Shown: in pieces, positions 1-64,000 of the stretch
How positions within the stretch are numbered: position 1 is the stretch's first letter
How the letters are laid out: each line of letters starts with the position of its first letter
NCBI GenBank assembly: GCA_963823665.1
Contig: CAWGMQ010000008.1
Span: 96,001 to 160,000, forward strand
Length of the DNA: 64,000 bases
Origin: an uncultured Planctomycetota bacterium
GTDB taxonomy: Bacteria > Planctomycetota > Planctomycetia > Isosphaerales > Isosphaeraceae
Reading direction: 5' to 3'
Position numbers and translations under genes: made by a program
The notes under the pieces: generated by a model
Told to the model about the DNA's origin: nothing
The model's input: the letters and a program-made list of their open reading frames with translations, nothing else
The model's database searches: none

Positions 1-1437
1 CTGGCGCTGGATCCAGGTTGCCAGCGCCAGGCCGATGCTGGCCGCGAGTGCGCCGTGAACGAAAACCGTCGCGACGAGAAGAGCAGCGCCCACAAGCAGA
101 TCTCTTCGCGGCAATTTCAGGTAGTAATCCGGCAGCATCCCCGGTGGCACAGGCACGCTCGGGGGAGCGTGACGGGCGGTGGCAAATGCCAGCGCAACCA
201 GCGCGGGCCCGAGCATCAGAAAAAGCACGAAACGTACTGTTCCCAGCCACTTTCCGACGACGATCGCGCGGGTGGAAAGCGCGGTCGCGGCCAGGAGATC
301 GAGGCTGCCGCGCTGGCGCTCTTCCGACATCGACATGGGGGCCACCGCCGACAACATCAGAAGCCCGAAAACCACCTGCAGAATGCACCCGATCATTCCT
401 GCCACTGGCGCGGCGGACCGACCCATCGTGTCCAAGCCGTGCCTCCATACGCTCACGGCGCCGACCAAGCACGCGATACCGGTCGAGCCGCCGATCAGTA
501 CGATCAGGGTCAACAGCCAGCGCGAAGGTCGCGAGCGATGCCACTCACGCCAGAGCACGGGATTACGGTCGAGCGAGGGACCGGGCAGCCATCGCAACAA
601 TCGGGCCAGAACGCGAAAAGCGGGCTCTTTTCGGTCGTCCACGTTCCCGCGGCGTGCGACGGGACGCATCCGCCACACCGCCAGAAGAATCAATAGCGCC
701 GCAGCCGCGAGCGTGATCGCGAAGAAGCCGACGTAGTCCCAGAAACCGATCCGGAACGGCACGGAATAGGGGGCGAAAGCCAGATAGTAGGGATCGGCGA
801 CGAGACTCCAGTGAGGAGGTGCGCTGGCCCACCGGCCGCGAGCGAGACCGGACCAGATCGGCCACAACATCAGAAGGAGGATCCAGAACGTGTAGGTCAC
901 GAGCACGACCTCGTGGGGCTTTCTGGCCCATACTGACAATGCCAGAGCCAGCGCGCAGCCGAGCAGGGCGACGGCCAGAATGATCGCGAACGCCAGGGTC
1001 AGTGCCGTCAGATCGATTCCGCCCAGAAGGGAGCAGATCGCCAGAACGGGCCAGGTACATGCGACCAGCCCGAGAATCGGCAAGAGCCGCGCGGCCAGCT
1101 TGCCCAGCACGATCTCCGGATCGGTGAGGTCGGTCACCAGCATGTGGGTGAGCGTCCCGCGAGCACGGTCAACGCAGATCGCCCCCGCGGTCGCGGCCGG
1201 AGCCGCCAGCATCACGAGCGTCAGTTCTACGCCGATGATCGCGTAGAAGTAGGACTCGCCCAGTGCGGCGTATTCCTGCCAAACGCGCGTCGGGTCCAAC
1301 GTGCCCCGGGTCACTGCGATCGATGCAATCGCCACGAGCAATATGGCCACGCCCGCCGCGCGAATGGCGTACGTCTGCCACCGGCGGGAGTTGGCCAGGC
1401 ACTCGTAGATGAAGACGGGACTCAGTCCCGGGCGCAT
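1..1437 (-). CDS. ABC-2 type transporter permease-like membrane protein (3' end runs off the window)
   Basis: Manual translation from ATG at 1437: MRPGLSPVFIYECLANSRRWQTYAIR...AATAGAICVDRARGTLTHMLVTDLTDPEIVLGKL. Multiple TM segments; bases 60-1 read VHGALAASIGLALATWIQRQ in the same frame. Absent from the ORF track because it has no stop in the window. Confidence 0.75.
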   Translation of the reverse strand, partial: MRPGLSPVFIYECLANSRRWQTYAIRAAGVAILLVAIASIAVTRGTLDPTRVWQEYAALGESYFYAIIGVELTLVMLAAPAATAGAICVDRARGTLTHMLVTDLTDPEIVLGKLAARLLPILGLVACTWPVLAICSLLGGIDLTALTLAFAIILAVALLGCALALALSVWARKPHEVVLVTYTFWILLLMLWPIWSGLARGRWASAPPHWSLVADPYYLAFAPYSVPFRIGFWDYVGFFAITLAAAALLILLAVWRMRPVARRGNVDDRKEPAFRVLARLLRWLPGPSLDRNPVLWREWHRSRPSRWLLTLIVLIGGSTGIACLVGAVSVWRHGLDTMGRSAAPVAGMIGCILQVVFGLLMLSAVAPMSMSEERQRGSLDLLAATALSTRAIVVGKWLGTVRFVLFLMLGPALVALAFATARHAPPSVPVPPGMLPDYYLKLPRRDLLVGAALLVATVFVHGALAASIGLALATWIQRQ

Positions 1438-1564
1438 GGCTCATTCCGGTTTGAGGATTCTGACTTCTGTCATACACCGAGCATACAGCGATCGCAGCAC
1501 ACGGGCACGGGAATTTTCTGCGTTGCGTTCATCTTGCGGATGCGGTCCGCTCGGGCGTGGTTGA

Positions 1565-2143
1565 TCAGTCCTTGGTCGTTGGCCCGCGATCCGTCTGCCC
1601 CTTGGCGGCGCCGGTGGCCGCCTCGGGGCTCTTCCTCGCGCCGACGGATTTGCGCGAGAGCTGGACCGTCAAGAGCGCCAGGTCTTCCATCGCATCGGTC
1701 AGCCGGTTGAGCGAGGAGATATAAGTCTTGTTCGGCTCGCTGCGATACGATGCGATCGCCCGCTGCACCTTGAGCTTGATTTCTTCCAGCTCCGGTCCGT
1801 GCGCTCCGTTTTGCCGGGCGTTCTGGAGTGCGACATCGACCGCGCTCATGAGTTTGTTGAGCCGCTCTTCGACGTTCTTGAAGTTGGCGGAGATCTCTTC
1901 CTTCGCGGCGTCGAATTCCGCGGCCTTGGTGCCGATCCGGTTCCTCAATTGGTCGTAGTGCGTCATAGCCAGATCCGCCACGCGCTTGTCCCTTCGTTGA
2001 GCCTCCAGCGCGGACGCGAGCCTCGCTTGAGCACTTGCAACGGAGGCGTAAAGAAAATACGAGCTGACCGCCAGGATCACCGTGAGTGTGATGAATGCCG
2101 CGACGGCGATCTTGAGGCCCTGCGACTCACTATCTTCGGCCAT
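1565..2143 (-). CDS. Hypothetical protein, N-terminal TM anchor plus coiled coil
   Basis: MAEDSESQGLKIAVAAFITLTVILAVSSYFLY followed by a heptad-rich helical region. Confidence 0.65.
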   Translation of the reverse strand: MAEDSESQGLKIAVAAFITLTVILAVSSYFLYASVASAQARLASALEAQRRDKRVADLAMTHYDQLRNRIGTKAAEFDAAKEEISANFKNVEERLNKLMSAVDVALQNARQNGAHGPELEEIKLKVQRAIASYRSEPNKTYISSLNRLTDAMEDLALLTVQLSRKSVGARKSPEAATGAAKGQTDRGPTTKD

Positions 2144-2330
2144 GGTTAATTGCTCCACCCGAACGGAGCGGTAGCGACCTGCTTATCCGGTCCGCCGATT
2201 TGCTGATGATAGGCTACACGCGGGAGGAAGCCAGGCTGCCGTCGAAAATCGGCCCCAACGCATTCGTCGAGGTCCGCCTCGCCGGCATAAACCACCTCTC
2301 AGCGTCAATCGTAAGTCAAGCTGAGCATCC

Positions 2331-3443
2331 TTAACAGCGGATCAAGGCGCCATCAGCACCGTTCGTCATTGAAACAGTTGTGGCTGCCGCGGCGGTTCGG
2401 TCTTCGGTGCGCACTCGGTGGGTGATCGCGTCGGCGATCCGTGAGAGGGGCAAGATTTCTTGAGCCGCACCAATCTCGACGGCGGCACTGGGCATCTCGC
2501 TGGCTACGCTCGTGGATGGGTCTTGGGCAATCGTCCACCAGCCCTGACTGCGAAGCTGTAGCAGCCCCTTGGCGCCATCTCGCCCCATTCCGGTCAACAG
2601 CACCGCGACTCCAGGCATGGGCCAGTTCCGCGCCAGGCTCTCGAAAAAGACGTCGACGGAAGGGCGGCAGCAGTTCGTTTGCGGCTCGACTGAGTAATGC
2701 AGGCGGCGGTATTCGCTCAGAACGAGGTGGTCGTTCGTGCCGGCGAGCAGGACCTCGTCCGGATGCGGGATGCGCCCGTCCGTGATCAGCGTGACTCGCC
2801 GTCCGGACTGATCGAAGAGCCATTGCCCCAAACCCTGGGAGAATGCCGAGTCGAGGTGCTGGACGATGATGATCCCGGAGTCAAGCGTGGCGGGTAGACC
2901 GGAAAGTACCTCGACCAAGGCGCGAGGGCCTCCGGTTGCAGCCCCCAAGACGATGAGGCCATGCAGCGGTGGCATGGGGAGGCTGGCAGTCGGCGTCGGC
3001 GGGGCTGAGGTCGCCAGGCCGGTTCGAGCTGGCGACGACTCGGTCGCCTTGCCAATGAGCTGGCCGATCGATTCGATCTTGTCCAAGAGGAGTCGGGCGC
3101 CATCGAGCCCGCCGCGTGGAGAGAGCACGGGCGTGTCGATCGCGTCGAGCGCGCCATGGCCCATTGCCTCGTAAACCTTGTCCAGATGTCCGCTGACCGT
3201 CGCTGTGACCAGCAGGATCGCGCAAGGCAACTCGGTCATGATCTGGCGCGTCGCCTCGACGCCGTCGATTCCGGGCATGAACAGATCCATCAGGATCACG
3301 TCCGGCCGATCCTCGCGAGTCCGCGCAATCGCCTCGCCGCCGTCATTCGCCGTCCAGGCGACCTCATGATCGGGCGACGACATCAAGACGCGGCTCATTG
3401 CCACGCGAGCCGAAATCAGGTCGTTGACGATTCCAATTCTCAT
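2331..3443 (-). CDS. cheB: CheB/WspF-type response regulator methylesterase (REC + CheB domain), catalytic Ser replaced by Ala
   Basis: REC domain MRIGIVND...LMDLFMP; CheB motifs GAATGG (canonical GASTGG), VQH, RPSVDVFF, LLTGMGRDGA. Confidence 0.9.
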   Translation of the reverse strand: MRIGIVNDLISARVAMSRVLMSSPDHEVAWTANDGGEAIARTREDRPDVILMDLFMPGIDGVEATRQIMTELPCAILLVTATVSGHLDKVYEAMGHGALDAIDTPVLSPRGGLDGARLLLDKIESIGQLIGKATESSPARTGLATSAPPTPTASLPMPPLHGLIVLGAATGGPRALVEVLSGLPATLDSGIIIVQHLDSAFSQGLGQWLFDQSGRRVTLITDGRIPHPDEVLLAGTNDHLVLSEYRRLHYSVEPQTNCCRPSVDVFFESLARNWPMPGVAVLLTGMGRDGAKGLLQLRSQGWWTIAQDPSTSVASEMPSAAVEIGAAQEILPLSRIADAITHRVRTEDRTAAAATTVSMTNGADGALIRC

Positions 3444-3735
3444 TTGAACGACTTCGACCTCCGCGGCTGGTGGTTGGGGGGGCGGGCGACGTGGTCAGGC
3501 GCATCGCTGGAAGTCGCCTGATCCATTCACTTTTCTGTGCTACCGTCCGTGCTTCTTTTTCGTGTTGGGTGTCACCGACCTTGAACGCATCGAGCGTTCG
3601 CTCTGAAGCAAGCATAGGTCACGGTTAACGGATCCTGCCTCTCCGACGAGTCGATTCGTCGGATGCGCCGTGTGATCCCGTTAGCGGATGCCTATCGTAT
3701 AATGCTCAGGACCGACCATCTGTGCGGGCCCTCGT

Positions 3736-4206
3736 ATGGCCGAACGCGAACGTTGCCCGAACTGCGACTCGGAACTGCCGTTTGACTCCCCTCAGGGCCT
3801 TTGCCCGGCCTGCCTGCTTCGGCAAGGACTGGGTACCGAGGATCCGGCCGCGCCGATACACCTAAAGCATTCGTCAACGGGATCACCGGACCGTGTGGCG
3901 CTTGACTGGCGTCGCCATTCACATCCTCGACTCGACTGGGCGCCTCGAACTCAAGTCAAACTGGTTCGGGGAGGAGGCTCAGCGGATCGGCGGGCGGATG
4001 ACGGTGTTGACCCTGCTCCTGCTAACCAGCTTTATCGTCTTCAATTTTATCAGCTTTCGCTCGCTCGCCGCGCCTGGATGGCTAGCGGGGGTTTTCGTCG
4101 CGCGTTCTCGGAGGATCAGCCCGTACTTGATGCCCTTCGCTCAATCACAGCCAAAGGCACGACTGTCGTCGCCTGGATCTTCATCGTTGCGATGGCCGTC
4201 CTGTGA
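3736..4206 (+). pseudogene. Probable remnant: zinc-ribbon N-terminus typical of planctomycete Ser/Thr kinases, with no kinase domain
   Basis: CPNCDSELPFDSPQGLCPACLLRQGL followed by unrelated-looking sequence. Confidence 0.4.
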
Positions 4207-4265
4207 CATTTACGTTCGCATACCCGAATAAGACGATGCGGAGAGCGCTCTGAACCGAATCGCTG

Positions 4266-4631
4266 ATGCTTTTAACCTGCGGGAATTGTGGCAAGGTGAC
4301 GAGTACCCGCTCGTCCATTCCGGACCGACAGGGGAATCTGAAGTGCTCGTGCGGCTCGACGGTGCGCGTACCGGAGCTCGCGCCTTCGCCGCTCGCTCGC
4401 GCGATGCACCGGCTGGCTGTCTCGCTTTTCAGCGGCTTCATCGCCGCGTTCGTCTGGTTAAACCTCTCCTACCGCGTTCTTCGGATGGTCGCAGCAGCTC
4501 GGGAAACCTGGTTCTGGTTGCTGGGACTCTCAGGCGGCGCAGCCTTCGTACTCGGAGCAATTCTCGGTGAACGCTTCCTGGATTGGCTGCTCAATTTGTT
4601 TCCTTCGCATAAGGATTCATCCCATCGCTAA
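4266..4631 (+). CDS. Small membrane protein with N-terminal zinc ribbon
   Basis: CGNC...CSCG followed by two hydrophobic helices. Confidence 0.55.
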   Translation: MLLTCGNCGKVTSTRSSIPDRQGNLKCSCGSTVRVPELAPSPLARAMHRLAVSLFSGFIAAFVWLNLSYRVLRMVAAARETWFWLLGLSGGAAFVLGAILGERFLDWLLNLFPSHKDSSHR

Positions 4632-5134
4632 ATCCAATAGCTAGACGTCGATGCCGGGCCCAAATAGAGGGAATCGGGATCGGTGGTTCCGGCGTTAAGT
4701 AATCGCCGGTGCGGACATACTGGACGGGCCGGGCTTCCTCGAGTTTGGTGAGAATTCCGAGAATGTCGGCCCGCGTGGCGAGGAAAAAGTTCCGTCGTGT
4801 CTTCTTAGCCATTCTTGACCCTCGAGGAGAGTTGTTGCAGCAGTTTTTCGCCGGCGTTCACATGGATCCTGTCGATTTCGGAGGTCGGCTCAAGTCTACT
4901 GGTTCCTTCGGGCACGACGAAGAAGAAACCGTTGCCCGCCCAATGAGCGACCGATATACCCACCTTTGTTGCACTCGGGAGACCGCCAAACGATGCAAGT
5001 CGATCATTTGCCCAAGCGGTGCGCTGTGCCGACCCTCCTCATCGAATCTTCGCTGGACGTGTCGCGTCCTTCGGGTTCCAATGCTCTTGTCCGGGATGAC
5101 CCTGCTGCTGAACGGCCAACCTGAGTTCTGTCTC

Positions 5135-5953
5135 ATGGGCGTCCTTTCGTTGTTCTTCTTTCTTGCAAGCGTCTTGGCATTGCTGGGCGACGCGGAGCCT
5201 GTGGCCGACCTCGTCGTCGTGAACGCCAAAGTGATCACCGTCTGCAAGTCGACTCCGCGAGCCGAAGGCTTCGCGGTCCGTGGCGGAAAGTTCCCGGTGG
5301 TCGGGGCGAAGGGCGACGTTCAGGCTCTCATCGGAAGGGACACGGACTTCCCCCGCACGAACCTCCGCCACCGGATCGAGCACGCGAGCGTTGCCCTCCC
5401 GCCTTTGCTCGAGCGCGCGAAGCGGCTCGGGGTTGTGCTGGCTCTTCACTCTTACATTTACGAACACGGCGACAAGATGGAACCGTATGGTGCCTTCCGT
5501 TGGAGCCTCATGCACCCGAACCGCTCGGCCCTGGACATGGGCATTCCGGTCGCCGGCACATCGGACTACCCCGTGAGCGCGGCCGACCCGCTGCTCAGGA
5601 TCCAGGACCTTGCCACGCGCCGCAGCGCTCAAGGGAAGGTGAGGCCCGCAGCAGATCATCACGCCCGAGAAGGCGATCGCCGTCTGGACACTCGGCAGCG
5701 GCTAGGCGAGGCGAGGGAGGGTTGGCCGGTTCACCTGCTGCTCGCCCAATTATTCGTCGAAGACTCCGATGCGCTCTTCGAGCGAGCTGTCAACGCCGGT
5801 GCCAAGGTGACGATGCCCATGACCGAAATGTTCTTCGGATTCCGTGTGGGGCATGTCGTCGATCCCTTCAGAGGCACATGGGTCGTCTCCTCGCGAAAAG
5901 AAATTGTCTCCCTCGAGGAAATGCAGCGAAGGATTAACGAGACCGCTTTTTGA
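5135..5953 (+). pseudogene. Mosaic: internally deleted amidohydrolase_3 (YtcJ-like) joined to the C-terminal half of a VOC/PhnB-like protein
   Basis: ADLVVVNAKVITV...FAVRGGKF joined directly to RHRIEHASV...VAGTSDYP, then LFVEDSDALFERAVNAGAKVTMPMTEMFFGFRVGHVVDPF. Confidence 0.65.
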
Positions 5954-6079
5954 GGCTCGGCGGCTCCGGAATGCCGAAGACGTGCGCTCAGGCGTCGCGG
6001 AACACAAACCCAGAGCCCTCGATACCCTTTCTGAAGTCACGGACGACACCTGTCAGATTCGCGGCGCTGTCGATATCGG

Positions 6080-6610
6080 TCACGAGAGGGTCAGGCGGCC
6101 CGTCGGAAGGCGCCGGCGCGTCACACTGACTGTTGATATAAAAATATTATATTGCCAACCAAGCGAATCCGGCAACCTTTCGTGGTGGAATTCCGCCGTC
6201 TCGTCCGAGATCAAACGGGCGATTCGCGCGAGGTTCGGCTCCTCGGGTGCCTGGCCCTTGAGGGCGAAGACGCGGTGAGCGATATCCTGCAACGCTTCGG
6301 GATCATTGTCGAGGTCGGATTCGGGGTTAAACGCGACGACCGCTGGCAGGTCGTCGTTGCCAGGCATGTACGCCCGGCGATACGCCTGGACAATAGCACC
6401 CCACACGACCTTCCCACCGTCGAGCAGCAACTGGTAGTATCGCACCGCGTCCGGCGATGCCTCCTCACCAGCACAAACCTCGGCGAACTGGGGCTGGTGC
6501 GCTAATCCGAACATGCGCAACAACCGGCGCGCTCCCGTCGGGTTAAACTGATTCGGACATTCCGCGAGCCAAGAATTCATCGCGGAGTCTCGCCGAGCTT
6601 CACAAGGCAT
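6080..6610 (-). CDS. Hypothetical protein
   Basis: Protein-like ORF (GKVVWGAIVQAY...DDLPAVV) directly downstream of the DUF4440-like gene. Confidence 0.5.
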   Translation of the reverse strand: MPCEARRDSAMNSWLAECPNQFNPTGARRLLRMFGLAHQPQFAEVCAGEEASPDAVRYYQLLLDGGKVVWGAIVQAYRRAYMPGNDDLPAVVAFNPESDLDNDPEALQDIAHRVFALKGQAPEEPNLARIARLISDETAEFHHERLPDSLGWQYNIFISTVSVTRRRLPTGRLTLS

Positions 6611-6619
6611 AGGGCTCTT

Positions 6620-6988
6620 TTACTTGCTGCTGAAGGAGCATTGATCCAGCACGATGCGCCATTCCCCACCCTGTTTCTCCCAGACCAGGAGACACCGATT
6701 GTCATCAGTGAATGAATTGCCCTCAAACGACCCGGCACCCTGAAAGCGATGCCGAACAATGGCCGCGTCATGGCCCAGGGCCCTGACAACCACGTCGGTG
6801 CGCGTCGCATGATCCAGCCGATAGCTCGGAGAGCCAATGACCGCCAGGATGGCCTGACGATCGAGGGCCAACCCATTCGGGCTAACGTATAAGTAGTCGT
6901 CGGCCATCAGACGTTCCACTGTCGTAGCGTCCTTCTCCAGCCACGCCTGATACCAGCGCTCGCTGAGGCCATGTAACTCCGTGAACAT
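6620..6988 (-). CDS. NTF2-like / DUF4440 family protein
   Basis: AWLEKDATTVERLMADDYLYVSPNG...VWEKQGGEWRIV pattern. Confidence 0.8.
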   Translation of the reverse strand: MFTELHGLSERWYQAWLEKDATTVERLMADDYLYVSPNGLALDRQAILAVIGSPSYRLDHATRTDVVVRALGHDAAIVRHRFQGAGSFEGNSFTDDNRCLLVWEKQGGEWRIVLDQCSFSSK

Positions 6989-7277
6989 TGACCGTTCCTC
7001 CTGCCCCGGATGCCTCCACCACCGGGCGATCCCCTACGCGGAACGCCCGCTCGCGGCGGACGAGCAAGCGCACCTGCCGCGACGGCCAGTGAGAGGTCGC
7101 ATCCGGAAAACGCTCCTGGCCTGCGATCAGCCCTATGCGGGCGGCACGCGCCGCCCTTCAGCATTATTGTAACTCGTCGCCCGTCCCGCACCATTAATGT
7201 GCCATTGTCGATCCTGCGCTTCGCCGAACGACTAAAATGCGTTGCTACTGAGTCGGCACTCCAATCATGAGGTCGCG

Positions 7278-7754
7278 ATGAAATTTCTTTGCCTGGTCTA
7301 CCACGAGGAAGCGAAGCTCGCCGCCTTGTCGAAATGTGAGATGGATTCGCTGGTTGGGACGTGCATCCGCTGGGTCGAGGAGCTGGAGAAAACGGGCCAC
7401 CACATCTTGTCGGCGGGCCTCCAGTCAGTTCGATCCGCCGTGACCGTGCGCATCCGCAACGGAACGCTTTCGACCACCGACGGTCCGTTTGCCGAGACCA
7501 AGGAGTTCCTGGGTGGGTTCACGCTCATCAATGTCAAGGATCTTCACGAGGCTCTTCAAATTGCCGCGAAATTCCCGTCGGCGCAGATTGGTAGCATGGA
7601 GGTGCGACCGCTGATGGACCCCGCGGAATCGGTAACCGATCCTCTCGACCAGAAAATCCAGCACGCCGTCCTTCAGAGCGCTTTCGGAGTTAACCTGTTA
7701 GCGGCCTCGAAAACTCCTTCGGTCCTCGAATCAGACAGGATGGCCGAACAATGA
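7278..7754 (+). CDS. YciI/DGPF family protein
   Basis: MKFLCLVY...TDGPFAETKEFLGGF...EVRP. Confidence 0.88.
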   Translation: MKFLCLVYHEEAKLAALSKCEMDSLVGTCIRWVEELEKTGHHILSAGLQSVRSAVTVRIRNGTLSTTDGPFAETKEFLGGFTLINVKDLHEALQIAAKFPSAQIGSMEVRPLMDPAESVTDPLDQKIQHAVLQSAFGVNLLAASKTPSVLESDRMAEQ

Positions 7755-8113
7755 GATTTCTTTGCATGGTCTGCTACGAGCAAAGGGCGCTCGACAGTCT
7801 TTCCAAGCCCGAATTCGATGCGCTCGTGGCCGAATCGCTCGCGTACGACGACGAACTTCGCAAAGGGGGACATTACCTGTACTCGGGCGCACTGCAATCG
7901 GTTCAAACGGCAACGACTATTCGCACCCAGTCAGGCAATGTACAGGTCACCGATGGACCATTCGCCGAGACGAAAGAGCAACTCGGCGGGTTCATTGTCA
8001 TTGAAGCACACGACCTCGATGAGGCGCTTCGGCTCGCTGCCAAGATCCCGCCAGTCCGCCTTGGGTGCATCGAGGTCCGGCCAATCCAGGAACTCGAACC
8101 ACGGTGTGATTGA
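7751..8113 (+). CDS. YciI/DGPF family protein (tandem paralog)
   Basis: TDGPFAETKEQLGGF...EVRP; ATGA overlap with the upstream paralog. Confidence 0.9.
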   Translation: MRFLCMVCYEQRALDSLSKPEFDALVAESLAYDDELRKGGHYLYSGALQSVQTATTIRTQSGNVQVTDGPFAETKEQLGGFIVIEAHDLDEALRLAAKIPPVRLGCIEVRPIQELEPRCD

Positions 8114-8230
8114 TCCCGGCTTCACGTCCAGTCGTTGCGTCGGAATTTCCCGTCCGGGCGCCAACTGCCCTGTTTATTTCCGCGGCGGATCGTATTATTA
8201 CGCTTAGAAAAGCGCGACAGGAGGAAGTTC

Positions 8231-8815
8231 ATGGCAGTTTCGGCGGAGGTTAGCCAGTCGATCACGCGTCTGATTCGGGCTGCGCAGGATGGCAGCAGCT
8301 CGGCGGTCCGTCCGCTGTTGTCGGCGTACTTTGACCGTCTGGTGCGGCTCGCCAGAAAGCGGCTCCGGAACCTGCCGGGCCTGGGCGGCTATGATGAGGA
8401 TCTGGCTTTGCGCTCGTTCGACAGCGTGTATCGACGGCTTCGCGATCCGGCGCGGCCGCTGGAGCTGGCCCACCGCGATGACCTCTGGCGGCTACTGGCG
8501 ACGCGGACCATCTCGAGGGCCATCGATCTGATCCGGCGGCACCGGCCGGCGGAGGTCCCGGGCGGCCTTGATGTGACGCAGCTCTTGAGCCGCGAGCCGA
8601 CACCGGACGAGGCCGCTGAGCTGGCCGACGAATGCCGGCGCCTTCTCGATGCACTTGCCGAGCCCGAGCTGCGGCAGATTGCCTTGTGGAAGGTCGAAGG
8701 CTACACCAACGAAGAGATCGCAAGCCGGCTGGATTGCGTGCCGCGCACCGTCGAGCGCAAGGTGAGCCGCATTCGCCTGCTCTGGAAGCACGAGCTGGGG
8801 GAACCGGTGAGATGA
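8231..8815 (+). CDS. ECF sigma factor (planctomycete kinase-associated type)
   Basis: SITRLI...YFDRLVRLARKRL...DDLWRLL; region 4 EGYTNEEIASRLDCVPRTVERKV. Confidence 0.88.
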   Translation: MAVSAEVSQSITRLIRAAQDGSSSAVRPLLSAYFDRLVRLARKRLRNLPGLGGYDEDLALRSFDSVYRRLRDPARPLELAHRDDLWRLLATRTISRAIDLIRRHRPAEVPGGLDVTQLLSREPTPDEAAELADECRRLLDALAEPELRQIALWKVEGYTNEEIASRLDCVPRTVERKVSRIRLLWKHELGEPVR

Positions 8816-11800
8816 GCTTCGACCGACCAAGCACCTATGAACAGCTCTCGCTCGAGGCGGCGGCGCGGGTCGATGCGGTCTGCGATGGCTTCGAGCAGGC
8901 GTGGAAGGCGACGCGGTACGGGGCCACGGCACCACAGGTCTCGACGTATCTCGACAGTTGCGAAGAGGCTCGAGCGAGCGGTTCTCGCCGGTGAGTTGCA
9001 CGCGCTCGACCGAGCATGGCGCAAGCGCTGCGGCCTTGCGGCGCGGATCGAGTACTTCGAGGAACTCGAAGGGCCAGCCAAGGCGAGCGCGAGCACCGGC
9101 GCACGCCTGGACCGGGGCCACAGCGAGCCAGCCGGGTGCCGGCTGCCGGAACGGCCGGAGGTTCCAGGACTCGAGCTGCTCGAGGTGCTGGGCTGCGGGG
9201 GGATGGGGGTGGTCTTCAAGGCCCGGCAAACGGCGCTGGGCCGCGACGTGGCGGTCAAGTTCTTGCGCGACGCACAGCGGGCTGAGCCGGGGCGACGCGA
9301 GCGCTTTATTCAGGAAGCCCGGGCGATCGCCAGGCTGCGGCACCCGCACCTGGTTCAGCTCTTTGAATTCGGCGAGGTACCCGACGCGAGCGGGGCGACG
9401 TCTCAGCCCTACCTGGTGCTGGAATATGTGTCGGGCGGAAGCCTGTCGAATCTGCTGCACGGCTCGCCACAGCCCCCCGCGGAGGCCGCGCGGCTCGTGG
9501 CCACGCTGGCCGACGCCATCCACTACGCCCACCAGCAGGGGGTGATCCATCGCGACCTGAAGCCGGCGAACGTCCTGTTGCAGCGGGCGGAGGTTAACGG
9601 TGACGGGCAGTCTGAAGGGGTTCGCGGGCGGCGATTTTCTGGCGCGCGTCGGCTCTCCGCCGATCTCTGCGTCAAGGTCACCGATTTCGGCCTGGCCAAG
9701 TTCTTGGCCGGCGGCGATCTGACGCACAGCGGCGACGTGCTTGGCACGCCCAGTTACATGGCCCCCGAGCAGGCGGCGGGCAAGTCGGCGGCCGTCACCG
9801 CGGCGGTGGATGTCTACGGCTTGGGGGCGATCCTCTACGAAGCCCTCACTGGTCGCCCGCCGTTTGCGGCGGCGACGGTTGATGCGACGCTGGGGCTGCT
9901 GCGGCAGGACGAGCCGGTACCACCCCGGCGCCTCGAGCCGACGGTGCCGCGCGACCTGGAAACGATCTGCTTGAAGTGCCTGCGGAAGGAACCAGGCCGC
10001 CGTTATACGAGCGCCCTGGACCTGGCTCTTGATCTCCGCCGCTTCGATGCCGGGCGGCACATCCGGGCCCGCCCGGTGGGAACAGCCGAGCGGGCCATCG
10101 TATGGTGCCGGCGAAGGCCGGGTTTTGCGGCGCTGCTGGGAGCGTTCGTGCTCGTCTTCCTTGCCGGCAGCGCCGGGGTTCTCTGGCAATGGGGGCAAGC
10201 CCGCCGCAATGCCGCCCAGGCGGAGCGGAACGCGGCCGCCTTCCGACGGGAGCGTGACACGGCCAATCAGGAAAAGGCACGAGCCGAGCGCCACCTGCAA
10301 ATGGTCCGCGATCGAATGGACCGGTTGAACCGATTGGGAACCGACCTGTTGCAGCAAGCCGGGTCGTACCGCACCGGGCAGGCCGTGCTGAAGGAAGCCC
10401 TCGCTTGCTACCAGGAGCTGCTTCCCGAGGAGGTCAATGACCCGAGGATGCGCCGAGAGGCCGCGCGGCTTTTCGACCAAGTCGCCTGGATTCATCACAC
10501 ACTCGGTCAAGCGGGCGACGCGGCCGAAGCCTGGGGCCGGCGGGCGAACCTGCTGACCAGATTGCTGGAAGACGAGCCGGACAATAATGCCCTCCGCTTC
10601 GCGTTGTCGCACAGCTACAGGTGGCGGGGCAACGCACTTCGCGACCTGGGCCAGCCGCGCGAAGCACAGGAAGCCTACGACGAGGCGGCCAGGCTTCAGG
10701 AACAGTTGCTGCACCATTACCCCGACGAAGCCCTCTACCAGTTGGCGCTTGCCAACACCCTGCTCAACACGGCCGACCTGCTTTCGTCCGGGGGGCGTGC
10801 CGACGAGGTGGAAACACTTTACCGCCGCATTGTGGAGCTCGATCGCGCCGCGGTCCGCGCTGCACCGGACAACCCGGACTTTAATGGGGAACTGGCTCTC
10901 GCGCTGGGAGAACAGGGGACGTTTTTCCACGGTTTAGGGCGACGGGCCGAGGCCGAGGGCGCCGTCCGCGAAGCCCTGGAGATCTACGAGAAACTGCTCG
11001 CCGGCGGGCGACTGAAGGGCGAGGTCGAACGCTACGCGGCGCGCAACTTCGTGAATCTCGGACGAATTCTCGCCGCGGCCGGCCGCGCGCCCGAGGCGGA
11101 GCAGTTGTACCGGAAAGCCGTGAATCTGCTCGACCAAGCGGCGGAGGAATTGCCGCAGTCGGTGTACCCGCGAATAGACCTCGCGCGGACGTTGCCCCAT
11201 CTGGCGGATTTGCTCAAGGGCCTTGGCCGCCGGCAAGAGGCTGAAGGAATCCGTCGCCGCGTGATCGACATTTACGAAACGATCAAGGCCAACTTTGCGA
11301 ACGACCCGGAACACCGGCGGAACCTGGTCGCGAGCTACCTGCACCTGGCGTGTTTGCTCTGCGAATTCGGCAGGCAGGCTGAAGCGGCGGAGCCTTATCA
11401 CAAAGCTCTCGGACTGGAAGAGGACGACCCCACGGTCAACAATGATCTCGCGTGGTTCCTGGCGACGAGTGCGGAGCCGTGCTTGCGCGACCCCGCCAGA
11501 GCCGTGCGGCTAGCGTTGAAGGCCGTAACCGCCGAGCCGAAGTCTGCCAATTACCGGAATACGCTCGGTGTGGCCTACTACCGCAAGGGCGACGACAAGA
11601 GCGCCATCGGAGCGATTGAGACGGCGATGAACATGCGGGCGGGCGGTGACAGCTTCGACTGGTTCTTCCTGGCCATGGCTTACCGGCGTTTGGGGGACAG
11701 CGACAAAGCGCGGATGTGGTTCGACCGGGCCATGCAGTGGATGGACAGGCACAAGCCACACCATGACGAGCTCTGCCGCTTTCGCGCGGAGGCGGAAGCG

Positions 11801-11833
11801 ATGCTGATGGCTGCCGACGGAGCCGAGCGCTGA
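8812..11833 (+). CDS. Hanks-type Ser/Thr protein kinase with TM segment and TPR repeats (one frameshift near 8965)
   Basis: N-terminus MSFDRP...RVDAVCDGFEQAW starts at an ATGA overlap with the sigma stop; GCGGMGVV, VAVK, HRDLKPAN, DFG, GTPSYMAPE; C-terminal TPR helices. Confidence 0.9.
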
Positions 11834-11834
11834 C

Positions 11835-12122
11835 TCAAAAGTGAGGGCGCCCCGAGGTGCGGTGGCACCTTTGATAATCATGCGGGTCGCCGTGGCCTGT
11901 GAGCAGCCAGTGGGGATTCACGCGCGCGATGTCAATCAGCTTCAATACAACATGGGCCGGCACGGTGACTCCGATTTCGTAATTGCGCCATGTCTCAACG
12001 TGGACGTTCAGGGCGTCGGCCAGAAACTGGGCGCCGTGTTCCCCGTACAGGTCTTGGCGAATTTCTCGGAGGCGTGCGGCCAACGCGGGCTGCGTTTGAC
12101 GATTTGATCCGTCGCTTTTCAT
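11835..12122 (-). CDS. XRE-family HTH protein
   Basis: LAARLREIR...LADALNVHVETWRNYEIG...VNPHWLLTGHG. Confidence 0.8.
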   Translation of the reverse strand: MKSDGSNRQTQPALAARLREIRQDLYGEHGAQFLADALNVHVETWRNYEIGVTVPAHVVLKLIDIARVNPHWLLTGHGDPHDYQRCHRTSGRPHF

Positions 12123-12341
12123 GTTTTGACCTCCGTTCGGTTCATTGTCCTCACCCTGTTAACCGAGCCGGAGGGCCTCGAACCCGACACAGATTTTTTT
12201 GATGCCGGATCGCACTGAGTTGCGAAGTTGGCGGTTCCGCGTCCGAACCACGGTCTCCCGACGGTGGTCACGTCGGGACGCGCGGTGAACGGGATGTCCA
12301 CCAGCGACTTTTCACCCCAAACTTAAATCTCGCCGACGACT

Positions 12342-12791
12342 TCATTCCCATTCATCGGACGGGCCTTGCGCCGTTTCGCCCAGGATTCGTTCATCCAGGC
12401 TCAGGCCAAAGCCGTACGGGTCGTCGATCTCCTGGATGACCGAGCACATCATGCGCAAGGCTTCTTGTTGATCGGAGGCTCGAGTTGCCAGACCTGACAG
12501 CCGCGAATCGATCTGCCTGATGCGGCGGTCGAGCTGATCCATCCACTCGAAAAGGAGGGTGAGTCCGTCGCGCGTGGCGGAGCACCGCGCACGCAGGCGC
12601 TGCGCGACGGACTTTTCATCAAGATGGTTGCCGGCCAGGGCTATCTCGATGCTCGAGGCGAGCTCGGCTTCCTGACGCGCAAACCTTTCAAGCTCGTCGC
12701 GCAATCCACGTGTGCCATCGCGCTCCGCCAATCCGGTCGATTTCTCTGCTGAGCTACTCATTGGACGCGCTCCGCTTATCTTGGCGGGCAT
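12342..12791 (-). CDS. Hypothetical coiled-coil protein
   Basis: Helical protein-like ORF overlapping the end of the deiodinase-like gene; start uncertain. Confidence 0.5.
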   Translation of the reverse strand: MPAKISGARPMSSSAEKSTGLAERDGTRGLRDELERFARQEAELASSIEIALAGNHLDEKSVAQRLRARCSATRDGLTLLFEWMDQLDRRIRQIDSRLSGLATRASDQQEALRMMCSVIQEIDDPYGFGLSLDERILGETAQGPSDEWE

Positions 12792-14044
12792 CGCGAGGAG
12801 TCAACTCGCCTCCTAGCGAGAACCTTGGTTTTCGGCGCCCGGGTTGCACCCTCTTCCTGCAAGAGCAGCACGAGCGAATGCTCCATCTCAGCGGGTTTGA
12901 AGAGATATGGCCCGCGCCCGCTCTTGAACGCGACCTTGCCCTCGCGGTCGATCACGTAGAGACGTCCCGGCATACCGCTGTAGCGAGTTCCGGCCGCGTC
13001 GTCGATCGTGTCGACGAGCATCGGGAAAGCCAGGGACATCACGCGGCCGCATTTCTGGGCGACCGCAACGCGCTCATCGTACGTTTTGGGCTGCGCGGTG
13101 ATCGCGCCGGAACGGTCGTTGCTCTCCATCCGCCAGCCGTCGGTCGGGTGTGCTTCGCGTACGTAGACCATCACGAACGTCGCGCGGTCCTTGTAGCGAT
13201 GGAAGAGCTTTTCGATGTTGCCCGTCTGACCGCGAAACGGCCCGCAGGTGAAACTGCCGAACACGAGCACGATGGGCTTGGTCCCGACCAGCTTGGAGAG
13301 CGTGATCTCGGCCTTGCCGTCGTTCGTCTTCAAAGTGAAGTCCGGAGCCGAGTCGCCGACCTTGGGCCCGGGCTCGAGCGAGCCGATCTCCTGAGTGAAG
13401 AGACCGCGCACGAGCGTGGCCTTCGAAGGACGCCCCGAACTGGCTGAAGACGGCCGCACGGGCGGCGGGGAAAAGGCCTCCTGAAGGTCCGAGAGCGACA
13501 GGAACCCCTGACCGCCGGAATCGACGGTTTTCCAGAATGCGTCGAGCTCGTCGCGCGTGACCTTGCCGTTGCCGTCGGTGTCGGCGCGCATGAAAAGCAT
13601 GGCGCCCGGAGAGCTCGCGAGCGCACTGCCTGAGAAATCGAAGTCGGTGGCCGAAAGCACCCGGTCTCTGTCGCGGTCCAGACGAGCGAAATCGCCGTCA
13701 TCGCCGGGAAACTCGCCACGCTCGACGCGGCCGTTGCCGTCCTTATCATAACGCTTGCGGGTCGCGGCCCAGTCGAATCGGGTCTGAGCCACGGCCGTGC
13801 GAAACCAGCCGAAGCTCGAGCTCATCGGTTCCTCGTTGAGGATCGCCACCAGCATGTCGACCCACTCAGGATGGTCGGGCCAGGACTCGTTGAGTGCCTT
13901 GACGACTTCCGACGTGTCGCCGCCAGGCATTTGAGCCATCTGCGGCGGCCGAGAGCCCGGGTCCTGGGCAGCGACCGGGGTCGCCACGGCAAGGCTCGCG
14001 GCCAGAACCGGCAGTGCTCGTTTCCAGAAATGATGCGTGATCAT
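12776..14044 (-). CDS. Secreted EF-hand plus iodothyronine deiodinase-like (thioredoxin-fold) protein
   Basis: Signal peptide; EF-hand loops DKDGNGRVERGE and DTDGNGKVTRDE; deiodinase-like motifs FGSFTCGPF, YVREAHPTDGW, GRGPY. Confidence 0.8.
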   Translation of the reverse strand: MITHHFWKRALPVLAASLAVATPVAAQDPGSRPPQMAQMPGGDTSEVVKALNESWPDHPEWVDMLVAILNEEPMSSSFGWFRTAVAQTRFDWAATRKRYDKDGNGRVERGEFPGDDGDFARLDRDRDRVLSATDFDFSGSALASSPGAMLFMRADTDGNGKVTRDELDAFWKTVDSGGQGFLSLSDLQEAFSPPPVRPSSASSGRPSKATLVRGLFTQEIGSLEPGPKVGDSAPDFTLKTNDGKAEITLSKLVGTKPIVLVFGSFTCGPFRGQTGNIEKLFHRYKDRATFVMVYVREAHPTDGWRMESNDRSGAITAQPKTYDERVAVAQKCGRVMSLAFPMLVDTIDDAAGTRYSGMPGRLYVIDREGKVAFKSGRGPYLFKPAEMEHSLVLLLQEEGATRAPKTKVLARRRVDSSRCPPR

Positions 14045-14134
14045 CGTGGGAGTCTCCGAGAATAGGGTAGGCAGTCTTATTTTCTGAGCATATCACGGAA
14101 TACGGTCACCTTGGGGCTCGTTCCGACCAGGTAC

Positions 14135-14344
14135 CACAGGGAGCGCCGTCTGCAAGGCATCGCGTGCGGTCGGCTCGTTCACCGCGTGCGCCCGGCTGCC
14201 CTCTCCTCAACCGGGCAGGAGAAGCGTTGCCAGCACCGCGAGGCAGGCGGCGATGACCCAGAGGGTGCCATAGAAGCTCGAATCTCGATCGGGCCTGGTG
14301 AGCCCAGCCGATCTGGCCGGGCTCGTTCTCGTCGTCATGTTCAT
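14135..14344 (-). pseudogene. Degenerate duplicate of the adjacent lipoprotein gene (lipobox Cys codon is TGA; truncated)
   Basis: MNMTTR...VIAACLAVLATLLLPG*GEGSRAHAVNEPTARDALQTAL aligns with VVAACVGMLAL..SGCSGSAPSAVDTSRARVALTTAL; AGGAG RBS upstream; TGA at 14207-14209. Confidence 0.6.
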
Positions 14345-14513
14345 GTTAGATCTCCTGATGCCTTAGGAACGGGCCGGAACCAAATTCCGTCGATTTACGT
14401 GAAGTGCGCCGCGGAGCGGCACAAAGACCGTTCCGACGCAGAGCGTCGGAACGAGGGCTTTCCGTCGTGGTAGGATTGAGACCGAAATCGGGAAGTTATT
14501 TCCGGCCTGTTCC

Positions 14514-14968
14514 TTAGCGCACCATGATGTCTCGGAATACGGTCAGCGATGGGCTGGTTCCGACGACGTACGAGAACCTTTTTCTCAACGGGTTTGCCGT
14601 TTCCCTCCGGGCCGAGCTTGATCTTGACCTTGACGCGAAGGTTGGGACCGTCCGATTTTTCGTCGAGGATTTCATAATCCAAGAGCTTCGCGCCGGCGGT
14701 CCACTCGTGGTCTTGAGCGACCATAGGCGTCCCCGACGATTCCAGCGATTTGGAGTCTCCGCCGCTCTTCCAGTGGTCGAGCGCGGTCGTGAGCGCCACG
14801 CGGGCGCGTGACGTGTCTACCGCGCTCGGCGCGGACCCCGAGCAGCCCGAGTGCAGCAAGAAGCGCAAGCATGCCCACGCAGGCGGCGACGACCGGCAGG
14901 CTGGCGGCGAGATTGCTCCCGCGAGCCCCCGGCCAGCTCACGGGACGTGAGTTTACCATCTTGATCAT
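14514..14968 (-). CDS. Small lipoprotein downstream of a DUF1559 gene (two apparent frameshifts)
   Basis: Lipobox-like SGC; ARVALTTALDHWKSG...DHEWTAGAKLLDYEI; the C-terminus YVVGTSPSLTVFR is in another frame. Confidence 0.65.
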
Positions 14969-14994
14969 GACATACCCCTTCCCAGCTCGGGATT

Positions 14995-15957
14995 TCAGTA
15001 AGCATCCGAGCTGATGACCTCGCCGCCGTTTCGGGTTCCCAGGGCACGCCAGATCTGCAGGTTGATCGAATCCTTGATGAACTTGACCGAGCCGTCGCCC
15101 AGAAGCAGGTTAACCCCGCCGGGATGCCTGCTGCTCGGCGGCATCACTGCCCGGTTCACGATGAAGAACCCGCACGAGCGTGTGTTGGGCGTCGTCACGT
15201 GCAACGTGATATGCTGGCCGTCGATCCATGGAACGCCCATGATCATCGGAATCTGATTGGCCGGGTTGTAGATATTCAAAGCCTGGCACTGCGCCATCGC
15301 GTCATCTGGGGTCAGCGGCGCGCCTGGGTCGAAGAAGACGTCGGCAATTGGACTGATGATTCCAGTCGTCGCGTCGCCTACGATCCGCTCGCTGAAGAAT
15401 CCTGTGTTGCTTAGCCCGTCAGTGATCTCGGAGAACTTTGTGGCGCTGTTGCCGTAGAACACTCCGTTCGGCGCGGGCAAGGTCGTGTTCGGCGGCAACG
15501 TGTTCTGCCAGACGATCCCGCTGCCCATGTCGGCCATGTAGTTCGTCTGTGCCCCGTATTGAGGGACGGGGTTATAGGTGTCCGACGGGCATATCAGACC
15601 GCTGATAGTCGTCAGCGTCGCGGTACCGTTAGCCGGATCCGTGTCGTACAGTGAAAAATTGACGGCACTATAAAGCGGCCCCTGCTCCATGTACGGCAGG
15701 ATCTGGCTCGTAGCCGAAAAGTTGCTGCCGTTGATCAGGCCCAGGAACTGCATCTCCGCGGCCGGGAGGGCGTTGTTCGCCGAAGCGTAATTCTGGAGCG
15801 CCAAGCCGAGTTGTTTTTCGTTGTTGACGCACTGGATCCGACGCGCGGCCTCGCGAGCGGATTGCACGGCGGGCAGGAGCAGGGCGATCAAGACGGCGAT
15901 GATCGCGATGACGACCAGAAGCTCGATCAGGGTAAAACCGGAACGACGCGAATTCAT
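14995..15957 (-). CDS. DUF1559 (SBP_bac_10) prepilin-type N-terminal cleavage/methylation protein with H-X9-DG motif
   Basis: [56 protein letters not shown]. Confidence 0.95.
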
Positions 15958-16323
15958 CGGGGAATCTCCTCGGGAATGAGTGATGAAATCAGAATGAATA
16001 TGTGCGCTCTAATGTGAGAATGGAATGATTGAATGAATACGACGGCATCGCCGGCCAGCTCTTTCACATGGAAAAGCGGCCGCTGCAAGGCGATTCGTCG
16101 ATGTGAGGTTGATTCTTGGTTGATCGAACCGGGCGCATGGCCCCGGTGCGGTTTCGCCCTCGCCGCATTATCACGGCAAGGAAGCCAAGCACCTTGAGCT
16201 CGTTGCTCCAGAATGGCGGGCCAAGCCGCGGCTCATGCTACTCAGGGCGCAGAGGCGCCCCTCGAATGGAGAACCCGCGATGGCTTCACCGACCAACGGC
16301 CCGGTCCGAAGAGATGCGAAGGG

Positions 16324-16776
16324 TCAGACGCGGGGCGGGTGGAAGATCGCGGACTTTTCGCCGGCACGGGCCAGAGTGGGCTCGTCAACGGCTCGGTCGT
16401 GGAACAAGGTGTGGTCGACGACGATCACGACACCCAGCGTACCCCACCGGTCGCGGTTCTCAGGGCTGCCAGTGACGGTCGAAATTGGCAGGGGAAGGGG
16501 GTTGTTCGAACAACTCGGCCCGGAGCAGGGGGTGCGAGCGGGAGAGCCCGGCGGACCCTGCGGCGATTGCGCGTTGGCGCCGCTCAGAGCTGATGACGCC
16601 CCGTGCAAGACCAGGTCATCGAGCCCATGCAGCCTGGCGCGCCGATCCGATTGCGAGCTGACTGTATGGTTGCAGCCGGCCCAGGCAGCCTGAGGCGCAG
16701 CGAAGAGACCGACCGCCAGCAGCACGGCGGCGGAAGCCCCCCACCTCGACAATCGCCTGGATTCTGAGACCTTCAT
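16324..16776 (-). CDS. Small secreted Cys/His protein ending in FHPPR (paralog 1)
   Basis: Signal peptide ending AWA-GCNH; PCSGPSCS; C-terminus SAIFHPPRV. Confidence 0.7.
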   Translation of the reverse strand: MKVSESRRLSRWGASAAVLLAVGLFAAPQAAWAGCNHTVSSQSDRRARLHGLDDLVLHGASSALSGANAQSPQGPPGSPARTPCSGPSCSNNPLPLPISTVTGSPENRDRWGTLGVVIVVDHTLFHDRAVDEPTLARAGEKSAIFHPPRV

Positions 16777-16931
16777 CCGACCGCCATCGCGTGGAAGCTC
16801 GAATTCTTGCTGGAAACTCGCGCGAGACAATCACCAGCGAAATGAATTCGGCGAATCGAATCGCTGAAATCCGACAACACACAATACACCATCGTCGATT
16901 CCTACCGCAAGAAGCTCGTCAAAATCGGACT

Positions 16932-17960
16932 CTATCTGAGCGGCCGGTACGACGATCCGAATTCGGTGACTTCAATGCGCTGGTCGGCGGCGATGTCGTG
17001 CAGCAACTGGGTCGTCCCGCTCGTCGGCCAGTGAATCTCCAACCGGGCGACCCTTGCCGACTTCGCCAGGCCGATCGTCTGCTCGAGCGGGTTCCCTCCG
17101 AAGCTGCTGCCCGAAGAGACGTGGCGGTGGATCTCGAGCGGCTTCTCGCCGGCGGTGACCACCTTGATTCGCGCACCGATCGGGTCTCACGTCGTGACAG
17201 CGAGGTCGAGAAGACCGTCGTTGTCGAAGTCGTCCATGATCGCGCCGCCGGCCTGGTTGAAGCGGTTAACGCCCGCAAGATGACCGACGTCGCGGAACTT
17301 GCCGATATCGAACTCCGAGCTGGAGAATCGGCCCAGGTCCAGCACGAACCTGGGATCGACGCGGTCCGGATACTCTCCGAGGGTCATGTGGGCCAGGTTC
17401 AAGAGCCAGCGAATCTCCAGATCGCTCGGGAAGTGCTCGAGGTACTCGGTGAAGTGCCGGATCGCCAGCCGGGAGCCTCTGGGATGCGAATGCACGGCAG
17501 CGGGCGAGATCGGAAGGATGCACGAGCTTTCACCCCGGCACATGATGCAGTTTTCATTCTCTCCCAGGCGCAGCGCGGAAACGCCCTGGACGTAGATCAC
17601 CGTGGCGAGCGAATTGGCGGCGAGACCTTGCTTGCGCTCGACCCAAGCCCGCACGTCTCGAATGAGCTGGTAGGACTTTTCGGTCTGGCCCTCGGAGTTC
17701 AACAAACACGCTTTGGTGAGCGAAGCCGCCAAACGGGTTCCGTCAGTCATCGCGGGATCGGCGAGCGCCCGATCGATATCGTCGATTGCGCGGTAGGCAG
17801 CGCCCTGCCAGTGGTTCCTGAGCTCCTCAAGTGACGACTCTGGCTTCCATCTGGGAAGCATCGACATGAGCGCCAGGAACCCGCTGACATCGCCGATCGG
17901 CAGGCGTGGTTTATATCCTGGCCGCAAGCCGGGCGAAGGGTTGGAAGCCTTGTACGATCC
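16932..17960 (-). pseudogene. CRTAC1/ASPIC-UnbV family gene with a large internal deletion
   Basis: N-part (LRLGENENC...DDFDNDGLLDLAVTT) abuts the ASPIC C-domain (IGARIKV...SSGSSFGGNPLEQTIGL...LEIHWP) at about 17187; most FG-GAP repeats are missing; start uncertain. Confidence 0.75.
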
Positions 17961-17967
17961 GGGAATC

Positions 17968-18336
17968 TCATCGATTGGCGAGAGTCCCGGGCGGGGAGGA
18001 TGGCGCGGCCGGAGCTCCGCTGCACCAGACGCCGGTGCAGCGGCGTGGACGTGGCAGACTCGAGCGCGGATCGAACCCGACTTGATCACTCGCAGGAGCA
18101 AGAGCCTGAATCAGCGACGGAAGCCTGGCTCGGTCAGACTGAGACTTGACGTCATGAGAACAGCCGGCGGCGGCATTCGGGGGCGCAAAGGCCACCACCA
18201 GCAGCGCCGTGGCGGCGGCCTTCGTCAGGATAGCCAATGGTGTCTCGCCCTCGCTTGGGGCAGCAGTCGCTGCGACAGCGGGTAGGAACAAGCACAGAAT
18301 CGCCATGCAGAGAGTCAGGCTCAGGCTTCCAGACAT
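17968..18336 (-). CDS. Small secreted Cys/His protein (paralog 2, possibly truncated)
   Basis: AAA-GCSHDVKSQSDRARL...CTGVWCSG; resembles paralog 1 (GCNHTVSSQSDRRARL). Confidence 0.6.
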   Translation of the reverse strand: MSGSLSLTLCMAILCLFLPAVAATAAPSEGETPLAILTKAAATALLVVAFAPPNAAAGCSHDVKSQSDRARLPSLIQALAPASDQVGFDPRSSLPRPRRCTGVWCSGAPAAPSSPPGTLANR

Positions 18337-18672
18337 CGCAACCTCCTCAAATCGTTCGTTTCAGTGGTCTCAGGTGACGTTGTGATCTCGGACCTGCACT
18401 TAGCGATGCGCGCCCAGGCCGCCCGCGCCATCGCGCGGGGACCGGCGCTGGTCGGGCGTGCACGCCTGTTTCGCGCACGCTCAGCCGCGGCTGGCAGAGC
18501 CATCGACGAAAACCATCTCCGTATGCGCGGGTTCACGTGAAGCCAGGCGATCCGAAGCGCACGGCACTGGCCGGACGGCGCGCGGTATGACAACGGACGA
18601 TGGCATGGGCGATCGAGCTCGCCGATCAGGAGAGTGTGACGGGCGGTGCACCGCGAGGTGGCGCTCGGGCGG

Positions 18673-19059
18673 CTAGCTGGCGTGCCGGGGACGAACCGCG
18701 ATGACAGAGGGATTCGACGCGATTGAGTCAGGCCCCGTCGGCCGAAGCACGCCGAACGTGCCGCACCAGAACTCGTTCGTGACCGACACCGTCCGCGCAG
18801 GCGCATGAGGCAGTTCGCGCTTCCCGGAGCAGGTTGGCCCCGAGCACGGCCGGTCACGCCGGGGTGTGGCCGAATCGGTCTCTGCCGAAAGCGCCCCCGC
18901 TTGGCTCAGTGCTTCGAGCCCCGAAAGCGAGCTGACTGAAGAGCGACCGGCCGACGAAGTGACGCCGTGACCGCACCCCGCGCGGACCGATGAAGGCGCA
19001 ACCGCGAGCAGTTCGCTGGGTCGCGGGAGGAACAACGCAATTTTACAAGAAAGCTCCAC
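18673..19059 (-). CDS. Small secreted Cys/His protein (paralog 3, ends probably disrupted)
   Basis: VRA-GCGHGV...PCSGPTCS...W; a PPR-encoding sequence lies just past the stop in another frame. Confidence 0.55.
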   Translation of the reverse strand: MELSCKIALFLPRPSELLAVAPSSVRAGCGHGVTSSAGRSSVSSLSGLEALSQAGALSAETDSATPRRDRPCSGPTCSGKRELPHAPARTVSVTNEFWCGTFGVLRPTGPDSIASNPSVIAVRPRHAS

Positions 19060-19359
19060 GAGCCGGCGAGAAAGGCTTCATAAAAACAACAGTCACAACA
19101 GAGTTCGATTGCAAGTAACTCTTGAGCGTGTGGCCACAATCGCGAGTGAAGCCGCGCACGGCGCGACAACACGAAGATCTCGACTGAAGGGTCTCGAGTC
19201 GACGTGGTCGTTGTATTCGAGATCGACCACGTACCCGGCCATTGCACGCATGACTGAACGCGCGTCATAATATCGACTGAGCAACGATTTCGCGTGGGTT
19301 TATCGGTCGGATTCTTGTAACCTTGAGTCGGCGCCTCATAACCTATATACAGTGCGCTC

Positions 19360-20529
19360 TTGCCGGCTCTGCGGAGTTTTCCTATGTGTGCTACCAGGCG
19401 ACGTGGGTTCACCCTGGTCGAGCTCCTCGTGGTCATCTCCATCATCGCGGTGCTGATCGGGCTGTTGCTGCCGGCCGTCCAGGCGGCGCGCGAGGCGGCA
19501 CGACGTGCCGCGTGCTTGAACAATTTGAAGCAGATCGGGCTGGCGATGCAGAATTATCACGAGTCCATCAACCGTTTCCCGCAAGGGCACTCCCAGGCCG
19601 CCAGCATGCCCGGATACGGCGACAAATTGTATGCCGGCGTGACCGAGTGGAGTGCCCACGCGGAGATGCTCCAGTACATCGAAGGGGGCTCGCTCTACAA
19701 CGCGATCAACTTCTCTTTCTGCGGCGGTCTCAATTATGGCGCTCAGTGCAACGGCACGGCCTGGCGGACGCTGGTTGCGGTCTTCGTGTGCCCCTCGGAC
19801 CCCAACGCCGGCGGCGGAGCACCCGGGTTCGGCACCAACACGCCGCCCAACATCAACAGTTACCGCGGGAGCGTGGGCACCACGACGGCTGCCGGCGCGG
19901 CAACCGTGCCGGGCTATGGCGGCTGCCCGCCCGACCCGTTTCACCTCGGTGCCGGAATCCCACCTTGCCAGCCGTCGTCAACCGGCATCTTTGCGTACTG
20001 GGTTTGCTACGGGATGGCCGACTGTCGAGACGGCACCTCGCAGACTGTCGCCTTCTCGGAATCGCTGGTCGGCGATCTGGGCTCAGCCGCCACGCCACGC
20101 CATCGAAATAACTCGGTCACCGGCGTGACCGCGGCGACGCCCGCCGATGTGCTGGACGCCTCGGCAATTCCCGCAACCACACTCCAGACGGCGCTGCAGA
20201 ATTGCAGCCTCTCGTTCCTCTCGGGCGCGAATCTGACCAACTCGAATGGGAGCCGCTGGGGCTGGGGCGCCGTGTCGATGACGCTGTTTCAGACCATCGT
20301 CCCCCCCAACAACAAGAACTACCCGTGGAACGCCTGCCGCACGTCGTGTCCGGGCTGTACTGCGGATGATGCCTCCTATAGCAACGCGCAGAGCGATCAC
20401 CCCGGGGGCGCCAACGCCCTCTTTGTCGACGGCAGCGTGCGGTTCATCAAAGATTCCATCCAGCCCTATATCTGGATGAGCCTGGGAACCCGCGCCGGGG
20501 GCGAGATCGTCGACGCCAAATCGTACTGA
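19360..20529 (+). CDS. DUF1559 prepilin-type protein with H-X9-DG motif
   Basis: [54 protein letters not shown]; the real start may be the ATG near 19384. Confidence 0.95.
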
Positions 20530-20578
20530 GTACAGCGGCAGAAGGAATTGCGGGAGAAGGGCGGCGCTCGCGTGGGGA

Positions 20579-20628
20579 GTCAGGCTAAAGCCTGACCTAC
20601 TCAATCGTCAGGCTCACGCCTGACCTAC
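20579..20628. repeat. Two tandem GTAG-type REP-like hairpins
   Basis: GTCAGGC-TAAA-GCCTGAC-CTAC and GTCAGGC-TCAC-GCCTGAC-CTAC; the first recurs exactly at 48991-49016. Confidence 0.8.
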
Positions 20629-20633
20629 ACGAG

Positions 20634-23587
20634 GTGAAGATGCGCCGTTGGCTGCTGATCCTTGCGATCGGCATCTTCCTGGTTCTCGCCGGCTGGCTGC
20701 TGGCGCGCGCGTATGGCGCGCGGCGTGCGCGGGTCGAGCTGGACGCCGCGCGGGCCCTCTTCGAGGCGCAGCGGTTCGACGTCGCCCGCGAGCGCCTGGA
20801 GCGGATCGCCCGGGAAAGTCCCGGGCGCGGAGACGTGGAGTATTTGTTTGGCTTCTGCGAGCGCGTGGAGAATCGGCCGGACGCGGCCCTGGCCGCGTGG
20901 GCCCGCGTTCCGGACGACGCGGCTGAAGCACCCCTGGCGGCACTGGCTTCGGGTGCGCTCGCGCTGGAAATCGGCCGCTATCGTCTGGCGGAGTCATGCC
21001 TGGAACGCGCAACCGGCATGGGCAAGAACATCGCCCTCGAAGCGCGCCAATTGCTGGGCCGGCTTCACTGGATGACGGGGCGTCGCGAAGAGTACGTGGA
21101 GTACTTGCGTTCTCTCGCCGGGCGCGAGAACGACCCGTCCGAGACGCTGCAAGTGCTCTGGAACATCGAGACCGCCGCATACCCGATCAACTCGATGCGG
21201 CAGGACCTGGCAAAGGCGCTGGCCGCGGCACCTGATGACGACCGCGTCTGGCTGGGGCTGGCGGACGTGGGCATTCGCTCGGGACAGCTCGACCTAGCAA
21301 GCGACTGGCTCGAACGCTGCGAGGGAGCACGGCCTGACGACCTGGCCATCTGGCAAGCGCGGCTCCGATGGGCGAAGGCCGCGGACCGGCCCCAAGAGGT
21401 TGCTCGCGCCGCCTTGCACCTTCCCGGGTCGAGCTTGCCCAGGGCGCGCGTGCTCGAGCTCCGGGCCTGGCTGGCCGCGCGCGCGGGAAACACACCCTTC
21501 GAGCGTGCGTCGCTCGAGGAGCTGCTGGCGCTCGATGGAGCGAATGCGACCGCGCTCGAGGGCCTGGCGGAGCTTGCCGCGCGTCGGGGCGACTTCAAGA
21601 TCGTGGCCGATCTGCGTGGCCGCAAGGCAAAAATCGACGCGATTCACGAGCAGTACCGCGCCCTCTGCAAACGGCCCGATCTCGCAGCCCACGCGGGCGA
21701 GCTGGCCCGGGGGGCCGAAGGATTGGGCCGGACGTTTGACGCCCTCGCCTGGTGGCGGCTGGCCGCGCATCTCGACCCGAAAACGTCGGCCGAAGCCGGG
21801 GCGGCTCGCACGCGGCTCGAATCGCAGAAACCCGCAGCCCGGCCTGACGGAAAAACGCTCGCGGAACTTCTTGCCGTCGAACCGCCAATCGCGCGTCCCA
21901 AGACTGCGGCGCCGGCAGAACTACACATCCCAACTTTCACCGAGGAGGCGGCGGCACGCGGGCTGGACTTCACATTTGATAATGGCCAGAGCGAGGCGCA
22001 CCAGCTTCCCAAGACGATGAGCGGCGGCGTGGCTGTCCTGGACTTTGACGGCGACGGCTGGCTCGATGTCTATGCCATCGGAGGGGGCCCATTCCCACCA
22101 AAGCAAGCACGTCCGCCGTTCATGGACCAGCTCTTCCGCAATATGGGCGGCGGAAAGTTCAAAGATGTAACGGCAGCGTCGGGACTCTCAGGCGAGCCTG
22201 GCGGCTACGGCCAGGGGATCGCCGTGGGAGATTACGATAACGACGGCCGCAGCGACCTGTTCGTGACCCGCTGGGGCTCATACGCTCTTTATCGCAACCT
22301 TGGCCAGGGCCGATTCCAGGACGTCACGGCGCGAGCGGGTCTTGCCGGGCCGCGCGATTATCCCACCGGGGCAGCGTGGGCCGACCTCGATAACGACGGC
22401 GATCTCGATCTCTACGTTTGCCATTATCTGAAATGGGATGCGGCAAGCTCTCCGCTCCACCACGATCCGTCGCGGCCCGGCAGCACGTACGCCGACCCGC
22501 GGGAGTTCCCGGCTGTACCCGATCACGTCTTTCGCAACGACGCCGGAGGATTCGTCGACGTGACCAGGCAAGCGGGTATCATTGACCGCGAAGGCCGTGG
22601 CCTCGGCGTCGTGGCCGCCGACTTCGACTACGACGGCAAGATCGACATCTTCGTGGCCAACGACGGGGCGCCCAACTTCTTTTTCCACAACCAGGGAGCC
22701 TTCCGGTTCTCCGAGGAGGGACAGCTTTCCGGCCTCTCGACTAGCTCCAGCGGCGGCTACTCCTCCGGAACGGGCATCGCGTGCGGCGACTTCAACGGCG
22801 ACGCCCGGCTCGATCTGGCTCTCTCCCATTCTTATGGCGAATCCACCACGCTCTACCACAATCTGAGCACCGCCCTGTTCTCGGACCGGACAGAAGCAGC
22901 CGGGCTCGCCGCGCCCACCCGTTTCGTGCGTGGCTTCGGGCTTGCTGCGTTTGACGCGAACAACGACGGCGCGCTCGACCTCGCCCAGGCAAACGGACAT
23001 ACCAACGATTATCTGCCCGCCATGCCGTACGCCATGGCCGCGCAGGTTTTTCTCGGCGACGGCACGGGCAAGCTGCGCGACGTTTCCTCGAAGGCAGGCG
23101 AGCCCTGGAACGTGCTCCGCCTGGCCCGCGGTCTCGCGACCGGTGACTTTGACAATGACGGCCGCGTCGATCTGCTGATCGTCGCGGAAAATGCGCCGCT
23201 GGCGCTTTTTCACAACGGAGGCAGCGAGCAAACCGGATCTGCGCGAATCTCGCCCGGGCACTTCGTGACGATCTTGCTCGAGGGAACCGACTCCAACCGC
23301 GATGGCGTGGCGCGCGCGTGGCCTTGACGGCCTCGGGGAAAACACAAGTGCTGGAGCGCACCGGTGGCGGCAGTTACCTTTCCGCAAGCGACGGACGCCT
23401 TCACTTCGGCCTGGGCAAGGCCGAGAGGGTCGATCGCATCGCCGTGAAATGGCTTACGGGACATGTTGATGTCTTCAAGGACCTGCGGGGGGATACGGGT
23501 TATCTGCTGCGGGAAGGCGATTTGACCGCCAAGGCACTGCGGGGTTTCGCCCCGGACGACTCCATCAAGCTGAGCCGCGGAAAGTGA
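20634..23587 (+). CDS. TPR + FG-GAP + ASPIC/UnbV (CRTAC1-like) protein (frameshift near 23320)
   Basis: Repeated DFDGDGWLD, DYDNDGRSD and DLDNDGDLD motifs; C-terminal GGGSYLSASDGRLHFGLG in ORF 23318-23587. Confidence 0.9.
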
Positions 23588-23639
23588 ACGACGCACCTTA
23601 GGAGTGTTCGACCCCCAGGCTCTCTGAGCCGTGCGCACG

Positions 23640-23691
23640 TCTCGGAGACCTTCGGTCGCACCGGAGGACGGGGTCGGAGACCCGCGCCAAC
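23640..23691. repeat. Single diverged copy of the 67-bp repeat unit found at 41.9 kb
   Basis: TCTCGGAGACCTTCGGTC...GGGGTCGGAGACCCGCGCC. Confidence 0.75.
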
Positions 23692-23772
23692 GAGATCGTG
23701 CGGCCGGCGGTTCGTGAAGGTATAGTATCGGGATGTCGCTTTGATGCCACCCGCCCCGCGAGCCCCTACGCG

Positions 23773-26700
23773 ATGAGGATGCCGATCACTTACGGACTGG
23801 CCGCGCTTTCGCTGCTCTTGGCCGGCTGGAATGCATCCGCTGGCGCAGACGCGATCGACTTCGATGCCACCGTTGCCCCGCTGCTCGCCAGGAGGTGCCT
23901 GGACTGTCACTCGGGTACCGAGCCCAAGGGCAAGCTCGACCTGTCGCGCCGCAGCAGCGGCGCTCGCCGGCGGCGAGAGCGGCAAGGTGATCGTGCCGGG
24001 CAAGCCCGACGAGAGCTTGCTCTGGGAACGGGTCTTGTCCGACGAGATGCCGCCAAAAACGCCATTGCCCGACAGCGAGAAGGCGGTGCTGCGAACGTGG
24101 ATCGCCACCGGTGCGGGCTGGGGCACCGATCCGATTGACGCCTTCCAGACGACAACCGCCGCCGCGCCGGCCGCGATTGGTGGTCGCTTCAACCCATGAG
24201 GCAGCACAATCCGCCGTCCGTGCGCAACCGCGACTGGGTGCGCACGCCGATCGATCGTTTCATTCTCAAGAAGCTGGAAGCACAACGGCATCTCGCCCAC
24301 GCCCGAGGCCGATCGCCGCACGCTCATTCGCCGCGTGTGCTTCGATCTCACCGGGCTGCCGCCGGAGCCGGACGCGATCGATGCGTTTATACGTGATGAT
24401 TCCCCCGATGCCTATTCCCGTATGCTCGACCGATACCTGGCCTCGCCGCAATACGGAGTGCGCTGGGCGCGCTGGTGGCTCGACCTGGCCCGCTACGGTG
24501 AGAGCAACGGATTCGAGTTCGACGAGTTCCGCCCGGCTGCCTGGCGTTATCGCGACTGGGTGGTCGACTCGCTCAATCACGATCGTCCTTACGACGAATT
24601 CGCCCGGCTGCAACTGGCCGGTGACGTTTTGCGCCCGAGACGACGCAGACGCCATCGCCGCGACCGGCTTCCTGGTTGCCGGGGCTTTTGACACCGTCGG
24701 CCAGACCCAGCAGTCGCTTGTCATGCGCGCTGTCGTGCGCAGCGACGAGATCGAAGACCTGGTCGGGACCGTCGGGCAAACATTTCTCGGCGTGACGGTC
24801 AACTGCGCTCGCTGCCACGACCACAAGTTCGACCCGATCCGACAGACGGAATACTATCGCATCGCGTCGGCGCTCTCTGGCGTGCGGCACGGCGAGCGCG
24901 ATCTCTCGGCATTCGACCGAAGGGCGGCCGCTTCAAGAATACAGATCAAGGAGTTGCAATCGCAGGTCGCAGCCATCGAACGGCCCGCGCGCGATCAGAT
25001 TCTCGCGACGCGTCCGAAGGTTGATTCCACGCCGCCGGATCCGGTCGCGGCCTGGAACTTCGAGGCCGGGCTCGTCAACGTGAAGGGCGGAGTCGAGCTT
25101 GCACTCGAGGGGGGCGCCAGGCTGACGCCGGTGGGGCTCGAGTGCGGGGGTGGAGCGGCGATGGCCAGGTCGACGCCGCTGGATCTCAAGCTTTCGAGCA
25201 AGACGATCGAGGTCTGGGTGCAGCTCGACAATCTCTCGCAGCGGGGCGGGGGCGCGATGACGATCGCGACGCGAGACGGTCTTGTCTTTGATTCGATTGT
25301 CTTCGGTGAACGCGAGCCAATCCGGTGGATGGCCGGCAGCGAGGGATTCAGCCGTTATCAGAGCGTTTCGGGCCCGGCAGAGAAAGACGCTCTCAACGTG
25401 CCCGTGCACATGGCGATCACGTACGGGGCCGACGGCACGATTCGCGTTTATCGCGACGGGCGTGCCGTACGGCACTGCGTACAAGGCCGCGAAACCGACG
25501 GTCTTCGCGCCGGAGAGACGGTGATTCTCTTCGGCCAGAGACACACGCCACCCGGCGGCAACCGCGGGCTCTCCGGCACGCTGCTCCGCGCCCGGCTGTA
25601 TGACCGGGCGCTCGAGCCTCGCGAAGTTGCGGCCTCGGCGGCGAGCTTCCGCGAATACATCCCTTCGAGCGCGATCGTCGCCGCCCTCATGCCGGAGCGT
25701 CGCGCGCAGCGCGCCAGGCTCCTGGACGCGATCGAGCGGCTGCGCTCCTCGTCCACGGCCAACCCGCGTGTTTACGCCATCGCGGCCAGGGAAGCCGGGC
25801 CGACGCACATCGAGATCCGCGGGAATCCCAATCAGCCCGGAGACGTGGTGAGCCCGGGCGGAATCGCCGCGATCGTCGCGCCGGGGAGCGATTTCGGGCT
25901 TGAGCCCGATGCACCGGAAGGCCCGGCGGCGCGCAGCGGCTGGCGTCGTGGATTTGCAGCGCCGCAGAACCCGCTCTTCGCGCGGGTCGTGGTCAACCGG
26001 CTCTGGCAGGCACACTTCGGCACGGGCCTGGTCGAGACGTCGAGCGATCTCGGCTTCAACGGCGGCACGCCGTCGCACCCGGAGTTGCTCGACTGGCTCG
26101 CGGCGCGAGATGGTCGACGCAAGGCTGGAGCCTGAAGGCGATGCACAGGCTGATCGTGACGTCGGCCGCGTATCCGACAGGCGTCGCGGTCTGGACGCTC
26201 AGGCCGCCGAGCAAGGACGCCGGCAATCGCTTGCTCTGGCGCAAGGCCCCGATGCGGCTCGAGGCCGAGATGGTTCGCGATGCGATGCTCGCGGTCTCGG
26301 GTGTGCTCGACCCCAGGCTGGGCGGCCCGAGCTTCTCGCGATCACTCGGACATCGTCAAGGCGCCCGGAACGCCGGCGATCCTGTATGCGGCAGTCGACC
26401 CCAGAACGCCGGGACTCAACCGGCGGACGCTTTTCCGGGCATGGGCTCGCGGCGGCCGAAGCCACTTGCTCGACGCGTTCGACTGCCCCGATCCGTCGAC
26501 TTCGGCACCGCGACGGGCCGTCACGACCACGCCGCTTCAGGCGCTCTCGTTGATGAACAATGCCCTGGTGCTTCATCTGTCCGAGGCTTTCGCCGCTCGG
26601 CTGGCGCGCGAAGCCGGGCAACGACGCCGGCCGCCAGGTCGAGCGAGCGTACCGGCTGGCGCTTGGCCGTGAGCCTGAGCCCGACGAGCGAGCCGTGGCG

Positions 26701-26781
26701 GTGCGCGTGGTCGAGCGGTCGGGCCTGCCGACGCTCGCGCGGGCGATCTTCAATTGCAACGAATTCCTCTACCTTGATTGA
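23773..26781 (+). CDS. Planctomycete cytochrome c / DUF1549-DUF1553 protein with LamG-like insert (multiple frameshifts)
   Basis: [83 protein letters not shown], spread over several frames. Confidence 0.85.
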
Positions 26782-26800
26782 TCGGCTGCAGGAGAACGCG

Positions 26801-28225
26801 ATGGATCGTCGCGAGTTTCTTTCCTGGGTGCAAGGCGGCCTGGCCGGCGCCGCGGCGGCATCGCTGCTCTTGCGTGACGGATCGGTCGCAGGCCGGCGAG
26901 CCGGCGAGGCGAGCCCGCCTTGCCCGCACTTTCCGCCGAAGGCGACCCGCGCCCTTCACATCTGCCTGTGCGGGGCGATGAGCCATATCGACACGTTTGA
27001 CTACAAGCCGGGCCTGATCGCCGCGCACGGCAAGTCGCTCAAGTCGTCGACCAGGCCCGACATCTTCTTCGGCCAGGTCGGCCGGCTGCGCCGGCCGGAC
27101 TGGACGTTTCGCCAGCGCGGCCAGAGCGGCCTCTGGGTCTCGGACCTGTTTCCCCACCTGGGCGCAGGTCGCCGACGAGCTGACGGTGATCCGGTCGATG
27201 GTCGCCGACACCTCGAACCACACGCCGGCGACGTTTCAGGAGAACAGCGGCTTTCGCTTGAACGGCTTTCCCGGCCGGGGCATGGCTTCGCTACGGGCTG
27301 GGCAGCGAGTCGGACGACTTGCCGGCGTTTGTGGTGATTCCGGATGCGCGCGAGTTTCCCGCCGGCGGCGCGATCAACTGGACCAACGGCTTTCTGCCCG
27401 CGCGGCATCAGGGCGTGGTGATTCGGCCGCAGGGCGAGCCGATCGACGATCTGTTCCCTGCCACGCCCGATCGACTCGGAATCGGAGGCCGGCACTCGCG
27501 AGCTGGTGGCGGCCATGAACCGCCGCCACCTCGCGCGGCACCCCGGCGACGATGCGCTCGCGGCCCGCATTCGGGGCTACGAGATGGCCGCGCGGATGCA
27601 GATCTCGGTTCCGCTGGTCGCCGACTTGAAGGAAGAGAAAGCGGAGACGCTCTCGCTTTATGGCATCGACCGCAAGGAGTCGGCCGATTTCGGCCGCGCG
27701 TGTCTGATGGCCCGGCGGCTGCTCGAACGCGGGCGTGCGGTTCGTGCAAGTTTACTCCGGCGGCACGTTCGGCAGCCCGCGGCGGAACTGGGACGGGCAT
27801 GAAGACATGAAGGCCAACCACGGCCAGGAAGCCGGGCGGATCGATCGGCCGCGTCGCGGGCTTGCTGCGCGATTTTCGCCGCCGCGGGCTGCTCGAGGAT
27901 ACGCTCGTCCTGTTCACGACCGAGTTCGGCCGCACGCCGTTCTCGGAGTCGGGGACTGACATCGGTCGGCCTGGGCCGCGATCACAACCCGCACGGCTTC
28001 AGCGTCTGGCTCGCCGGCGCCGGGCTCAAGCACGGCATGGCCTATGGCTCGACCGACGAGATCGGCTGGAAAGCGGCCGAGAATATCGTCACCTGGCCCG
28101 ACTTTCATGCCACGGTGCTGCATCTCCTGGGAATCGATCACAAGCGATTGACGTTTTATCACAATGGAATTCAGCGGCGGCTGACCAACGTGCATGGCGA
28201 GGTGATCAAGGCGATTCTGGCGTGA
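26801..28225 (+). CDS. DUF1501 family protein with Tat-like signal (multiple frameshifts)
   Basis: [65 protein letters not shown]. Confidence 0.85.
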
Positions 28226-28253
28226 GGCCGGATGCGAGAGGAGACTCAACACC

Positions 28254-29774
28254 ATGGCACAATCCCGCAAGCGGTTCGGCCGGTTGTTTTACGCGACATG
28301 CGTGATCGCGATACTTGCGACCGTGGTCGCGCTGTTCTGGCAGCCGCTGGCAATTCAAGTTCTCGCCTGGCGATTGACCAGGCAATTGCGCGACCCGGTC
28401 GCCGCGACCCGTCGCGACGCGGCCACCGAGCTTGTGCGGCTTGGTCCCTCGGCGACATCCTGGGTCGTCCGGGCGATGCGTGATCGCGATCCTCAGGTGC
28501 GAGCCGACGCGTGTTCGATTCTGCTGCAAACGACGCCGAATGATCCGGCAGGGGCCGTCGCGGCGCTGCTCGCCGCCGCGGGGGACAGTGATTCCGGCGT
28601 TCGCGCCGCCGCAGTGGCGCAGCTCGAAACGTTTCTCAGCCGCTATGGTGCGATGGTTGCACCAAGCGTTCGGGATCAAGCCCTGCTGCGCCTTTGTGAC
28701 TTGCTCGACGACGAATCTCCGCAGGTTCGCCGCCGGGTTCTCACGAGCTTCTTCATGGTCGGTCCACGGGCGAAGAATGTGGTGGGTAAGCTCGATCGCT
28801 CGCTCGAAGACGCCGATAAATCGTTGCGCGTCGCGGCCGCGGCAGCCATGCTTCGTATCGATCCGGATGCAACCCGTGCTCGCGTGAGCGTGGCCATGTC
28901 GTCATTGCTCACCGATCCGTCGGTGCGAATGGAGCACTGGCGATTGGTAGCGTCCCTGGTTCGTGCGCAAGGAGAAGACGCGACCGCCGAGCTGCTGATC
29001 AAGCACCTGGAACACCCGGATCGCCAGGCGCGAAGGCAGGCGACTTGACGACTTGATCGCACATTGTGCTGCGGGAAAGGGCACACGAGCCGCTATGCTT
29101 GAGGTCTTGAACGGCGGCGACGCGGGCATGAGTGAGGAGGCCGCGTTCTACTTTTTGAAAACCGAGCCGGCCATGGTCGCAAAAGCCGTTGAAATGTTGG
29201 CGAAACAAATTGTTCATCCGGACGAGGGGAGCTATCTGGCGTGGGATCTGGTCAAGAAAGCGAGAGAAGCGTCTCCGGACTCGATGGAGCTGCTCGCGTC
29301 GAAGCTGCTGGATCTCCTGGCCCACTCGCCCACGGCCGATGGCCGCGTGTTTGCGATCACCGCGCTTGGAGAGATCGGGCCGAAGGCTGCGCTTGCCGTA
29401 CCCGCGCTGCTTGAGCTTTCGAGTGGGAAGAACCTGGACGTCGCGACACGGGCGGTCGCGTCGCTCGTGAAAATCGATCCGCAGCGGCCGCCGCCAGGGT
29501 GCCGTCGCTCATCGAGTGGATGAGGGCGGGGCAGGGTGCCCACGTTCGGCTCCGCGCGATGGCTGCACTGCGTGACCTGGGCTCGGCGGCCTCGAGTGCG
29601 ATTCCGGTCCTGCTCGACATTGCGGACGAGGACGACCTGGCGATCTCAACGGGTGCGATCGAAGCTGTCTCGCGGATCGATCCCGTGACGGGAAGGACGC
29701 TCAAGCAGTCGATTGCACGCGGTGAGATCGGGACCAATGATCGCGCGGCGAGCGCGGTTTCCGGAGCCGCCTAG
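28254..29774 (+). CDS. HEAT-repeat protein with N-terminal TM anchor (frameshifts near 29045 and 29490)
   Basis: Repeats such as [22 protein letters not shown] and [17 protein letters not shown] across three consecutive ORFs. Confidence 0.75.
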
Positions 29775-29795
29775 ACACACGCCCGACTAGGAGAT

Positions 29796-29821
29796 CCCTT
29801 CGCGGAGCGAAGGGCGACAAT
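29796..29821. repeat. REP-like hairpin between convergent genes (possible terminator)
   Basis: CCCTTCGC-GGA-GCGAAGGG-CGACAAT; near-identical copies at about 45170-45195 and 45217-45242. Confidence 0.7.
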
Positions 29822-29838
29822 GAATCTCGGCTAGCGCC

Positions 29839-30540
29839 TCACGGCGCACCGACGGCCTTGGCGATGACGAACGCCGCGGTTGCTGCGAGGCCGCCGACGA
29901 CGACGGTTTGCCAGGCGCTTCGGAAAGGTCTGGGGGTGGTGAAGCGACCCTTGATGTAGCCGAAGACGAAGAGGGCGATCAGAGTCACGATGATCGAGCC
30001 GATGAGCGCGGAGTAAACGGACTTCATGAAGAAGTAGGGTGCGAGCGGGACCATGCCCCCGGCGACGTAGGAGAGTGCGATGGTGAAGGCGCTTCGGCTT
30101 GCTCGCTTCGGGTCTGGTTCCTCGAGACCGAGCTCGAACCGCATCATGAAATCGACCCAGGTCTTGCGGTCGGAACAGATGGCGCTGACGACAGGCGCAA
30201 GCAACTCGTCGGCCAGCCCGTAGAGCCGCAAGACGTCGGCGATCTCGGCCTCCTCGACGTCGGGAACCTCGACGATTTCTCGTTCTTCTCGGGCTCGCTC
30301 GGATTCAAAATGCTCGGCGTCGGTGCGTGCGGCGAGGTAGCCGCCCAGTCCCATCGCGATCGCGCCGGCGGCGACCTCGGCCAAGCCGGCCGTGACAATA
30401 ATGGCGTTCGAGGCCACGGCCCCGGAGAAGCCAGCAGCCAGAGCGAACGGAACCGTCAGGCCGTCGGACATGCCGATCACGATGTCGCGGACCGATGCCG
30501 AGGCGGTGAAGTGTTTTTCGATGTGGGCGGTCTGAGGCAC
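29839..30540 (-). CDS. VIT1/CCC1 family iron/manganese transporter
   Basis: VRDIVIGMSDGLTVPFALAAG, GLAEVAAGAIAMGLGGYLA, FMMRFELG. Confidence 0.93.
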   Translation of the reverse strand: MPQTAHIEKHFTASASVRDIVIGMSDGLTVPFALAAGFSGAVASNAIIVTAGLAEVAAGAIAMGLGGYLAARTDAEHFESERAREEREIVEVPDVEEAEIADVLRLYGLADELLAPVVSAICSDRKTWVDFMMRFELGLEEPDPKRASRSAFTIALSYVAGGMVPLAPYFFMKSVYSALIGSIIVTLIALFVFGYIKGRFTTPRPFRSAWQTVVVGGLAATAAFVIAKAVGAP

Positions 30541-30663
30541 TGGGCTCTCTCTTTCGGGGAGAATGATCGTCTGCGCTCCTTCGTCCCATCTCGGTCCTGT
30601 TGTGGCGGAGGTTCAGTACTAGCGAATTGATGCGGGTGCGGTCAACTGGCTCGTAGGGAACTC

Positions 30664-31296
30664 CTACGTGGCTTGATGATCGCTCGCGGGCCGACCGGGA
30701 ATGCTCGGTTCATGCTCATAAAGTTCGGGCTTCTCAGCTTCATTGGGTAAGGGAACTTTTCTGAGTATCTCGGACCACACTCGGAGAAATCGCTTCACGT
30801 CCTTGTGCGTCGCCGGCAAGCTCGGGTCTTCGACGGAGACCTGCTTCGTTTTCTTGTTGTGCGTGATGGCGATGGTCATTCGCGAAATGTCCGAACCACC
30901 GCTCAAATAGTGATTTCGGAGACTGTCAAATTCGGCGTTCCTGACTTTGGCCATGATCTCTGCGAGGTCTTCCTGAGATAGCTTGGTTTCTGTCTTCCTC
31001 CACTGCCCGTCGTGCTCGACAAAGACCTCCTTCACCACCTTGCCGTCGCCGGTTATGGTGACTTTCCAGAGCAGCCAGAGGCTCTCGCTGCCAAGGTGAG
31101 AGGCCACAATTTTGAGGTCGACCGCGCCAGAATTGTTACCCTTCGGAACCGCCGATTGCCGGCAACCGAAAAGGAACGCAATCGGCAGAGAGGCCAGGAT
31201 CAGAATCGTTGGCGAACGCACGATCGCGGACTCCTGATTCACGATGGGACGGCACATGGTCTGCTCGGGCTCGCTCCGTTCCGAATTCTCCTGCAC
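30664..31296 (-). CDS. Putative lipoprotein
   Basis: Hydrophobic stretch ending in lipobox LFGC; the start may be later than annotated. Confidence 0.6.
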   Translation of the reverse strand: MQENSERSEPEQTMCRPIVNQESAIVRSPTILILASLPIAFLFGCRQSAVPKGNNSGAVDLKIVASHLGSESLWLLWKVTITGDGKVVKEVFVEHDGQWRKTETKLSQEDLAEIMAKVRNAEFDSLRNHYLSGGSDISRMTIAITHNKKTKQVSVEDPSLPATHKDVKRFLRVWSEILRKVPLPNEAEKPELYEHEPSIPGRPASDHQAT

Positions 31297-31505
31297 GGAA
31301 GGGTCGTGTGCAACGTGGGAACAGCGTCAGGATTCGAGGCATAAAGTTGTTCAACCATTATGGCAAATTCCTGACCGAACCGAGCGGTAGTCTGCTCAGG
31401 GCGGACCGCACTCGGACGAACACGAGTGAGTGTGAAAGGATCATCATGGTACTTCCGGCGGCGTGGAGATGGTCGAGCGATCCGGGCGAATTCACTTTGT
31501 TTGAA

Positions 31506-33504
31506 GTCGAGTAGCGGAGGGACGGGTGTGACCCCGTCGCCTCCGCCCTCTTCAAACCGGACTTGCAGATTTCCCGCATCCGGCTTGCCCAAATCCTCTC
31601 GATCGAAGGCGATTCGCAGGGAGGCAGCGGTAAGTCATTTCAGGAACCGCAGGCCGAGGCTCTGCAGGTGGAAGTAAACTGACTTGCCTGCCGGGGTACG
31701 GTAGGCTCGCTGACTACGACGTTGCAAGTGACGCGTCAATCGGAGCAACATGAAGCTGTTGAGGTTCCGAAACCCATGGCTGGGATAGCCGTAGCGGAAG
31801 TAACCGCTCCAGCCTCTTGTCCAGCGGTTGAGATCGTCTATCACCTGACGGATCGAGACGAAACACCGCTTGGGCCCAGTCAGCTCTCGGACCTTGTCGT
31901 GTGCACGAGCCATCGACTTGATCGAAGGAAAGACGTTGAGATAGCGATGATCACGACCAAAGAGGTCGCGGTCGTATCGCAACGCAAATCCTAGAAAGTT
32001 CAAGCTCTGACCCGGTTCCTGCAGCTTGACGACTCGCGTTTTCTCGCGGTTGACGGTGAGCCGAAACCGTCCCTCTAACAGATTCTCGATCCAGTGAATC
32101 AATTGCTGAGATTGATAGCGTGCCAGGACCACAAAGTCATCGGCATACCGCACGAGTTTGGCGTTGGCCCAGCGACCAGGTCCGTCGAAACGATAAAACA
32201 GCTTCTCGAACCAATGCAGGTAGAGATTCGCCAGCAACGGTGAAATTACTCCACCCTGCGGCGTCCCCTGTTTCGGCCGAGTCACTTTAGTCTTACCGTG
32301 TTCGTCGGTCTCGATGACTGGGCTTTCCAGCCACATGCGGATCAGCGTCAGCACGGAGCGGGCGGCAATCCGTCGTTCCAGGCACTTGATCAATGCATCA
32401 TGTGGAATTGTGTCGAAGTACGATTTCAGATCCGCGTCATAGATCTCGCGAAACCCGGAGGTAACATGCTGACGGATCGTGTCAATCGCTTGGTGAGCAT
32501 TCCTTCCTGGACGAAACCCGAAGGAGCAGTTCAAGAAGTCAGCCTCAAAGATCGGCTCGAGTATCAACATGGCCGCCGTTTGGACGATCCGGTCTTTGAC
32601 CGTGGGAATTCCCAGCGGTCGCATCCGGCCGTCCGGTTTCGGGATATAGACGCGTTTGACCGGCTGCGGACGATAGCGTTTGGTGCGAAGCTCTTCGTGC
32701 AACTGCCGTATGTAGGCATCCCATGCAGGGTCATCCAATGTGACGAGGTCCTGACAGGTGACGCCGTCCACCCCGGCAGCGCCGTTGTGATTCAGCACCA
32801 GGGTCGCCGCAATCCGCAACACGTCTTCCCGATAGATCCGGTCGTACAGAGCGTAGAACCGGAACTTCGGCTCCTGCTTGGCCTTTTGACCTAGCTTCTT
32901 TCTCAGTTCAGAGACTTTCGGCGGTAGCAGGACCCCAGACTTCACTTCTGGCTCAGCCAGTTGTTGGTCCCAGGTCAGGCCACCGTGTTCTTCCGTAGTG
33001 GGACGTTTGTCCAAGCGGATCTCCTCACTTCTGATGAAGCGTGAATTTGGCAGGGGTCCTTTGCTCCACGGTGGTTAGCCGTATCGTCGCTACTACGACC
33101 CCCTCCGACTCCCGGCCAGGCCGCACGGCGGTTATGGTTTCCCGTCGGTCGTTGGTCAGAGATCACTTCCAGATCTCAGACCGCCAAGCCGGGCCTCTCA
33201 GGTTCCTCACTGATCTGTCGACGCCCGCCATCCCCTCTCACCCCGGGTAGCCCATCCGCTGCACGTGCTCGTTGCTTCACGGATGGTGTCAGGTTTCGGC
33301 ATCTTCGGAAGATTGACCACCACCACTGGTTTATCGAGGCCGAAACGGGTTCACGCTTTCGCATTACGGCTGACGTCTTCGCGTTCTCGGGCTCCGACGG
33401 CGCGGTTGCCCGCACCGCCGCCGAGTCGGCTTCATGGTGAACGAGCAATTGCCATGGGCAGTTCCTTTCAACTGTCGAGATCAGCGAGACTTAGCCTGAC
33501 GCAC
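31506..33504 (-). mobile_element. Group II intron (about 2.0 kb, apparently complete)
   Basis: 5' end GTGCG at 33504; domain V AAGCCGGATGCGGGAAATCTGCAAGTCCGGTTT and domain VI hairpin ending CTACTCGAC at 31506; internal RT ORF. Confidence 0.9.
31635..33014 (-). CDS. ltrA: Group II intron reverse transcriptase/maturase (no C-terminal HNH endonuclease)
   Basis: GAAGVDG, RPLGIPTVKDR, SFGFRPGR, GTPQGGVISPLLAN, YADD, FLGF; thumb/X domain RGWSGYF. Confidence 0.95.
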   Translation of the reverse strand: MDKRPTTEEHGGLTWDQQLAEPEVKSGVLLPPKVSELRKKLGQKAKQEPKFRFYALYDRIYREDVLRIAATLVLNHNGAAGVDGVTCQDLVTLDDPAWDAYIRQLHEELRTKRYRPQPVKRVYIPKPDGRMRPLGIPTVKDRIVQTAAMLILEPIFEADFLNCSFGFRPGRNAHQAIDTIRQHVTSGFREIYDADLKSYFDTIPHDALIKCLERRIAARSVLTLIRMWLESPVIETDEHGKTKVTRPKQGTPQGGVISPLLANLYLHWFEKLFYRFDGPGRWANAKLVRYADDFVVLARYQSQQLIHWIENLLEGRFRLTVNREKTRVVKLQEPGQSLNFLGFALRYDRDLFGRDHRYLNVFPSIKSMARAHDKVRELTGPKRCFVSIRQVIDDLNRWTRGWSGYFRYGYPSHGFRNLNSFMLLRLTRHLQRRSQRAYRTPAGKSVYFHLQSLGLRFLK

Positions 33505-33710
33505 CGAAGGTAACGAAGAGGGAGACGCGAGCGGAAAACTTGGCTAAGCATGGACGGTGGGCTCATGGTCTTGGAGAAGATCTGAGAGCGAACGGCGAGT
33601 CAGCAAGAGCTTCGTTCGCCCGAGAACAAAGACGGTGGGCCAGCGCTTGCGTCTCGTTTGCGTGGTATCATCAGCGCGTTAACGCATCATTTTGTCGCGA
33701 GGAGCAATTT

Positions 33711-34320
33711 GATGAACCCGCACCGCACACTGTCGTATCAGATCCAGGAATGCCGTCGGCTGGCGTCGTACTTGATTGATGGCGTCCGGGTTTACTCGGA
33801 CCGGGAGATCGCCGAGAGGCTCGGGGAGGACGAGGCGTGGGTTGCCGGCGTGCTTTACCCCGATCGTGTTCCAGCCGCGCCGCCGGTTGTCCCGGTTCCG
33901 ACCAACGGGCCGGTCCGTCCGGTGTGGGATCGGTACGACGCGGGTCGGCCGTCGGTGGGGACAGTCAATCCCATCGGAGTGCCGACGACTATGGTTTTTG
34001 ACAATCCATCGCTCGTTCGAGGCAATGGCAGCTTCGGGAATCAGCAGGTATGGTACCGATACGACGCGACTCCGCGGCCGGCCACGGCAGATTGCCTTGG
34101 AACACCCACCACGATGGCTTTCGACGGCCCATCGCACTATCGAGGGAACGGCGGCTCCAGCAATCGGCCGGTGTGGGATCGGTACGACGAGGGTTCGGCG
34201 CGGCTGGCGATCGTGAATCCCCTCGGCGCGCTGACAAACATGGTTTACGACGCTCACCCTGACCAAACTCGGATAGTCCTCTGGACGACACGCGGGAAGC
34301 CGAATGACCCGGCGACTTGA
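33711..34320 (+). CDS. HTH-like N-terminus plus three ~41-aa YD-like repeats
   Basis: YSDREIAERLG; repeats VW(D/Y)RYD...(NP/DC)(I/L)G..T.M.(F/Y)D; an identical 22-mer at 33919-33940 and 34168-34189; start approximate. Confidence 0.6.
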
Positions 34321-34460
34321 TCGAGCCCGACGGGGCGTTCGAGACCGAAGCCGTACTTAACCCAGCGGATTGCGTCTTAATTTGGCCGGGCAATGCGTCC
34401 TGATCGACACGGGACGGCGGCTCGGAGCGGGAGCGCGGTGGGGTATTGATCGGGGCGCGG

Positions 34461-34855
34461 CTAGGGCGTCGTTGCGGCGACCGAAGGCGGATAGACGTAC
34501 ACGCCGTCCACGCTCGTCCCGCCGAAGCTTCGATCGCTGAATCGTGTTGGAACTCTGCCGGGAAACCGCTGATCTCCATAGCGGCTTGGGCCATCGGATG
34601 GGTCGTCGGGATTAGCTTGACTTGCATAGCATCCAACCCGCGGCTCGCCATCTCCCAGGCCAGTCGTAAGACCTCTTGATACCCTGCGCCCTGGTCGCCG
34701 GCGCGGAATTGGTCCGAGGCAATGTGGAGATACCACGGTCCCCCGTCACTGTCCTTGGCCCAAAACGCGGCCTGTAACGGGAAGGACTTCTCAAGTTGCC
34801 GGACCAGGTCCGCTCCCGCATCGATTTCTTCGGTCACCAGTGGCGCTTGATCCAT
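34461..34855 (-). CDS. Small hypothetical protein (frameshift near 34570)
   Basis: MDQAPLVTEEIDAGADLV...AAFW...WYLHIAS continues as RFPGRVPTRF...GGTSVDGVYVYP in another frame. Confidence 0.6.
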
Positions 34856-34874
34856 GGGAGTACTCGGTTACGAA

Positions 34875-35111
34875 TTATTTTGTTCGGGTAGGAATTGCCC
34901 GAAATACGTCGCCGACCGACTTGAGGTAGGCGACATCCCCTTTCTCGGCGCGTCGTGCGACCTCGTCGAGCCAGCGGACAGTGGCCGGCTCCAGACACGG
35001 TTCGGATGGATCACCGGCAGGATAAATGACGTCGACCTCAACCTCGACGGCATATCGACCGCGACGCACCCAGCGCTTACGCTTCTCCCGGCGTTCAAAC
35101 AGCTTGCCCAT
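34875..35111 (-). CDS. Small hypothetical protein
   Basis: RWVRRGRYAVEVEVDVIY...LDEVARRAEKGDVAYLK; protein-like composition; co-oriented with the DGR. Confidence 0.6.
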   Translation of the reverse strand: MGKLFERREKRKRWVRRGRYAVEVEVDVIYPAGDPSEPCLEPATVRWLDEVARRAEKGDVAYLKSVGDVFRAIPTRTK

Positions 35112-35341
35112 TTCTGTATCATAGGCTCACCGGGCCCTCAGCGAAACAGTGCCTGGTGGCCTCGATCACGACGAGAAGGGAGAAGGCCGCACGGAGCGTT
35201 CGGCACGGTCATCCAACCGGCTACCAGCACCGTGCGGCCTCAGCGTCAGGTTTCACCGGCCGAAATCGGATCCGGCCAGTTCGGAAAACGACCTGTTCCG
35301 GCTGGGACTTCAGGGCCATTACTTGCCCGCCCGCGCGGAAT

Positions 35342-35465
35342 TCAGGGCCAGGCGGAACCCGTTATCGTTCGTGCGGTTCGTCGGGTCGTTCGTGTTGCGG
35401 TTCGCCGTCCGGCAATTCGCCGCGTCGTTGTCCCACCCGCCGCCACGGTTCACGCGGTTCGAGCC
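35342..35465 (-). repeat. DGR template repeat (TR)
   Basis: 124-bp ungapped match to 37149-37272; in the VR frame it reads GSNRVNRGGGWDNDAANCRTANRNTNDPTNRTNDNGFRLAL with 10 AAY codons. Confidence 0.96.
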
Positions 35466-36477
35466 TCTTGGGATCGTCCACCACGCCCTGTTCTAACACA
35501 GAGCGGCGAAATGTCCAGCTCATTGCCCCGCCGGCCTTCGCGAACGCGACCAACGCGGCCAGACGTTGCTGAAGAGCCGGCTCACTCAGGAATCCCAGGC
35601 GCTCTGCGCGCTCCAGAACCCGCACGCGCCGTCGCCAGCGACGTTTGCTCCTCCGGTTCAGCTCCACGTGAGTGGGCCAGATTCGACAACCGAGGAAGGG
35701 AACACCCGCAGCCGTTCGCCGCACTTCTCCCGGCTTGAACTCCAGGAGCAGGTGAGATGACGCGAAATCCGCGCATCGCCCGTGAAAATCGACCAGGCGC
35801 TTACGATTCGTGTCCCAGAGTACCAGATCGTCCATGTATCGCACGTACCCGCGAACGCGCAGCGTCACCTTCGCAAATCGATCAAGCCAGCCCAGATAGA
35901 AGTTCGCGAGGTGCTGTGACGTCAAGCTGCCGATCGGCAGGCCGATTCCCAGGTCGCCTCGATAGGCCCGGATGATCCGGTTGAACAACTCCAGGAGCCG
36001 CCGATCCTTGAATCGCATCGCGAGCAGATTGATCAGCCTGTCGTGCGAGACACTGTCGAAGTATTTCCGTACGTCGAGCTTCAGGAACCACTCGAACTTG
36101 CGGCTAAACTGATGCGCCCGATGAATGGCGGCCTCGCGCCCCTTGCCGGTTCGACAGGCGAACGTGTCATCGATGAGCCAGCGATCCATCACCGGCTCGC
36201 ATACGTTCATGATCGCGTGGTGCAGGACGCGTTCCTCGAAGCACGGCGCGGTGATCACGCGCTCCTTGGGGTCCCGGATCACGAATTGTTGAAATCGACC
36301 GACGCGAATCGAGCCGTTGCGAATCCCATCTGAGATCACCGCGATGCGCTCGTCGAGCCGTGACGCGAACTCCCGCACAATGGTCTGCCCGCGCCGGCCG
36401 CGGGCGGCCTTGTGGAACGCCAGGCGCAGATTCTCGAGCTCGGGAATTCGCTCAAAGAGGTTCGCCGCTCGGCGCAT
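35362..36477 (-). CDS. DGR reverse transcriptase
   Basis: PKERVITAPCFEERVLHHA, FACRTGKG, LKLDVRKYFDS, GLPIGSLTSQHLAN (SQ variant typical of DGR RTs), YMDD, PFLG. Confidence 0.95.
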   Translation of the reverse strand: MRRAANLFERIPELENLRLAFHKAARGRRGQTIVREFASRLDERIAVISDGIRNGSIRVGRFQQFVIRDPKERVITAPCFEERVLHHAIMNVCEPVMDRWLIDDTFACRTGKGREAAIHRAHQFSRKFEWFLKLDVRKYFDSVSHDRLINLLAMRFKDRRLLELFNRIIRAYRGDLGIGLPIGSLTSQHLANFYLGWLDRFAKVTLRVRGYVRYMDDLVLWDTNRKRLVDFHGRCADFASSHLLLEFKPGEVRRTAAGVPFLGCRIWPTHVELNRRSKRRWRRRVRVLERAERLGFLSEPALQQRLAALVAFAKAGGAMSWTFRRSVLEQGVVDDPKRLEPREPWRRVGQRRGELPDGEPQHERPDEPHER

Positions 36478-36940
36478 TTTGCCGGGGTCCCAGAGTCAAA
36501 AGCAGCGGGAGGAGCTGTGCCGCGTACTTATCGATCTTTCCGTTTCCAATGCCTTCGATTTGCGCCAGATCGCTTTTGGACTGGCAGCGGCGCTGCACCA
36601 TCTGCGCCAACTGCTCGTTGGTGAACAGTGTGTAGACTGGTACGGCTTCGGTCTGGGCCAGCTCCTTGCGAAGCGATCGCAACTGCGAAAAGACCGCGAA
36701 CTCCTCGGCTGACAATATCGCTTTGTAATCCACCCGGCTCCGCGACAGGTTCAGGTTGTGCCCGGTCTCGCCAGGCGCATGGCTCAGGTAGTCGATGCAG
36801 ATCGCCCATAAGGAGTTGACCCCCTGGTCGATCAAGCGCCGGTCTATCGACAAAACCTTGTGGCGAGCCAAAAAACCGTTCAGTTCGTGCTCGAAGGCGG
36901 CAGAATCGTTCACAGGAACCGTGAAGAAGCGCAATGCCAT
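36452..36940 (-). CDS. HRDC-domain DGR accessory protein (162 aa)
   Basis: MALRFFTVPV...; HRDC motif FSQLRSLRKELAQTEAVPVYTLFTNEQLAQM...LAQIEGIGNGKIDKY; overlaps the RT start by 26 nt. Confidence 0.88.
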   Translation of the reverse strand: MALRFFTVPVNDSAAFEHELNGFLARHKVLSIDRRLIDQGVNSLWAICIDYLSHAPGETGHNLNLSRSRVDYKAILSAEEFAVFSQLRSLRKELAQTEAVPVYTLFTNEQLAQMVQRRCQSKSDLAQIEGIGNGKIDKYAAQLLPLLLTLGPRQNAPSGEPL

Positions 36941-36981
36941 CCTGCGGACCTCAGACGTACACCTAAATGAATCCGGCGCGG

Positions 36982-37001
36982 GCAGGGGGTTTACCCCCTG
37001 C
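36982..37001. other. GC-rich hairpin downstream of the VR (candidate DGR target-recognition element)
   Basis: GCAGGGGG-TTTA-CCCCCTGC, an 8-bp stem with a 4-nt loop. Confidence 0.6.
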
Positions 37002-37107
37002 ACCCCCTTTTTCCCTGCCAAGATGCCACCCGCTCCGCCGTCGGCCTCCGGCCCCTCCGGTCGCGGCTCCGCTGCGCTCCCTACGGGCCTCCGCCCGACG
37101 GCTTCGC

Positions 37108-40100
37108 TTACTTGCTCTTGCCAGTCTCCGAGGCAGTCCCAGCCAGACTCAGGGCCAGGCGGAACCCGTAAACGTACGTGCGGTACGACGGGACGCCCGT
37201 GCTGCGGTGCGCCGACCGGCAATCCGCCGCGACGTCGCCCCACCCGCCGCCACGGGACACGCGGTCCGAGCCCGTAGCCGGCCCCGACGGATCGGACGCC
37301 AGCTTCGTATCGTAACCTTCGTACCAATCGTGCGTCCACTCATAGAGGTTTCCGTGCAGGTCGAACAGGCCGCGTCGACATGGCCGAAGCTCCCGCGGAG
37401 GATGGACGTGCTTGCCGCTGTTCTCCACGTACCATCCGAACCGGCCCAGCAGACTGGCGTCGCTTCCGAAGCCATAGGCCGTCCGCGCCGGCTCGAGCGG
37501 CCACTTCCCATTCCGCTTCCGTGGGTAGGCGAAACCCACGCCGGCCGGGCTCCGACGGCCAGTTGCGCGGTGCCCAGCTTGCGCTCGGGTTTGGCTCACG
37601 TGGATGCTTCTCGTTATTCAACGTCGCGGGGTCAGCGTACGGCTGGTCGCTCTCCGGCAGTCCCATCTGCTGCCCCAGCCAGCGGCAGAAGCCCACGCTG
37701 TCATACCAATCGGCAGCATACCCCGCGTCTTCCGGTTTCGCGTCGAGTTGCTGCATGTAGCCAGCATACGTGGGTTGGAACGCGATCAACTCCTCGAGGG
37801 TGACCTCCCTGTCCAGGAGCGCGAAGGGGCGTGTGAGCCGGACCGGGTGCCGCACCTCATCCTTCTGCCGTTGGGGCTTAGCGTCCGCGGACCCGATCAT
37901 GGAGTCCCCTGGCGGAAAGACGATGAAGGTGTAGTAGAACGTCTTGTTCGGCGCCGGCTTCGTGGGCGACGTCGGTTTCACCGTGATGCGCAGCGTGAAC
38001 CACTGGCGGTCTGGCGAATAAGGAACAGGGTTCTGATCCACCTGGCGGGCCAAGTCCGCCTGGCCCCATTGCCGCAACAGCCAGCCCGCGGCGCCATGGA
38101 CTCCTGAACTGGGGTCGTCGCGATACCAGGCTGCCAGCCGCTTGATCAGAGGGTCTCGACGCGACTCGGGAACGTCGGCCAGCGCGAACTCTCCCAGCGC
38201 CAAAAGCAGCGCGTACCGGGCGTCGCGCGGATGTCGATTGGCCGGACCGTTGTCGGGCTTTTCCAGGCAGTCCAGAAGCGCATCCGCCCCAACCCCGCGA
38301 GACCGGCAACGGAAGATGAACTGCGTCAGGGCTTCCGGATCATCGCTCACCTCGAAAACCGGCAGGATCTTTTCGCGCTCGCCCAGGCGTAAGAGCGTCA
38401 CCGCGGCGCCTGCGCGGCGCTGGCCGAACGCGACTCGCTCCACGGATCCCAGCGCCTCGGCCGGCTGAGTGGAGGCGATCTGGCTGAGCTGGTCGACCAC
38501 TGCCGGCGAGCGGCTCCCCGCGACAATCGGGTAGAGCACATCGAATTGCTCGGGGGTGGCGACGGCGAGCAGGCTGGTGAGCCGGGCTACGTCGCTCCCG
38601 GCAAAGTCGGCTAGCGCGTTGGCGGCGCCCAGTCGCTGGGCATCGCTCGCCCGCGCGTCTGCGAAGAGGCGCTCCAGATCCCCGACCAATCGTGCGCGAA
38701 TCGGCCGCAGCGCCTCACGGAGCAGCGGCTGGTACTCCGCGTTGGACGAGACAAGTTGCCCGGCGATGAACTTCACGTCCGCGGCGGACCACCACGCCTG
38801 CTCGGACGCGGGGATAAAATCGGCCAGAGCCAGCGCCGCGCGGAACCTCCGTTGCGTGTCGGATTTGTCATCGCGCAGCAGGCCGCGAAAGCGCTCCGTG
38901 AGACGGGCCGCCGAGGGACGAAGCAACGCACGGATCGGCAAGACGTAGGTCACCTTGCCCGTGAGCAATTCCTCCACCAATGGTTCCACCTGCGACGGAT
39001 CGCGGGAGACCATCGCAAGCCGCGCGTGGATCTGCCCCCGCTTCTCGTCCGGAGTCTCGGCCGTTCGGGCAACGAGCGAAGAGAGCAAGGGCATGGCCAC
39101 GCCAGGATTGGCGTCGAGCTGCTTCACGATGTCCGGCACCTGGGACGGCTCGGCGCTCAGCAGGCGGCCCACCAACCCCTCGACTCGGGTGGCCTCCTGT
39201 CGCGCCGCGACTTGATTGCGCAGGACGAGCCCGGCTGAGGCCACGGCGATCATTCCTGCCAGCGCCAAGGCGGAGCGCCAGCCGTGTGTTCGCGCCGCCT
39301 GGCGCATCATTTTCTGCTGGGTCTCGGTCCAGTGGGTGGAATCCGTCAGCGTGTGGATTCTTAGCCATTCAGTGAGCGACGGCAGATGGCGGCTTTCGGG
39401 CTTGGCGTTCCAGAGCGCGGAGCGCTCCGCCAGCTTCAGCTCGGCGCGACCACGGCGTGTCTCCTTTTGTTTTCTGGTCAACCAGTCGCGAAGCGAGGGC
39501 ACGAGGTAGTCATGCGTAAGCTGATAATACCGACCTCCCGGGGCCGCGGTCGTTTGCTCTGCTCCCGGGCCTTCCGGATCGGTCGGAGTGATCAACCGAA
39601 GCTCGCTGTCGAGGATGTGCAGCACCTCGTGGAAGTCTCGGGGCCGGGCTGCGTTTCCAGCGGCGGCTTGCAGCTCTTGTTCGGACCTCATCTGGCCCTT
39701 GATGTCGGTGCCCGATTCCGGCAGCAGCGCTTTCGAGCACGGCCTGCGCCGCCTTCTGGTGCATGCGATGGCGGGGATTCGCTTGAGGCGAGACGAACGT
39801 TTCCTCGAGAAACGTGACGCCGACGCCCGCCGCTCCCCCCACTTCTCGCAGCGTGGCGGGCGTCCACTGTTTCGCTTTCATCATCTCGGCGAAAAGTGCT
39901 AGCCTCACCGAGACAACCTTCTTGCCCTGCGCCAGCTCTGCGATTGCCTGGTCCAGGAATTGCCGCTGGTCCTTGCTGATCTCCCGGCCGTTCTCAGGCA
40001 GGTTCCCGAGGGCCGCTCCGAACGCCGTGAGCACTTTCGTGGCGTGCCGCGTATCGAAGAGATCGACCAGGGCGGTGTTGTGGCCCTGGATCAGCTCCAC

Positions 40101-41686
40101 TTCCAGGTCGGCGAGAAACCGGCTCACCGCCAGCCAGAAATCGTCGCGCACCAGCACGATCGCCTGCACACGCTCGCCGTCGCACTGGCGCAGGGCGGCG
40201 ATCAGCTCCGAATCGTCGTCGCCGCGCCGGGCGTGCAGCCACTGCTCGAACTGGTCGATCACGAGCAGGAGCTTGCGGCCTGCGCCGAGCACGCGGCCCT
40301 TGCGCACCAACGCCAGTGAATCCACCAGGCCTGCGTCGTCGGGCAGGGCGGGGCAGGCCTTCTTCAGTCTGGTCAGGAGCCTCTGCTCCGTGTCATCGGC
40401 GGTCGCCTCGATGTGCACCGAGCGTACGTGCGCCGCCAGCCGGGGCAAGAGGCCTGCTTTCAAGAGTGATGATTTGCCGCAGCCGGATGGGCCATAGATC
40501 AGGCCGACGCGAAAGGTTTTTTCCGGGTCGATCGTCTCGATCTGCGTCTTCCAGAAGCGGATGCTTTCGGGCAGGCCGTCGCGGTTTCTGGGGCCGGGAA
40601 GCAGCTCGAGGAAGAAGTCGGCGTCGTGCTCGTCGAACGAGCGCAGACCCTTGGGCACGATCTTGATGGGGCGTTGATTTGAATCTGAGGGTACAAGCGG
40701 CGAAACCGGAGAGATCGCCTCGGGCACCGGCTCAGGCCGTGGGCGCGTCACAACTGGCGCTGCTGGCAGACCTGCTGGCACTGTCTTGACGAAATCGTGC
40801 AGGTCCTCGGCCATGTCGCGGGCCGTGGTGTAGCGATCGGCCGCCCGCTTCGCGAGGGCCTTCAGGCAGATACGCTCGAGCTCTTTGGGAATCGTGTCAT
40901 CGACCTGTCGGGGCGGGCCGGGTCTGCGCTCTTGATCTGATCGACCAGGTCGGCGATCGAGTCGGCCTTGAAGGGACGGCGGGCGGTCAGCAGCTCGTAG
41001 AACACGACGCCGAGGCTGAAGATATCGGAGCGGCCGTCGACGCGATGGCCTTCGCCTCGGGCTTGCTCGGGGCTCATGTACACCGGGGTGCCGGCCATTC
41101 CAGCGCGCTTGCCGAAATCTTCGTCCCGCAGCGCCAGCCCAAAATCCGCGACGCAAGGCTTTCCACGTTCGTCCAGCAGGATATTCGCGGGCTTGATGTC
41201 GCGATGCACAAGCCCTTTGGTATGGGCGTAGTGCAACGCATCGGCGACCGCGGCGACCAAGGCGGCCGATTCCTGAAACGGCGGCCGGCCCTGCAACATT
41301 CGCTCTTTCAGGTCGCTGCCCTGAAGGAATTTGGACACAACGTAGCACAGCCCATCCTCGGTGCGCCCGGTGTCCCACACGGGTACGATGTTCGGATGCT
41401 CGAGCTGTGCCAGGATCTTGGCTTCGGTGAGATACGATTCGAGATCTTCGGGCGCGGCGATTCGCTCGACGTTCGGCATCTTGATGGCCACGGCGCGATT
41501 CAGCTCGTTGTCATGGGCGAGATAGACTCGGCCGAAACCGCCTTTTCCGAGCAGCCTGATGACCCGGTAACGGCCGATCTTGGTCGGGTCGGTCGAGGGG
41601 AACGACTCGGGCAGGATCGAGGATATCGTTGGATCGAGTGGGTCGGATGGTTGTTGGTTTTGGTCCATCGTGGATACCGCGGACAT
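37108..41686 (-). CDS. DGR target: Ser/Thr kinase - nSTAND1-like NTPase - TM - helical region - FGE-sulfatase/CLec domain (about 1,500 aa; frameshifts near 40915, 39730 and 37490)
   Basis: GKGGFG, HRDIKPAN, DFG, GTPVYMSPE; Walker A GPSGCGKSS and Walker B LLVIDQFE; hydrophobic LALAGMIAVASAGLVL; FGE motifs RLPTEAEWE, GLFDLHGNLYEW, RGGGW, GFRLA. Confidence 0.9.
37149..37272 (-). repeat. DGR variable repeat (VR)
   Basis: Encodes GSDRVSRGGGWGDVAADCRSAHRSTGVPSYRTYVYGFRLAL; 18 differences from TR, all at TR adenines. Confidence 0.96.
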
Positions 41687-41874
41687 GGCTGGTGCGGATT
41701 GGGGCAGTTTTTACATGTGCGGGCATCGCCGTCGTACTGCGTGGCTCGGCACCAGTTTACCAGAGCGCGGCGGTGGACGCGCCGGCGCCGTGTTGTAGCG
41801 GGCACACGCCGTGTGCCGCCCGCACTTGGTTTCCGGACGAGACCCGGGTCTTCCACCGTGGCATCTCTGCGCCG

Positions 41875-42141
41875 TGCGCGCATCTCGGAGACCTGCGGTC
41901 ACGCGGCGGGGCGGGGTCGGAGACCCGCGCCCAACATTGCGACTGCGCATCTCGGAGACCTGCGGTCACGCCCTGGGGCGGGGTCGGAGACCCGCGCCGA
42001 ACACTGCGCCTGCGCGTCTCGGAGACCTGCGGTCACGCCCTGGGGCGGGGTCGGAGACCCGCGCCCAACACTGCGCCTGCGCGTCTCGGAGACCTGCGGT
42101 CACGCGCTGGGGCGGGGTCGGAGACTCGCGCTCAACATTGC
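41875..42141. repeat. Tandem array of four 67-bp REP-like units
   Basis: TCTCGGAGACCTGCGGTCACG starts at 41883, 41950, 42017 and 42084. Confidence 0.9.
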
Positions 42142-42457
42142 GTGGACGATTCAGCGTTTTCTGATGCGCGACGGTTTTGTGATGGCGGCCGCCGGAATGC
42201 ACCCCCCCCTGGCCCCCCCTTCTAAAGGGGGGAAGCTTGGCGCAACATTCGCGGCCGGAAATCTCCGCTACTTATGCTGCAAGTTTTCAACAGACCGCCC
42301 TGGCCCCCCCTTCTAAACGACGGAGCCTCGCGCAACATACGCGGGGGGAAATCACCGTTCCTTGGATTACAAGTTTTCAACATCCCACCGCCCGCCCATC
42401 CATCGCGGGATTAATTCACAGCGGTAGCCAACGCTCCGTCGCCGTGTAGAGCCAATC

Positions 42458-42479
42458 GGTCCGCAGTGGCGGACCCTAC
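42458..42479. repeat. GTAG-type REP-like hairpin
   Basis: GGTCCGC-AGTG-GCGGACC-CTAC. Confidence 0.65.
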
Positions 42480-42604
42480 ATGTGGCGTGCTTGATTCTTC
42501 GCCCGGATCGACTCGCAGGCGCTTGACCACTGTCCTTCGCGCCGTTCAAAATGCCAGCCTGGCTCGAGACGATCTGTGAATACCACGGGGGCGAGGAGCG
42601 TGCA

Positions 42605-43342
42605 ATGGGGGAGAGTGCAAAATCGGTACTGGCGCTGTTCATGATCGTCGGAATGGTCGGGAGCGTCATGGCCTGGATGATGGATGGCGCGACGTGGCAG
42701 CCCAAGGCTGGTTTCCCGGCGCTCGCGGTTGGGTCACTCGGAATCCTCCTGTGGTCCTTGACGCGGAAAGACAAGTTCCCGGATTTGCTGCGGAAGCTCT
42801 GCGGCCAGTATTTCGAACGGGACGGATTCTGCTTCGCGATCGCGCCCGCGGCGTCGAAAGGCGAGGGGCGGCTTGATATCTATTTCCAGAATCGGTTCGA
42901 GAATCCTTGCCGCGCCCAGGTTGCGATCCGGCCTTCGCAGCAGTTCTTCCTCAATCGACGGCCGATCGAGATGTTGACCATCGAGATCGAATGCGAGGGA
43001 GCGGCGTTCGGAGTCGCGCGGGTGCCGTGGGCCGTGCCGGCGAAGCATCAGGGGAAACGCCAGTCGTTCGACGTTGGTGCCCATGTCGAGTATCCCTCAG
43101 GTCGCGGCAAGATGATCCGATACCGCGACGGACTGCGCGTCGGCACGGCCAAGCGTGACATCTGGTCGGGAATCTTGACGATGTCGGGAGCCGTCGGCGG
43201 GATGGTTGTGCTCTCACAGCCGGCCAAGGTCAAGGTCGTGCTCCCCAAGGGAATCGCCGAGGACGTGGCGGAGGATGCGCCTATCAAGATCGAGACCCTG
43301 TGGCGGCCCGTAGCCGAGGCAAACACGGTCAAGACCGCGTAG
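42605..43342 (+). CDS. Hypothetical membrane protein
   Basis: Two N-terminal TM helices and a soluble beta-rich domain; GAGGAG upstream of MGESAKS. Confidence 0.7.
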   Translation: MGESAKSVLALFMIVGMVGSVMAWMMDGATWQPKAGFPALAVGSLGILLWSLTRKDKFPDLLRKLCGQYFERDGFCFAIAPAASKGEGRLDIYFQNRFENPCRAQVAIRPSQQFFLNRRPIEMLTIEIECEGAAFGVARVPWAVPAKHQGKRQSFDVGAHVEYPSGRGKMIRYRDGLRVGTAKRDIWSGILTMSGAVGGMVVLSQPAKVKVVLPKGIAEDVAEDAPIKIETLWRPVAEANTVKTA

Positions 43343-43544
43343 TTCAAGGTGCCAAGGGCTGAAGCCCGTGGCTATTAACCGAGGCCCCGTTGGGGCCATG
43401 GATAAGGCGGTCTTCCAATACCTTGAGTTTCACGCGAGTGTTTTCTAACTGCCGCTTACTTTCGAGAATCACATGCCGGTCATGTCCGTCGGTGCTCTCG
43501 CCCGAATGACAGTAGCCCACTCCGACCCACAATTGGAGCTTCCC

Positions 43545-44364
43545 ATGCCTGAATTGCCGAGACGAGACTTCATGGCGGCAACCGCGGGGCTGGCCGCAGC
43601 CGCCACTGCGGGTCTTGTGGGAGCAAAGCCGGCGGAGGCTGGCGATCCTACGTTCATGAACAATGTGCCCGACCCGTTGCTCGGCGGCGAGGAGCTGCCG
43701 ACGTTCAAGTACGAGCTGGAAAAGTCACGGGGCAAGGTGATCGGCAACAGCTCGGGCAAGGAGGCGACCGTCCTGCAATTGCCGATCTCCAAGGGGATTG
43801 CCGGCGTCTCGATGCGGCTCGAGCCGGGGGCGATGCGCGAGCTGCACTGGCACGCCACTGCGGCCGAGTGGGCGTTCGTGATCGAGGGGCGCGTGCGGAC
43901 GACGGTTATCGACCCGCGCGGCGGGGCCGAGACAAACGACTTCGACCCGGGAGACGTCTGGTACTTCCCACGCGGACACGGCCACATGCTGCAATCCCTG
44001 GGCAACGAGCCTACGCACTTCATCCTCATCTTCGACTATTGACGGCGACATCAGCGTCACGATGTTCGGCTCGCACGGGCGGTACCGAACTGAGACCCTC
44101 GCTAAAGGGGACGTCGGGTACATTCCGCAAGGTTACGGGCATTCGATTGAAAACGTGGGTGCCAAGCCGTGCCGCGTGCTGATCGGGTTCAATACTGGTG
44201 AATACGCGACGATCGACCTCTCGCAGTGGATCGCCGGTAACCCGCTGGACGTGCTGGCGACCAATTTCAGCAAGCCGGCGGGCCTTATTGAGAAGTTCCC
44301 GCATGGGGACGTGTTTGTGACGGGTAAAGATGGTCCGGGCCAAGGTAAGAATGCGCACGAGTGA
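43545..44364 (+). pseudogene. Oxalate decarboxylase-like bicupin with Tat signal, internally deleted at about 44037
   Basis: PRRDFM signal; cupin 1 MRELHWHATAAEW...GDVWYFPRGHGH; jumps out of frame to the tail of cupin 2 (GDVGYIPQGYGHSIEN); the second HWH motif is missing. Confidence 0.8.
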
Positions 44365-46055
44365 AGGCAATTTTGTTCGTCAATCGATCTGATCGCTGCA
44401 ACCCGGAAACTTTCTGGAAATCTCCTGGTCGACCGAGCGACAAATCCGGTAAGTCATCACATTTTATAGGTGCGGGAGTACGCTTGCGCAGGGGTAATGC
44501 AGCCGGCGGGGGCCGGCTCGTGGCGCCGATCGCGTTTTGAAGGCACACCCCGGGGTCAGGAAGAATTCATTGATGATCGAGGGAAGTGTTCCAGAGAATC
44601 GAGGAGTTCCCGGGGCTCGAAGCGTTCCAGGGGCTCGAAGCCCCTGGCTTTCGACCTTCGCCCCGTTGGGGCGGGAACTGGCCGGGGAGTGGCCGACAGG
44701 AGTGTCGGCCCTACGGGGACTGGCACGCCGGGGCATGAGGACTGCGGTGGATGATGGGTGCTGTTGGGGGGGTCAGAGTGGGAATGAGATTGAGATCAAG
44801 ATCGGGATCAGGATTAAGATCAGGATCGCGCTGGTTTACAGTAGTGTACGAATGCTTGAAGGCCCCCGTAATATTGCCACTTTTTGCCATTTTCTCGACG
44901 GGTTCGACGATTGCTTCGGATGGAATTTCTGCTCTGCAAGTTGAATCGGCATAATCGGATAGGAATAGAGCGAGGGCGTTCTTTGGCGATAGCAAAAGCT
45001 CATGGCATGGGTCACTGAAAATTGCCACGGCAAATCGCGGGTGTTGTTCACTATGTTTTTGGCCCTTTTTTCAGGCCACTCTTAACCGAGATTCTCGTCG
45101 GCACACGCGAGCGTAGACGGCTCAGGGCGAGACGGTCGGTTGCATAGCAAACGGTGGGAATGGGAAAGCCCCTTCGCGGAGCGAACGGCGACAATGGGTG
45201 TGTCGGAACGGGAGGCCCCTTCGCGCTGCGAAGGGCGACAATGGGTGTGGTTCGCCGTTGACCGAACCGGCTATCTCCACACGGAAATCGCGACGCGTGG
45301 CCTTTGCCGTCATTAAAGGAACGATCGCTACAATGCGGAAGTTTGGGGGTGCCAAATGACGCAGATGACGCAGATGACGGAGGGCAGCATCTGCTAAACG
45401 CGTGCTTCCACGACTGCGAGTCCGTCGTTTCAGCGTTCGTCTGACGGTTTGACCCCCTCGGCGCGTTGGAACGAGAGGGCGGAGGGCGGGGTGCGGAGGA
45501 GGGCAACATGCGGATGTCATCGCCGAACGCGCCGCGGAGCGGCCTTCGGGACGTTCCGACGCGGAGCATTGAAACGAGAGAAACCGTCCGTGCTTCAGCA
45601 ATGATCTGCGGCGGAACGCTCCGTGGCTTCGGGCGCGCGGGATATCGGTGGAGTTTGGCAAGACAAAGGCGGCTCGCTTGATCACGATCAGCGTCGAGCA
45701 GATGTAAGAGCACGTCTGCGCCACCTCTGCGCCACCACTGCGCCACCTCGCAACTCGATTCGCGGCAATGAGTTACTGCGGTTCTGCGCGTGTTCCGGTT
45801 ATTCCTGCGCCACCCTTAAGGTCAACCGCCGCAAGGGGTTGGCGCAGATGATGGGTGGCGCAGGCCCAAAGAGTTTTTTTGTTCTGATTTGCACGGCTAC
45901 AAGAACTGCTGACTCAGGAGCGGGTGGAAACAACTCCCGCCGAGGAAGCACCGCCGAGGATTCCACTTGCCGTTGACCGAAGCGGGCAGATCCATACAAT
46001 TTGGGGTCCTGCTCGCCCGAAGTGGATGGTTGCGAACAACTAATGTAAGGGAACG

Positions 46056-47525
46056 ATGGCCGAAGAGCCGCGAGACAACCTCGAAGCGGTGCGCCTGGAA
46101 AAGCTCGAGCGAATCGCCGGCCTGGGGATCGACCCGTGGGGCCAGCGTTTCGACGGGCATCAGGCCATCGCGGCGGTCCGCGCTTTACCGGTTCCCGCGG
46201 CTGAGCCGGGGAGTGAGCCCACGGGACCTGTTGTTCGGGTTGCGGGGCGGATCATGCTTCGCCGTGGTCAGGGGAAGGTCTACTTCCTCGACCTTCGCGA
46301 CTGGACTGAACACATCCAGATTTTTATCGGAAAGAAGCAAGTCGGCGACCAAGGCTGGAGCCTGGTCGAATTGCTTGACCTGGGAGACCTGATCGGAGTC
46401 GACGGCCGGCTGGGCTACACCAAGACCGGTGAGCTCACCGTCTTCGCCGAGAAGATCACGATCCTGACCAAGAGCTTGCTGCCGCCGCCGGAAAAATGGC
46501 ATGGCTTGACCGATGTCGAACAGCGCTACCGCCAGCGCTACGTCGACCTGTTCAGCAATCCCGAATCGCTCGCCACGTTCATCGCCCGCTCCAGGCTCAT
46601 CGCCTCGTTTCGCCGGACGATGGCCGAGAAGGGCTTTCTCGAAGTCGAAACGCCCACGATGCAATCGATCGCCGGCGGGGCGGCCGCGCGGCCGTTCATC
46701 ACGCATCACAATGCACTCGACCTCGATCTGTTTCTCCGGATCGCACTCGAGCTGCACTTGAAGCGGCTTCTCGTGGGCGGGATGGAGCGCGTGTTCGAGA
46801 TTGGCCGGGTGTACCGGAATGAAGGGCTGAGCCCGCGGCATAACCCCGAGTTCACCATGATGGAGGCGTACCAGGCCTACGCGAACTATGAAGTCATGAT
46901 GGAGCTGACGGAGTCGCTGATCTGCGGCGCGATCGAATCGATCGGTGGTGGGTTTCAGCGTCCGTGGGGCGAGTCGACGATTGACTTCACTCCGCCCTGG
47001 CCGCGCCGCACGTATGCCGAGCTGATCCATCAATACGCGAGCATTGATCCGGCTGATTTCGCGGCGATCAAGGCGAAGGCCGAATCTTGCGGGATTGCGA
47101 CGGCGGGCAAAGACCCCGACGTGGTCACCAGCGAGGTTTTTGAAGCGGTCGTCGAAGATCAGCTCACCGGTCCGATCTTTGTGATCGACTATCCTGCGGC
47201 GATCTGCCCGCTCACGAAGCGGAAGGCTTCAAACCCTCGAGTCGCCGAGCGATTCGAGCTTTATGTGAACGGCATTGAGCTTGCGAATGCCTACACCGAG
47301 CTGAATGACCCCAGACTGCAAGAAGAGCTGTTCGCCATGCAGCTTGCGGGGTTGCCCGAGGAGGAGTCGATGGCCAAGAAGGACGACGACTTCGTCCGGG
47401 CGCTCAAGCACGGCATGCCCCCGGCCGGCGGGCTGGGAATCGGGATCGACCGGCTGTGCATGATGTTGATGAATCGCGCGAGCATTCGCGATGTGATTCT
47501 GTTTCCGCTCTTGCGTCCTGAATAG
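46056..47525 (+). CDS. lysS: Lysine--tRNA ligase (class II)
   Basis: RYRQRYVDL, GGAAARPFITHHN, YRNEG...HNPEFT, GMPPAGGLGIGIDRL. Confidence 0.98.
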   Translation: MAEEPRDNLEAVRLEKLERIAGLGIDPWGQRFDGHQAIAAVRALPVPAAEPGSEPTGPVVRVAGRIMLRRGQGKVYFLDLRDWTEHIQIFIGKKQVGDQGWSLVELLDLGDLIGVDGRLGYTKTGELTVFAEKITILTKSLLPPPEKWHGLTDVEQRYRQRYVDLFSNPESLATFIARSRLIASFRRTMAEKGFLEVETPTMQSIAGGAAARPFITHHNALDLDLFLRIALELHLKRLLVGGMERVFEIGRVYRNEGLSPRHNPEFTMMEAYQAYANYEVMMELTESLICGAIESIGGGFQRPWGESTIDFTPPWPRRTYAELIHQYASIDPADFAAIKAKAESCGIATAGKDPDVVTSEVFEAVVEDQLTGPIFVIDYPAAICPLTKRKASNPRVAERFELYVNGIELANAYTELNDPRLQEELFAMQLAGLPEEESMAKKDDDFVRALKHGMPPAGGLGIGIDRLCMMLMNRASIRDVILFPLLRPE

Positions 47526-47558
47526 TCGAGACGGCGTTCCACGGAGGGAGAGTCGCAA

Positions 47559-48974
47559 GTGTATAAGTATTTGCTTTGCTGGCGGTATTTGAAGACACGC
47601 TATATCGCGCTGGCGAGCGTGATCAGCGTGATGCTCGGGGTTGCGACGATGATCGTCGTGAACTCGGTGATGGCGGGTTTCGCCGAGAAGATGCGCGACC
47701 GGCTGCACGGCGTGCTGGCGGACGTTGTTGTCGATTGCGTTTCACTCGACGGGTTCTACAACTCAGACGAAGTGATGGCGCGGATCAATCAAGTCGCCGG
47801 AGACGAAGTGATCGCCCTGGCGCCGACGATGGAAACGCCCGGAATCCTGCATTTCCGCTATCCCAATGGTCAGGTCATCACCAGGCCCGTCCAGCTCATC
47901 GGCGTCAAGCCACTGGACCGCGCCAAGACGGGTGACTTTGCCGAGTTTCTCTTTGACGATCGCGGGCAGAGGATCAAGCCATCGTTCGAGGTGACCAAAG
48001 AGCTCAAGATGCAATCGCCGCGCGCGGAGATACTCAAGGAGCTTGGCGATAATGACATGGACAAATTGATGGCGCAGGAAATCAAGTCGCAGATCGACGA
48101 AGATCTCCCCGACCATGGGACGATCCTCGGCTACGCGCTGGCGACGTGGCATCCCGGGCACGGCAAGGAGGACGTCTTCCTGGCTCCTCCGGGCACCAAG
48201 GTCGGGCTGCTGTTTCCGCGGGCCGGGCAGTTCAAGTCGGAGGGGGGCTTCGCGACATTCACGGTTGTCGGCTTTTTCAAGAGCGGGATGAGCGAGTACG
48301 ATTCGACACACGTGTATGTGCCGCTCGAGCGCTTGCAGGACCAGCGGCTGTTGCGCGATGTTCACGGCCGCGGTGCGGTCAATCAGATCCAGATCAAGGT
48401 GAAGCCCGGCGTCGATCTCGATCAGCTTGCCGAGAAGGTTCAGGATGCTCTGAATGAGCTCCAGCCCACGTTCTTCCGGGTTGAGACCTGGGAAAAGAAG
48501 CAAGGCCCGCTTCTGGGTGCCGTGGCGGTCGAGCAGAGCATTCTCAACATCCTCTTGTTCTTCATCATCGCCGTGGCCGGCTTCGGGATTTTGGCCATCT
48601 TCTCGATGATCGTGGTGGAGAAAACGCGGGATATCGGGGTCATGAAGGCGCTCGGCGCATCCACCGCTGGAGTGCGCGGCATCTTCCTCGGCTACGGGCT
48701 GCTGCTGGGCGCAGTTGGCAGCGGCGTGGGAATGGCGGGCGGTCTGCTGTTTGTTCGCTATATCAACGAATGTGAGAGAACGCTCAGCATCGCCATGGGC
48801 CACAAGGTTTTCGATGACACGATCTACTATTTCGACAAGATCCCGACGCTCGTGGAGCCGTTCACGGTCGGCTGGATCGTTGCCGGGGCCATGTTGATCG
48901 CGGTGCTGGCGAGTATATGGCCGGCACACCGGGCAGCGAACGTCCATCCGGTCCGATCGCTGCGTTACGAGTAG
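47559..48974 (+). CDS. lolE: Lipoprotein-releasing ABC transporter permease LolC/E
   Basis: SVMLGVATMIVVNSVMAGF; EKTRDIGVMKALGAS; PAHRAA; adjacent to lolD. Confidence 0.88.
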   Translation: MYKYLLCWRYLKTRYIALASVISVMLGVATMIVVNSVMAGFAEKMRDRLHGVLADVVVDCVSLDGFYNSDEVMARINQVAGDEVIALAPTMETPGILHFRYPNGQVITRPVQLIGVKPLDRAKTGDFAEFLFDDRGQRIKPSFEVTKELKMQSPRAEILKELGDNDMDKLMAQEIKSQIDEDLPDHGTILGYALATWHPGHGKEDVFLAPPGTKVGLLFPRAGQFKSEGGFATFTVVGFFKSGMSEYDSTHVYVPLERLQDQRLLRDVHGRGAVNQIQIKVKPGVDLDQLAEKVQDALNELQPTFFRVETWEKKQGPLLGAVAVEQSILNILLFFIIAVAGFGILAIFSMIVVEKTRDIGVMKALGASTAGVRGIFLGYGLLLGAVGSGVGMAGGLLFVRYINECERTLSIAMGHKVFDDTIYYFDKIPTLVEPFTVGWIVAGAMLIAVLASIWPAHRAANVHPVRSLRYE

Positions 48975-48990
48975 GGCCCCTCGCACTAAC

Positions 48991-49016
48991 GTCAGGCTAA
49001 AGCCTGACCTACTCAA
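48991..49016. repeat. GTAG-type REP-like hairpin (identical to 20579-20604)
   Basis: GTCAGGCTAAAGCCTGACCTACTCAA. Confidence 0.8.
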
Positions 49017-49036
49017 ACCCATGGAAGGCGAAGACG

Positions 49037-49747
49037 ATGACGGGCCAGCTCAAAGCATTTGGTCTGACCAAGAGCTACTGGAAAGGGCGGAACGAAGTTC
49101 CGGTTCTGCGCGGCGTGGATCTGGAGGTCGACCGCGGCGAAATGGTTGCCGTGGCGGGCTCGAGCGGCTCGGGCAAGAGCACGCTGCTCCACATTCTAGG
49201 GTTACTCGACGGGCCGGATTCGGGCGAGGTCTGGCTCGAAAACTCACGGATCGACAAACAGTCCGAGGCGAAGCGCGACCGGCTGCGGAACCGCGCCTTC
49301 GGGTTCATCTTCCAGTTCTATCACCTGCTTCCGGAGTTAACGGCGCTCGAGAACGTGATGATGCCGCAGTTGATTCGCCACGGCATCTTGTCGTACTGGC
49401 CAGTGCGGCGCCGGCTGCGCCGCGAAGGTCAAGAGCTGCTCGAGCGGGTGGGATTGGGCCATCGGCTGACGCATCTGCCGACCGAGCTCTCCGGCGGCGA
49501 GATGCAGCGCGCGGCGATTGCCCGTGCCCTGGCAAGCCATCCCGCGATCTTGCTGGCGGATGAGCCCACCGGAAACCTGGATGCGGGCAATGGCCAGGCT
49601 GTGATCGAGCTGCTGCGCGACTTGAACCGCGAGCGCGACCTCACTATCATTTTGGTAACGCACGATCAGCACATTGCTCAGCAGGCCGACCGGGTTGTCC
49701 GGCTTGCCGAGGGCCGAATTGAAGAATGGTGTCCCGCGCTCTCCTGA
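49037..49747 (+). CDS. lolD: Lipoprotein-releasing ABC transporter ATPase
   Basis: GSSGSGKST, FIFQFYHLLPE, LSGGEMQR, ADEPTGNLD. Confidence 0.9.
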   Translation: MTGQLKAFGLTKSYWKGRNEVPVLRGVDLEVDRGEMVAVAGSSGSGKSTLLHILGLLDGPDSGEVWLENSRIDKQSEAKRDRLRNRAFGFIFQFYHLLPELTALENVMMPQLIRHGILSYWPVRRRLRREGQELLERVGLGHRLTHLPTELSGGEMQRAAIARALASHPAILLADEPTGNLDAGNGQAVIELLRDLNRERDLTIILVTHDQHIAQQADRVVRLAEGRIEEWCPALS

Positions 49748-49810
49748 ATGCATGATCGTGGCGGTAGCAGGGCGCCGGATCCCACGTTGGGAGAGTGGAG
49801 CGCAGCCGGA

Positions 49811-50674
49811 ATGAACCCGAGAGTTTACATCAGCGGGAAGCTTTTCGAGAAGTCCGACGCAAAGATCAGCGTGTTCGACCACGGCCTGCTGTATGGCGAC
49901 GGGGTCTTCGAGGGCATCCGTGCCTATTCGGGGCGTGTCTTCCGTCTCAAGCAGCACGTTGACCGCCTGTATCGATCGGCACTGGGAATCCACCTCGAGA
50001 TTCCCATGAAACGCGAGGAGATGGCGGCGGCGATTGTGGATACGCTCGCCCAGAACAAGCTCGTCGACGCGTATATCCGGGTACTGGTAACCCGAGGCGC
50101 CGGCAGCCTCGGGCTCGATCCGCGGAAGACTTCGGACCCGCAGGTCATCATCATCACTGATAAGATCAGCCTCTATCCCGACGAGCTTTATGAGCATGGC
50201 CTGAAGATTGTCACGGCCGCCACCACGAGGAATCACCCCAATGCGGTGAATCCGCGGATCAAGTCGCTCAATTACTTGAACAATATTCTGGCCAAGATGG
50301 AAGGCATCGAGGCGGGCTGCGTGGAAGCCCTCATGCTCAATCACAAAGGCGAGGTTGCCGAATGCACGGGCGACAACATTTTCGTGGTGCATTCGGGCGC
50401 GATCCACACGCCGTCGGTCGATTCGGGAATCCTCGAAGGGATCACGCGGGAGGCAGTCATCGAGCTGGCCCGCGCGGCCGGATACTCGGTGACCGAGCGG
50501 ACGATGGACCGGCACGACGTTTTCACTGCGGACGAGTGTTTCCTGACGGGAACCGCGGCCGAGCTGATTCCCGTCGTCGCCTGTGACGGGCGCAACATCG
50601 GCTCGGGCCGGCCGGGGCCGATCACCCGTGAGCTCCGCGAGCGGTTTCACCGCCTCGTCCGCGAAGAGCGATAA
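49811..50674 (+). CDS. ilvE: Branched-chain amino acid aminotransferase
   Basis: DHGLLYGDGVFEGIR, KSLNYLNN, LEGITR, FLTGTAAE. Confidence 0.95.
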   Translation: MNPRVYISGKLFEKSDAKISVFDHGLLYGDGVFEGIRAYSGRVFRLKQHVDRLYRSALGIHLEIPMKREEMAAAIVDTLAQNKLVDAYIRVLVTRGAGSLGLDPRKTSDPQVIIITDKISLYPDELYEHGLKIVTAATTRNHPNAVNPRIKSLNYLNNILAKMEGIEAGCVEALMLNHKGEVAECTGDNIFVVHSGAIHTPSVDSGILEGITREAVIELARAAGYSVTERTMDRHDVFTADECFLTGTAAELIPVVACDGRNIGSGRPGPITRELRERFHRLVREER

Positions 50675-50689
50675 CCGAAGAGAATCAGC

Positions 50690-51160
50690 GTGATCGAGAT
50701 CAGCTCCATCCTGGCTCCGACTGATTTCTCCAGCCACTCCGAGCGCGCGGTATGGTACGCCTGCCAGCTCGCCGAAAGGCTGAATGCTCCGCTGCACCTG
50801 CTGCACGTCTTGAGTGAGATCGTTCCGGCTGGTCCGGACCCACTGCTCATGCCCGTGATGCCGCCCCAGTTCTACAAGGAAAACGAAGACCGGGCTCTAG
50901 TCACGCTCGAGCAATTGCCGCATCCTGACTGGGGAAAACCCCCCTCCGTGCTGAGGTCCGTCCGGTGGGGAAGCCCCGTCGACTCGATTGTGTCTTACGC
51001 GATCGACTACAAGATCGGCATGCTCGTCATCGCAACGCACGGCCGCACCGGGTTGAGCCACGTCTTGCTGGGTTCGGTGGCCGAGCACATCGTCCGCGAG
51101 GCACCGTGCCCGGTTCTGACCATCCGGGAGAACAGCCGGGGCCGGCCGGCCGCCGACTGA
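50690..51160 (+). CDS. Universal stress protein
   Basis: ILAPTDFS...ATHGRTGLSHVLLGSVAEHIVREAPCPVL. Confidence 0.93.
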   Translation: MIEISSILAPTDFSSHSERAVWYACQLAERLNAPLHLLHVLSEIVPAGPDPLLMPVMPPQFYKENEDRALVTLEQLPHPDWGKPPSVLRSVRWGSPVDSIVSYAIDYKIGMLVIATHGRTGLSHVLLGSVAEHIVREAPCPVLTIRENSRGRPAAD

Positions 51161-51261
51161 GGGTGGCTCGAATAAGCTTCCGAAACGCCGATCGATCCAG
51201 TCGCATGACTCGCGACGCGACTTTCCAGGCATTCACCCGCCTTCCTCGAAGGAGTGCAACT

Positions 51262-51792
51262 GTGACGGAAGCGGCATCCCGGCGTCGAGTGATCTATCGC
51301 GGCTCGAAATTCAACCTGGCGCTCGAGCCCTACGAGCGCGCCGATGGACTGGCTGGGGAGCGTGAGCTTGTGATCCACCCGGGGGCAGTTGCGCTGGTTC
51401 CGCTGATTGACAGCGAACACGTGTGCCTGGTCGAGAATGAACGCTACGCGGCGGGTAAGACACTGCTGGAAGTTCCTGCCGGAACGATCGATCCCGGTGA
51501 GGCTCCCGAGGTGACGGCCGGGCGCGAGCTCGTGGAGGAAACCGGCTACCGGGCTGGCAAGATCACGCGCATCCGCGAGTGGTTTGTTTCACCCGGATTC
51601 TTGACGGAGAAGATGTATCTCTTCCTCTGCGAAGAACTCGCGGCCGGCCGGCAAGCCCTTGAGCCCGACGAGCGATTGCGCCCTGTTGTCGTGCGCTGGG
51701 AGGATGCGGTTGCGATGGCTTTCGACGGCCGGATTGAAGACGCGAAAACAATCATCGCGTTGCTCGTCTGCGACCGGCTCAGAAAACGGTGA
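51262..51792 (+). CDS. NUDIX hydrolase (ADP-ribose pyrophosphatase-like)
   Basis: Nudix box GTIDPGEAPEVTAGRELVEETGY; SPGF; DAKT; GTG start after AAGGAG. Confidence 0.9.
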   Translation: MTEAASRRRVIYRGSKFNLALEPYERADGLAGERELVIHPGAVALVPLIDSEHVCLVENERYAAGKTLLEVPAGTIDPGEAPEVTAGRELVEETGYRAGKITRIREWFVSPGFLTEKMYLFLCEELAAGRQALEPDERLRPVVVRWEDAVAMAFDGRIEDAKTIIALLVCDRLRKR

Positions 51793-51801
51793 GACCCGGC
51801 G

Positions 51802-52773
51802 TCAGTTGCCCGAGCCTGAACCGTTCGCGCCGTGGAACGGCACCTTGCTCGGAACGAGCACCGCGTCGCTCCAGTGCACGCCCGGCCGCAAGTGCAGCTC
51901 GTTGTTGAGGAAGATGTCCGGATCGTGCGGCCCGGCGCGGCGGGTATTCAGCCAGCGAACGCTGTTATCGCCGAACAAGACGTTCTGGCCGCGCCCGCCA
52001 TGGTTTCGGCTGTTGCCATCGCGGATCGTGGCGAAGTTGATGTGGTCCGGCGAATCAGCGAGCACCGGCATGCTCGCGGAATGCGTGAGGTCGTGCGGCC
52101 CCGGGTGCCCGGTGGGATGCCGATAGCCGAGATTATAAGCATAGTCCCAGCACAGCATCGCGCGATAGAGCTCGGGATTGGTTCGCCTGATCTGGTCAAC
52201 CTGCTCGAAGCTCGAAAGCTCCTGACTCACATGGGCGCACGGCCCGTTACATGGGCAATCAAGGATCGACAGGTCTCTCAGCATGCCCGCATCGTGAAGC
52301 ATCACCGCAAACATACCAGCGTGAGTATCCGACCGATGCGAGGGTGGATAGGGCAAGGTTGCCTGTGAGGTTGCGTACTGCGCCAGGCTGTTGCCAAGCT
52401 GCTGCAGATTGAAGACGCAACCGGCCTGGTTCATTCGCTCCCGCGAGCGCTGGATGGCCGGCAGGAGGGTGAGCACGCCGGCAACAAAGATGCTGGCGGC
52501 GACTGCAAAGTCAGCCCAGCGAAACGGCAGGCGAGTCGAGACCTGCTCAAGCAGCGTCAGGGGCCGTCGCCGGTTTCGCGCGACGAACGAAACTGTGCGC
52601 GCTGCGAGGTCAGGCGGATGCTCAAACCAGGATCCGTCGTCCATGAGCTGGTCGATTGCGACTCGCAGCTTCTCGAACCGGACGACCTGGTCCTTGTCTC
52701 GACGAAGGGCTTGCTCAAGCTGGTCGCCCTCCGTCCCGCTCAAAACGCTTTCGATCATTTCTTCGGCATTCAT
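51802..52773 (-). CDS. Putative anti-sigma factor with a DUF1559-like / H-X9-DG-like C-terminal domain
   Basis: Directly downstream of an ECF sigma; TM helix then LLPAIQRSRE...CVFNLQQLG; NHGGRGQNVLFGDNSV. Confidence 0.65.
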   Translation of the reverse strand: MNAEEMIESVLSGTEGDQLEQALRRDKDQVVRFEKLRVAIDQLMDDGSWFEHPPDLAARTVSFVARNRRRPLTLLEQVSTRLPFRWADFAVAASIFVAGVLTLLPAIQRSRERMNQAGCVFNLQQLGNSLAQYATSQATLPYPPSHRSDTHAGMFAVMLHDAGMLRDLSILDCPCNGPCAHVSQELSSFEQVDQIRRTNPELYRAMLCWDYAYNLGYRHPTGHPGPHDLTHSASMPVLADSPDHINFATIRDGNSRNHGGRGQNVLFGDNSVRWLNTRRAGPHDPDIFLNNELHLRPGVHWSDAVLVPSKVPFHGANGSGSGN

Positions 52774-52777
52774 GGCT

Positions 52778-53422
52778 TCATTCGTCCCCGATGCGCTTCG
52801 CCGATTTCGCCATCTGCTGCAGCTTCTCGAGTGCGGCGTGCAAGCGCGACTTCACGGTTCCAACCGGAATCTTCAGGATATCAGCAATTTCACGATACTT
52901 GAGATCCTGGTGATAAGCCAGAATCAACGTTTGGCGGAGAGCATCAGGCAACCGCGCGATGCTCTCACGCACCCATTGTTGTCGTTCCGTTTCCTGGAGT
53001 TCTGCGAGCGGCCCTTCATCTTCACTTACCAAGAGATCGATCAATTGACCAGCCGCGTCGCCCTCGTTGCGGCCGGCATTCACCCGCCGATCGAGGCTCA
53101 CGGTTGGATGTCGCCCGGCCTTCCTCAGTGCATCCACGGCCTGATGCGTCGCAATCGCGTACAGCCAGGGACGAAACGGGCGGCCGTTTTCGAATAAACC
53201 ACGTTTCAGGTGAACTTGCAGGAATGTGTTCTGAAAGACGTCTTCCGCCGCGGTTTGATCGCCGATGTATCGAACCAGGTATCGATACAACTCGCGTTCG
53301 TAGCGGTGGACGAGCTCGTTGAACAAGACCGCACGCCCCTCCTCGCGGTACTTGTTCATCAGCTCCTCGTCAGAGAGCTGACTGATGTCGTCCGCGCGAT
53401 CGGAGCTTATGGCCTTAACCAT
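52778..53422 (-). CDS. ECF RNA polymerase sigma factor
   Basis: AEDVFQNTF, FRPWLYAIA, YREIADILKIPVGTVKSRLH. Confidence 0.93.
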   Translation of the reverse strand: MVKAISSDRADDISQLSDEELMNKYREEGRAVLFNELVHRYERELYRYLVRYIGDQTAAEDVFQNTFLQVHLKRGLFENGRPFRPWLYAIATHQAVDALRKAGRHPTVSLDRRVNAGRNEGDAAGQLIDLLVSEDEGPLAELQETERQQWVRESIARLPDALRQTLILAYHQDLKYREIADILKIPVGTVKSRLHAALEKLQQMAKSAKRIGDE

Positions 53423-53617
53423 CTTACGTTCCGCTGCGGCCGAAAGTTCAAACCGGAGAACACAGCAGGTGCGATCTGCCACCAGTTGCGCGAGTCAAGA
53501 AACGTTCGCAAAGCGTAACAGCAAGTCTATAGCGATCTTCGGGCGAGTCAATAGAGGTCTCGACGAACGCGTTCGGTGAGGGCGGCCCCGCATTTTTTGG
53601 CAGAGCCACAATCCTTG

Positions 53618-55411
53618 TTACCGGATCAGGCGCATCCGCTCCATATACGGAAGAATAGGTAGCACGAAGTCTGCGCCGACGCGGATGCGTGGCCAGACCG
53701 GCTTGGGATGCGGCCAGTACACGCAGAACGCCTTGCCGATCAGGAGCGATTCAGGGACTTCCCAGCTTGCGCGGCCCGATGTGTCCCAACCCTGGCTGGG
53801 ATAGTCGGGATCAAAGCGATCCGTCTGGCCCCATGCACGCGCGTCGCGGCTCCAGGGGCTGTTGTCGCCCAGCATCAAGTAACGACCCGGTCCCAGCGTA
53901 TAGTCGCGAGCCTCGTGGTGCTCGAGCGCCGCGAAACGCGTCGGATTTGAGAGCAGATCGAAGAACGCCGTGGAATCGGTGTGAGCGGGTGCATCGAAGT
54001 TCGCGTAGTCGCTCTCGGCTGGCTCGAGCGTGTAGTAAACGTCTCGTTTGAGCTTCAACCCTTCGGCCTCGATCGCCGCGTTGCGGACCCCGATTCGGGC
54101 CGGCTCCAAGTCTGCGGTGGTCGGGGCGAGGTGTACTCGATCCGTTTCATACGTGAAGCCGTCGCCGAACGGCAGCTTTCCGTCGACCCAAAGCGTGAGC
54201 CGGTCGTCCACATTGGCGAACGTGAGCTCGAAGCGTCCAGAATGCGCGACGTCTGTTTGAACCGGCGTCCCCAGGACGGATTCACCGTGAAAAAGTGTGG
54301 CGCGGCCGGTCGTCAGGTCGATCTCACAACGGTTCGAAACACCGGCTTCGATCAGCTCGAGCCGCACTGCACCCGTGGCTTTCAGCACGTTGAGTCGCAA
54401 CGACAACGTCAAATCGCCGACCCAGTGAGGCTGGAACCAGGGGCGAGCCGCTTTTCGTGGTGATTTTTCGTCGTCGGGCAGCACGTCCGTGTTATAAGAG
54501 TTGAAGTCCGTGACCAGGATCGCTCTGGGCGGCCCCTGGAGTTCTCGCTTGGCCTCGATCGCCTTCCAGTCTTCCGGGCTGGGAACAAGATGGTGGTACC
54601 GCAAGTCGGCCCAGTCTTCTCCGTCGGCTCCACTCACGAATTGACCCGGTGCTTGCTCGACCCAGCTTCCCGTGCCGGCGGGCTCGGGTTTGAACCGCAG
54701 CCATCGCGGGCTGTCCTTCAAAGCGGTCGCCCGATGTTCGTCGTCATAGACGAGCATCTGCATCGCTTGCTGGTGGTACAGGGGCCGTCGCAGCCGCTGG
54801 GGAAAGTCCAGAGGCGCCATGGGCCGCATCCACAGGTCGCCTCCTTCGATTCTCACCACCTCGTTCGGCATTCCCACCAGCCGCTTGATGTAGCGGACCT
54901 CGGGCTCCTCGGGGAGCTTGAACACTGTCACGTCCCAGCGCTTGAGCGCGCCGGGCATTTCGCTGCCCAGCAACGGACGAGTCGCGCCCAGCTTGATAAC
55001 GTAGACCCGGTCGCCCGAAAAGCTGGGTTCTTGATCGACCCGTGTCTCGAAACGGCAATTCGCGCAAGTACCCTTGACGACGCGGACACCGGTGCTGCCG
55101 CCACTTCCGGAGGAATCGACCTCGCGATCGGCGTTGACGGTGTAAACGTCGCCGCACTGTGGGCAAACGATCTCCTTGTGGCGGCCCATGAGGGTCGTCG
55201 CCATCGAGCCTGTCGGAATCACGAACCCCTCGGCCTCGAGACTCCAGACCAGAAACGCCACGAAAACCACGACGAACGATTCGATCGACTCGCGTCCACT
55301 CTTCGACTTCGGCTTCGCATCCGGCTTCATCGCGTCCGGGCTGGCGGGGGCTCCGGAACTGGCCTGGCGCCGTGCTCGAACCCAAAACGAACTGTTCATA
55401 GCGATCCTCAC
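53618..55411 (-). CDS. lepB: Signal peptidase I, long planctomycete type
   Basis: IPTGSM (catalytic Ser), YIKRLVG (catalytic Lys), LGDNSPWSRDAR; CPQC/CANC insert. Confidence 0.9.
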   Translation of the reverse strand: MRIAMNSSFWVRARRQASSGAPASPDAMKPDAKPKSKSGRESIESFVVVFVAFLVWSLEAEGFVIPTGSMATTLMGRHKEIVCPQCGDVYTVNADREVDSSGSGGSTGVRVVKGTCANCRFETRVDQEPSFSGDRVYVIKLGATRPLLGSEMPGALKRWDVTVFKLPEEPEVRYIKRLVGMPNEVVRIEGGDLWMRPMAPLDFPQRLRRPLYHQQAMQMLVYDDEHRATALKDSPRWLRFKPEPAGTGSWVEQAPGQFVSGADGEDWADLRYHHLVPSPEDWKAIEAKRELQGPPRAILVTDFNSYNTDVLPDDEKSPRKAARPWFQPHWVGDLTLSLRLNVLKATGAVRLELIEAGVSNRCEIDLTTGRATLFHGESVLGTPVQTDVAHSGRFELTFANVDDRLTLWVDGKLPFGDGFTYETDRVHLAPTTADLEPARIGVRNAAIEAEGLKLKRDVYYTLEPAESDYANFDAPAHTDSTAFFDLLSNPTRFAALEHHEARDYTLGPGRYLMLGDNSPWSRDARAWGQTDRFDPDYPSQGWDTSGRASWEVPESLLIGKAFCVYWPHPKPVWPRIRVGADFVLPILPYMERMRLIR

Positions 55412-55573
55412 CGTGCGGCATGCCGCGTATTCGTCTGGTCCTCGTCAACCTAGAATAACAAACCTCTGTCTCGACATGAACCGGCGCCTGCCCGGGTCAC
55501 TCTCGCTTCGATCCGCACGCACGCTGTAACATGGGGCTGTCGGATCTCTATTGCCTCACGGAGACTGCGATCA

Positions 55574-56068
55574 GTGACCGAAACTCCCGCTAGCTCTCAA
55601 CCTGGCGAGGCCACACCGCGGTCGGCCGTGCCTCGCCGCAATCGACTCCATGCTCTTCGCGTGGCTGCGGCCGTTATTTGGATCCTGGTGATCCTCGGTC
55701 TGTGCTGGACTCCGAAGTTCGTCGTACGCAGGGTCGAGAACGATTCGTTTTTCCGGCTGCCCAGTCTGGACAAGCTCGTCCACGGGGTGATCTTCGTCGT
55801 CCTGGCGATTCTCTGGATGCGGGTCGGCTCGTCGTGGCGCGCCATCGGGGCCATCATCCTGGGCGGCTTTGCGCTTGGAATCATCAGCGAGCTGGGCCAG
55901 TTGATGCCGTTTGTACGGCGCGATGCCAATTTGTACGACATGCTCACCGACTTCGCCGGTGTGTTGATCGGAATTGCCGCGGCGCCGCTTGTGGAGCCCT
56001 GGCTGGCGCGGCTCGAGCGCCGGCTCATTCGCGACCGCGATGCCGAGCCGCTCGCCGCGGATCGTTAG
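55574..56068 (+). CDS. VanZ-like membrane protein
   Basis: DKLVHGVIF...SELGQ...RDANLYDMLTDFAG. Confidence 0.85.
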   Translation: MTETPASSQPGEATPRSAVPRRNRLHALRVAAAVIWILVILGLCWTPKFVVRRVENDSFFRLPSLDKLVHGVIFVVLAILWMRVGSSWRAIGAIILGGFALGIISELGQLMPFVRRDANLYDMLTDFAGVLIGIAAAPLVEPWLARLERRLIRDRDAEPLAADR

Positions 56069-56090
56069 ATCGAGCATCAAACAACAGACC

Positions 56091-58070
56091 ATGAAGGACA
56101 AGCCTCCCTTGATCAACCGCCCTTGGCCCCGCTTTGTGTCCGGGGCCGCGATCACGCTGCTGGCCGCCATCCTTACGCACTCGCCCGCTGCTGCCCTTGC
56201 GGAGCGAGAGCTCACGCTCTCCTGGGACAAAGAAATCCTCACCGTCGGCGGCAAGCATCTCCCCGGCGGCGCGCTCGAAATCTGGTACATCGAGGCCTTC
56301 TGCCGGCCCGGTTCCACCGCACGCGACTGGACCAAGACGGTGATTCGCCACAAGACCGAGCTGATCGCGACGGCGGCGGACCACCGTTCGATCACGCTGC
56401 GGTCTCTTCTGGAAGACGGTGTGGTGGTGGACCACGAGATCCGTGCGGGCCACGATGAAGTCGACTTTCAGGTCGTTGCGAGAAACCCCACATCCACTCC
56501 GTCGCTCGCGCACTGGGCGCAGCCGTGCATTCGCGTCAATCGCTACGCCGGCACGAAACTCGAGCATAACAGCGAGGCCTATCTCCCGCGCTGTTTTCTG
56601 TACGTGGACGGCAAGCCCGTCCGGATGCCGTTCGAGCCCTGGGCGAAGAAAGCCCTGTACACTCCCGGCCAGGTCTGGTGTCCCAACGGCGTCAGTCGCG
56701 ACGACGTCAACCCGCGCCCGCTTTCGTCGATCGTACCCTCGAATGGCTTGATCGGCTGCGTTTCGGCTGACGGCAGAGAGCTTGTTGCCACCGCCTGGGA
56801 GCCTTACCAGGAGCTTTTTCAGGGTGTGATCGTTTGCCTGCACTCCGATTTTCGCATCGGCGGGCTCGCGCCCGGCGAGTCGAAGACGATCCGCGGCAAG
56901 ATCTACCTCATGCCGGCCGATTTTCCTGCGCTCGAGTCGCGTTATCGCAAGGACTTTCCCAACCAGGAGCGCGCGGTTGGAACCGGAAATCCGCCGGCGA
57001 GTTTGAACCAGAAGAAGCTCATCGAGTTCGGCTGGGACGAGCCCGACACCGCCTTCATGCGCCGGCATCGCGATCAGCTCGAGTCCGCGCCATTCGACGG
57101 CTGCGTGTTTCACGCGGTGGCGCGCAGCGGCGGGAAATCCGAGAGCTTCACGTGGCTCGGCTGGGGGCGACACGAGTTCTCTCGAGTTGATCTTGAGTCC
57201 GCCTATGATGACCTGGCTTCGATCAAGTGGTCGCGGCCGCGCCACGACTTCCTCCGATTCAACGTCACGCCGGCCGATCTCGACTGGTTTGACGACCATG
57301 GACCGGCGCTTGCGAACGCCCGCCTGGCCGCGGAGCTTGCCAGGGCCGGGCATTGCCAGGGCATTCTTCTTGATACCGAGGCCTATCAGGCGAAGCTCTT
57401 TGATTTCTCGAGACAGAGCGATGGGCGGCGACGTGGCTGGGCCGAGTATGCATCGATGGCCCGGCGCCGCGGGCGTGAGCTGATGGCGGCTTTTCAGGAG
57501 GGTTTTCCGGGGCTCTCGGTCCTCTTCACGTTCGGGCACAGCCTCGTCTGGCGGCAGAGTGACCACGGCAAGAAACCACTCGAGCAGTGCCCTGATGGTC
57601 TGCTGGTTCCGTTCCTGGACGGCATGATCGAGGGGGTGAGAGCAGGAGCGCGGCTGATCGACGGGCATGAAATGTCGTACGGTTACCTTGATGCAGAGGC
57701 GTTCCGCCGCGCCCGTCAGACGATCAAGGTGGATGCCGCCGAGCTCTCTGCGGCCCGATCGGGTTACGAGCGATTCATCTCACCTGCATTTGGGATCTGG
57801 CTCGACTACGACTGGCCGAAGAAAGGCTGGAGGCCGGCCGAGCCGGAGAGAAACCACTTCTCGCCCGAGCGTCTGGAAATCAGCCTGCGCGCCGCAATCG
57901 AGCAATCGGACGAGTACGTATGGATTTATACCGAAAAACCGCGCTGGTGGTCCGAGAAGGGCCCGGTCGATCTGCCGGCCGCATATGTCGAGACCGTCCG
58001 CCGCGTTCGCCGTGCGCTCACAGGCGTTGCTGCTGTTCGTTCTTCTCCGGCCGGGAGCGGGCCGGAATGA
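56091..58070 (+). CDS. Secreted two-domain hypothetical protein
   Basis: Signal peptide and a long protein-like ORF; a second domain begins near KKLIEFGWDEP. Confidence 0.7.
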   Translation: MKDKPPLINRPWPRFVSGAAITLLAAILTHSPAAALAERELTLSWDKEILTVGGKHLPGGALEIWYIEAFCRPGSTARDWTKTVIRHKTELIATAADHRSITLRSLLEDGVVVDHEIRAGHDEVDFQVVARNPTSTPSLAHWAQPCIRVNRYAGTKLEHNSEAYLPRCFLYVDGKPVRMPFEPWAKKALYTPGQVWCPNGVSRDDVNPRPLSSIVPSNGLIGCVSADGRELVATAWEPYQELFQGVIVCLHSDFRIGGLAPGESKTIRGKIYLMPADFPALESRYRKDFPNQERAVGTGNPPASLNQKKLIEFGWDEPDTAFMRRHRDQLESAPFDGCVFHAVARSGGKSESFTWLGWGRHEFSRVDLESAYDDLASIKWSRPRHDFLRFNVTPADLDWFDDHGPALANARLAAELARAGHCQGILLDTEAYQAKLFDFSRQSDGRRRGWAEYASMARRRGRELMAAFQEGFPGLSVLFTFGHSLVWRQSDHGKKPLEQCPDGLLVPFLDGMIEGVRAGARLIDGHEMSYGYLDAEAFRRARQTIKVDAAELSAARSGYERFISPAFGIWLDYDWPKKGWRPAEPERNHFSPERLEISLRAAIEQSDEYVWIYTEKPRWWSEKGPVDLPAAYVETVRRVRRALTGVAAVRSSPAGSGPE

Positions 58071-58107
58071 CGGGATTCGCGGATGGTCGTTTCCTGCGCT
58101 GGACCGC

Positions 58108-58563
58108 TCATCCCGCGTTCGGAATGACAAAACTCAGATGATGGGCGCAATGGATGAGCTGAAGGCGATCCCATTCCGCCTTGGTCAGCGGGCCGAAGCG
58201 CCGGTGTGGAATCTTGGGACCGCCCGAGGCTTTGTAGTGCGCGACCGCGCTCCGTAGCCCCTCCGCCTCCTCACGCTCGCCGAGCGCTTCCGCGGGCATG
58301 ACTTCCTGGGGGCCCTGAATGCCCTCCGGCAGTAAACCCGACTCGAGGACCTGCCGCTTTTGCTCTTCGCCGACCCACTGCGAGGGATCCTGGGGTATTG
58401 TCGCGGGCAGATCAACCACCCTGCGCAGCACAGTTGCCAGATGGCGGCAGGTCTGGGCCAGCGACCAGTTGCCGAGCGTCGTGCTGGATCCGATCAGGCG
58501 CTCGACCTCCGGCATGATGTCGTCGAAGCTTCTGAAGCTGAGCGTTCGTCGTCCCGGTGTCAT
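58108..58563 (-). CDS. DUF1569 (DinB-like) protein
   Basis: GNWSLAQTCRHLA...HRRFGPLTKAEWDRLQLIHCAHHLSF. Confidence 0.85.
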   Translation of the reverse strand: MTPGRRTLSFRSFDDIMPEVERLIGSSTTLGNWSLAQTCRHLATVLRRVVDLPATIPQDPSQWVGEEQKRQVLESGLLPEGIQGPQEVMPAEALGEREEAEGLRSAVAHYKASGGPKIPHRRFGPLTKAEWDRLQLIHCAHHLSFVIPNAG

Positions 58564-58712
58564 GCATTGCGTCTCCGTTCTCGTGTGACGTAGGTCGGGA
58601 ACCATTTCCGCAAGAAAGCGGGCTGTCGTCAATCGCTTTGTAGCCCGTCTGGTTCGCTGATAATCTCTGGCACCGATGTGCATTGTACATTCGCTTACGC
58701 TGGAGAGACTCG

Positions 58713-58811
58713 ATGGAACGGCGCATCATCATCACGCTCGGCGTGAACGACCTTGAGCGAAACAGAGGATTTTACGAGCGTCTCGGATGGCGACGATCGC
58801 TTGCGGGCTGA
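58713..58811 (+). pseudogene. N-terminal remnant of a VOC/glyoxalase gene
   Basis: MERRIIITLGVNDLERNRGFYERLGWRRS then stop; GGAG upstream. Confidence 0.6.
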
Positions 58812-58951
58812 GACCTTCACTACACGCGGATCCGGGTCGTCTTCTGTCGAACCGCGTGCTACGATAGCGATCCGTCACCGAGCCGTGACCGAATCATCGA
58901 CCCTGACCCGGAACTGCACACCGGTAACCGAATCAACTCCACGAGCAACCC

Positions 58952-60244
58952 ATGAGTTCGTCCGAATCCAACGGCTTCCCCACGTTACGTCACGACATCG
59001 CGGGAATTCCCGTCCGCGAGCTGGCGGCCCAGTACGGCACGCCCTGTTACGTATACGACTCGAGCGCGATCATCAAACGCATCGAGGAACTGCGGGCGTT
59101 TGACGTGATCCGCTATGCCCAGAAGGCTTGCTCCAACATCGCGATCCTTGATCTCATGCGGCGACACGGCGTGCTTGTTGATGCCGTGAGCGCCGGCGAG
59201 CTCGAGCGCTCGTTTGTAGCCGGTTACAAAGCGCAGGGCGACCCGCCGCCGGTCGTGTACACAGCCGATATCTTTGACGAGGAGGCCCTCTCGCTGGCTG
59301 TTGAACGCGGGGTCCACGTGAACGTGGGCTCGCCCGACATGATCGACCAGCTCGGCCGGCGTGCGCCCGGGCGGCACATCACGCTGCGCATCAACCCAGG
59401 CTTCGGGCACGGACACAGCCAGAAGACGAACACCGGCGGCGACCATTCCAAGCACGGCATCTGGCACGATGGACTCGCCGAAGCTCTCGCACTGGCGGCC
59501 CGGCACAACCTGACGATAACGGGCGTGCACATGCACATAGGGTCTGGAACAGACCTGGAGCATCTGTCGCAGGTTTGCGGCGCGATGGAACGCGTCGGCC
59601 GGCAGATCGGTCCATCGATCACGGCGATCAGCGCCGGCGGCGGCCTGCCGATCGCCTATCGACCCACCGAGCAGCTCGTCGATCTCGCGGCCTACCACCG
59701 GTTGTGGGATGCGACACGCAAGCGTCTGGCCGGGGCGTGGGGCCATCCCGTGCGACTGGAGATCGAGCCGGGCCGTTATCTCGTTGCGGAAAGCGGCTAT
59801 TTGCTCACCCAGATCCGCGCGATCAAGCAAACGTCCTCGAGGACCTTTTATATCCTGGATGCCGGCTTCAACAATCTGGCCCGGCCAATTCTGTACGGCG
59901 CATACCATCCGATGTCCGTATCACCCGCCGATAGCGCTGCGGAAAGACCTCTGGAAGATGTGGTGGTGGCCGGTCCGCTCTGCGAGTCCGGCGACGTGTT
60001 CACTCAGGAGGAAGGCGGCACGGTGTGCAGCCGACGGTTACCCGTTGCTCGCGTGGGAGACTGGCTCGTGATCGAGCGAGCCGGGGCCTACGGCTTCGCG
60101 ATGAGCTCGAATTACAACTCCAAACCGCTCGCGCCGGAGGTTTTGATCGTCGGAGGCCGTCCTCACCTGGTCCGCGCCAGACAAACGTTCAAGGACCTGA
60201 TCCTGGGCGAACGCATTCCGGACCTGGACGCCGAACATGCGTGA
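58952..60244 (+). CDS. lysA: Diaminopimelate decarboxylase
   Basis: YAQKACSN (PLP Lys), HMHIGSG, EPGR, GPLCESGD, GAYG...SNYN. Confidence 0.96.
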   Translation: MSSSESNGFPTLRHDIAGIPVRELAAQYGTPCYVYDSSAIIKRIEELRAFDVIRYAQKACSNIAILDLMRRHGVLVDAVSAGELERSFVAGYKAQGDPPPVVYTADIFDEEALSLAVERGVHVNVGSPDMIDQLGRRAPGRHITLRINPGFGHGHSQKTNTGGDHSKHGIWHDGLAEALALAARHNLTITGVHMHIGSGTDLEHLSQVCGAMERVGRQIGPSITAISAGGGLPIAYRPTEQLVDLAAYHRLWDATRKRLAGAWGHPVRLEIEPGRYLVAESGYLLTQIRAIKQTSSRTFYILDAGFNNLARPILYGAYHPMSVSPADSAAERPLEDVVVAGPLCESGDVFTQEEGGTVCSRRLPVARVGDWLVIERAGAYGFAMSSNYNSKPLAPEVLIVGGRPHLVRARQTFKDLILGERIPDLDAEHA

Positions 60245-60370
60245 CCGAGGGAGAGAGGCGGTGGCTCGGACGGGATGCTCCGACCTCGCACGCAGGTGCG
60301 CTCCGCGAGCTCATCCCGGCTCATCGTTCTGGGCGTCCTCCCGCCGACCCAGCGTCCCCGATCCGGTACT

Positions 60371-62038
60371 TCACTTCGCTGCCTCGCCAATCACCTGAAA
60401 CAACATCTGGCCCTGCCGTACAACGGCCCCTTCCTCGATCAGTACGTGTCCATCGGGTGGATTCGCATAAACAACGATCCCATCTTGCGGAGCCAGCACC
60501 TTACAATCCCTAATCTGGCGCTCCAGCTTCTTCTCTCTGGATTGCTCGAGGTTCCATGTCGCCTTCTTGGCTAATTCGTTCGAGCGCGCTTCCATGACGA
60601 GGTGTTGGAGCTGTCTGGTTTGCTTGTCCTGGGTGTAAGCTTCCAGGATGTGCAGCCGGTTCACGGTCTTTTCTATCGCAAGCTTGGCACGTGCGATCGC
60701 GACGTCGGCCTGCTTGAGCGTCAGGTCCCTATCTGGACCAATCTGGTTGATCGCCTTGCGTTGCTCATCGGCAAGCGCCAGCTCTGCTTCGGCAAGCTTC
60801 AACTCTGCTTGAGTCTCCCGTTTCTCGCGGGGCAGGAGATCATCCACGTAGGCAGTCACGTCGTGTTCGGCCGCTTCGCGTCTCAATGTGGCGTTCGCGA
60901 AGATCGCTTCCGCGGATTTGGTCGTGATCTGCTGGTTCGTCAACGAATCGCGAAGAGACGCCGAATCGAGCTCGCAAACGAGTTCGCCTTTCTTGACCCT
61001 CGATCCGTTGGGCACGATCATCAAGATCGACGTCTTGTCCTTGACTGGTGTGCTCACCGTCGTCGAAGCCGCGATTGAACGGTCCTTCTGGCGCGCTGGG
61101 TTCGTCGTGCTCCGCTCGCCTTTCGCTTGGACGACCTGCCCAGTCGTCACGGCGACGCCGGCGCCGTAACCCGCGAATCCAAACAAGGCGATACCCGCCA
61201 CGAGGCCACCGATCTTGCTCATCGTCATGCTCCAGAGGGTTCGTTGGACGAGGCACACAACTGATGCGGTTCCCGCCTTTGCCACTACGCCCGACTTTGC
61301 AACTTGAGAAGCGCCCGTCATCGTTGAATGAACCAATTGATCTGGCACCGGCGAGCACCGCATCGCAAAACGCGTTTCCCATCCGGGCAACCCGCTCAGA
61401 GCCATCGGTGCCAGCCCACGACGCATCAATCGACTGCGCAACAGGTCCCGCGCTCGAGCCATTCGACTGCGAACCGTTCCCACCGGGCAGCCGAGTTGTG
61501 CGGCGACCTGATCATGGGTCAGTCCCTGCCAGTAACAGCGCAAGATCACGTCGCGATACTTCGCCGGCAGTCGCCGAACCTCCTCTTGAACGAGAATGTC
61601 CGATTCGAATCGGCCGGCCTCTTGATCATTCGGGGGACTAAACACCGGAACCACCCTGAGTCGCGCACGATGCTCAACCACTCGGCGCCTAGCCGCATCG
61701 GCTCGTGCACGGGCCGCGACGCGGCACGCCACGCCATAAAGCCAGCCCGCGGCCGAGTCATGGCGCCCGATCGAGCCCCTGCGCCGGAGGAGCACCAGAA
61801 AGGTCGCCTGAAACGCGTCCTCGGCGTCATTCGAGTTTCGCAACAAGTTCCTGCACACGCGCAGCACCATCGGACCATGGCGAAGTAACAACAGCTCGAA
61901 TGCCGCTTCCGCCGAAGCGTCCCCGCCGCGCGCAAACCGCTCAAGCAATTCCCGGTCACTGAGCCCGACTGCCGTGCCCATCTCAAACAGCATCTCGATG
62001 TCGCGCAGAGCCGCGCTCGATCGCCCCGCAACCTTCAT
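60371..62038 (-). CDS. ECF sigma factor fused through a TM helix to a HlyD/membrane-fusion-protein-like domain
   Basis: HGPMVLRVC, DAEDAFQATFL, GTVRSRMARAR; TM helix; VPNGSRVKKGELVCELD, coiled coil, APQDGIV. Confidence 0.85.
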   Translation of the reverse strand: MKVAGRSSAALRDIEMLFEMGTAVGLSDRELLERFARGGDASAEAAFELLLLRHGPMVLRVCRNLLRNSNDAEDAFQATFLVLLRRRGSIGRHDSAAGWLYGVACRVAARARADAARRRVVEHRARLRVVPVFSPPNDQEAGRFESDILVQEEVRRLPAKYRDVILRCYWQGLTHDQVAAQLGCPVGTVRSRMARARDLLRSRLMRRGLAPMALSGLPGWETRFAMRCSPVPDQLVHSTMTGASQVAKSGVVAKAGTASVVCLVQRTLWSMTMSKIGGLVAGIALFGFAGYGAGVAVTTGQVVQAKGERSTTNPARQKDRSIAASTTVSTPVKDKTSILMIVPNGSRVKKGELVCELDSASLRDSLTNQQITTKSAEAIFANATLRREAAEHDVTAYVDDLLPREKRETQAELKLAEAELALADEQRKAINQIGPDRDLTLKQADVAIARAKLAIEKTVNRLHILEAYTQDKQTRQLQHLVMEARSNELAKKATWNLEQSREKKLERQIRDCKVLAPQDGIVVYANPPDGHVLIEEGAVVRQGQMLFQVIGEAAK

Positions 62039-62151
62039 TCGGCGTGCCCTCGGTGTAGCATCCGGCCATGATCTCTAGTGAGTGCCTCGAACCAAGAAAA
62101 ACTATCCGCGATTTCGCAGGTCCGGCTTCAGCCTGACGATTCCTCCTCCGA

Positions 62152-64000
62152 CTACATTCGCAACGACCGCGCCTCCTTGATCACCGCCATCCCCTCCGTC
62201 AATCGATCCTGTGCCACAAGCGCCTCCCCCAGCAATCGTCCGCTCTCAGCGGCGCCCCATCGAAATTGACACTGCGGACTCGAAGCCAAGCGAAGCGCTT
62301 CGCGGGCGGCTTGTTCCGCCGCCACCGGCTGCGACTCACTCAATAGCAACTCGGCATTCACCGCCAAAAGCTCAATCTGATAGAGCCCCATTCCGCACCG
62401 CCGTGCCAGGTGCAGTCCCTCCTCCGCGGCACTCCGTGCGACAACAGTGTCGTGGCTTCGCATCGCGATGCGAGCGCGAACCAGGTGGTACACGCACAAA
62501 TGTTCGACCGAACCTGAATGTAAGATCCAGGTGGTAGCATCGTCGAGCGATCGCTGCGTGCTCTCAAAATCTCCGAGCCGGCTCGCCGTATCCGCCCGGA
62601 ACAACTGGCCGCGCACACGATCGTCTTCCCACCCGATCAGGCCATAGACCTGTTCGGTCTGCGTGGCTTGCCACGCGTCTAGCGTCCGTCCGAGATAGAT
62701 CAGAAGTTGGACCCGCGGAATCACGCAACCGAGCGCTTCACCCGGCAATTGAGCTGCCCTGCCCATCAAGAAGTGGGCGACCTGGGTGCGCGCGGTATCC
62801 CCCTCTTTCTCGACCTCGTTCAGCCGCCCTTCTAGCAAGCGGATGTCGGCCCGGAAGAACGGCAGGTTGTTCTGTTCGTAGGCGTGGTCGAGCTCCCCCA
62901 GCGCTCGCAGATACCATCCCATCGCCCAGCGGTCGGGACACGGAGAGAACCCGCGCAGGATCCTCAAGCCCCGGGCCATCTCGCCGAGCTTCCACGCAAG
63001 GTGCCGATGCCCGCCCAGAATCTGAAAGTACAATCCTTGTGCTTTCGCCGTTTCTCCTGCTGCGCACGGCGTGCGAGATGGCTTCCTCGACGAGATCCAG
63101 TGACGCTTTTTCCGTAGGCAGGCGCCAGCCCGGCTTTCGGACCAGGCTGATGAGCTGCTCGCCGATCAACTGGTGCCAGAATCCCTGTTCCGAGCTCGTT
63201 GCCAGTTGGGCGAAGTAATCGCGCACCGCGGGGTGTACGCTCACCGAGCCGTCGGCCTCGCGCAATGCCAGATGTCGCAGCACAAGCCCGTCGAGCGCTC
63301 GCTGGAGCGCGCTTGCCTCGAGGGCGGCCAGCGGGCCGCTCGCTTGCCATTTTCGCTGGTACAGCTTGCAAATCTCATGGACGCGCCGGAGCGCAAAGTG
63401 CTTGACGGCAAATCGCTGAACGATTGCGCGTTCTCTCTGAACGGCATGCAACAGGTCCGGGGGCGTCAGATCCTGGGCTCTTGGCTCGACCGGTCCCCAC
63501 CCTTCCTTGAAAAACGCGGCTTCGAGTACCTCGGGCTTCTTCTTGTACGGAAAGAGGGGATGGTTCTGGAAGGATTGGTACAGCTCGATCGCTTGGCGAA
63601 GTTGCTGCTGATCTTGCCATTTCAAGGGGCGCTGTTGTGTTGACACCTCGAAATTGGTCTTGTCGTAGAGCTGGATCACTTCCTCGATCATTGCTTCGGC
63701 GTTTGCCTCGAAGTCATCCCGGAGACTGGCGATCGCCTGCTTGACATTATCTCGGAAAAGCCGGTCCGGTCCTGCGATTGGAGTTTCGACGAGCGCCGCG
63801 GCGACCCCCGCGGACACCGCCTCGCTCACCTCGAGCATCAAGTCGCGCGTGATTACTTTCGATTCGGGCATGAGCGAAAGCTCACCGATCAGTTCGCCCG
63901 TGGTGCGAAAGTGTACCGCCGGGGAACACAGAAACAGCGGTACGATCTGGTCGACGCGCATGCTTCGCTCGAGCAGGCAGAGGCGGCATAAAAGCGCCAG
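62152..64000 (-). CDS. C-terminal part of a large protein, winged-helix-like plus TPR-like region (possibly STAND-type); 5' end outside the window; frameshift near 63060
   Basis: LDGLVLRHLA...VSVHPAVRDYF followed by helical TPR-like repeats in ORF 62152-63033. Confidence 0.55.

Follow-up and report, generated by a model that had tools for sequence, protein, structure and literature searches.

Does this locus, in a free-living planctomycete from soil (genome, 16 Mb), hold a working DGR that rewrites the ligand-binding tip of a signaling receptor, and is that receptor better understood as a sensor in defense or as one tuned to other cues? The DNA analyzed, referred to here as the window, is a stretch of 64,000 nucleotides. 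We consider it very likely that the locus is a complete chromosomal, HRDC-containing DGR without avd, probably functional and recently active. Its principal parts all lie on the minus strand:

35342-35465 (-), TR, 124 nt, directly after the RT
35362..36477 (-), DGR reverse transcriptase (RT), a 371-codon ORF with a conserved core of ~336 aa
36452..36940 (-), HRDC accessory gene, 162 aa (Pfam HRDC, 1.5e-18)
37149-37272 (-), VR, coding for the final 41 residues of an FGE/CLec domain
37108..41686 (-), DGR target gene, ~1,527 codons, in four frames as assembled

The first-pass annotation had reported a TR/VR pair differing only at adenines, and recomputation of the alignment gave the same result. 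The two repeats align ungapped over 124 nt, with homology ending sharply on both sides, and all 18 mismatches are T on the plus strand, i.e., A on the coding minus strand, where the changes are 9 A>T, 7 A>G, and 2 A>C; 18 of 29 adenines are changed and 0 of the 95 other TR bases (p = 1.7e-14 by the Fisher test). Read in the target frame, the TR adenines occupy codon position 1 (n = 15) or position 2 (n = 14) and never position 3 (n = 0), the TR codons include nine AAC and one AAT, and 16 of the 18 A-containing codons are altered in VR, every change being nonsynonymous. Among 27 homologues, VR entropy amounts to 2.67 bits in the columns of TR A-codons versus 0.50 bits in the remaining VR columns. 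The annotation had also placed VR at the end of the FGE/CLec domain; this part stands, in that the FGE-sulfatase match (which reaches over profile positions 161-254 of 255) has VR as its final 41 codons, but the frame in which VR is read is that of ORF 37108-37599 (-), not the one stopping at 37149, and it runs on for 13 codons beyond the repeat. That the likeness of TR and VR reflects ordinary duplication or gene conversion between lectin paralogues, with no retrohoming, could appeal to the many FGE-domain paralogues in the genome and to a second 124-nt copy of the repeat (80% identity) on another contig, but it is refuted by a mismatch spectrum confined to the adenines of one copy, fits poorly with a TR that is noncoding in lectin frame context and directly follows an RT of the DGR clade, leaves aside the recurrence of this cassette layout, A-biased TR/VR pairs included, in 11 of the 12 family loci fetched and in 24 of 31 loci from other genomes, and has in our judgment almost no chance of being correct. 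A second live target in the C5 paralogue was judged unlikely: this copy has eight non-A mismatches, with three falling in the last 21 nt, and lacks the CGGAG array described below.

The identity of the enzyme rests on several comparisons. The ORF at 35362-36477 (-) matches RVT_1 of Pfam (2.9e-13), contains both GLPIGSLTSQ and YMDD, and has 34% identity to BPP-1 brt (E 6e-37); its best PDB match is 8ub7 (E 3.9e-45), with retron-type and group II entries at 1e-14. DGR RTs carry [I/L]GxxxSQ where group II intron RTs have QGxxxSP, and the sequences in our tree divide in the same way, with IGxxxSQ in 15 of 15 RTs of the DGR clade versus QGxxxSP in all nine group II-type RTs. In that tree, which contains no bona fide retron RT, the enzyme falls with 100/100 support in one clade with BPP-1 Brt, the BalMu-1 RT, and 12 relatives, and the 9 group II-type RTs lie apart. 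NCBIfam is without a DGR RT model, and all of its RT matches were far under their cutoffs. The DGR-type RT and the HRDC gene that had been proposed to lie between the repeats are both present, and both ORFs are unbroken, with catalytic motifs kept. TR overlaps the final 34 codons of the RT ORF in a different frame; the RT stop lies at +104 nt with respect to the TR start here and at -25 to +38 nt in 11 relatives, and the reach of the ORF 104 nt into TR is a departure from those relatives.

The HRDC gene overlaps the start of the RT gene by 26 nt, and an HRDC homologue was found upstream of the RT in all 18 loci checked. The locus itself lacks avd, and the single Avd-like gene that the genome has lies on a different contig. 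The predicted complex of RT and HRDC scored 0.63 (three runs, 0.62-0.65), the best control scoring 0.00; of 157 solved complexes, 116 come up to this mark, as do 2 of 215 mismatched pairs, a calibration that is approximate only, the prediction having been made from self-built alignments. The runs have at least 47% of their contacts in common, with a partner pLDDT of at least 72, and the predicted interface contains the invariant HRDC residues 99-109. The model suggests that the HRDC protein probably binds the RT via the RT C-terminal helices.

Three further elements accompany the genes:

35187..35341 (-), structured RNA domain, conserved and directly 3' of TR
36982..37001 (-), GC hairpin, a perfect 8 bp with a 4-nt loop, 148 nt after VR
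37033..37134 (-), CGGAG array, six strand-specific motifs in a G-rich stretch between target stop and HRDC gene

The RNA domain comprises 32 pairs over 12 aligned loci, 19 of them with compensatory changes; 91.6% of cells are paired, versus 28-50% when the partners are slid, and the observed covariation was equaled by 0 of 500 shuffles. This domain probably serves as the functional 3' portion of the template RNA of the DGR, and its position appears analogous to that of the Sp region of the BPP-1 DGR RNA. The TR region alone gave no fold signal (z 0.17). In the alignment of the domain, the row of this locus fits poorly in helix 3. Rfam contains no family for the domain 3' of TR or for the VR flank; the only Rfam matches were a neighboring group II intron and one subthreshold chance match.

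The BPP-1 target site is marked by an IMH at the VR 3' end and a nearby hairpin or cruciform. At our locus, the final 21 nt of the repeat are the same in TR and VR, with no IMH/IMH* difference visible inside the repeat, and for a hairpin directly after VR, the DNA fold was no better than those of shuffles (z = 0.53). The consensus fold of the VR-downstream region is weak (-4.87 kcal/mol), on which ground it was rejected as a structure and treated as a motif array; the CGGAG array, its motif having been picked after inspection of the first 12 loci, is a candidate target-site element. The array is missing from the decayed paralogue target. Similar 8-bp hairpins occur 89-148 nt after VR in 5 of 12 loci (WIN, L038, L040, L041, and L047). 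Upstream of the target gene lies a tandem repeat of 67 bp, which was rejected as a regulatory part because it is a dispersed genome repeat with 49 matches.

The target gene is collinear with an intact 1,562-aa paralogue, which it matches in four pieces (tblastn), and its features are as follows:

40937..41569 (-), Hanks-type Ser/Thr kinase domain (Pkinase, 2.1e-46, 158.9 bits)
40914..40919 (-), frameshift 1, at a run of C on the coding strand
39400..40650 (-), nSTAND1 NTPase domain, limits approximate, with frameshift 2 inside
39729..39733 (-), frameshift 2, GAAAG, one extra base relative to the frame of the paralogue
39221..39277 (-), single transmembrane helix, predicted by hydropathy scan
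37922..39214 (-), all-alpha HEAT/ARM-like solenoid, ~430 aa, from the membrane helix to the lectin domain
37149..37927 (-), FGE-sulfatase/C-type-lectin-fold sensor domain, with frameshift 3 inside
37483..37488 (-), frameshift 3, within a run of GC dinucleotides

This gene had been read as a fusion of a Hanks kinase and a P-loop STAND NTPase with a single hydrophobic helix and a lectin fold, and each part of that reading stands; the profile searches that the annotation recommended agree on kinase, NTPase, and lectin fold. The kinase motifs GKGGFG, VAIK, HRDIKPAN, and DFG are intact, and the C-lobe runs on in the next frame beyond frameshift 1. nSTAND1 (PF20703) was matched in the fragment at 3.6e-18 (66.8 bits versus a Pfam cutoff of 27.1) and in the paralogue at 70 bits (profile positions 3-374 of 379), with the NTPase motifs Walker A (GPSGCGKSS) and Walker B (LLLVIDQ) intact. 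Exactly one hydrophobic segment is present at the site of the membrane helix in 24 of 27 full-length homologues; hydropathy scans of the targets of the two nearest RT relatives (L038 and L067) gave none. The solenoid model (AF2 pLDDT of 90.7, 23 helices) finds PP2A PR65 and importins as its best Foldseek matches, at TM-scores of only up to 0.35. FGE-sulfatase was matched on the target pieces at 2.3e-13 and 5.7e-14, an assignment that covers fold-family membership only; the sensor domain has its closest solved relative in TvpA, a DGR variable protein (2y3c, E 4.3e-24), versus 6e-12 or weaker for FGEs, and we treat the domain as a binding domain and not as an enzyme.

The frame-corrected target required three corrections, of which two can be put down to apparent assembly errors. 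Taken at face value, the three frameshifts would make the target a pseudogene and the locus the decaying remnant of a DGR that formerly diversified a receptor. At two of the three sites, independent contigs are in frame, with insertions exactly as predicted: a 151-nt contig (run X1, 40848-40997) inserts "G" behind 40918, and a 303-nt contig (run X3, 37267-37567, with 0 other letters different) inserts "CG" behind 37483, which gives back ...RAGARTAYGFG..., as in the paralogue. Both contigs have a depth of <5, and that from run X1 may represent another strain because two other letters differ. Decay could still be argued from frameshift 2, over which no near-identical contig was found among those listed, from the decayed VR in a paralogue of the same genome, and from an RT without its usual stop codon position, but the pieces of the target contain no in-frame stop codons and keep 63-68% identity to the paralogue, the RT and HRDC genes are whole, and unrelated neighbor genes are broken alike, with PSD1/DUF1501 genes in the window (23991-27807) and several paralogues elsewhere split in the same manner. 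The VR itself points the same way: 0 of 95 non-A differences, versus 8 of 95 in the decayed VR of the paralogue, argues for recent homing. Since two of the three frameshifts are missing from independent short-read contigs, they look like assembly indels, and all three are most likely long-read assembly errors and not the result of pseudogenization; a fossil cassette is an improbable explanation of the locus. Among contigs from four metagenome runs, none lies over 36526-37188 and a single one reaches the VR edge, at 37267; exact scans of metagenome contigs with either VR flank gave 0 matches. The sequencing runs listed for the locus were soil metagenomes with a small share of it, and none was an RNA run.

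If the DGR is live, as we believe, its operation may be pictured as follows. HRDC, RT, TR, and the structured 3' RNA domain would be made as one transcript, and the RT, probably bound to HRDC as modeled, would copy TR RNA to cDNA, with misincorporation opposite adenines, a property that is established for DGRs. The cDNA would then replace VR at the 3' end of the target gene, leaving up to 18 codons open to rewriting. The product would be a single-pass membrane protein, with the kinase and nSTAND1 NTPase in the cytoplasm and the HEAT-like stalk and variable C-type-lectin tip outside the cytoplasmic membrane, a topology suggested by the hydropathy scan. Binding of a ligand at the tip could lead to NTPase-dependent oligomerization and hence to kinase signaling, in the manner of an NLR-like "antigen sensor."

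The neighbors of the locus are chromosomal (genes for a tRNA synthetase, an ABC transporter, and sigma factors, along with DUF1559/DUF1553 genes of planctomycete type), and the scan of 121 ORFs found no phage genes, in line with the nonphage setting that had been claimed. A real DGR might instead act on a receptor with no part in immunity, its kinase tuning environmental, nutrient, or cell-cell (kin) signaling in the way proposed for cyanobacterial STK-CLec proteins. In favor of this reading, no defense genes lie nearby, and the genome is rich both in Ser/Thr kinase loci, of which it has well over 100, and in paralogues of the kinase-nSTAND1 type (159 matches, E <= 1e-20). PADLOC matched the paralogue to 34 families; the 25 that are listed are generic kinase models (PD-T4-6, mad6, PglW, and MkoA), with no Avs model among those 25 of 34. 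The target of L038 gave one weak PADLOC match. Regulatory tuning is argued in PMC7517822, and kin recognition is raised as an alternative in PMC10907252. Set against this, the lectin domains diversified by the same DGR lineage in relatives are joined with TIR, caspase, TIR-kinase, and STAND modules, which are typical effectors of conflict systems, and STAND NTPases are established as the core of NLR-type immunity (PMC10907252). We regard a nonimmune role as the less likely reading, although a substantial one, and continue to favor an NLR-like sensor.

In a sample of 100 further Isosphaeraceae genomes, 16 had the cassette of target, HRDC, RT, and TR abutting the RT, and it occurs in other phyla as well. 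Taken jointly, its features might define the HRDC-only, TR-after-RT cassettes of Planctomycetota, Verrucomicrobiota, and Bacteroidota as a mechanistically distinct DGR class with outside-in receptors, a proposal that we put forward tentatively and that, as a whole, may well not hold. In such a class, HRDC may substitute for Avd by binding the RT C-terminal helices, as the model suggests; the covarying ~150-nt RNA domain 3' of TR may serve as a scaffold or primer; the G-rich CGGAG array behind each VR may mark the target site in place of the BPP-1 hairpin; and the planctomycete kinase family may display its lectin outside the cytoplasmic membrane. If true, this would add outside-in, hypermutable NLR-like receptor kinases to a field in which intracellular sensors have been proposed so far.

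What is new here comprises the covarying RNA domain 3' of TR, the CGGAG array behind VR, and the predicted RT-HRDC complex, and these offer testable handles on DGRs that lack avd. The locus adds a clean and complete case of a DGR acting on a signaling receptor in a planctomycete, and across relatives one DGR lineage swaps lectin tips among kinase, TIR, caspase, and STAND modules. Experimental tests are feasible because a cultured planctomycete with a complete chromosome (L059) has the identical architecture of Pkinase+nSTAND1+FGE target, HRDC, RT, and TR.

Among known systems, the DGR of Bordetella phage BPP-1 (mtd-avd-TR-brt; AY029185.2) resembles ours in having an RT of the same clade with IGSLTSQ/YMDD motifs, adenine-specific transfer from TR to VR, a CLec-fold gene with VR at its 3' end, and structured RNA after TR; it differs in being phage borne, in using Avd and not HRDC, in placing TR upstream of the RT, and in diversifying a tail fiber. 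The Treponema denticola TvpA DGR shares the VR at the C terminus of an FGE-type CLec fold. TvpA is a lipoprotein that is not known to carry a kinase or NTPase. Its DGR also contains HRDC (architecture C of Wu et al. 2018, PMC5758913); in that survey, HRDC DGRs numbered 14 of 372, about half of them also with avd, whereas our locus has HRDC alone and TR after the RT. Avs and other bacterial NLR-like antiviral STAND NTPases share the tripartite effector-NTPase-sensor layout; their sensors are cytosolic TPR-type repeats, in contrast to the lectin of our locus, which the DGR diversifies and which follows a predicted membrane helix.

The literature already contains DGR-linked kinase-nSTAND1-FGS proteins (PMC8195603, PMC10907252, and PMC7517822). 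The cyanobacterial STK-CLec variable proteins of Vallota-Eastman et al. 2020 (PMC7517822) likewise combine a Hanks-type Ser/Thr kinase with a DGR-diversified C-terminal CLec, and their remote or decayed paralogue targets with graded VR/TR homology recall the C5 paralogue; the term "NTPase" has 0 occurrences in the main text of that paper, and most of the targets are predicted there to be cytosolic. Kaur, Iyer, Burroughs, and Aravind 2021 (eLife, PMC8195603) described STAND NTPase-FGS (FGE-sulfatase/CLec) proteins with N-terminal effectors that include S/T/Y kinases, named the nSTAND1 clade, noted frequent linkage to DGR components, and proposed the analogy to hypermutating adaptive immune receptors. 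As presented in that account, the lectin is an intracellular sensor of invaders and the accessory is a four-helical (Avd) protein, whereas here a predicted membrane helix lies between NTPase and sensor and the accessory is HRDC. The architecture and the "antigen-receptor" logic are thus already in print (PMC8195603 and PMC10907252), and, hypermutated bacterial "antigen sensors" having been described, the locus is a good new example and not a new principle. A further parallel comes from DGRs 3 and 6 of Thiohalocapsa PB-PSB1 and the clade 5D DGRs of Dore et al. 2024 PNAS (PMC10907252), which are chromosomal, act on the C-terminal CLec of nSTAND1/NACHT proteins with N-terminal effectors (peptidase and TIR), and have targets that are read as antigen sensors, with Pkinase domains and transmembrane segments among those annotated. 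Our RT has 41% identity over residues 16-272 to that of the only Chromatiaceae locus found (L083). Compared with the Thiohalocapsa systems (PMC10907252), the locus described here belongs to another host phylum and unites a kinase, nSTAND1, a transmembrane helix, a HEAT stalk, and a CLec tip in one polypeptide.

The first-pass annotation read the locus correctly: it is a real and complete DGR, its genes running along the minus strand, with the variable repeat (VR) at the 3' end of the target gene.

41686 to 37108, minus strand: target gene, first in gene order
36940 to 36452, minus strand: HRDC gene (Pfam HRDC, 1.5e-18)
36477 to 35362, minus strand: reverse transcriptase (RT; Pfam RVT_1, 2.9e-13)
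35465 to 35342, minus strand: template repeat (TR), last in the order target, HRDC, RT, TR

The claimed 124-nt ungapped alignment of TR and VR (35342-35465 versus 37149-37272) was recomputed and came out exactly as described, with similarity stopping sharply at both ends. All 18 mismatches fall, as proposed, at a plus-strand T, the A of the coding minus strand, and comprise nine A>T, seven A>G, and two A>C changes on that strand; 18 of 29 TR adenines are changed, compared with 0 of 95 other bases (Fisher test, p = 1.7e-14). In the target frame the TR adenines occupy codon position 1 (15) or 2 (14) and no other, the TR contains nine AAC codons and one AAT, and 16 of its 18 A-containing codons are altered in the VR, every change being non-synonymous. 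Such a pattern is classical for DGRs and does not arise by chance; the element is probably active.

The best solved relative of the RT is PDB entry 8ub7, a 328-residue "reverse transcriptase" (E 3.9e-45), presumably the bRT of Bordetella phage. Entries of the retron and group II intron types matched at 1e-14 and weaker, and brt of Bordetella phage BPP-1 matched with 34% identity (tblastn, E 6e-37). In a maximum-likelihood tree of 24 RTs, the window RT, 12 relatives, BPP-1 Brt, and a Bacillus phage RT formed one clade (support, 100/100), and nine group II-type RTs, the window's own among them, were separate from it; the motif [ILV]GxxxSQ was present in 15/15 RTs of the DGR clade and QGxxxSP in 9/9 of the group II type. 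The tree thus places the RT apart from group II intron RTs, as anticipated, and its separation from retron RTs is supported indirectly, through the PDB match scores, because the tree had no true retron RT. The RT reading frame enters the TR by 104 nt (35362-35465, minus strand), which adds 34 codons in a different frame; relative to the TR start, the RT stop lies at -25 to +38 nt in 11 relatives and at +104 nt here, and in the closest relative the shared ...VDDP is followed by a stop codon.

The chromosomal, non-phage setting proposed for the element was borne out by its neighbors: a scan of 121 ORFs in the 64-kb window turned up no gene for a phage structural protein. Window genes include those for a class II aminoacyl-tRNA synthetase, ABC transporter parts, an aminotransferase, an Orn/DAP decarboxylase, a signal peptidase, and sigma factors, together with families typical of planctomycetes (DUF1559 with an N-methyl motif, DUF1549, DUF1553, DUF1501, and DUF1569). 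A separate element, a group II intron (31506-33467, minus strand), lies 1.7 kb beyond the RNA domain that follows the TR; its Rfam matches (31506-31588 and 33231-33467) comprise Intron_gpII, at 46.7 bits and above the gathering score, and group-II-D1D4-6, at E 8e-10 and below it, its RT/maturase (IEP) ORF spans 31638-33074, and the genome has at least eight more RT copies of group II type elsewhere. Unannotated sequence between this intron and the DGR holds an 87-nt direct repeat (33916-34251, plus strand; 76% identity, 249 nt apart) with a 35-nt subrepeat every 123 to 126 nt. Just upstream of the target start are four tandem copies of a 67-bp unit (41878-42142, plus strand; 93% match), a dispersed intergenic repeat with 49 matches over the genome's contigs, and a second, 90-bp repeat in 1.9 copies (42207-42382). 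Elsewhere in the window, an ORF at 12779-14092 (minus strand) joins EF-hand motifs to an iodothyronine-deiodinase/AhpC-TSA-like thioredoxin fold (T4_deiodinase, 1.2e-26), a pairing that is unusual for a bacterium, and 8114-11830 (plus strand) encodes a planctomycete-type ECF sigma factor (PF07638) and, immediately after it, a Ser/Thr kinase of 1,005 codons that has TPR repeats, another of the genome's many kinase-with-repeat-sensor genes.

Pfam upheld the domains assigned to the target, namely, Pkinase (2.1e-46), nSTAND1 (3.6e-18), and FGE-sulfatase in two pieces (2.3e-13 and 5.7e-14), and the VR does encode the last 41 residues of the FGE-sulfatase/CLec domain. The N-terminal Hanks kinase carries GKGGFG, VAIK, HRD, and DFG, and the nSTAND1 NTPase has Walker A (GPSGCGKSS) and Walker B (LLLVIDQ) motifs; one hydrophobic segment follows (Kyte-Doolittle 19-residue mean, 1.78), and between this and the lectin lie ~430 residues without a Pfam match. 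From the sequence of the window itself (37922-39214) and an alignment of 29 rows, AlphaFold2 predicted an all-alpha solenoid of 23 helices for this region (pLDDT, 90.7). Foldseek ranked PP2A PR65, importins, and designed armadillo proteins highest, at TM-scores that were low and reached no more than 0.35; the model points to a HEAT/ARM-like stalk and to nothing more specific. Of 27 full-length homologues, 24 have exactly one hydrophobic segment at the corresponding position (two have none and one has two), and its hydrophobicity is kept while its sequence varies. From hydropathy alone, and because the kinase and NTPase need ATP, we infer an N-in, C-out single-pass topology in which stalk and lectin would lie outside the cytoplasmic membrane. 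The closest solved relative of the lectin domain is Treponema denticola TvpA (2y3c, E 4.3e-24), with PvdO and true FGEs behind it (6e-12).

As assembled, the target is spread over four reading frames, and tblastn with an intact paralogue from another contig yielded four collinear pieces that were 63 to 68% identical. The breaks (~40898-40916, 39729-39733, and 37484-37488) all lie in short runs (CCCC, AAA, and GCGCG). Logan contigs of four soil-metagenome runs were aligned to the locus; near-identical contigs covered two of the three break sites, the exception being 39729-39733, and exactly two indels separated contigs from locus. A 151-nt contig of run X1, with two other letters different, inserts a G behind 40918, and a 303-nt contig of run X3, with no other letter different, inserts CG behind 37483; each restores the frame, and the latter yields RAGARTAYGFG, the same as in the paralogue. 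The supporting contigs have a depth of <5, at which one contig on its own may be wrong; even so, it is difficult to see what else would produce two independent differences that each restore the frame exactly. Other genes in the window are also divided: a PSCyt2/Laminin_G_3/PSD1 gene and a DUF1501 gene (23991-27807, plus strand) are read in three to four frames, a pair of adjoining HEAT_2 ORFs (28206-29520, plus strand) may be a single gene, and several paralogues elsewhere in the genome are present as abutting pieces. These splits point to indel errors being frequent in this assembly (16.46 Mb, 12 contigs, 91.9% completeness), and we consider it very probable that the frameshifts are assembly indels and that the target is intact in nature.

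A BLAST search of the whole genome with the TR found one further full-length copy, which is 80% identical and which the intact paralogue carries at its 3' end; about eight near-full-length kinase-nSTAND1 paralogues and many partial ones are present in the genome.

Contig 5, L017:1370-6055, minus strand: intact paralogue, 1,562 amino acids
L003:1501-1624: its VR-like copy

This copy differs from the TR at 25 positions, 17 at TR adenines and 8 elsewhere, 3 of the latter within the last 21 nt; identity with the TR at non-A positions is 91.6%, compared with 70.3% between the two genes over the 210 nt upstream. There is no RT beside it and no CGGAG motif in its 3' flank, and we read the paralogue as a former or orphaned DGR target.

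The distribution of the element is patchy. A family-wide search of 100 other genomes gave an RT match at E <=1e-30 in 16 and, with the genome under study counted, in 13 of 53 genera; the top match was 74% identical, and the one genome of the same genus reached only 56%. By script, 11 of 12 fetched loci had an A-biased TR/VR pair in the same geometry, with the VR ~1.8 kb upstream, the RT between, and the TR after the RT; the twelfth was cut by a contig end. Their targets differ in what precedes the lectin:

nSTAND1-FGE: L038
Pkinase-FGE: L040, L041, L042, L047
TIR-Pkinase-FGE: L043, L046
TIR-FGE: second target of L044
Caspase-FGE: L048
Unannotated N-termini: L039, L044

Across these relatives (L038-L048, L060, and L064), a single DGR lineage thus diversifies FGE/CLec tips carried by very different modules, namely, TIR, TIR-kinase, caspase, nSTAND1, and nSTAND1-WD40, and some of the genomes hold three or four such RTs. 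Among 31 further loci (one genome per species) from Planctomycetota, Saprospiraceae and other Bacteroidota, Verrucomicrobiota, KSB1, a delta-proteobacterium, and a Chromatiaceae MAG, 24 had A-biased pairs; no pair was found in L054, L058, L063, L068, L073, L074, and L080, six of which are represented by stretches of 2.2 to 7.5 kb. The complete chromosome of a cultured planctomycete (locus L059) has an architecture identical to that of the window, with a 1,676-amino-acid target (Pkinase, 2e-55; nSTAND1, 4.8e-14; FGE-sulfatase, 2e-31), HRDC (1.3e-17), an RT 58% identical to the window RT, and a TR. The target protein family is very common: 5,791 of 8,000 candidates scored matched the paralogue at E <=1e-10, and kinase, nSTAND1, and FGE-sulfatase occurred together in 112 of the best 120 matches by hand count. 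In 27 homologues hand-picked from those 120 and spanning 55 to 76% identity, VR column entropy averaged 2.67 bits at TR adenine codons (n = 18) versus 0.50 at others (n = 23; Mann-Whitney p 5e-8), and the whole family therefore varies at DGR-addressable positions.

In all 18 loci checked, an HRDC homologue immediately precedes the RT; no avd was found at the locus, and the genome's single 23S_rRNA_IVP match is on another contig. The N-terminal ~55 residues of the HRDC protein have no Pfam match, and residues 1 to 55 (36775-36940, minus strand) form a conserved domain, RFFxVP...ELNxFL...W, in 15/15 aligned homologues. We know of no solved RT-HRDC complex. The predicted complex scored 0.63 (runs, 0.62 to 0.65), whereas the highest-scoring of three controls had 0.00; the score mark was reached by 116/157 solved complexes and 2/215 mismatched pairs, counts that are only rough for predictions made, like this one, from our own alignments (14 RTs and 15 HRDC proteins). 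Contact agreement between runs was at least 47% and partner pLDDT at least 72. The predicted interface joins RT residues 285 to 328, in the C-terminal helices, to HRDC residues 95 to 109 and 130, and includes V100, Y103, T107, and N108, which are invariant in the HRDC alignment. The prediction favors RT-HRDC binding, without showing it.

Three candidate cis elements, none of them part of the first-pass annotation, accompany the repeats. Downstream of the TR, a putative RNA domain of ~150 nt (35341 to 35187) aligns in 12 loci with 32 pairs in seven helices and compensatory changes in 19 pairs; 91.6% of cells are paired, compared with 28 to 50% when partners are slid by 1 to 3 columns, and the covariation was reached by 0 of 500 shuffles, although RNAalifold derived this structure from the alignment that was also used for scoring, which favors it. 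Two single-stranded blocks, GGTGCTGGTAGC and CGAAnGCTC, hardly vary, the window's row fits badly in helix 3, and there was no Rfam family match. In position, the domain matches the RNA segment after the TR in the BPP-1 element, which is reported to be required for cDNA synthesis (10.1101/2023.10.23.563531). The second candidate is a strand-specific CGGAG array in the 160 nt after the VR: the first 12 loci have two to six copies each, 53 in total (4.4 per 160 nt versus a background of 0.30), and none on the opposite strand. Because the motif was chosen after these loci had been seen, it was retested on 23 further loci, which gave 31 VR flanks and a rate of 1.77 versus 0.22. Of these flanks, 8 had at least four copies (those of all five planctomycete loci and of one Lewinellaceae locus, plus the two flanks of a Verrucomicrobiaceae locus with two VRs), and 11 had none. 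DGRs with two VRs (L082 and L044) have a near-identical array copy behind each, and the array therefore goes with the VR rather than with an HRDC promoter. The array gave no convincing consensus fold. The third candidate is a GC hairpin of 8 perfect base pairs, found here 148 nt after the VR; four other loci have a similar one.

Published work already describes much of this receptor. Kaur et al. (PMC8195603) report STAND NTPase-FGS proteins with N-terminal effectors that include S/T/Y kinases, name the nSTAND1 clade and its association with DGR components, and treat FGS domains as potential analogues of hypermutating adaptive immune receptors. Dore et al. (PMC10907252) describe DGRs that diversify nSTAND1/NACHT-CLec "antigen sensors," and targets annotated with Pkinase domains and with transmembrane segments are among those shown; Vallota-Eastman et al. 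(PMC7517822) describe STK-CLec targets and decayed remote paralogues; and Wu et al. (PMC5758913) assign 14 of 372 DGRs to an HRDC-containing architecture C and list kinase and NTPase target compositions. Because of these four papers, published in 2021, 2024, 2020, and 2018, respectively, a kinase-STAND-lectin receptor with NLR-like logic must be regarded as already described. In a limited literature search confined to passages, we found no statement of a membrane helix or extracytoplasmic sensor in this kinase family, of an RNA domain 3' of the TR, of the CGGAG array, or of an RT-HRDC interface. Compared with these known systems, the value of the locus lies in such accessory observations, and in a cultured relative for testing them, rather than in the principle.
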